Below, in pieces: positions 1 to 24,021 of a stretch of 24,021 nt of DNA. Source of the stretch: Lentisphaerae bacterium RIFOXYA12_64_32 (GTDB taxonomy: Bacteria; Verrucomicrobiota; Lentisphaeria; Oligosphaerales; YB12-FULL-65-16). Position 1 is the first letter of the stretch, and each line of letters opens with the position of its first letter. The notes beneath the pieces were generated by a model. It made no database searches and was not told where the DNA came from. It worked only from the letters and a program-made list of their open reading frames with translations. Location of the stretch: positions 1 through 24,021 of the forward strand of contig MHBL01000202.1 of NCBI GenBank assembly GCA_001803235.1, in the 5' to 3' direction. Made by a program: the position numbers and the translations under genes.

Positions 1-192
1 GCGCCGGCAGGGCCGGCAACAGTGCAATGAGTCGCCGCTTTGAGCGGCCCAAGCGAAGCGTCTAACAAACCACCGGCTCAGCCGGTGGTACGTGATTTCA
101 CGCCGTTGCGGGAGCGCGGCGCGCCGGCACCGCTCAAACGCATGTTGTCGGGGCAACGCGTCTCAGCCAAAGCGGCGTCGCCGTCCTGCTGT

Positions 193-2199
193 TCAGCAGG
201 ACTCTGCCGCCGCACTCCACATGGCGTCGGTGCGACGACATCGTCGTTCCGTCTGCTGGATTCGGTGCTGTCCGCTTCTCGCCAGCCACCCAAGCACCAC
301 ATGCCCCAAGCCTTTGCCAGCCGTGCGGCTGACGCCGCTGCGCGTCCGCTCGTGACCGGTGATCCACTCGAACTGCAGCGGCCCGAGTTCGTCGCACAGC
401 ACACGGTGCTGCGCGGCCAGCACCGGCAGCCACGGCCGCCAGTCGCCGAAGTGGAACTGCATGCCGTCGCGCGTGTTCCGGTCGCGGTACTGGTACTCGA
501 ACCGCGGCATGGCGCCGTACTCGATCTCGCGCAGCAGCCAGGCCGTGCCCCCCTCCGGACCACCGCCCTGCCGCGGATCGCCGAGGTGGTACTTCAGCAA
601 TCCGTGCACGGCGATCTGGAAGAACGGCACCCACTCGTCGGCGAACTCCGCAGGCACACCGCCGTTTGCCGCCCGCTGTGGTATGTGCCCCGCAAAGTCC
701 TGGTACGGGATAGTATAACCCATCACGTTCTCACAGCCGAGCGGTTGCCCGTCCATGACGCGCCGCGCGTACTGCAGCAGCGCGATCACGCCGGCGCCGT
801 CCGCGCGGCGGCTGCCGGGCACGTGCCCATGTCCGGCGGCATGACACGGTCGCGGCACACGCGGCATAGCGTCCAGGTAGAGGATCCCGTCCAGGCCCAG
901 GCGTTTCAGCCGCGGCAGATCGCGTTTCGCGAAGCGCAGCGCCTGACTCCCGCAAATGTAGTACATCTGTCCGCCGCTCCAGACGCCGCCGAGCACGAGT
1001 TCGCCGTCCCGGTCCACGGCGAGCAGGTCCGGGTCGTAGTCCGGCGAAGCCTGGTACATATCGACGTAATTGTCGTGCACCCCGACGCGGTGTCCGGCGT
1101 CGCGCGCCAGGCGCTGAAATCGGCGCAGTCCGGCGAGGCCGCCGACGCGCGGGTCGACGGGGAACCGGCGCGGGTACATGCCGTCATGCCCGTCCGGGCA
1201 CCAGCCGACGAACTCGTACGAGACGCACCCCAGGCCGTGGCGCTTGAACTCGGTCATGACCTCCGCCGCCTGGTCGAACGTCGTGAACAGGTCGTAGCGC
1301 CCCTTGCCGTCCGTGCGCCGCGTCTTGGAAGCCATGAACACCTTGCACGTGTGTGCCGTGGCCTCGTAGGCGAGCGCCGGACTGGCGGCAGCGCGTTCGC
1401 GCAGCGACCGTGCGCCGCGTTCGGCGAGCAGGTACTCGCGGTAGCGCTTCGCCATACCGACATAGCCCGCGTCCGTGCCGTGCAGGAACACGTATCGCAC
1501 CACGCGCTCGACCGGATCGATGCGGTCTGTCTTGTTCTCGCGGAAGTGCAGGTGCGGGTGCACCGTGTGCCGGTCGGTGCCGGCGACGTTCAGCCGCGCC
1601 ACCACCTGCGTGTCCCACTCGCCGCTCTCGAGAATGCAGAGGAACGCCGCGCCATCCTCATGCTTCATGCCGAACAGCGGCAGCATGCACCACGCCTCCC
1701 ATTCCCGCTGGTGCATGTAGACCCAGTTGCGGAGTTCGCACGACTGCGTCTTGGTACGGTCGAAGCGGCAGAGCGCGCCGGACGCGTTCGGCAGCAGCAT
1801 GTATCCCGGCTGGCCGCGCCGCGCCGCGCCGAAGTCGGGGAGCAGTTCGGCACTGAGCAGGCGGAACCGGTTCGCGTTGCGTTCGCGGATCCGCCGCGGC
1901 ATGGTGCGCACTTGGAATCCGTCCTTGACCAGGTGCAGTCCGAGGTCGAGTTCGATCGCGGTCTCGGTCCAGCGGACGCGGAGCGTTGCGGAGTCCGCAG
2001 CCCGGTCGCGCCGCACCGCGATCGTGCACGCGTCACTCGGCGCGGCGGTCGTGACCTGGCGGTCGAGCATGCGGTCCCAGGCGTGCAGGACGAGCAGCGG
2101 CCCGTCGGTGCGCCACGTCTTGGGGTTGGCGCGGTCGATGACGGTCAGCCCTGCATCTGGCCGGAACTCGAGCCGAATGCGATGGTTCTTGAGTTGCAT
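193..2199 (-). CDS. Hypothetical secreted or intracellular glycoside-hydrolase-like protein (N-terminal beta-sandwich region plus putative TIM-barrel; family not assigned)
   Basis: 668-aa ORF with ATG at 2199. A GGAAGG Shine-Dalgarno sits about 10 nt upstream on the minus strand. The sequence is aromatic- and Asp/Glu-rich with motifs such as GWCPDGHDG and HDNYVDMY, which resemble GH-like TIM-barrel families. The overlapping 778-aa plus-strand ORF 40..2376 is treated as an antisense artefact. The last ~50 residues are compositionally odd, so the true 3' end is uncertain. Confidence 0.55.
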   Translation of the reverse strand: MQLKNHRIRLEFRPDAGLTVIDRANPKTWRTDGPLLVLHAWDRMLDRQVTTAAPSDACTIAVRRDRAADSATLRVRWTETAIELDLGLHLVKDGFQVRTMPRRIRERNANRFRLLSAELLPDFGAARRGQPGYMLLPNASGALCRFDRTKTQSCELRNWVYMHQREWEAWCMLPLFGMKHEDGAAFLCILESGEWDTQVVARLNVAGTDRHTVHPHLHFRENKTDRIDPVERVVRYVFLHGTDAGYVGMAKRYREYLLAERGARSLRERAAASPALAYEATAHTCKVFMASKTRRTDGKGRYDLFTTFDQAAEVMTEFKRHGLGCVSYEFVGWCPDGHDGMYPRRFPVDPRVGGLAGLRRFQRLARDAGHRVGVHDNYVDMYQASPDYDPDLLAVDRDGELVLGGVWSGGQMYYICGSQALRFAKRDLPRLKRLGLDGILYLDAMPRVPRPCHAAGHGHVPGSRRADGAGVIALLQYARRVMDGQPLGCENVMGYTIPYQDFAGHIPQRAANGGVPAEFADEWVPFFQIAVHGLLKYHLGDPRQGGGPEGGTAWLLREIEYGAMPRFEYQYRDRNTRDGMQFHFGDWRPWLPVLAAQHRVLCDELGPLQFEWITGHERTRSGVSRTAGKGLGHVVLGWLARSGQHRIQQTERRCRRTDAMWSAAAESC

Positions 2200-2256
2200 G
2201 ACGTCGAAGCCTTCCTGTCAAGATCCGCACTGCGTCAGCACACGCACTTGACCGTG

Positions 2257-2285
2257 GCCGGTCGCCGGCCTACCTTCACCCAGAC
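2257..2285 (+). promoter_or_regulatory. Candidate sigma70-like promoter TTGACC-N17-TACCTT. The spacer contains the palindrome GGCCGG-TCG-CCGGCC.
   Basis: It lies in the 133-bp divergent intergenic region between the GH-like gene and the esterase gene. The match is by eye to the -35/-10 consensus only. Confidence 0.2.
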
Positions 2286-2332
2286 GCGAGCGCTTCGTGG
2301 TATTCGTGAGGCTATGAACCTGAGGTGTTTCC

Positions 2333-3661
2333 ATGCAAACAGCCGCCTTGATTCAACAATGCCTGTACGGGACTGACGCAGAACGGACCCAGGCGCTCTC
2401 GCTCATGCCCGATGACGACGGAGACCCGATTGCCCTGCTGCAATCGTGTATCGCCCGCAAGTGGGAGGGCCGCACGCCTGGGCTCTGCCTCGAGGACCAT
2501 TTCGAACTGCCGCACCTGCGTCGGCTTTACCCGGATGAACTCTTGAGTTTTTGTGTGCCCGATTCGTACGACGCGCAGACACCTGTGGGACTCCTCGTGC
2601 TGCTGCACGGTGGCGGCAGCGGCACACCGCGCGACACGGCCAAGTCGTGGCTGTTGCAGAGTGAGGCGCCCAGCAGCTACCACTTCGGCGCGCCGCTGGC
2701 AGCGCACTCTTTTGTCAGCGTTGCACCCAGCAACCTGCTGCGGCCGACGCACCAACGCTGGTCGAACCCCGAGTCGGACGCCTACCTGCTCGGCGTGGTT
2801 GAGGAAGCCGCATACCGTTTCAACATTGATCCGAACCGGGTTTTTCTCCTCGGGCAATCCATGGGCGGCTACGGCGCCTGTCACATCGTCCAGACGCTCG
2901 GCGACAGGTTCGCCACGGTCGGCTCTCACGCGGGCGCCTGGTTCTACGGTTTTTGGGAAGGTCTTCACGGCGTTGATTTCTACAATATGCACGGCGCGCA
3001 TGACGCCGTTCCCGGCACGCGGCCACGCTTCACGGACGTGGCGTTCGCACGCTTGGCCAGTGCCATTCTGAGCGGCCACCACTTGCCGCACACCTACGTC
3101 GAGCACCAGGGCGGGCACAGCCTCGGCGATCCAGCCGCGCGGCAGGCATGCCTCGACTTCCTGGAGTACATCAAGGCCAAGCAGCGAGATCCGATTCCGC
3201 CCCGGGTGGTCACCGCGTCGCGAAAGGGCGCGTTCAGTCTCTACGATTCTCCGCACTTCTTCTGGGTTTCGATCGACGAGACGCATTTCGGCACGTTTGA
3301 GCTCGACCATGTCGAGACTACGGAACCGCAGCCGTCGTACTGCACGACCAACTTCCGCCACCGCACTATCCGCTGCCAGGGCGGCACGGTGTCGGCATTC
3401 AACGATGGCGCGAACACGATCAGCATTCATACGCAAAATGTGTACGGCCTGACAATCTGGCTTAACCCTGGCATGGTGGACTTCGACAAGCCCGTCCGTG
3501 TCGTGATCAACGGCGAAACCCGCCACGACGCTCCAGTGCAGCGGTCGCTCATAACCGCCATCGAGTCTTTCCTGAGGCGCCGCGACCCGGGCATGCTCTT
3601 CAGCGCCAAACTCAGCTTCGACCTGAAGGTCGACGACTGGACGCGAATCCGGAGCGCCTGA
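2333..3661 (+). CDS. Alpha/beta-hydrolase fold esterase (GxSxG nucleophile elbow GQSMGG, HGGG oxyanion-type motif; PHB-depolymerase/feruloyl-esterase-like) with a ~150-aa C-terminal extension
   Basis: 442-aa ORF with ATG at 2333 preceded by GAGGTG 7 nt upstream. Motifs LLVLLHGGGSG and LLGQSMGGYG match the alpha/beta-hydrolase esterase pattern. Confidence 0.8.
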   Translation: MQTAALIQQCLYGTDAERTQALSLMPDDDGDPIALLQSCIARKWEGRTPGLCLEDHFELPHLRRLYPDELLSFCVPDSYDAQTPVGLLVLLHGGGSGTPRDTAKSWLLQSEAPSSYHFGAPLAAHSFVSVAPSNLLRPTHQRWSNPESDAYLLGVVEEAAYRFNIDPNRVFLLGQSMGGYGACHIVQTLGDRFATVGSHAGAWFYGFWEGLHGVDFYNMHGAHDAVPGTRPRFTDVAFARLASAILSGHHLPHTYVEHQGGHSLGDPAARQACLDFLEYIKAKQRDPIPPRVVTASRKGAFSLYDSPHFFWVSIDETHFGTFELDHVETTEPQPSYCTTNFRHRTIRCQGGTVSAFNDGANTISIHTQNVYGLTIWLNPGMVDFDKPVRVVINGETRHDAPVQRSLITAIESFLRRRDPGMLFSAKLSFDLKVDDWTRIRSA

Positions 3662-3787
3662 GCACGGCCCGGGACGTTCTACACGGGGGCGGGGGCTGTC
3701 CTCCCGGAAGCCGCGGTGCGCGGCACGAGCGAACTGCTGCCGCAGTCGCCGGAGGGCAATCCGATCCCCTCCATTCTGTCGCGCCGG

Positions 3788-4088
3788 ATGCGGACGCTGT
3801 CGTTCTGGGCCAAGGAGTTGGCTGATCCGGCCTGCCGTGCGCGGTGGGAGCGTTTGGCGCGCGGTGCGGAGTCGGCAATGGGTGACACTCGGGTGGAGCT
3901 GCTCGCGGCCAGTGCGCCGACGGCTGCCGGCGTGGCGCGCAGCGCCTGCCCGGACGTAATGCTGGTTCATGCCGGCGAACTGGATGGCCTGGTGAACGCC
4001 GGGTTGCTCCTGCCGCTCGGGCCGAATGATCCCATGTCCTGGTTCAATCCGGACGACGACTTTCGCGTCGCGCGGAACGCTGCAGTCC
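3788..4088 (+). pseudogene. Truncated remnant of a family-1 extracellular solute-binding protein (sugar ABC SBP paralog). It has no signal peptide and ends at a repeat element.
   Basis: The translation MRTLSFWAKE...DVMLVHAGELDGLVNAGLLLPLGP aligns with TLTFWHIM...DVFFTWGGGGLAELAAADRVVDLTP in the intact SBP at 16313..17614. Only about the first 100-130 residues are present and the upstream part is not signal-like. The reading frame then runs straight into REP-like copy A. Confidence 0.45.
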
Positions 4089-4162
4089 CGGCCGAGGGCC
4101 CTCGGGCCGGGACGGCCCCGAGGCGCTCTACTGCGGTCCCGGAGGTCCCGCGCCACTGTCGT
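4089..4162 (+). repeat. REP/MITE-like interspersed element, copy A (partial: 3' half only)
   Basis: CCGGCCGAGG..CTCGGGCCGGGACGGCCCCGAG..CTGCGGTCCCGGAGGTCCCGCGCCACTGTCGT matches the 3' half of the copy at 13803..13950 and the reverse complement of 17629..17743. It contains the conserved internal hairpin CTCGGGCC-GGGAC-GGCCCCGAG. Confidence 0.6.
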
Positions 4163-4178
4163 TCTCCGCTGCGTCGCC

Positions 4179-7100
4179 TTATGGCGCCTTTGCGGTGTCC
4201 GCAAGGCTGAGCGTCCCGGCGTTGTCCAGGTTCCAGGTCGGGCCGCTGGTGCCGACCCAGTTGATCCACTGGCCGTCCTCGGTCCGGAACACGCCGAGGT
4301 TGAACGGCAGCGCGGTGCCCGGCTTCGGCTCGATCCCGAGGGCCGTGAGCGGCAAGCGCCACTCCGCCTCCCAGCCGGCGCCGCCGACCGTGGCCTTGAA
4401 CCCGATGTCCTTCCCGAGGGCCTGGGCCGTGTCCGCCGGCGTGCCGGCCTCGGTGCTGACCTCGAACTGGCCCCCGGCAAACCCGTGGACAACCCACGTC
4501 GTCGGCTTGCCGTCGGCGAGTTTGCCGCGCAGGCAGACCTCGGCGCCGTCGTCCTGGCCCCACGTTTGACCGCGCGTCGGCGGTGTCGCGGCGCCGAACG
4601 GGACGGCAAGGTGCACGTACAGGGCCTGCGCGTCCCAGGCGACGTGCGCGGCGCACGGCGTGCCGGCGAGCGGTCCGCCGTCCGGGGTCTGGGCCAGGCG
4701 CAGCGGTTCGCCGGGCCATTCGCCGGCTGCCGCCGTACCGTCAAGTGTCGGGGCGGCGGCCGTGCGCAACGCCTGGGCCGTCGGCTTGGCGCGGTTGCTC
4801 CGGTCGCCTTTGAACGCGAGGCGCCCGCCCCGAGTCAGATCCCACGTCTCGCCCAGCGTGCCGGCCCACTGGATGTACTGCGCGTCTTCACTGCGAAAGA
4901 CGGTCAGATTGCAGGGCAGCAGGTCCTGCTGGCCCGGGTCGAACCGCAGCGCGGCGAGCGGTACGGCCCACTCGCAACGCCAGATCGTCTTCTCGACCCC
5001 GGCCGCGCACGTGACCGCCTTGGCCAGCGCGGCGGCCTCGTCTTCGGTCGCACCGCCGAGCGTCAGGCTCTTGAATGTGCCGTCCGCGAACCCGCGCAGG
5101 ACGTAGGTCACGGCGGTCCCGTCACCGCGCCGCCCTTCGAGCGCCAGTTCCGCGCCTTCGTCCTGCCCCCAGGTTGCGCCAAGCTTGCGCGCCTCAGGGA
5201 ACATGCTCACCACTGCCGCTGTGACGAACAGGGCCTGCCCGTCGGTGCACGCCCTGGCCGTGAGCGGCGCGCCGCGTGCGCGACGCTGGTCCGGGTTCTG
5301 GCCGAGGTCCAGGCCGTCTGCCGGCCACTCGTCCGTGTCCATGCGTCCGTCGATGCGCGGCGGCTTCTCGACCCGCGTCACGTTGCGTCGGACCGGAGTC
5401 TGGCGCAGTTTTCGTTCCGCCTCCGGCAAGGCGTCGGCCAGTTCCGGCTCGACGCCCGGCCGCACGATCAGGTTGTCCTTCCACTCGACCACGGCGTCCG
5501 GATCGTTGACCGTGAACTTGCCGCCGACGTGGAACGTGTTGCCGAGCACGTGGTAGTTCGCGCTGCGCGGCACGGAGAGAACCATGTCGTCCGCGGCGAT
5601 GAACAGGTTGTTGCGCAGCGTGCAGTTCAGCGTCATGTGGTTCTGGGTCGGCATTTTCACGTTGATCGACACGTTCCCCTCGACCATGCAGTCGCGGCAT
5701 TTCTCGTCCAGGTAGTAGGAAGACAAGCCGTAGCCTTTGCCGTGCTCTTGGATGTCGCGTACCACGTTGCGGCGAATGATCGTGCGGACTGCGTCACCCA
5801 TGTAGATGGCTGCGCCGTCGTGCAGTTGCTGCATGCAGCGGTAGATCAGGTTTTCCTCAATCACCACGTCCGTGCCGCCGAAGCACATCCCGGAGTACGG
5901 CGTGTCGTGGAGAACGTTTCGGCGCACCACGGCTTTTTCGCCGCCGCCCATCAGGCCGATGGCGCTGGCGCAGAGCAAGCCGATGTCGTGAATGCGGTTG
6001 CCCTCGACGCGCAGCTTGGGGCCGCTCACACGCATGCCGCCGCCGCCGAGGTGGTGCAGGTGACAGTCGACCACGGCGCAGTCGTCCTGGAGCCCGCCGG
6101 CTTGGATGGCGTACGCACCGGCGTTGGCGATCTCGAGTTCCGCCAGGCGCAGGCCGCGCCCGCTCGACGCCGAGATCAGCCCCGGCCAGGCGCAGCCGCC
6201 GAACCCCGCCGAGGTGAGCGGCGCATCCGTGGTGGAGAGGGTCATGCGGCGCAGCGTGAGGTTGACGACCGGTTTCTTCGCGTCGCCTTTGATCCGGAAC
6301 AGGACCTGCAAGCGTGGCGCGACAGCGAAAGCCTTAGTCATGTCCTCGTCGGGGCGCGGTCTGTAGACGACGCGCCCCGCGTCGCGGTCCAAGTACCACT
6401 GACCGGGCTGCGTCATGCCTTCGCGCACGTTCCAGACGGCGTACCGCTGCACGCCGAACCCGCCCGGGGGATGCCCGCACGGACTGGCCAGGGTCAGGGT
6501 CCGCGTCGCCACGTCGTGCGCGGCTACACCCACGGTCGACTCGTCCCACATGTGGTAGACGGTCACCTCGGCGTTCTTCACGCTCAGCCACTCGCCCAGG
6601 TCGCCCTGGCGATACTGGAGCGTGGTCAGTTCTTGTGGTGTGGGTTTGCGCTCCCAGCCGCCGCCGGCCGTGCTCATCCAGCGGACGGGGAATTTGGTCT
6701 CGTGCTCGAAGTGCCCCTCGGCCGGCAACCGCGCCCGGGGTCGGACCGCGTCGTCGATCACGAGCAGGCGGAAGAGCCAGTCCTTGCCGTTGTCCTTCGG
6801 GAGTGCGGCGGCCCAGAACTTCTCGCCGTCGCGCTGCCAGCCTTCGACGCGTCGCCCGCCGTAGACCGTCGTCTTGCCGGGGCCAGCGCCCTCGAGAGTC
6901 AGGTCCTGGTCGCGGGGGTCCAGTTCGATCGTGGCATCGACGAAGTGGCGCCCGGGCAGGAGCATGATGGTGCGGGGTGCGGCCGCCTGCCTGCGGCTCG
7001 CTTCGACCGCCGCCGCGATCGTCGCGAACGGCCCGTCCGTCTTGTCGGCAGCGATCTCCGCGACTCGGCCCGACCACGCGTCACGTCCGTCCGGCGAGAC

Positions 7101-7196
7101 ATACCACGTCATGGGTTTCTCCTCACACCAGGCTGCCGTTGCCGTGAGCAGGCCAGCCGCCCAAATACCGCGCGTCCACCACGTTCTTCCCGTCAT
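4179..7196 (-). CDS. Secreted right-handed parallel beta-helix protein (DUF1565/pectate-lyase-superfamily-like N-terminus) with two tandem C-terminal CBM9/DOMON-like domains; candidate polysaccharide lyase/hydrolase
   Basis: 1005-aa ORF with ATG at 7196 and a strong AGGAGGG Shine-Dalgarno 8 nt upstream. The N-terminus is signal-peptide-like (WAAGLLTATAA). It is followed by WYVSPDGRDAWSGR...GPFATI, typical of beta-helix proteins, and by repetitive G/N-rich beta-helix rungs. The C-terminal ~330 aa is an obvious internal duplication (WPADGLDLGQ...ATWGQDEGAELAL...FRSEDAQYIQWAGTLGETWDL versus WPGEPLRLAQ...QTWGQDDGAEVCL...FRTEDGQWINWVGTSGPTWNL). Confidence 0.8.
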   Translation of the reverse strand: MTGRTWWTRGIWAAGLLTATAAWCEEKPMTWYVSPDGRDAWSGRVAEIAADKTDGPFATIAAAVEASRRQAAAPRTIMLLPGRHFVDATIELDPRDQDLTLEGAGPGKTTVYGGRRVEGWQRDGEKFWAAALPKDNGKDWLFRLLVIDDAVRPRARLPAEGHFEHETKFPVRWMSTAGGGWERKPTPQELTTLQYRQGDLGEWLSVKNAEVTVYHMWDESTVGVAAHDVATRTLTLASPCGHPPGGFGVQRYAVWNVREGMTQPGQWYLDRDAGRVVYRPRPDEDMTKAFAVAPRLQVLFRIKGDAKKPVVNLTLRRMTLSTTDAPLTSAGFGGCAWPGLISASSGRGLRLAELEIANAGAYAIQAGGLQDDCAVVDCHLHHLGGGGMRVSGPKLRVEGNRIHDIGLLCASAIGLMGGGEKAVVRRNVLHDTPYSGMCFGGTDVVIEENLIYRCMQQLHDGAAIYMGDAVRTIIRRNVVRDIQEHGKGYGLSSYYLDEKCRDCMVEGNVSINVKMPTQNHMTLNCTLRNNLFIAADDMVLSVPRSANYHVLGNTFHVGGKFTVNDPDAVVEWKDNLIVRPGVEPELADALPEAERKLRQTPVRRNVTRVEKPPRIDGRMDTDEWPADGLDLGQNPDQRRARGAPLTARACTDGQALFVTAAVVSMFPEARKLGATWGQDEGAELALEGRRGDGTAVTYVLRGFADGTFKSLTLGGATEDEAAALAKAVTCAAGVEKTIWRCEWAVPLAALRFDPGQQDLLPCNLTVFRSEDAQYIQWAGTLGETWDLTRGGRLAFKGDRSNRAKPTAQALRTAAAPTLDGTAAAGEWPGEPLRLAQTPDGGPLAGTPCAAHVAWDAQALYVHLAVPFGAATPPTRGQTWGQDDGAEVCLRGKLADGKPTTWVVHGFAGGQFEVSTEAGTPADTAQALGKDIGFKATVGGAGWEAEWRLPLTALGIEPKPGTALPFNLGVFRTEDGQWINWVGTSGPTWNLDNAGTLSLADTAKAP

Positions 7197-7220
7197 CCGT
7201 TACGCCCTCCTGATGTTGCG

Positions 7221-7270
7221 GCCATCGACGGCAACCGACTGCAATCGACCGCGATCGACGGCAATCGAAT
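7221..7270 (+). repeat. Five tandem copies of a 10-bp unit (GCCATCGACG / GCAACCGACT / GCAATCGACC / GCGATCGACG / GCAATCGAAT)
   Basis: Read directly from the sequence. It fills most of the 80-bp spacer between the transglutaminase-like gene stop and the beta-helix gene start. On the minus strand it lies about 10 to 60 nt upstream of the AGGAGGG Shine-Dalgarno. Confidence 0.8.
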
Positions 7271-7276
7271 ACCCCA

Positions 7277-8770
7277 TCACGGGTCCAGGACCTGCATGTC
7301 GTCCAGGGTCAGGCTGTCGACCAGTTCGAGCACGGGCAGGCACAGGTCAGCCACTGGCGAGGCGGTCGCCAGTGCGCTCTTGGTCAGGGCGATGTGCGTC
7401 GCGTCGAACCGGCCCAGCGCCGGGTCGACCGGCAGCCACACGTCGGGTGCCACGAGCAGTTCGGCCCAGACGTGAAACACGAACGCGCCGGTCTCGTGTC
7501 GTTCCCCGAAGGTGACGTTGCTCATGTACGCCAGGCCGACCACGAGCCGCGACGGAATGCCCAGGGCGCGGGCCAGCGCGGCGACCAGCACGCTGTGCTC
7601 GGAGCAGTCGCCGCGCAGGGCGCGGGCCGTCTCCAGGGCGCTGGCAAACCCCATGTCGAGGGTCTTGGAGACAATCTTGCCGCGCACGTAGCTCTCGAGC
7701 CGCCGCGCCAGCGCGACCGAGTTGCGCTCCTCGCCCGCGGCCTCACGCGCCATGTCCTGGAGCAAAGGCTGGTCTGCCTCGAGGAACGGTGTGGGCCGGA
7801 GGTAATCGGCCAGGCCGGCGCCGTTCCGGAAGGGGACGGCGTAGCCCGCGACCCACGAGTCGGGCGGCGGCGTACTCACCGTCACGTCGGCCTGGCCCGC
7901 CGCAATAGCCGTCACCTGCTGCAGGGCATCGGCACAGAGCCGCGCCTCCGCGCCCGGGGTGCAGCGGAGGCGGTAGCGGGCTCGCCGGACGGCCCGCGGC
8001 GCCGGAATGCGCGCCGGCGCGGCAACCATCGCGGACGTCATCAACTCGACAGCGGTAGACGGAAGCAACGCCTCTTCCTTGGAGCAGCGCAAGATGCGCA
8101 CCGGCCCCAGCAGCGGGATCTCGATGCGGGTGAGCAGTGCCCGGCCCTGTTCGTCGAGCCACTGCAGGTCCGGGTGCAGCGGGCGGATTTCCGTCGTCTG
8201 CGTCAGACGCTGCAAGGAGCGGGTTTCCGCGGCCAGTTCGACGTCCTCGACGGAACCGAATTCGATCCGAGTGACCACACCGCGGGCGAGCTCGGGCGCA
8301 AACACCAGTTCGGAAAAGCTGTGACCGGCTCCGCGAGCGCGCTCGGCCACAATGCGTCGCAGCATGGCTCGGGGGCCGCGCGCCGCGGCCGGGAGTGGAA
8401 CTTCACTATCGTAGCCGGCACTGTGCAGACGCAGCCGCTCGCCGTCTGCCGTGCCTTCCACCGCCGCCGACGTCTTGAGTTGGCCGCCCGAGAACGAATC
8501 GAGCCGATACTGGTAATGCCGAACCAGCCCGGCAGTGTCTTCACCGACCCGAACGTGTTCGTGGAACTCAACCAACTCGCCGCCGCGCTTGAAGCCCAAC
8601 ACGGTCTCCCACTCGCTGGCAAAGTGCCCGTCCGGGCCAGGCACCGTGTCGAAGCGTTGGTGCATGTGCCCAATCTTCTCGGTCCCGAACCAGATCGATC
8701 CCCAGAATTCCGATAACGGTTCCATATCCATCTCTGCGGCAGATATTAACCGACTGCACAGGAGCAGCAT
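7277..8770 (-). CDS. Transglutaminase-like superfamily protein (Cys-His-Asp core) with a large N-terminal domain of unknown function
   Basis: The C-terminal region has GDCSEHSVLVAALARALGIPSRLVVG, then FVFHVWAE and PVDP, matching the transglutaminase-like Cys/His/Asp core. The ORF is open to a GTG at 8950, but the first 60 codons are Arg/Cys-rich junk. I chose the ATG giving MLLLCSRLISAAEMDMEP (about 8770), which has a hydrophobic N-terminus. ATGs at about 8728 and 8722 are alternatives. No strong Shine-Dalgarno precedes any of them. Confidence 0.7.
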   Translation of the reverse strand: MLLLCSRLISAAEMDMEPLSEFWGSIWFGTEKIGHMHQRFDTVPGPDGHFASEWETVLGFKRGGELVEFHEHVRVGEDTAGLVRHYQYRLDSFSGGQLKTSAAVEGTADGERLRLHSAGYDSEVPLPAAARGPRAMLRRIVAERARGAGHSFSELVFAPELARGVVTRIEFGSVEDVELAAETRSLQRLTQTTEIRPLHPDLQWLDEQGRALLTRIEIPLLGPVRILRCSKEEALLPSTAVELMTSAMVAAPARIPAPRAVRRARYRLRCTPGAEARLCADALQQVTAIAAGQADVTVSTPPPDSWVAGYAVPFRNGAGLADYLRPTPFLEADQPLLQDMAREAAGEERNSVALARRLESYVRGKIVSKTLDMGFASALETARALRGDCSEHSVLVAALARALGIPSRLVVGLAYMSNVTFGERHETGAFVFHVWAELLVAPDVWLPVDPALGRFDATHIALTKSALATASPVADLCLPVLELVDSLTLDDMQVLDP

Positions 8771-8981
8771 TATGACGGCAGCGCTTCGTCGCGAGAGCCT
8801 GCCGACGCCCGAGTCGTTCCGTTGTGCTCTTCCTGTCTGCACGAGTGCTGCCGCGGTGTGTGCCATGTGCGGACTCCGCACCCACCGGCCACGCCTACAG
8901 CACGGAGGCCTTCTGTTCCGCTGAGGTTTAAGGTTACATAGGCGCGGCACAATTACAAGACCGGCGGGGTCGGCGAGGGTA

Positions 8982-9222
8982 ATGCGTCAGCACGTCCCGG
9001 CCGGTGGACCGGCCGATCATAGGCTGACGTTACTCGCACCGGTTCGCGCCGCCGCGGGTCTTGCGCCCGCGGGGCGACGATTGGGAAAAAGAGAGGGGCG
9101 TCCGTCGCCTCCCCCCTTCCCAATCGTCGCCCCACGGGCGCAAGACCCGCGGCGGCGCGGACGGACGCGAGTAACATCCACACATGACCGGGCCGTCTGC
9201 GGCCCGGGCACGCTGACGCAAT
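8982..9222 (+). repeat. Long palindromic element E1: a 104-bp outer arm, a ~33-bp loop that is itself a hairpin, and a diverged inner arm
   Basis: Outer arm 8982..9085 (ATGCGTCAGCACGTCCCGGCCGGTGGACCGGCCGATCATAGGCTGACGTTACTCGC...GGGGCGACGATTGGG) pairs with inner arm 9119..~9222 (CCCAATCGTCGCCCCACGGGCGCAAGACCCGCGGCGGCG...GCGAGTAAC). The core 39 bp pair with 1 mismatch; the distal parts are weaker. ORFs translated across it on both strands give mirror-image peptides ([13 protein letters not shown]), so they are artefacts. Confidence 0.75.
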
Positions 9223-9245
9223 ACTGGCACGGGGCGGTGCATCTT

Positions 9246-9275
9246 TTGGCATTCCGCGCGCGTTCCGTGTATCTT
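9246..9275 (+). promoter_or_regulatory. Candidate sigma70-like promoter TTGGCA-N18-TATCTT, about 45 nt upstream of the DUF1559 gene
   Basis: Consensus match by eye only. It lies between element E1 and the AGGAG Shine-Dalgarno of the gene at 9321. Confidence 0.2.
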
Positions 9276-9320
9276 ACGAACAGACACCGGATTTGTCAAC
9301 CCCCCGTGCCAGGAGACGAT

Positions 9321-10040
9321 ATGATGCGCACTTCGCACGATCGCCGATTCACCCTGATCGAACTTCTCGTCGTCATTGCCATCATCGCGATCCTGGCGTC
9401 GCTGCTGTTGCCGGCGCTGGCCATGGCCAAGGAGAAGGCGCGCAAGGAGGTGTGCGCCGGGAACATCAAGCAGGTAACGAGCGCCAGCTTCATGTATATC
9501 GACGACAATGACGGCTGGTGGCTCGAAAGCCCGCCGGTGCGCGCTGACGATCCCGCCGTTGGGTGGCGGCCGGATCTGGCGCGCGTCGCGCCGCAGGCCC
9601 TGATCCTGCCGTACCTCGGGAACTTCGAGGTCTGGGTCTGCCCGTCCCGGATCGACCGGCGGCCATGGACTTCGGGCGGGCACCCGATGTGGGGTGCTGA
9701 CGCGTACCCGGACGAGTTTGCCGGCAAGTGCCTGTCGTACGGGCCCGGCATGAAGGGGCCCAGCAACACGGGCGTCCCCACGGGCTACAAGGTCGACCCC
9801 GAACTGCGGCGGCGAAAACACGCTTCGAACGAGGAACTGATGTGGGGCGATATGCCGTACCCTAACTTCCTGCTCCCTGACCACTGCCTGGCCTACCCGA
9901 AGCTGCTGCATCCGAATGCCTGCAACTGGGCCACGATGCAGTCGGATTCGTTCACGGCCCACATCAACGGCAGCAACGTGAGTTACTTCGATGGCCACTG
10001 CTACTTCATGAACGCAGCGCAGATCATCGCTAAGTACTGA
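9321..10040 (+). CDS. DUF1559 family protein with a prepilin-type N-terminal cleavage/methylation domain and a C-terminal H-X9-DG motif
   Basis: ATG at 9321 has an AGGAG Shine-Dalgarno 5 nt upstream. The N-terminus [33 protein letters not shown] is a classic type-IV-pilin-like leader. The C-terminus [12 protein letters not shown] is an exact H-X9-DG. The 113 codons upstream in the same ORF (from 8982) lie inside palindromic element E1 and are rejected. Confidence 0.85.
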
Positions 10041-10189
10041 ACGGGCACGCAGCAAACCGGCGGCGCTGAGGCAGTACTGTGATGCGTCAGTCGCGGGTGC
10101 GCGTTTGTCCGAGCCGCGCGTGTCAGCAAGCGGCCTCCCAGAGACCGCTCCCTCATCCCGCCCGTCGGGCGGGACGGCTCGGCTGGATG

Positions 10190-10418
10190 CCTGTTGCGGT
10201 ACGTCCTGCACCCGTGACTCCCATGTTACTCGCGCGCCATCCTGCGCCGCCGCCCGGCTGGTCCGGGCGGGGCGACGATTGGGGGAAGAGGGGCGGGCGT
10301 CCGCGCCCTCTTCCCCCAATCGTCGCCCCGCGGGCGCAAGACCCGCGGCGGCGCGAACCGGTGCGAGTAACGTCAACCTATGATCGGCCGGTCCACCGGC
10401 CGGGACGTGCTGACGCAT
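10190..10418 (-). repeat. Long palindromic element E2, inverted relative to E1
   Basis: Outer arm 10315..10418 is the reverse complement of E1 outer arm 8982..9085 with 1 mismatch in 104 (GTCAACC versus GTCAGCC). The inner arm at about 10223..10290 (ATGTTACTCGCGCGCC...GGGGCGACGATTGGGGG) is diverged. The loop GGGGAAGAGGGGCGGGCGTCCGCGCCCTCTTCCCCC is itself a hairpin. Confidence 0.75.
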
Positions 10419-10441
10419 CATGCAGTACTTCCGCCCTGCAC

Positions 10442-10470
10442 TTGCGCTTGCCGGGGGAACAGGATACAAT
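10442..10470 (+). promoter_or_regulatory. Candidate promoter TTGCGC-N17-TACAAT, about 95 nt upstream of the 10566 gene
   Basis: TACAAT at 10465..10470 matches the -10 consensus well. The -35 is weak. Match by eye only. Confidence 0.25.
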
Positions 10471-10565
10471 AGAACCAAGCGGAAAAGGGGTCGGTCGTCT
10501 CGGGAAGGCCGGCATGTGCGTCCCTGTCCGTGTGTCCAGGCCGACGGCACGGGAGGTGCCAGTAT

Positions 10566-11213
10566 ATGGCCCACAACCCCGTATTGGACCGCGTGGCGGA
10601 CAAGATGAAGCAGGCGCTGCGCGACCAGGCCAAGGCGTCTGTCGAGGCGCTGGCGGGCAAAGCCAAGCAGGCGGTGGCCGAAGCGGTTCCGGCCCCGGCT
10701 CAGCCGTCTCCGTCGCGGTTCGCCGCCGGACCGGCTTTTCGCAGCACCATTCCCTGCTCCGCCGCGGCAAAGGACCGGGCGCTGGTGATTCTGTGCAGCA
10801 GCGGCACGTTTCAGCGGCAGTGCCACGAGTTCCTGACCGCCGGGCTGCGTCTCGATGACTACGATTTGGTGGCCGTGCCGGGCGGCGTGCAGTGGCTGGC
10901 ATTGCCGGACATTCTGCCGAAGCACCACAAGGTCGCGCGCTGGATGACCGAGTACCTGCTGCGCAAGCACAGCGTGCGCCGCGTCATCTGTATTGCACAC
11001 CAGAACTGCTCGGCGTACGAGGACCAGAGCACGCTCGGTACCCTGGCGCACATGGTCACGGGCAAGAGCACGTTCGAGCACCAGCTCGAGCAGTTGCGGC
11101 ATGTGGGCAACGACCTGACGTCCCTGTTCGGCGTCGGAGTCGAGCTGTACTATGCCGCGGTGGAGAACGGGGACGTCGTGTTCCATTCCGTGCCAACGGA
11201 AAAGGGAGTGTAG
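10566..11213 (+). CDS. Hypothetical cytoplasmic protein with an N-terminal amphipathic helix, a Pro-rich linker and a ~150-aa domain that resembles a beta-carbonic-anhydrase zinc site but lacks the catalytic Asp/Arg dyad
   Basis: ATG at 10566 has GGGAGGTG 9 nt upstream; the ORF's upstream ATG at 10530 has no Shine-Dalgarno. LVILCSSGTF...DYDLVAVPGG...RRVICIAHQNCSAY aligns, from memory, with beta-CA blocks LFISCSDSRL...DLFVIRNAGN...IVICGHSNCGAM. Cys, His-x-x-Cys and Asn are retained, while the CxDxR Asp and Arg are replaced by Ser and Thr. Confidence 0.65.
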   Translation: MAHNPVLDRVADKMKQALRDQAKASVEALAGKAKQAVAEAVPAPAQPSPSRFAAGPAFRSTIPCSAAAKDRALVILCSSGTFQRQCHEFLTAGLRLDDYDLVAVPGGVQWLALPDILPKHHKVARWMTEYLLRKHSVRRVICIAHQNCSAYEDQSTLGTLAHMVTGKSTFEHQLEQLRHVGNDLTSLFGVGVELYYAAVENGDVVFHSVPTEKGV

Positions 11214-11364
11214 CGGGCGCCGAGCCGACCGGACGATGTCGAGCGCCGCTGCCGCGGTGGCGAAAATCGGCGTGCAGTGAGTCTGGTTGCTTGGGAACGG
11301 GTGGCGACCGTCGCACTCGGTGGTGCGCCTTAAGGCAGGCAAGGCTCGATTCAGGAGAAACAGC

Positions 11365-11889
11365 ATGGCCGGATACGTATTTCTGGGGTTGTTCGTGTTC
11401 TCGGTCGTGTTCTCGATCGGCGCGTTCCTGTTCGGGCACGATTCGGATCATGACGTCGGCAGCGACCACGGCGGCGGCGATATCGGGGGAATGCCGAGTA
11501 TTTTCAGCAGCCGCGTCATTTCGCTGTTCCTGCTCGGGTTCAGCGGCATGGGGCTGATCGCGCACTACTCCTGGCATCTGACCGCCGGCGGGGCGACGCT
11601 GTGCGGGTTGGGGGCGGGGATCGTGCTCGGTGCCCTGGCCTACGGAATGTGCGCCATGTTTTTCTGCGAGCAGGCCAGTTCGCTCCCGAGTTCGGCGGAC
11701 TATGCGGGGCTGGAGGGGCGTGTCTGCACGAACATCCCGGAAAAGGGAACGGGCGAAATCAGCGTGACCGTCAAGGAACAGCGCCGCACCATTTTTGCCG
11801 TCTCGGCGGACGGCAGTGCCATACACGAGGGGCAGCCGGTGAAGATCGTCAGCGCTTCCGGCGGCACGGCTACGGTGACCCGAGTCTGA
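11365..11889 (+). CDS. NfeD-like membrane protein (short form, YuaF-like): N-terminal transmembrane helices plus C-terminal OB-fold
   Basis: ATG at 11365 has an AGGAG Shine-Dalgarno 7 nt upstream. Hydrophobic segments are YVFLGLFVFSVVFSIGAFLFG and ISLFLLGFSGMGLIAHY. The C-terminal beta-rich region is EISVTVKEQRRTIFAVSADGSAIHEGQPVKIV. The gene sits immediately upstream of a flotillin gene, the conserved NfeD-SPFH pairing. Confidence 0.8.
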   Translation: MAGYVFLGLFVFSVVFSIGAFLFGHDSDHDVGSDHGGGDIGGMPSIFSSRVISLFLLGFSGMGLIAHYSWHLTAGGATLCGLGAGIVLGALAYGMCAMFFCEQASSLPSSADYAGLEGRVCTNIPEKGTGEISVTVKEQRRTIFAVSADGSAIHEGQPVKIVSASGGTATVTRV

Positions 11890-11959
11890 CGCGGAGCAGT
11901 GGGCGGGTGGAGGACGACTCCATGGCCCGTCGTGGATGAATTGTGAGGAGGAACTGAGC

Positions 11960-13696
11960 ATGCCGAACGTCATTGCCGGTGGAGTTGTCATTGTTGTGTC
12001 GTTGGTTTTGGCGCTGGTGGTTCTGGGTGCGCTGTGGGCCATGGCCAAGCGCTACAAGAAGGTGCCGCCCAACGAGGTCATGGTCGTGTACGGCCGCAAG
12101 CGGCGTACGTCGGATGGCAAGGTGGTCGGTTACCGCGTCATCACCGGTGGCGCGGCGTTCATCTGGCCGCTGTTCGAGGAATACCGCCTGATCTCGCTGA
12201 ACCTGATACAGATCCCGCTGAAGATCGAGAACACGCCGAACATCGATGGCGTGCTGATCACCGTCGAGGCGGTGGGCAACGTGAAGATCTCCAGCGACCC
12301 GGAGTTGCTGGGCGCGGCGATCGAGCGTTTCCTCGGCTACGACACCAATGAGATCGAGCGGCAGATTCACGATATCCTCGAAGGCCAGATGCGTCAGATC
12401 ATCGGCACGCTGCAGGTCGAAGAGATCGTGCAGAAGCGTGAGAAGATCACGGAGCAGGTGACCCAGAACGCGACCATGGACCTGTCCAAGATCGGTATCC
12501 GCTGCGACCTGATCGTGGTCAACCGCATTTCGGACAACCTGGGCTACATCGAGGCCCTGGGCAAGAAGCGCACCGCCGAGGTTATCCGCGACGCGAGCAT
12601 CGGCGAGGCCGAGGCGCAGCGCGATGCCACGATCAAGGCGTCGAACGCCATCCGTGAAGGGGAACAGACGCGCCTGGACAACGAGGCGCAGATCGCCGCC
12701 GCACAACGTGACCTGGACATGAAGAAGGCTCAGTACCATGCCTTGGTAGCTGAGCAACAGGCGACCGCCGCACAGGCTGGCCCGAAGGCCAACGCCATGG
12801 CCATGCAGGAGGTCAAGAAGCAGGAAGTGAAGGTGCAGGAGATCGAGACCGAGGCGCGCATCGCGGTGTCGATCAAGGAAGCGGAGCGCAAGCAGAAGGA
12901 ACTGATTGCCACGCAGATTCGACCGGCCGAGGCGCAGAAGGACGCGATCGTGCTGGTGGCGGAAGGCGAAGCGAACGCCGCGGTGGTGCGGGCCGAGGCC
13001 GAAGCCAAGGCGGCGCGGATCCAGGCGGAAGGTCAGCGGGCGGCGCAGATTGCCCTGGCTGAAGCGGAACGGGTCCGGCTGTCTGCCGAAGGCGAAGGTC
13101 AGGCGAACGCCGACCGTGCCAAGCGCCAGGCGGCGGGCGAAGGTGAAGCGCTGGCGGTCAAGGCGCGCGGTGAGGCCGAAGGCGCGGCCATCCGGGCGCG
13201 CGGCGAAGCTGAAGGTGCGTCCATCCGTGCGAAAGGCTTGGCGGAAGGCGAAGCCATCCAGGCCAAACTGGTGGCTGAGGCTGAAGGTATCCTGAAAAAG
13301 GCCGAAGCGTACAAGGCCATGGACCGTGCCGCCATGGTGCAGATGATCCTGGAAAAGGCACCCATGCTGATCCAGGAACTCGGTGCGGCGCTGAATCAGG
13401 CCCTGACCCCGGTTGGCGAACTGGGCAAGGGCATCGGCACCGGCCTGGGCAACATCGACAAGGTCAACATCATTGACATGGGCGGGAGCGGCGGCAGCAA
13501 GGATGGGCAGGGTGCCGTGACGCGTTACGCCATGACCGTTCCGGAAGTGCTCTTCGGGATCCTCGCCAAGATGAAGACGGTCGGTATCGACGTCGATGCA
13601 CTGCTGAAGAAGACAGGGATCGATCCGGCCAAGATGAACGACCTGATCGGCATGCCGCCGGCAGCGCCGGCAGCGAAGAAAGCCGACGAGGCCTGA
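11960..13696 (+). CDS. Flotillin-like SPFH/band-7 domain protein (FloT/YuaG-like) with a long Ala/Glu-rich coiled-coil repeat region
   Basis: ATG at 11960 has a GAGGAGG Shine-Dalgarno 8 nt upstream. An N-terminal transmembrane/hairpin segment is followed by an SPFH core (VVYGRKRR...ITVEAVGNVKI...) and by EA repeats (AEGEANAAVVRAEAEAKAARIQAEGQRAAQIALAEAER...). The nucleotide-level periodicity here is coding. Confidence 0.9.
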   Translation: MPNVIAGGVVIVVSLVLALVVLGALWAMAKRYKKVPPNEVMVVYGRKRRTSDGKVVGYRVITGGAAFIWPLFEEYRLISLNLIQIPLKIENTPNIDGVLITVEAVGNVKISSDPELLGAAIERFLGYDTNEIERQIHDILEGQMRQIIGTLQVEEIVQKREKITEQVTQNATMDLSKIGIRCDLIVVNRISDNLGYIEALGKKRTAEVIRDASIGEAEAQRDATIKASNAIREGEQTRLDNEAQIAAAQRDLDMKKAQYHALVAEQQATAAQAGPKANAMAMQEVKKQEVKVQEIETEARIAVSIKEAERKQKELIATQIRPAEAQKDAIVLVAEGEANAAVVRAEAEAKAARIQAEGQRAAQIALAEAERVRLSAEGEGQANADRAKRQAAGEGEALAVKARGEAEGAAIRARGEAEGASIRAKGLAEGEAIQAKLVAEAEGILKKAEAYKAMDRAAMVQMILEKAPMLIQELGAALNQALTPVGELGKGIGTGLGNIDKVNIIDMGGSGGSKDGQGAVTRYAMTVPEVLFGILAKMKTVGIDVDALLKKTGIDPAKMNDLIGMPPAAPAAKKADEA

Positions 13697-13802
13697 TCGG
13701 GACCGCGGCGTTGGGTCGCGCTTCCCCCCCCGGCGGCCGAGAGCTGTCTCAGGCGAAGTTGCTGTTTCCGCCCGCCGGCACTGGGACGCGACTGATCGCG
13801 CA

Positions 13803-13950
13803 GTGGCTCGGCGCGTCCCGCGCCGAAGCGGGGTGCGCCGGCCGGCTCTGTCCGGCGAAGCTGCTCGCGCGAAGACGGATCTCCGGCCGAGGTGCTCGGG
13901 CCGGGACGGCCCCGAGCACCCTGCTGCGGTCCCGGAGGTCCCGCGCCACT
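13803..13950 (+). repeat. REP/MITE-like interspersed element, copy B (full length, 148 bp)
   Basis: GTGGCTCGGCGCGTCCCGCGCCGAAGCGGGGTGC ... CCGGCCGAGGTGCTCGGGCCGGGACGGCCCCGAGCACCCTGCTGCGGTCCCGGAGGTCCCGCGCCACT. Both conserved end-blocks are shared with the inverted copy at 17629..17743. The 3' half is shared with 4089..4162. It lies about 105 nt downstream of the flotillin stop. Confidence 0.7.
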
Positions 13951-14211
13951 CCCCGCCGCTGCGCACAACCGCGAGCAGATGTATATCCTGGCGCCCATCG
14001 CGCAGCTTTCTCTATCTGTAGATTCTCGCGTACAGCCCGAAAAAAAACGCGCGCGGTCATGGAACCCCCGGCAATTGCCGGGGTCTTACACTGCAGGACG
14101 AGATGAAGGAACCCGGTGAAACCGACCGTGACCAAGCCCTCGGCAAAACGAAGTCGAGGATAAGATAAGAGGAGTCAGAACCAGCAACCAGCTCAGCAAT
14201 GTAAGTCCCTT

Positions 14212-14263
14212 AGCCCTGACAGGTCCCCCTCCCTCCCCCCTTCTTCCCCTACCTGTCAGGGCT
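14212..14263 (+). repeat. Hairpin with a 13-bp perfect stem (AGCCCTGACAGGT / ACCTGTCAGGGCT) around a 26-nt C/T-rich loop, followed by TTTCCTTTTCC; terminator-like
   Basis: Read directly from the sequence. It shares the TGTCAGGGCT motif with the left boundary of the MITE at 14512. Confidence 0.3.
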
Positions 14264-14346
14264 TTCCTTTTCCGGAACTCAACTCTTGGCTTCCGTTTGC
14301 CACCTGTGCAGGGTTGTCGGCGCTTGTTTCTGACGCCACGATGTGC

Positions 14347-14487
14347 GGGACGGGTGTCGGGTGTCGAGGGGGGGAGCGTCCTTGAACACTGAACACTCTC
14401 CGAGCGTGGTCTTCGTACCATCCACACTGCCCTTTCGCGGCAGGTCCAGCCTGATAGGCGTGCCCCTCGACACCCGACACTCGTCCC
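14347..14487. repeat. 25-bp inverted repeat pair (1 mismatch; core 18 bp perfect GTGTCGGGTGTCGAGGGG) flanking 91 bp; MITE-like or structured-RNA-like element
   Basis: Left arm 14347..14371, right arm 14463..14487. There is no obvious target-site duplication. The interior contains GAACACTGAACAC. Confidence 0.5.
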
Positions 14488-14511
14488 CTTCTTCCGCCAT
14501 GCCCCGCGCCC

Positions 14512-14681
14512 AATGCTTGTCAGGGCTGTTTCAAGATCTGGCGCCGTGTCTCGGAAGGCCACGCCTCCGCGCACACCAAGTAGGGGCGGCCTGTCCTCAG
14601 GCCGTCCCCCCCCGGCGTGGGGACACGCCGGGGGGACCGCACGCGACAGTCACGAATCTTGAAACAGCCCTGAATGCTTGT
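14512..14681. mobile_element. Miniature inverted-repeat transposable element: 152-bp body (14521..14672) with 17-bp perfect terminal inverted repeats (CAGGGCTGTTTCAAGAT) and a 9-bp target-site duplication AATGCTTGT
   Basis: TSD at 14512..14520 and 14673..14681. TIR at 14521..14537 and 14656..14672. The interior has a 14-bp-stem GC hairpin (GTCCCCCCCGGCGTG / CACGCCGGGGGGAC). No coding capacity. It sits about 140 bp upstream of the dapF start. Confidence 0.65.
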
Positions 14682-14813
14682 CAGGAGACCTTGATTTCCG
14701 GTGCATTTCTGGGTATCTTGATCTCATTGACCGGGTGGTTCCCGGGCAACGCCACGATTCCCGCTGTGGTCTGGGACTGCCGGACGTGGGGCCGGCCCGA
14801 TGCGCTGGAGGGC

Positions 14814-15710
14814 ATGCCTGTGAGCGTGGAGTTCAGCAAATACCACGGACTCGGGAACGACTACCTGGTCTTCGATCCGCAGACCGCTGCGCTAGCACTG
14901 TCCACCGAACGGATACGCTTGCTTTGCGACCGGCATTACGGTCTCGGTTCGGATGGCATCCTGCTGGGCCCCCTTGCTGCGCACACCGTGGTCCCGGTGG
15001 CGGCACGCGAGCCGGCGGCGGCAGCCAGCGAGACACCCTCGTTCGGCCTGCGCGTCTACAATCCTGACGGCTCGGAAGCGGAGAAGAGCGGCAACGGTTT
15101 GCGGATTTTCGCGCGCTACCTGTGGGACACGGGCCGGGTCGCCGAGGTGCCGTTCGACGTCCTGACCCTCGGCGGTCGGGTCCGGTGCCAGGTCCTTGAA
15201 CAGGGCAAACAGGTCAACGTGGACATGGGGCGGGTGAGCTTCTTCAGCGGTGACATCCCCGTGGCCGGCCCAGCGCGCGAGGTCCTCAAGGAGAGCATTA
15301 CGGTCGCGGATCGCACCCTGACCTACTGTGCCGCCAGCATTGGGAACCCTCACTGCGTCGTTCTGTGCCACCAGGCGTCGGTGGACGACGCTCTCGAACT
15401 GGGACCGCAGTTGGAGACGGACCCGCGATTTCCGCAACGGACGAATGTCCAGTTCATGCAGGTTCTGGACCGAAACAACATTGCGATCGAGATCTGGGAA
15501 CGTGGCGCGGGCTACACATTGGCCTCGGGCAGCAGCGCCGCGGTCTCGGCGGCCGTGGCCAAGCGCCTGGGGTTGTGCGATGCGGACATCGCGGTCCGCA
15601 TGCCCGGCGGCACCTTGGGAGTTCATGTCGATGACCGATTCCAGGTCACGATCATTGGGCCGGTTGCAGCCGTGGCCCGGGGCACGGTGGCACCGGAACT
15701 GATTCAGTAG
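14814..15710 (+). CDS. dapF: Diaminopimelate epimerase
   Basis: FSKYHGLGNDYLVFD near the N-terminus matches the DapF signature (FxKMHGLGNDF). The ORF is open from 14343, but the upstream part overlaps the repeat elements and is rejected. GGAGGG at 14806..14811 favours the in-frame GTG at 14820 (8-nt spacing) over the ATG at 14814 (2-nt spacing). Confidence 0.85.
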   Translation: MPVSVEFSKYHGLGNDYLVFDPQTAALALSTERIRLLCDRHYGLGSDGILLGPLAAHTVVPVAAREPAAAASETPSFGLRVYNPDGSEAEKSGNGLRIFARYLWDTGRVAEVPFDVLTLGGRVRCQVLEQGKQVNVDMGRVSFFSGDIPVAGPAREVLKESITVADRTLTYCAASIGNPHCVVLCHQASVDDALELGPQLETDPRFPQRTNVQFMQVLDRNNIAIEIWERGAGYTLASGSSAAVSAAVAKRLGLCDADIAVRMPGGTLGVHVDDRFQVTIIGPVAAVARGTVAPELIQ

Positions 15711-15755
15711 AGCCCGGCGCCGGCGTGAGGTCGGGACGCGTACCGCAAGAGCGAG

Positions 15756-15835
15756 GTTTCAGTGTTCCGGTTTCAGGAATACGCAACTGATTCAGTGTCA
15801 GAGCCTTCCATCCCGACACCTGAAACCTGAACACC
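15756..15835. repeat. Imperfect inverted repeat (AGTGTTCCGGTTTCAGG / CCTGAAACCTGAACACC, 15 of 17) built from TTCAG-type motifs, flanking ~41 nt
   Basis: Read directly from the sequence. It lies between the dapF stop and the lipoprotein gene's Shine-Dalgarno. It belongs to the recurring GTTCAG(T/G)GTTCAGG motif family. Confidence 0.35.
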
Positions 15836-15864
15836 CACAGATGGTTCTTTTGCAGGAGGCGCCG

Positions 15865-16176
15865 ATGAGAAACACTGCGTTCACGATCCTGTCCTCTCTC
15901 GCGTTCCTGGTGGCGCTGACGTGGCTGAGCGGCTGCGGCGGCAAGGCCGAAGACATCGACACCACGCCGTTCGAGAATGCCATTCAGGTGTACCTGAAAG
16001 AGAGGAGCATGGAGCTGCGCGTGGCTGAGGTCAAGACCATCAAGGTCAGCGGGGACACTGCCGAAGCCACCATATCGTTGGAGTACGCGGGTGAGGGGGT
16101 CGGCGCCAAAGTGCAGTGGAAGTTCTGGTTCGCCAAGAAAGATAACGCCTGGGTGGTGACCCAGCACAAGCAGTGA
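15865..16176 (+). CDS. Small lipoprotein of unknown function
   Basis: ATG at 15865 has a perfect AGGAGG 5 nt upstream; the ORF's first ATG at 15841 has none. The signal peptide MRNTAFTILSSLAFLVALTWLSGC carries an L-S-G-C lipobox. Confidence 0.6.
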   Translation: MRNTAFTILSSLAFLVALTWLSGCGGKAEDIDTTPFENAIQVYLKERSMELRVAEVKTIKVSGDTAEATISLEYAGEGVGAKVQWKFWFAKKDNAWVVTQHKQ

Positions 16177-16224
16177 TCCGCTGGAGTTGGGTAGAGGTGG
16201 GGCGTTCAGTGTTCAGGTCGCACC

Positions 16225-16251
16225 GGTCGGACGTGTCTGACACGTCAGACC
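16225..16251. promoter_or_regulatory. 13-1-13 palindrome GGTCGGACGTGTC-T-GACACGTCAGACC (inner 8-1-8 perfect); candidate operator upstream of the sugar ABC transporter genes
   Basis: Read directly from the sequence. It is located between the lipoprotein stop (16176) and the SBP start (16313). Confidence 0.35.
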
Positions 16252-16312
16252 TCACCTGAAACGCACTCCTGCTACGGCGGCCCGTGCTGCTGCGGTCTCA
16301 TGGGGGGGACAG

Positions 16313-17614
16313 ATGATGCCCACAAAACGCTGGCTTGCCGCGCTCGCTGCGGCCATGGTCTGCGGCGGTTGCGGCAAGCCTGCGGCCCCGCCTGACGCCG
16401 CACCGAAGCCCGCCGCAACGACGACTCTGACCTTCTGGCACATCATGAACTACGCCGGCCCGCGTGAGGTCATCGCGGCGGCCGTGCGGCGTTTTGAACA
16501 GGCGAATCCGGACGTCGGCGTCCGGGTTGAAACGTTCGAGAACGACGCCTACAAAACCAAGCTCGCGGTGGAGATGGCCGGCGGCACACCGCCGGATGTG
16601 TTCTTCACTTGGGGAGGGGGCGGCCTGGCCGAACTAGCCGCTGCCGACCGCGTGGTCGACCTCACCCCGGCGCTCGAGGAGGGCGGGTGGCGCGACCGGG
16701 TCCTGCCCGCCGCGCTGCGCTTGTGCACGGTGAACGACCGGGCCTACGCGGTGCCGCTGGACCTGTCCTGCGTGGTGCTGTGGTACAACACGGAGCTGTT
16801 CGCGCGCCACAACTTGACCCCGCCGGCCACGCTCGACGAACTCGTCGCAGCTTGCGCGCGGCTCAAGGAGCAGCGCGTCACGCCGTTCGCGCTCGGCAAC
16901 ATGCAGCAGTGGCCGGGCGCGTTCTACTTCGTCTATACCGCCCTGCGCGAAGGCGGCACTGCAGTGTTCTTCGACGCCGCCGCGCGCCAGCCCGGAATCG
17001 GTTTCGAGGCGCCCGCGTTCGTCGAGGCCGGGCGGCGCCTGCAGCAGTTCGCCCAAGCCGGTTTCTTTCCCACCGGCTGCAACGGTATCGATGACGGGCA
17101 GGCCCGAACCCAGTTCCTGTCCGGCAAGGCAGCCATGTACCTGATGGGCACCTGGCTGGTGGCGCGGATCAAGACCGAGACCCCGGACTTCCTCGCGAAA
17201 CTGGACTGCCTGCCGTTCCCGGCTGCTCCCAACGGTAAGGGCGACCCTACGACCGTGGTTGGCGGCGTCAACTGCGCGTTTGCGGTTTCTTCCGGCTGCC
17301 GCACCCCGGACAAAGCCATCGCGTTGCTGCGTTTTCTGACGGACGAGGAGACGGTCAAGGGATGGTGCGATGCCGGCCGAATTCCGGCGCTGCGCGCGGA
17401 CGAGCAGACCCTGGCGCCCCTGCCGGCGCCCACGCGCAAGGCCCTGGATTACCTCACCGCCAGTCCGGTCCTGCAGCCGTATTACGACCAGTTCCTGCCG
17501 CCGCGCCTGGCCGAAATGCACAAGAAGACCACCCAGGAACTGCTCGCCGGCACACTGACGCCCGAGCAGGCGGCGAAACGGATGGAAGACTGTGCCCGTG
17601 AAGACGGGAAGTAG
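16313..17614 (+). CDS. ABC transporter substrate-binding protein (extracellular solute-binding protein family 1, carbohydrate type), lipoprotein-like signal peptide
   Basis: 433-aa ORF with a double ATG at 16313. The N-terminus is WLAALAAAMVCGGCGKP. It has typical sugar-SBP blocks (TLTFWHIM, PDVFFTWGGGG, MYLMGTWL). It is followed by two permease genes. Confidence 0.85.
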   Translation: MMPTKRWLAALAAAMVCGGCGKPAAPPDAAPKPAATTTLTFWHIMNYAGPREVIAAAVRRFEQANPDVGVRVETFENDAYKTKLAVEMAGGTPPDVFFTWGGGGLAELAAADRVVDLTPALEEGGWRDRVLPAALRLCTVNDRAYAVPLDLSCVVLWYNTELFARHNLTPPATLDELVAACARLKEQRVTPFALGNMQQWPGAFYFVYTALREGGTAVFFDAAARQPGIGFEAPAFVEAGRRLQQFAQAGFFPTGCNGIDDGQARTQFLSGKAAMYLMGTWLVARIKTETPDFLAKLDCLPFPAAPNGKGDPTTVVGGVNCAFAVSSGCRTPDKAIALLRFLTDEETVKGWCDAGRIPALRADEQTLAPLPAPTRKALDYLTASPVLQPYYDQFLPPRLAEMHKKTTQELLAGTLTPEQAAKRMEDCAREDGK

Positions 17615-17628
17615 CCGGGCGGGACGAC

Positions 17629-17743
17629 AGTGGCGCGGGACCTCTGGGACCGCGGCAGGGTGCGCGGGGCCGTCCCGGCCCGAGGTCCTCGGCCGGGGAC
17701 CGGCCCGAGCACCCCGCTTCGGCGCAGGGACGCGCCGAGCCAC
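17629..17743 (-). repeat. REP/MITE-like interspersed element, copy C (inverted orientation, 115 bp)
   Basis: The reverse complement reads GTGGCTCGGCGCGTCCCTGCGCCGAAGCGGGGTGC...CCGGCCGAGGACCTCGGGCCGGGACGGCCCCGCGCACCCTGCCGCGGTCCCAGAGGTCCCGCGCCACTGTCGT. It starts 15 nt after the SBP stop codon. Confidence 0.7.
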
Positions 17744-17819
17744 CGCACGCTCGGTCCGGAAGGCAAGGGGTAGGCACTGGCATTTGTGAGCCTTTTATGA
17801 GGCAAAGTCGGAGATGTAA

Positions 17820-18746
17820 GTGCCAATTGCCGATGACAAACGCCAAGGCCTGACCCCGTATGCGCCGTGGCTGTTCATGCTGCCGGCGCTGGCGGTGTAT
17901 GCCGTGTTCGTGCTTTGGCCGATTGCCGATTCGTTCTGGCTGAGCCTTTACCACTGGCGCAGTTCGTCCGCGCCGCCCGAGTTTGTCGGATGGCGCAACT
18001 TTCAGATGCTGTTCCACGATCCGGTGTTCTGGTCGGCGCTGTTGCACAATGTGGCGCTGCTGGTGCTGTCGCTGCTGACTCAGCTCCCGGTGGCTTTGGG
18101 CTTGGCGATCCTGCTCAGCTATCCGACCCGCGCGCGTGGCCTTTTCCGTACCGCCTTCTTCGCGCCCATGGTGATGCCGTCTGTGGCCATTGCCGTGCTC
18201 TGGGGCTTCGTCTACTTGCCGGAGCAAGGCATCCTGGACCAGGTGCTCCGCGTGTTCGAGCGTGACTTCGCGCACGGTTGGCTCTCGGCGCCCGACACGG
18301 CCCTGGCCTGCGTATTCCTCGCCATCTGCTGGCGCTACACCGGGTTCTATCTCGTTCTGTTCATGGCTGGGCTCGCGGCGATTCCAGAACCGCTCTACGA
18401 AGCGGCACGGCTCGACGGTGCCAGCGAGTGGCAGGTGTGCCGGCGGATCACGCTGCCGTTGCTGCGGCCGGTCATCGGCGTGGCGGCAACGCTGTCCATC
18501 GTCGGATCGCTGAAGTACTTCGACCTGGTGTACATGATGGCGGCCGGCGCGCCGGAAAACTCACGCGAAGTGGTGGCGACCTACATCTACCGCCTCGCGT
18601 TCGCCAGCGGTCAGGGCCGGTACGGGTACGGCTCTGCCGCCGCCGTGGTGTTGCTGGGCGTGGCCCTGACCGTGGCCGGGACGCTGCATTTCCTGGGCCG
18701 CCGCAACGCCGCCGAACCCAACCACGGTGCTGCGGGCGGAGCGTGA
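17820..18746 (+). CDS. ABC transporter permease (MalF/UgpA-like, carbohydrate uptake)
   Basis: GTG at 17820 has a GGAG Shine-Dalgarno 6 nt upstream. It has multiple transmembrane segments and the EAA-type loop EAARLDGASEWQVCRRITLPLLRP. Confidence 0.85.
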   Translation: MPIADDKRQGLTPYAPWLFMLPALAVYAVFVLWPIADSFWLSLYHWRSSSAPPEFVGWRNFQMLFHDPVFWSALLHNVALLVLSLLTQLPVALGLAILLSYPTRARGLFRTAFFAPMVMPSVAIAVLWGFVYLPEQGILDQVLRVFERDFAHGWLSAPDTALACVFLAICWRYTGFYLVLFMAGLAAIPEPLYEAARLDGASEWQVCRRITLPLLRPVIGVAATLSIVGSLKYFDLVYMMAAGAPENSREVVATYIYRLAFASGQGRYGYGSAAAVVLLGVALTVAGTLHFLGRRNAAEPNHGAAGGA

Positions 18747-19093
18747 GCGGGGCGGAGGGCGGGTTCAGGGTTCAGGTGAGGCGGCTGCCGAGATACGTCC
18801 GATGTGTCCGAATGACATTGACATGACAGACGAACCGCACAGCGACACGCAGACCGCGGGGCGGGTGCTCCCCCCCGACTCGGGGGCCTTGCGCTCAAGA
18901 CCGTGCGCTGTTCGCAATACCGTCTTGGGTCGGTCCGGGCGTTGTTCCACGGCCGCGCGCGCCCCGGACCGCGTAAACGCGGGACTACAAGCCTGGCCTG
19001 TCGCTGGTGCCGGCTCGGGTTTGGCCGCCTTACAGGCCGTGCCTTTCTCCGCAGAGCTCAGGGCAAGCGGCCCTGTGCTCTGCGGACGGCTCC

Positions 19094-19144
19094 GGCCTCG
19101 GGAACAGGCTGGGCGCGTGCCGCGCCCGGCCTGTTCCCGAGGCC
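19094..19144. repeat. Hairpin with a 24-bp stem (1 mismatch) and a 3-nt loop: GGCCTCGGGAACAGGCTGGGCGCG-TGC-CGCGCCCGGCCTGTTCCCGAGGCC
   Basis: Read directly from the sequence. It is the strongest of at least four hairpins inside the 500-bp spacer 18747..19250 between the two permease genes. Others are CAGAGCTCAGGGC-AAGCG-GCCCTGTGCTCTG at 19052..19082 and TGTGGGGGC-GGAAA-GCCCCCACA near 19190. Confidence 0.6.
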
Positions 19145-19250
19145 CAGCATCGAGGGGGTCAAGGGGGAGTAGATTACGCCCCCTTGTCGGGGGTGTGGGG
19201 GCGGAAAGCCCCCACATCCGGAAACACTCACGTCGCCGTAGACCGACTCC

Positions 19251-20069
19251 ATGACACGCATCGTACGCCATTTCATTCTGTTGCTGTTCCTCGTGGCGGG
19301 TGGGTATCCGCTGGTGTGGATGGCGTTCGCGGCTGTGCGCGAGGAGCGCGCGGTCCTGGAGCGGCCGTTCCATCTGCCCGAGGCGGTGCACACGGCGAAT
19401 TTCACCACCGTGTTGCAGTCCGGGGAGTTCGGGCGCGCGTACCTCAACAGCCTGGTCGTGTGCGGCGTCAGCGGCGTGGCGGCGTTGGCGTTTTCCGCCT
19501 GGGCGGCGTTCGCTTTCGCGCGGTTGCGATTCCGCGGCAAGGAGATTCTTTTCCTGCTCTTCCTTGCCGGCATGATGATCCCGGTGCACGTGACCCTAAT
19601 CCCGCTGAATCGCTTGGCCGGACCGGCGGGGCTGAACATCAAGGACACCTACTGGGCCCTGATCGGACCGTACGTCGGTTTCGCGCTGCCGATCAGTATC
19701 CTGATCCTGCGCGGGGCATTCGCGGAGATAGCACAAGACCTGGCCGACGCGGCGCGGATCGACGGCTGCAGCGCCTGGGGTGTGTTCTGGCACGTCGCCG
19801 TGCCGCTGTCCCGCCCCGCCCTGGCCACGGTCGCCATCTTCAACTTCCTGACCATGTGGAATGAGTTCGCGTTTGCGCTGACTCTGGTCAACCGTGGCAG
19901 CCTGCGCACCCTGCCGCTGGCGCTGTGGCAATTCCAGGGCGAACACGGCATGTACGTCAGTCAGACGTGCGCCGCGTTGTGCGTGGCGGTCCTGCCCGTG
20001 CTGCTCGTGTACGCCTTGGCGCAGAAGCACATCATCCGCGGCCTGACCGCCGGGGCGCTGAAGGAGTGA
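19251..20069 (+). CDS. ABC transporter permease (MalG/UgpE-like, carbohydrate uptake)
   Basis: 272-aa ORF with ATG at 19251 and a weak Shine-Dalgarno. The EAA-type loop is DAARIDGCSAWGVFWHVAVPLSRP, and there are 6 predicted transmembrane segments. Confidence 0.85.
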   Translation: MTRIVRHFILLLFLVAGGYPLVWMAFAAVREERAVLERPFHLPEAVHTANFTTVLQSGEFGRAYLNSLVVCGVSGVAALAFSAWAAFAFARLRFRGKEILFLLFLAGMMIPVHVTLIPLNRLAGPAGLNIKDTYWALIGPYVGFALPISILILRGAFAEIAQDLADAARIDGCSAWGVFWHVAVPLSRPALATVAIFNFLTMWNEFAFALTLVNRGSLRTLPLALWQFQGEHGMYVSQTCAALCVAVLPVLLVYALAQKHIIRGLTAGALKE

Positions 20070-20185
20070 GCGGCGCGGGGCACGGGGCAGGGGGCAGGGA
20101 CAGAGCGGATGGGGGGGGCGACCCGCCACCGCACCATCGCTGCTCCGCGTGCAAAGACCACGATCCGCTTGATCGCAAGTCGGGA

Positions 20186-23100
20186 TCAGGCGCTGCGGCT
20201 GTGGTTGCGACTGCGGCGGCGGTGGCGGCTCTTGCGGCGGCTTGAACCGGAGGGGCGTTTGCTGCTGTTCATGGCCGCCGAACCGTTGCGGTTCGGGGCC
20301 GCTTCTTCCTGCGAGGCGGCGACGGCCAGTTTTCGGAGCCAATCCTCCTCCTCGGAGGTGAGCGGGGCCGGTTGCGCCCTGGGCGGCACGGGATGGCCCA
20401 TGGCTTCCAGGGGCAGGCGCGAGAACGTATCCGTGGCCGAGTAGATATCGTAGGACGGCCGGACCAAGGCCATGCTGCGGCCCAGGAGCCGGATTCCTGT
20501 CTCCTTGGCAGCCGCGCTGGCGGTCCGGCGCCAGTCAAGGTAGTTCTTGAACCCCACGAACATGCAGTACAGCAGGCGGTGGTCGGAACGGTTTGGGACT
20601 TTGGCGGCCACGGGATCGGGCGGCAATTCGCCGAGCAGGCCCTTGGCCACCAGGTGACGGTTGTACGAGACGGACTCCGGGTCCTCAACCACGTCGAGCC
20701 AGCACTCTTTGGCCTTCGCATACTCGCCCAGCCGGTAGTGGTCCAGTCCGAGCAGCAGCAATCCGTCCGGGATAGCCCATTCGACGGACTGATCGATCAT
20801 CATATGGATCAGTTCGCGGGCGTTCTTCTCGTTCTTCAGCCATGCGAGGCAGGCCACGAATGCGATCGGCATGGGCGGCATGTCGGTGTTGCGCTCCTTG
20901 CACAGATCGCAGATGTGCTGTGAGATGCGGCGGGTCACGTCCTCGTGTCCCGAATGCAGGTAGAAGCGGGCGATGGTCTCGAGGTTACCCAGGTTGTCGT
21001 CGTAGTTCAGAATGAGGCGCATGACCTTGTCCATGAGGAACGCATTGTCGGCCATGGCGGCGCTGCGTTTCAGAATGGTCATCAGCGGGTCAATGGTGGT
21101 GAGGATGTCCGCGAATGCGCCCTGGCCTTTGCCGAAATTGTCCCGCAGGAAGAGGATGCATTCGGAGAGGTGCTGCGGGTACTTGGTCAGGGCCAGCAGG
21201 ATCCAGCGCCAGAGAATGGACGGCGTCAGGGTCTCTTTGGCCTCGAGGCGCTGCCCGAGGATGAGGGCCAGCCGCACCCACGCGTCGACGACCTGCCAGT
21301 CCTTCTCGGATTGGGGCGTCTGCCGCAGGAATTGCTGCGCGTTGTCGAATGCGATGTCCGCCACCGGATCAACGTGTGGAATCGGTTCGCCGCTGGACAC
21401 CAGCGCCTGGATGATCTGTGCCGCATGCAGGTGGTGGCGATTCTCCAGTTCGATCCAGGCGCGGCCAAGACTCTCGAACAGCGCGTACGGCCCCTTGCGC
21501 AGCGGAGCCCAGATCCGAACCGCTTCTTTGCGGTCGTGCGTGAGTTGGTACGAGGCGATTCCCGCACGGTATCTTGCCCAGGCGCCTTCGTAGCGGTCCT
21601 TGTGCGCCACGGCAATGGCCAGGAAGCGCTTCATCGCCCCCTCGAAACAGCCTTCCTGCAGCAGCGCTTCGGGGACCTCGATGGACGGGATGCGCGTTGG
21701 CAGCCCCTTGCTCTGGACGCGGATGTTCGAGTAGGCGATGTTCGCCCCGACATGCCGGAACCCCAGGCTCAGCCCGGACAACGGGTTCCGGTCGTGGTAG
21801 AAGAGGATGACCTGGCGGTTCAGCAGGACTCGGATTTCGTTGCCCGTGCGCTCGAGCATCAGACGGTAGCGCCGGCGCGGCTCCAGAACCAGGTACTCGT
21901 TGGAAACCACTTCGGCGTCCTTGCGGGAAATGACGGCTCGCGTGTTGCCGTTGGCGGCGAGGTGGATCGTGTAGGCATCCATCAGGCCGCGCCACGGCTT
22001 GGGGGCATTGGCGCTGACGACCAGCGCAAATTCGGCGATCCGGTTCCGCCCTTCCTCGACGGGGTAAGCGATCACGTTCATGGAGAAACGGATATCGCCA
22101 ATGAATTCCTTGGCCAGGAGCAGGTACCCGGCGGGGCCGCCCGCCGTCAGAGGCAGCGTTGTGATCGCCTCGCGCGTGATCTTCCAGCCCTTGCGGGCTT
22201 CGCGCGGCAAGGCCACGAAGTCTTCCTTGCTGATGGTGGGGCGCGTGGCATTGCGGAACTGCGACTTGCCTTCCATCCAGAACTCCAGCGCCTCGCTGAA
22301 CTCTTTGACCGACTTGAACCGCTCATCCGGGTTCGGGTCCATGGACTGCATGGCGATGGCCGACAGTTCGGGGGGGATTTCCCGGCTGGCGGCACGCAGT
22401 TCCGGGGGAATGATCTCGCCCTTGAGTTTCTTGTCGAGCACCTCTTTGAAGTTCGCGCCTTGAATGGGCAGCTCGAAGGTCAGGATCTCGTACAAAATGA
22501 CGCCCAGCGCATAGATATCCGCCTGCGGTCCCAGGCTCCGGATCTTGCCGGAGGCCTGTTCGGGCGGCATGTAGTGGACTGTGCCCAGGACGTCGCCCTG
22601 CAGGGTCAGTGGGACGGTCACGTCGATGGCGCCGTCCGGAGCACGGTGCACACCGCCCAGAGGCATGGTTCGCGTCAGAGTGGAGTCCCCGGCGGGGGTG
22701 GCGACGTCGCCATCATGAGGTTTCTCATCGGCGCCTAACGTGCCTTCGTCCTTTTCCTTGTCGCGCACGGCCTTGGTCAGGCCCCAGTCGATGACGTACA
22801 CCTCGCCATAGTCACCGACGAAGATGTTGGAGGGCTTGATGTCGCGGTGGATGTAGCCCTTGCTGTGGGCGTACTGTACCGTCTGGCAGACACGGCGCAG
22901 AATGCCGACGAGGCGGAACAGATCGAACTCCTCGCGGACCTGCGACACGTTGCTGCGCAGATCGCGCAGAATGTCGTTGAACGGTTTGCCCTCGATGGGT
23001 TTCATGACGTAGTAGATCTGGCCGTTGGCCTGCTGTCGCACGTCGTAGACCGGGGGCACGCCGGGGTGTTGAAGTTCGGCGGTGGTCAGGGCTTCGCGGA

Positions 23101-23281
23101 GGAAACGGAGCCGTAGCGGCGCCCGGGAGGCGTCCTGCTTGCGGGGACTGAGGACCTTGATGGCCACCGGACGCTGCAGGTCGGGATCGTTGCAGAGGTA
23201 GACCGTCCCCATACCGCCGCGTCCGAGTACGCCGCGGATCTCGTATCGGTCAATGTGCGTCAGCTTAGTTCGTGTCGGCAC
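20186..23281 (-). CDS. Ser/Thr protein kinase (Hanks-type) with a C-terminal beta-sandwich domain (concanavalin/DUF1080-like) and a long helical-repeat (TPR-like) region
   Basis: GTG at 23281 has an AAGGA Shine-Dalgarno 6 nt upstream. The kinase has a Gly-loop GRGGMGTVY, a VAIK lysine, a catalytic loop HRDIKPSNIF and a DWG activation-loop motif (canonical DFG). The C-terminal Arg/Ser-rich tail (RRKSRHRRRSRNHSRSA) is encoded by a (CGGCGG)-like GC repeat, and the exact 3' end is uncertain. Confidence 0.85.
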   Translation of the reverse strand: MPTRTKLTHIDRYEIRGVLGRGGMGTVYLCNDPDLQRPVAIKVLSPRKQDASRAPLRLRFLREALTTAELQHPGVPPVYDVRQQANGQIYYVMKPIEGKPFNDILRDLRSNVSQVREEFDLFRLVGILRRVCQTVQYAHSKGYIHRDIKPSNIFVGDYGEVYVIDWGLTKAVRDKEKDEGTLGADEKPHDGDVATPAGDSTLTRTMPLGGVHRAPDGAIDVTVPLTLQGDVLGTVHYMPPEQASGKIRSLGPQADIYALGVILYEILTFELPIQGANFKEVLDKKLKGEIIPPELRAASREIPPELSAIAMQSMDPNPDERFKSVKEFSEALEFWMEGKSQFRNATRPTISKEDFVALPREARKGWKITREAITTLPLTAGGPAGYLLLAKEFIGDIRFSMNVIAYPVEEGRNRIAEFALVVSANAPKPWRGLMDAYTIHLAANGNTRAVISRKDAEVVSNEYLVLEPRRRYRLMLERTGNEIRVLLNRQVILFYHDRNPLSGLSLGFRHVGANIAYSNIRVQSKGLPTRIPSIEVPEALLQEGCFEGAMKRFLAIAVAHKDRYEGAWARYRAGIASYQLTHDRKEAVRIWAPLRKGPYALFESLGRAWIELENRHHLHAAQIIQALVSSGEPIPHVDPVADIAFDNAQQFLRQTPQSEKDWQVVDAWVRLALILGQRLEAKETLTPSILWRWILLALTKYPQHLSECILFLRDNFGKGQGAFADILTTIDPLMTILKRSAAMADNAFLMDKVMRLILNYDDNLGNLETIARFYLHSGHEDVTRRISQHICDLCKERNTDMPPMPIAFVACLAWLKNEKNARELIHMMIDQSVEWAIPDGLLLLGLDHYRLGEYAKAKECWLDVVEDPESVSYNRHLVAKGLLGELPPDPVAAKVPNRSDHRLLYCMFVGFKNYLDWRRTASAAAKETGIRLLGRSMALVRPSYDIYSATDTFSRLPLEAMGHPVPPRAQPAPLTSEEEDWLRKLAVAASQEEAAPNRNGSAAMNSSKRPSGSSRRKSRHRRRSRNHSRSA

Positions 23282-23590
23282 GTGCGATCCTTTGGCGGCG
23301 TCCCGGCCAGGAGTCTGGCCGCAGACACAACAAGAAGCGCCGCAGAGCTCGAACCTGGTCGATGGGGAGTCACCCGGTGGCGGTGCCAGGGTGCAACGCC
23401 CGGCATCGCCCTCGACGTCGGTTCTGTAGGCTGCGTTTCGTGGTTGTCCGGTTTTCCGGATGATGCCGGAAACGAAGCAGTTCTAGTTAACTTAGTGCCG
23501 GGAGGGAGGAAGGCAAGCTCCAGGTTGTGCGCAACGTAGTGCGCCAGCGCCCGGGGGGCGCTGACGCATTACGCCCCGCCGTACTGACGA

Positions 23591-23619
23591 CTTGACAGAT
23601 GCCGATTACCCGCTTAGCT
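23591..23619 (+). promoter_or_regulatory. Candidate sigma70-like promoter TTGACA-N17-TAGCTT facing the response-regulator gene
   Basis: Perfect -35 hexamer and weak -10. It is about 300 nt upstream of the ATG at 23926. Match by eye only. Confidence 0.2.
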
Positions 23620-23925
23620 TTGCCGTGGTTTGAGGCGAGGGATTCCATCGGCAACACGGTCCAGACAACGGCCGCGCCCGGCATGCGGGCGACGCAGGCG
23701 TGGTGGGTGTCTTGTCGCGACGCCAAGCGGCGCCGGACGCCGTCACGTTGCCCCGATGCGCATGCCGGCGCTGACTCGGGCCTGGGTCTCTCACCTTCGC
23801 ACCACCGCCGCACGGGGATACGCGGAGTTGCCCTGGGCGCGACGCCAATGCAACGAATGCCGCCTCCCGGGCCCGGATGCCGCTTGGCGGCCCGCGTCAC
23901 CGGGAGTCAGTGAGGCGACTCTGCC

Positions 23926-24021
23926 ATGAGAGCAACAGCCGAAACGACACCCCCTCCCGCGCGAATCCTCCTGGTCGATGACCACCCCGTCATGCGCCAC
24001 GGACTCGCCCAGTTGGTGGCC
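23926..24021 (+). CDS. Response regulator receiver domain (NarL/FixJ/LuxR-type), 5' partial; it runs off the window end
   Basis: MRATAETTPPPARILLVDDHPVMRHGLAQLVA is a typical receiver-domain N-terminus (ILLVDDHP). It is absent from the ORF table because no stop codon occurs before the window end. Confidence 0.6.
   Translation, partial: MRATAETTPPPARILLVDDHPVMRHGLAQLVA

Follow-up and report, generated by a model that had tools for sequence, protein, structure and literature searches.

The small DUF1559-like gene at the centre of this study lies between two long palindromic elements, here called E1 and E2, whose outermost arms are almost identical and stand in inverted orientation, and the question that this locus raises is how a single gene came to be bracketed in this way. 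A sequence-only reading of the window (the whole 24,021-nt stretch of Lentisphaerae bacterium RIFOXYA12_64_32 DNA analysed here) had suggested that the outer arms serve as terminal repeats for a mobilisable DUF1559 cassette, with gene conversion as another option. We find that E1 and E2 are probably separate insertions of one non-autonomous mosaic MITE that inserts position-specifically near promoters, and that the gene between them was bracketed as a by-product.

A repeat search of the window recovered the outer arms (8982-9085 and 10315-10418) as a 104-nt pair, 99% (103/104) complementary and spaced by 1229 nt, which reproduces the identity previously noted. Both elements are imperfect palindromes, with internal arms at 8996-9096/9108-9208 in E1 (79% complementary) and at 10244-10292/10306-10354 in E2 (84%), and both have very stable predicted folds: -192.9 kcal/mol for 8975-9230 (E1; z = -14.8) and -166 kcal/mol for 10180-10425 (E2; z = -8.7), with no shuffled sequence as stable in either case. 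Each central loop folds as a hairpin of its own, and the earlier description of long palindromes with hairpin loops is borne out. The element limits had to be redrawn, however: E1 had been ended at 9222 and extends over 8979-9224, and the placement of E2 at 10190-10418 was wrong, because a further ~110-nt module with a second terminus adjoins it on the left and moves its boundary to 10079 (the element covers 10079-10421). The inner arms had been described as diverged; the old arm of E1 has ~80% identity to the young one, and the inner arm of E2 is a different module. No matches were obtained when the window was scanned with Rfam and tRNA models.

Table 1 Features of the window around the bracketed gene, with predicted promoters and a distant family remnant.
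Feature	Position	Strand	Details
Transglutaminase-like gene	7277-8866	-	Left of E1
Predicted sigma-70-like promoter	8931..8958	-	TTGTAA-16-TAACCT; 20 nt outward of E1 left terminus; toward transglutaminase-like gene
E1	8979..9224		246-nt MITE copy, best read as chimeric; A-type arms both sides; termini GTAATGCGTCAG / CTGACGCAATAC
E1 young-subfamily A arm	8979..9085	+	Faces transglutaminase-like gene promoter
E1 old A′ arm	9119..9224	-	~80% identical to young arm; faces DUF1559-like gene promoter
Predicted sigma-70-like promoter	9246..9275	+	TTGGCA-18-TATCTT; 21 nt outward of E1 right terminus; toward DUF1559-like gene
Small prepilin-type / H-X9-DG (DUF1559-like) gene	9321..10040	+	239 aa; NCBI tag A3K19_00895
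E2 target-site duplication, left copy	10071..10078		8 bp, GCAGTACT
E2	10079..10421		Complete 343-nt canonical copy; termini GTGATGCGTCAG / CTGACGCATCAT
E2 modules	C module 10079-10189; B arm 10190-10282; central hairpin 10283-10314; A arm 10315-10421		
E2 target-site duplication, right copy	10422..10429		8 bp, GCAGTACT
Predicted sigma-70-like promoter	10442..10470	+	TTGCGC-17-TACAAT; 20 nt outward of E2 A-arm terminus; toward 215-aa/NfeD-like/SPFH operon
Operon of 215-aa protein / NfeD-like / SPFH genes, conserved	starts 10566	+	Right of E2
Family remnant	23536..23572		37 nt, two fused A-type termini; promoter-like motifs 19 nt outward of both ends

E1 and E2 are members of one abundant, dispersed mosaic MITE family, whose 12-nt termini, GTAATGCGTCAG and CTGACGCATTAC, delimit copies at many loci. 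A metagenome scan with an arm motif yielded dozens of loci, spread over four assemblies of one population, and, once redundancy was removed, at least 26 distinct loci (284 kb, GC 0.64-0.69) with copies 80-99% identical to E1/E2, drawn from short-read metagenome assemblies, which break or mis-join at these repeats. Overlaps at 100% identity and GC content indicate that these loci belong to one genome, the MAG 'Lentisphaerae bacterium RIFOXYB12_FULL_65_16'. Canonical copies are built as A arm, centre (a short GA/G-rich hairpin), B arm and C module with GTAATGCGTCAG termini, and short forms of ~157 nt have the same termini; copies across the family, which measure 157-350 nt, combine the A, B and C modules in several ways, one short form consisting of C alone. 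Perfect 8/8 target duplications flank four of the 13 two-ended copies (E2, GCAGTACT; L090, CTGTGCAA; L073, GAACCCGG; L034, TCCCTGGC), each match having a chance probability of ~1.5e-5, and a further two have abutting 7-bp duplications. The other seven lack a target duplication, which indicates that rearrangement between copies is common and that their histories are complicated. Small and multicopy, with terminal inverted repeats and target duplications, the family shares these features with prokaryotic MITEs, and the earlier suggestion that the palindromes are transposon-derived is confirmed.

The copies are of different ages. The B arm of E2 is identical to that of the copy at L061, and E2 has ~155 nt at 100% identity in common with another copy while its own duplication is intact. 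The near-identical outer arm is not special to the E1-E2 pair: it marks a young subfamily found elsewhere, with arms 97-99% identical at L053/L074, L061 and L043, and the copy at L062 resembles the E1 young arm more closely than E2 does (106/107 identical, against 103/104 for the E2 A arm). When the terminus is included, the E1 left arm is 104/107 identical to E2, the terminus itself being GTAATGCG in E1 and ATGATGCG in its E2 counterpart. Identity along the E1 young arm ends at a common core, GGGGCGACGATTGGG.

A Pfam transposase was not found in or beside the copies in the window or at L085. The latter, with 4.5 kb between element pieces, was considered as a transposase source and rejected, as it encodes only DUF4153, PIN and AraC proteins. 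Scanning a genome collection (representatives, without the source genome) with the arm motif returned only chance single matches in unrelated taxa. As no transposase with matching termini was found, we infer that the family is mobile in trans.

The position of the termini relative to promoters is highly regular. Using a motif of the type TTGACA-N16-18-TATAAT (score of at least 9 bits), we found that a sigma-70-like -35/-10 pair starts 19, 20 or 21 nt outward of 24 of the 47 genuine termini, whereas every other offset from 0 to 69 has 0-1 matches; these promoters are consensus predictions from sequence alone, and about half of the termini have no good motif at the canonical distance. At a background of 3.8e-4 per position, ~0.054 matches would be expected, compared to the 24 observed (Poisson p ~5e-55), and a stricter consensus criterion leaves 15 matches at offsets 19-21 versus four over 67 other offsets. 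In the window the promoter scan calls the one at 9246-9275, and two of the three window promoters fail its stricter filter. Most motifs are followed, 10-90 nt beyond, by an outward-pointing ORF of high GC3, and the genes past them are diverse (PFOR, Ser/Thr kinase, RmuC, O-methyltransferase, glycogen synthase, MFS and others). DUF1559-like genes make up five of the 22 promoter-side genes, a modest over-representation of small prepilin-like genes that was assessed over a range of gene totals because the crude GC3 gene caller undercounted genes. Bracketing also affects other genes, namely an MFS gene at L034 and a convergent gene pair at L065.

From the regularity of this spacing we infer that targets are chosen by the transposition machinery. 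How they are chosen is less certain, and we put at roughly even chances a mechanism in which the MITE family and its transposase select targets by reading promoters, through either promoter-bound RNA polymerase or a DNA distortion at its upstream edge, and integrate at about -55 to -48 from the transcription start with a stagger of 8 bp. Some transposase acting in trans would move the family by a staggered cut placed 12-20 nt ahead of the -35 hexamer of a sigma-70-type promoter, which would leave the element terminus 19-21 nt from the -35. Three promoters around the DUF1559-like gene, each with an element terminus at the canonical distance, would have been targeted, and this would explain the bracket. 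E2 would be a recent complete copy upstream of the promoter of the 215-aa/NfeD/SPFH operon. E1 is best read as a fusion of an old and a young insertion: an old copy would have come first, facing the promoter of the DUF1559-like gene, a young copy would later have inserted facing the promoter of the transglutaminase-like gene, and a deletion between the common core repeats (GGGGCGACGATTGGG) would have left a young arm, an old centre and an old arm. Part of the explanation of E1 is recombination with a young copy, or gene conversion by one, an option that the sequence-only reading had raised; the overwriting of an old arm in this way may also account for the young arm. The near-identical outer arms would belong to the two youngest insertions, each being an A arm that faces the promoter of a neighbouring gene.

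Comparison with relatives gives some view of this history. An ortholog of the DUF1559-like gene, at 85% amino acid identity on contig L098, has an 11/12 match to the element terminus ~92 nt upstream of its ATG, at the place corresponding to the E1 old A′ arm; the contig, 993 nt long, begins with this terminus-like sequence and holds 27 nt that are element-like. No E2 is present within the 163 nt downstream of the stop codon of this ortholog. As the transglutaminase-like gene lacks a close ortholog (best match 58%), the left side of E1 has no comparison in relatives. When the operon downstream of E2 was traced in distant relatives, synteny upstream of it was not kept at 53% identity, and these relatives are therefore uninformative on an empty E2 site. 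Such an empty site, as expected from the E2 duplication, would have the junction GGCGCTGAGGCAGTACTTCCGCCCTGCAC.

The gene itself is a resident of the locus and not cargo. Its protein has a prepilin cleavage/methylation motif at the N-terminus and H-X9-DG near the C-terminus; both Pfam matches are sub-threshold (DUF1559, 22.3 bits with a cutoff of 23.3; N_methyl, 19.7 with a cutoff of 21.2), and close homologs carry PF07963 and PF07596. A MITE-flanked unit bounded by E1 and E2, moving the gene and driving the expansion of its family, is very improbable, although the inverted, 103/104 identical outer arms first suggested it, MITE-flanked mobilisation has precedent (PMC10969869) and family copies are enriched beside small DUF1559-like genes. 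E2 has its own perfect 8-bp duplication, whereas a duplication sought at the outer ends of the unit is absent (CGGCGAGG left of E1, GCAGTACT right of E2); arm identity is common to the whole subfamily; neither the 1.44-kb unit nor the exact protein occurs at a second locus; and five other DUF1559-like genes have an element copy on their upstream side only. Moreover, the paralogs next to elements share only 30-43% identity, against 80-99% for the elements, and hence the elements arrived long after those genes diverged. The same figures rule out co-duplication of gene and element. What stands of the proposed DUF1559 link is that copies adjoin such genes more often than expected; the role of vehicle for gene-family expansion does not. 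A contig at L025 was examined as a second context of the gene and set aside, as it departs from the window after 10155, and a companion contig of that sample, L107, connects the sequence left of the L062 copy with the right half of E2 through a ~155-nt identical segment; given the identical repeat segments at these joins, they are repeat-induced or at best unresolved recombinants. A putative variant of E2 lacks 10275-10331 and with it the centre.

The other explanations concern how the elements came to their positions. Conversion alone would make E1 a single old insertion whose left arm was overwritten from E2, 1.2 kb away and inverted, without a second insertion. Nearby inverted repeats convert readily, and the identical tract at 8982-9085 stops exactly at the core common to all arms. 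The E1 arm and terminus are nevertheless nearer to the L062 copy than to E2, the left terminus is 20 nt, the canonical distance, from a promoter that points outward, as expected of a separate insertion but not of conversion, and the E1 flanks (CGGCGAGG and TGGCACGG, agreeing at 5/8) hold no matching duplication; we regard this scenario as unlikely. Still less probable in our estimate is a selected regulatory module, in which intergenic insertion could occur anywhere and copies were retained only at a fixed promoter distance because they are useful there, for example as an activator site near -61, a read-through insulator, or a hairpin that stabilises the RNA of the upstream gene or terminates its transcription. 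The fixed position would coincide with the upstream limit of the RNA polymerase footprint and with the position of class I activators, the hairpins have very high predicted stability, one class of genes is enriched, and insulation had been offered earlier as an alternative. However, very young copies such as E2 are already at the exact distance, the downstream genes are functionally unrelated, selection alone would not easily yield a spike at 19-20 nt that lacks a tail of other distances, and a scan of 8700-10700 for an intrinsic terminator signature (GC-rich stem plus U-tract) found none. Finally, REP/BIME-type palindromes moved by RAYT, an IS200/IS605-like tyrosine transposase, as in REPINs, share with these repeats an intergenic, GC-rich, mosaic, palindromic and multicopy character, but this origin is scarcely credible: RAYT/IS200-type transposition does not make the terminal inverted repeats with 7-8-bp target duplications seen here, the units measure 157-350 nt and not 20-40 nt, a match to Rfam or a REP-like family is absent, and a non-exhaustive look at the sampled loci revealed no RAYT gene.

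Separate insertion of a promoter-associated MITE can be set beside several known systems. From its termini and duplication length, the family may descend from an IS66-like or IS256-like parent. Direct repeats of 8 bp are also made by IS256, ISL3, IS6 and IS1595. The inverted repeats of IS66 begin GTAAGCG and its direct repeats are 8 bp long (PMC11946415), to be compared with the GTAATGCGTCAG termini and 7-8-bp duplications found here, with termini such as GTAATGCG differing from GTAAGCG by one inserted T; the IS256-family element ISPsy17 has the inverted repeat GAGACTGTCAG... and duplications that are probably 8 nt (PMC3189936). Searchable papers describe no promoter-directed targeting by the IS66 or IS256 family, and the literature searched contains no bacterial IS element or MITE with a fixed promoter distance. 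In Correia elements (CREE/NEMIS) the target duplication is TA, and the element itself contains an IHF site and promoters that point outward. They are abundant palindromic MITEs of Neisseria, found mainly in the region immediately ahead of genes, whose transcription they can influence (PMC10969869); the present family resembles them in abundance, palindromy and location upstream of genes, but its promoters lie outside the element, beyond a duplication of 8 bp.

Bacterial MITEs derived from DDE-type IS, such as MITEPsy1, MITEAba12 and QMITE2, are likewise non-coding, 150-350 nt long and equipped with terminal inverted repeats and short duplications (PMC10969869, PMC3189936), and they too have strong predicted hairpins, many intergenic copies and subfamilies of different age; unlike them, the family described here is modular (A/B/C) and has a fixed 19-21-nt spacing to -35 hexamers. 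The section on insertion-site preference in a 2024 review names no MITE with fixed -35 spacing. Class 1 integrons of Acinetobacter flanked by identical MITEs are known composite units (PMC10969869) and are alike in having a gene between two same-family MITEs with near-identical outer sequences, whereas here a duplication flanks one copy but not the composite, the unit is present once, and the two copies are unlike in age and module content. Integration at a fixed position relative to an initiation complex has a eukaryotic parallel in Ty3, at RNA polymerase III start sites (PMC6673722), although Ty3 is a retrotransposon that works with another polymerase in another domain of life, so that the resemblance is functional only.

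These results remove a wrong mechanism for DUF1559 expansion, as the DUF1559-like genes are old, divergent residents and the palindromes later, separate arrivals. Such spacing would point to a transposase that senses either the transcription machinery or the shape of promoter DNA. If true, a preference for sites at a set distance ahead of promoters would represent a mode of target selection new to bacteria, the counterpart there of the promoter-directed integration of Ty3, and a 'safe-haven' strategy that spares genes and promoters alike; it would also explain why copies accumulate around small monocistronic genes, DUF1559 paralogs among them, and the element would mark promoters in an uncultured organism that lacks transcript data. 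More broadly, a promoter-targeted MITE would provide a simple explanation for the repeat-bracketed genes, contig breaks and chimeric joins in the assemblies of this population.

The two palindromic elements on either side of the DUF1559-like gene, E1 and E2, are independent insertions of one MITE family, one of them probably being a fusion. The bracket structure itself is real: a repeat search recovered the near-identical inverted outer arms (104 nt, 99% complementary, 1229 nt apart) and internal complementarity of 79% in E1 and 84% in E2, and both elements fold far more stably than shuffled controls (z = -14.8 and -8.7, respectively). The bracketed gene encodes a prepilin-type N-terminus together with an H-X9-DG motif; the Pfam DUF1559 and N_methyl scores of its product fall slightly under the curated cutoffs, and both domains are present in closer homologs. 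Exact proteins carry the NCBI tags A3K19_00890, A3K19_00895 and A3K19_00900 (MAG 'Lentisphaerae bacterium RIFOXYB12_FULL_65_16', of which the window is one complete contig of 24,021 nt), and the host is a PVC group member, not a planctomycete.

An arm-motif scan of the genome collection returned chance matches only. One such scan of metagenomes returned dozens of loci in four assemblies (Ga0156402, Ga0156531, Ga0208961 and Ga0208968), which overlap one another and the window at ~100% identity, leaving family copies at 26 loci after redundancy removal (284 kb, GC 0.64-0.69). All loci come from short-read metagenome assembly, in which contigs break, and are sometimes mis-joined, at these repeats, and the assignment of the loci to one genome is based on overlaps and composition. 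Besides full copies there are short forms of ~157 nt, made up solely of the C-type part and bounded by the same termini. Among 13 copies with both termini, perfect 8-bp direct repeats flank four (E2, GCAGTACT; L090, CTGTGCAA; L073, GAACCCGG; the L034 short form, TCCCTGGC), abutting 7-bp repeats flank two, and seven have no duplication, including E1 (flanks CGGCGAGG / TGGCACGG, 5/8 match). These signatures indicate that the family transposes. IS66-family elements have terminal inverted repeats starting GTAAGCG and 8-bp direct repeats (PMC11946415), of which the MITE termini, beginning GTAA, and the 8-bp duplications are reminiscent; an IS256-type parent is also conceivable. No transposase was found in or beside copies in the window and at L085, and, the cognate transposase aside, the elements have the defining features of prokaryotic MITEs.

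Canonical layout of the MITE family and features of the window (forward-strand positions)
Feature	Position	Strand	Details
A arm			GTAATGCGTCAGC ... GGGGCGACGATTGGG; canonical layout, from copies read with flanks
Central hairpin			Short, G/A-rich; canonical layout
B arm			Only inner core in common with A arm; canonical layout
C module			~110-130 nt, own hairpins, end = second terminus ... CTGACGCATTAC; canonical layout
Second palindromic family	4085-4162, 13790-13950, 17624-17756		GC-rich, e.g. GTCCCGGCCGAGG..CCTCGGGCCGGGAC...GGTCCCGGAGGTCCCGCGCCACT
Transglutaminase-like gene		minus	Left neighbour
Predicted promoter TTGTAA-16-TAACCT	8958-8931	minus	Transglutaminase-like gene; next to E1 left end
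E1	8979-9224		Probable fusion
Outer arms	8982-9085, 10315-10418		
Sigma-54-like motif	9225-9242		TGGCACGGGGCGGTGCA; right after E1 right terminus
Predicted promoter TTGGCA-18-TATCTT	9246-9275	plus	DUF1559-like gene; next to E1 right end; also called by separate promoter scan
DUF1559-like gene	9321-10040	plus	239 aa
Terminus-like sequence	10062-10077		GGCGCTGAGGCAGTAC; directly left of E2 duplication
E2 target duplication	10071-10078, 10422-10429		GCAGTACT; perfect 8-bp direct repeat
E2	10079-10421		Complete canonical copy
E2 centre	10275-10331		Segment missing in some assemblies
Predicted promoter TTGCGC-17-TACAAT	10442-10470	plus	Downstream operon; next to E2 A arm
Conserved operon			Right neighbour; 215-aa protein (first), NfeD-like protein, SPFH/Band_7 protein
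25-nt inverted repeat	14347-14371, 14463-14487		GGGACGGGTGTCGGGTGTCGAGGGG; 96% complementary
37-nt remnant	23536-23572		Mini-palindrome GTAGTGCGCCAGCGCCCGGGGGGCGCTGACGCATTAC, two fused A-type termini; promoter-like motifs 19 nt outward, both ends

The sequence-only reading proposed that the near-identical outer arms could be terminal repeats of a mobilisable DUF1559 cassette, a possible vehicle for expansion of the gene family, and this interpretation is unsupported. The sequences flanking the E1-gene-E2 unit on the outside differ from each other, and E2, having a duplication of its own, was inserted alone; the unit and its exact protein were found at a single locus, many contigs ending inside E1 or E2. 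The elements thus lack the defining features of a MITE-flanked composite unit (no outer duplication, single context), and they also lack those of REP/REPIN sequences, which do not combine inverted repeats with duplications, and of an intrinsic terminator (no U-tract). The arm identity also proved not to be peculiar to this pair: the E1 left arm matches the copy at L062 at 106/107 positions, terminus included, vs 104/107 for E2, other arms are 97-99% identical (L053/L074, L061, L043), and the E2 centre and A arm equal the L062 copy at 100% over ~155 nt. Bracketing does recur with other copies, around an MFS transporter gene (L034) and a convergent gene pair (L065).

Five other small prepilin-like genes adjoin family copies, with the copy on the upstream side only. 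They share 30-43% identity among themselves and with the window gene, which implies that the elements arrived long after the genes diverged. An ortholog (85% identical) lies on a 993-nt contig, L098, that starts with an 11/12 terminus match ~92 nt upstream of the ATG and has no E2 within 163 nt past the stop, E2 in the window beginning 38 nt past the stop; this thin ortholog evidence suggests that the E1 inner arm may be old and E2 lineage-specific. Small prepilin-like genes make up 5 of 22 promoter-side genes, with a sixth beside a degenerate copy, and only 2 of the roughly 130-230 remaining genes (Fisher p between 8e-4 and 6e-5), in a small sample conditioned on element presence. This is a modest but apparently genuine excess, which may do no more than reflect monocistronic genes with good promoters of their own; it does not indicate mobilisation.

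E2 had been placed at 10190-10418, and the element is real but that extent was wrong. What was taken for a diverged arm is its B module, and the L061 copy has an identical one. E1 is unusual in having an A-type arm at either side; the young one reaches to the shared core GGGGCGACGATTGGG, and the centre and arm beyond it are of older type. Two copies standing back to back in the divergent promoter region, fused by loss of the stretch between their core repeats, would leave this make-up and no matching duplication; the main alternative is that an old arm was overwritten by gene conversion from a young copy.

Several further observations concern these copies. The E2 centre is missing in three assemblies (L023, L024, L027; junction in GGGCG microhomology) and retained in three others and the window, and another copy also misses its centre (L061:58-343); these are either true palindrome-centre deletion polymorphisms or assembler artefacts. 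The sequence directly left of the E2 duplication shares 13/15 bases with the canonical A-type end GCGCTGACGCATTAC, and the E2 target may be the end of an older remnant. Terminus also abuts terminus in L031 (7748/7762) and L072 (about 1845-1860), which suggests that the same sites are struck repeatedly. The 37-nt mini-palindrome could have been left by internal deletion or by excision, and the motif after E1, resembling a sigma-54 -24/-12 element (TGGCAC-N5-TTGCA), may be a coincidence.

Other repeats occur in this population. The second, unrelated palindromic family, also in L031 and L097, lies at gene 3' ends or within operons (between convergent genes, after the SPFH gene, between ABC transporter solute-binding-protein and permease genes), the classical REP position. 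A third module (..ATAGACCCC..GTGGCAGGTGAACGGGTTCA..; L031:7883-7930, L034:5900-5945, L043:3370-3400, L069:4350-4400) sits directly beside truncated MITE copies, pointing to nested insertions among several repeat families. The 25-nt inverted repeat, in a 1-kb intergenic region before a DAP epimerase gene, resembles GGGTCGGGTGTCGAGTGTAGGGG downstream of a prepilin-like gene in L065 and may represent yet another family. In sample ERZ27254765, the DUF1559 gene is linked with a SurA-like gene at L025:1096-2660, the breakpoint lying in the E2 C module, and at L107:2100-2360 the 215-aa gene meets a PQQ-repeat gene at its 3' end, which forms the left flank of the L062 copy; either chimeric assembly or recombination between identical stretches of repeat accounts for both joins. 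As the flanks of one copy get different partners per assembly (L041, L065, L088, L092), the population's contigs are unreliable across repeats.

Predicted sigma-70-like promoters (TTGACA-N16-18-TATAAT-type, score at least 9 bits) lie at a fixed distance outward from 24 of 47 genuine termini (32 A-type, 15 C-type). Counted from terminus to -35 hexamer, offsets are 19 nt (n = 12), 20 nt (n = 10) or 21 nt (n = 2), remaining offsets within 0-69 having 0 or 1 match apiece; at the background of 3.8e-4 motifs per position in these loci, ~0.054 would be expected over the three offsets (Poisson p ~5e-55). A stricter consensus rule gave 15 matches at offsets 19-21 vs 4 across the other 67. Behind most motifs an outward-pointing high-GC3 ORF follows at a distance of 10-90 nt, and the genes concerned are functionally unrelated (pyruvate:ferredoxin oxidoreductase, Ser/Thr kinase, RmuC, O-methyltransferase, glycogen synthase, xylose-isomerase-like protein, MFS, FAD oxidoreductase). 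The duplications sit directly against the termini, which places the promoters beyond the element and the cut 12-20 nt upstream of the -35; this would be roughly -55 to -48 relative to the start site. Even very young copies, E2 among them, show this spacing, which speaks for target choice rather than for subsequent selection or promoter birth. All three predicted promoters around the DUF1559-like gene are 20-21 nt from a terminus, so the outer arms are those A arms of the two youngest insertions that face a promoter, and they point at neighbour genes.

Like Correia elements, the family sits just upstream of genes; unlike them, it has no promoter of its own. The positional rule is comparable, as a functional analogy only, to promoter-directed integration of yeast Ty3. 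In the literature that could be searched, among it the section on insertion-site preference of a 2024 review, we found no bacterial IS element or MITE described as obeying a promoter-distance rule of this kind. The fixed promoter spacing is an interesting and possibly new feature of this MITE family.

Follow-up and report, generated by a model that had tools for sequence, protein, structure and literature searches.

To our knowledge, the operon partners of bacterial flotillins are essentially limited to NfeD. A rule by which nfeD and flotillin genes share an operon has been described (PMC2636767, PMC11222466), and in MRSA the OB domain of NfeD binds the flotillin coiled coil (PMC11222466). A third operon gene, yuaI, has been reported only from Bacillus subtilis (PMC2636767). 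Here we analysed a window of 24,021 nucleotides (the whole stretch of DNA under study), in which a gene of the beta-carbonic anhydrase (beta-CA) fold, here called gene X, precedes an NfeD–flotillin pair. The window resembles the B. subtilis operon yuaF(nfeD2)-floT-yuaI in that both encode an NfeD-like protein directly before a long EA-repeat flotillin, and the C-terminal domain of the 174-aa NfeD-like protein aligns to the structure of B. subtilis YuaF (2k14). The third gene differs: in the window it is gene X, upstream of nfeD, whereas in B. subtilis it is yuaI, which we take to encode an acetyltransferase.

The protein encoded by gene X can be compared with Cab-type minimal beta-CAs, represented by M. 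thermoautotrophicum Cab (1g5c) and A. fumigatus CafC (6jqc), but shares only 10–17% identity with them. It has Ser and Thr in place of their Asp/Arg dyad, reads PGGVQW where they read RNxGN after strand beta2, and carries an additional N-terminal helix and linker of 56 residues. It also differs from most members of the Pfam family Pro_CA_2 (PF20393), which are cores of 136–165 aa with an intact C-x-D-x-R motif. Degenerate beta-CA folds include the C-terminal domain of CsoSCA and the LCIB family; X has kept its ligands and lost only the dyad, whereas the C-terminal domain of carboxysomal CsoSCA has lost the metal ligands themselves. DabA of the DAB inorganic-carbon pump, a beta-CA-like zinc protein that needs a membrane partner (PMC13144422), sets a precedent for beta-CA-like subunits coupled to membranes. 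Unlike X, DabA is much larger, retains the catalytic Asp and is partnered by a cation-translocating subunit, not an SPFH scaffold.

With moderate confidence, we propose that X is a zinc-binding accessory subunit of the NfeD–flotillin scaffold, tethered by its N-terminal helix, in which CO2 hydration has been weakened or lost. The association of a beta-CA-like family with NfeD–flotillin operons appears to be undescribed in the literature we searched, which yielded no paper on PF20393, no experimental work on Pro_CA_2 and no carbonic-anhydrase-like protein tied to such operons; a survey of SPFH operons (PMC2636767) does not mention a beta-CA-like partner.

Gene X and its neighbours in the window

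Gene X, from a Lentisphaerae MAG, is an ORF for a protein of 215 aa, at the coordinates given by an earlier reading of the sequence alone (the sequence-only reading). It runs from an ATG at 10566 to a TAG at 11211–11213 and follows a Shine-Dalgarno-like GGAGG (Table 1). The identical protein is in the databases under Lentisphaerae bacterium RIFOXYB12_FULL_65_16, where it is labelled hypothetical. A search of 5.8 billion clustered proteins gave 16 homologues, at 40–56% identity in alignments and 44–62% in local BLASTP comparisons. An alignment of 16 sequences of the X clade (A1) has 27 invariant columns, which include Cys77, His145 and Cys148 as well as Pro105-Gly-Gly107, Gln109, Trp110, Asp115, Pro118-Lys-His120 and His172-Gln173. 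Together, the homologues and invariant columns indicate that gene X is real and under purifying selection. Long minus-strand ORFs at 9030–11366 and 11870–13966, which lie over the X, NfeD and flotillin genes, were set aside as high-GC shadow ORFs.

Table 1 Features of the X locus, in window coordinates
Feature	Position	Strand	Basis or remark
Shine-Dalgarno-like GGAGG	10552..10556	+	9 nt 5' of the gene X ATG; direct sequence reading
Gene X, divergent Pro_CA_2-like family member with beta-CA fold	10566..11213	+	
N-terminal extension, residues 5–40: predicted single long polar amphipathic helix	10578..10685	+	AF2, pLDDT 77–89
Pro/Ala-rich linker, residues 41–56	10686..10733	+	Sequence; predicted coil; poorly conserved in A1
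Beta-CA-like alpha/beta core, residues 57–209	10734..11192	+	AF2 strands; family-profile match range
Cys77-Ser78-Ser79-Gly80-Thr81: first ligand equivalent and dyad positions	10794..10808	+	hhalign to Can and CynT
PGGVQWLALPDILPKH, residues 105–120: most conserved stretch of the clade	10878..10925	+	Invariant or near-invariant columns in A1
H-x-x-C motif His145-Gln146-Asn147-Cys148, equivalent to the second and third zinc ligands	10998..11009	+	hhalign
NfeD-like (YuaF/NfeD2-type) membrane protein, 174 aa	11365..11889	+	Pfam, position, orthologues
Flotillin-type SPFH protein, 586 aa	11936..13696	+	Band_7, E = 1.1e-23

An exhaustive search with a profile, covering 1.84 billion representatives, defined a wider family of 782 clusters related to X, only 7 of them at E ≤ 1e-30; 145 of the 782 were aligned (A2). 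Pfam scans of the longer family members revealed no useful domain fusions, and a single fusion to a molybdopterin oxidoreductase among them is probably a gene-call merge.

The N-terminal extension of about 60 aa noted by the sequence-only reading is borne out: the AlphaFold2 (AF2) model predicts a helix, and a Pro/Ala-rich stretch at residues 42–56 comes after it. Residues 5–40 reach a maximum hydrophobic moment of 0.66 (0.37 ± 0.10 in shuffled sequences, p about 0.005), and the mean hydrophobicity of the helix is negative, which points away from a membrane anchor and towards a polar helix of the amphipathic or coiled-coil type. Other members of the family have EA-rich N-terminal helices with weak matches to ATP-synthase-b, V-ATPase-G, FliH or DivIVA. 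Given that various members carry either a helix or a transmembrane anchor, an N-terminal tether of some form is a recurring theme. The core opens with a conserved arm, (P)xFRSxxP, at about residue 56, and its predicted strands span residues 72–77, 100–104, 139–145, 191–200 and 203–209. Within it, the PGG of PGGVQWLALPDILPKH is near-invariant across the whole family; because this stretch comes after strand beta2, fold topology implies that it should border the metal site.

An NfeD-like gene and a flotillin gene lie where the sequence-only reading had placed its NfeD–flotillin pair, directly downstream of X. The NfeD-like gene, 151 nt beyond X, lies directly upstream of the flotillin gene, and its product has a hydrophobic N-terminal half, as read from the sequence, and a C-terminal OB-like domain. 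It matches the Pfam NfeD C-terminal domain at 21.3 bits (E = 3.1e-4), under the cutoff of 29.1; its sole match among PDB sequences is YuaF (2k14, E = 0.16), and its homologues have weak NfeD_TM matches. A further 10 loci have an orthologue, at 52–66% identity, in this position. The flotillin scores 84.7 bits against Band_7 (cutoff 23.6) and 252.6 bits against the NCBIfam FloT model (E = 8.7e-75, under the equivalog cutoff of 700). It combines an SPFH domain with an Ala/Glu-rich coiled-coil region, the EA-rich part being visible in the translation, and orthologues 76–88% identical to it come after the X and NfeD genes of other loci.

Fold and predicted metal site of the X protein

Pro_CA_2 is the sole Pfam family that X matches (E = 8.4e-5, 23.2 bits, under the gathering cutoff of 30 bits). 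X has no match to Pro_CA (PF00484) even at E ≤ 10 and none to any NCBIfam model, and neither X alone nor a profile of the 16-sequence clade retrieved anything relevant from PDB sequences. The beta-CA relationship suggested by the sequence-only reading thus did not extend to a PF00484 match and emerged instead from the sub-threshold PF20393 match and from the A2 profile, which found solved beta-CAs in the PDB: Nce103 (3eyx) was matched at E = 2.7e-5, and all 17 of 17 matches at E < 1 were beta-CAs. Among the 145 members of A2, 119 match Pro_CA_2 (E < 0.01) and 26 match Pro_CA, weakly, and the close homologues P0006 and P0014 carry a precomputed Pro_CA_2 match. When aligned by hhalign with the E. 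coli CynT and Can sequences (taken from NC_000913.3), A2 matched CynT with a probability of 94.5% (E = 8.3e-8) and Can with 87.7%, and A1 matched CynT with 86%. Judged by these profile comparisons, the similarity of the X family to the E. coli beta-CAs is far beyond chance.

The structural prediction points the same way. An AF2 model of X built on A1 has a mean pLDDT of 88.5, and a Foldseek search with it returned beta-CAs for all of the top 50 matches, each with probability 1.0; the modelled alpha/beta fold has a parallel sheet and can be superposed on solved beta-CAs. The profile evidence is best summarised by placing X in a divergent branch of PF20393 or in a sister group to it. Its fold is known and the wider group already has a Pfam family; X itself falls under the Pro_CA_2 threshold and is unannotated.

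All three hhalign alignments place Cys77, His145 and Cys148 on Cys42, His98 and Cys101 of CynT and Can, and Ser79 and Thr81 on Asp44 and Arg46. X therefore has the Cys...His-x-x-Cys zinc ligands of beta-CAs at equivalent positions, as the sequence-only reading had seen, and lacks both the Asp-Arg dyad and the profile match of a catalytically competent beta-CA (PF00484, EC 4.2.1.1). That reading had aligned three blocks with CynT, LVILCSSGTF (73–82), DLVAVPGGVQ (101–110) and RVICIAHQNCSAY (139–151). All three occur in the protein, but only the first and third alignments are secure, because the A2 alignments and that of A1 with CynT set the middle block in different registers. The neighbouring Asn that it singled out is present as Asn147 and is not a conserved feature: D, G, N or H occupies this position within the clade, and 112 of 164 representatives family-wide have Asp there. 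The change from Asp/Arg to Ser/Thr was correctly read, although it is unique neither to X nor to its clade and recurs in several branches.

Across the same 164 representatives, the first Cys of the triad is present in 160 of 160 aligned relatives, the His in 162 of 163 and the second Cys in 163 of 163, and all three are invariant within the X clade. At the position of Ser79, 130 of 164 have Asp and 18 have Ser; at that of Thr81, 129 of 164 have Arg, and about 80% of these relatives keep C-x-D-x-R. The picture within the X clade (20 sequences) is different: 3 have the full dyad (P0006 as CSDAR, P0016 and L010 as CGDSR), 2 have Asp only, 2 have Arg only and 13 have lost both residues (CSS.. or CNS..). 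In the 16 sequences of A1, position 79 is S, D or G, and position 81, with 10 different residues, is among the most variable columns of the clade. The dyad positions of the clade thus appear to be under relaxed constraint, which we count in favour of the accessory-subunit reading.

In a neighbour-joining (NJ) tree of the family, built without support values, the members that keep the dyad (L010, P0016 and P0006) are mostly basal in the clade, with P0006 among dyad-less members, and independent losses are seen in L022DN (CSSEK), P0027, P0043 and the whole group of upstream paralogues (CDExx). The Asp-to-Ser change recurs independently in at least three lineages beyond the X clade (L022DN, P0027 and P0043). 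That only 3 of 20 clade members have the full dyad makes its loss look recent, and the tree placement of these members, together with the independent losses, suggests that a complete C-x-D-x-R motif was probably present in the ancestor. To judge from these sequences, the dyad is shed repeatedly and the metal triad never.

Because the Cys-His-Cys triad is kept, X most likely still binds zinc. PMC2918522, citing Smith et al. 2002, states that the Asp of beta-CAs hydrogen-bonds to and activates the zinc-bound water and that mutation of Asp or Arg severely lowers activity. With this water-activating Asp and the Arg that positions it replaced by Ser79 and Thr81, CO2 hydration by X is probably strongly weakened or lost. 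Asp and Arg variants of Cab reportedly retain measurable activity, so that the label 'non-hydrating' is not guaranteed for X.

The same residues allow X to be read as an enzyme still, one that hydrates CO2 more slowly or, at the flotillin microdomain, acts on another small substrate in the manner of COS and CS2 hydrolases. Its site would then combine zinc with Ser79 and the clade-invariant Gln109, Trp110, Asp115, Lys119, His120, His172 and Gln173. We consider this unlikely, if worth serious attention. The loop after beta2 (PGGVQWLALPD) is invariant, as are several clade-specific polar residues, and Asp has been replaced by Ser in four lineages; the combination looks like selection on the site, unlike simple decay, and makes a different catalytic or ligand-binding activity possible. 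Most flotillin-linked relatives, moreover, have a complete C-x-D-x-R...H-x-x-C, which suggests that the ancestral partner was probably catalytic. The variability of the Arg-equivalent position 81 argues against an enzyme, however, no new invariant residue has arisen at or beside the dyad positions, and COS and CS2 hydrolases, which have the beta-CA fold, keep the Asp/Arg dyad that X has lost.

A retained Cys2His site without a catalytic dyad would also suit a zinc-thiolate redox or metal switch, in which oxidants or zinc limitation free the metal and the resulting change in conformation or oligomeric state signals stress to the flotillin–NfeD assembly. Sensitivity to H2O2 has been described for floA and nfeD mutants of MRSA (PMC11222466), PMC7463553 reports thiol-redox regulation of plant beta-CAs, and one relative of X (L023) adjoins both flotillin and the membrane-stress protein PspA. 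This support is purely circumstantial, and we judge such a switch to be quite improbable: X has no further conserved Cys, since Cys64, Cys86 and Cys142 are variable in A1, and dyad-intact relatives keep the same triad, which in them is no more than the catalytic metal site. A zinc-binding subunit with weakened or lost hydration activity remains our preferred reading of the X protein.

Conservation of the gene order

Of 13 distinct loci with close homologues of X, 11 have the order X–NfeD–flotillin (the window, L001/L009, L004, L005, L006, L008/L015, L010, L014, L016, L017 and L018). All loci, close and distant, were retrieved by similarity to X, which over-samples the flotillin-linked branch. 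The recurrence of the linkage among homologues, on which the sequence-only reading had made its proposal depend, is thus observed. The sources of these loci are MAGs of Lentisphaerae and Planctomycetota as well as metagenomes, and their X orthologues are 46–61% identical by tblastn. In five close loci the X and NfeD genes are 2–17 nt apart or overlap by 4 nt, which indicates co-transcription. The gap of 151 nt in the window counts against the accessory-subunit reading. The other two close homologues, L007 and L013, have neither NfeD nor flotillin within the flanks examined. A scan of genome contigs recovered only two true loci, both in Planctomycetota MAGs, so that no cultured host was identified.

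Relatives of X at 22–33% identity also adjoin flotillin (L019–L023, L035–L038, L042 and L043), in several arrangements. The relative (X') follows the pair as NfeD–flotillin–X' in L021, L022 and L042, follows flotillin directly in L020 and L043, and stands in the order flotillin–PspA–X' in L023; the L043 protein is a core-only CSDYR protein of 153 aa that starts 12 nt past the flotillin C-terminus. Five loci (L019, L035, L036, L037 and L038) have a four-gene cassette, Xup–NfeD–flotillin–Xdown, in which Xup combines a transmembrane helix at its N-terminus with a degenerate motif, CDExx, and Xdown has an intact CSD(P/H)R...HEDCG motif. The possibility that X is the positional orthologue of the transmembrane-anchored Xup was considered and is unsupported, as X groups with the flotillin-downstream clade in the NJ tree, which has no support values.

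Pro_CA_2 proteins of 136 aa in L026 and L032 have no flotillin linkage, indicating that the link to flotillin is a property of one branch and not of the entire family. These two proteins, together with the close homologues L007 and L013 that lack the pair in the flanks examined, are what could be said for a meaningless adjacency, with X an unrelated housekeeping beta-CA-like protein, an explanation that we strongly disfavour and give almost no weight, since in at least 21 distinct loci, at about 22–60% identity and in three gene orders, a family member lies beside flotillin while all other neighbours vary and are unrelated from locus to locus.

Proposed role and significance

In the model that we favour, X would be a cytoplasmic, Cab-like minimal protein of the beta-CA fold, belonging to a branch of Pro_CA_2 associated with flotillin, that is co-transcribed with the NfeD–flotillin membrane scaffold and serves as its third, accessory subunit. 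The zinc domain would be attached to the scaffold by the N-terminal amphipathic helix and the Pro-rich linker, a function that a transmembrane anchor may fulfil in the sister cassettes. The conserved loop by the metal site would have a binding or regulatory role, with no bulk catalysis.

A broader and more tentative proposal, which we regard as possible yet somewhat doubtful, is that flotillin–NfeD scaffolds in several phyla have a dedicated partner of the beta-CA fold. In the four-gene cassettes, a presumably active, dyad-intact copy follows flotillin and a membrane-anchored, dyad-less copy precedes NfeD. As beta-CAs are obligate dimers, Xup and Xdown could form an anchored pseudo-enzyme/enzyme heterodimer, which would bring CO2/HCO3-/proton chemistry to the membrane microdomain. 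The single copy of X in the lineage of the window would have turned into a non-catalytic zinc subunit that, through its N-terminal helix, regulates the scaffold or is recruited by it.

The X family offers a natural series from metalloenzyme to pseudo-enzyme in which the metal site is kept, running from members with both dyad residues, through those with just Asp or just Arg, to those without either, and including paired anchored and soluble paralogues. The clade is now annotated as 'hypothetical', and 'beta-CA-like, flotillin-associated protein' is a possible name for its members. The role of bacterial flotillins, and what they recruit, are still debated. A conserved, soluble third partner with a recognisable enzyme fold provides a concrete handle on bacterial flotillin function, and on whether flotillin assemblies organise local CO2, bicarbonate or pH chemistry or use a zinc-protein regulator.

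Genes and repeats around gene X

Upstream of gene X, the prepilin-like gene encodes an N-terminal methylation motif of the prepilin type ([22 protein letters not shown]) together with a weak match to DUF1559, an arrangement typical for PVC-group bacteria. Its true start probably lies near the MMRTSH methionines rather than at 8982. Large palindromic repeats stand on either side of this gene, the nearer about 150 nt 5′ of gene X, and the window holds three copies of their 40-nt core, against none expected by chance. The repeat arms at 8982-9085 and 10315-10418 are complementary at 99%, and the segment 10225-10425 has a predicted folding energy of −147 kcal/mol (z −10.4). Collectively, the repeats look like a REP/MITE-like element.

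Among the annotated neighbours, the transglutaminase-like, diaminopimelate epimerase, sugar-type ABC transporter and kinase genes have no relation to CO2/bicarbonate transport or carboxylation.

Features of the window other than the X, NfeD and flotillin genes
Feature	Position	Strand	Remark
Large ORF	40-2376		no Pfam match
Large ORF	2312-4744		no Pfam match
Large ORF	4026-7475		no Pfam match
Transglutaminase-like protein	7277-8950	-	
Prepilin-like ORF	8982-10040	+	
Palindromic repeat element	8982-9208		GC-rich
Palindromic repeat element	10233-10418		GC-rich
40-nt repeat core	9046-9085	-	
40-nt repeat core	9119-9158	+	
40-nt repeat core	10315-10354	+	
Antisense ORF	9030-11366	-	778 aa
Antisense ORF	11870-13966	-	698 aa
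Diaminopimelate epimerase	14343-15710	+	
ABC sugar-type binding protein and permease	16313-18746	+	
Ser/Thr protein kinase	20186-23281	-	1031 aa

Conservation, spacing and antisense ORFs of the cassette

To the window, flotillin is 76-88% identical, far above the NfeD-like protein (52-66%) and X (46-61%), as measured across the homologous loci L001, L004-L006, L008, L010, L014 and L018. This higher conservation of flotillin holds even when Lentisphaerae MAGs are compared with Planctomycetota MAGs. In the window, 151 nt (11214-11364) separate X from the NfeD-like gene, compared with 2-17 nt or a 4-nt overlap at homologous loci; a TTG at 11287 offers an alternative start that would shrink this gap.

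The two very long antisense ORFs that overlap X, NfeD and flotillin are high-GC shadow ORFs, which gene callers may miscall. At L007, which carries a close X homologue, a 698-aa minus-strand gene call downstream of that homologue has no Pfam match.

Beta-CA-like relatives in other flotillin loci

Five loci (L019, L035, L036, L037 and L038; for example, L035 2966-6573) contain four-gene cassettes. These open with a TM-anchored, dyad-less beta-CA-like paralogue (CDExx), continue with the NfeD-like and flotillin genes, and close with a beta-CA-like paralogue whose dyad is intact (CSDPR). This order, with its anchored dyad-less and dyad-intact paralogues, suggests that the cassettes encode an anchored pseudo-enzyme plus enzyme pair. 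At another flotillin locus (L023 2401-5363), flotillin (Band_7 and Flot) comes first, PspA/IM30 (E = 1e-37) second and a Pro_CA_2-like protein with the motif CFDAR third, an order that ties the Pro_CA_2-like family to a second membrane-stress protein, PspA/IM30.
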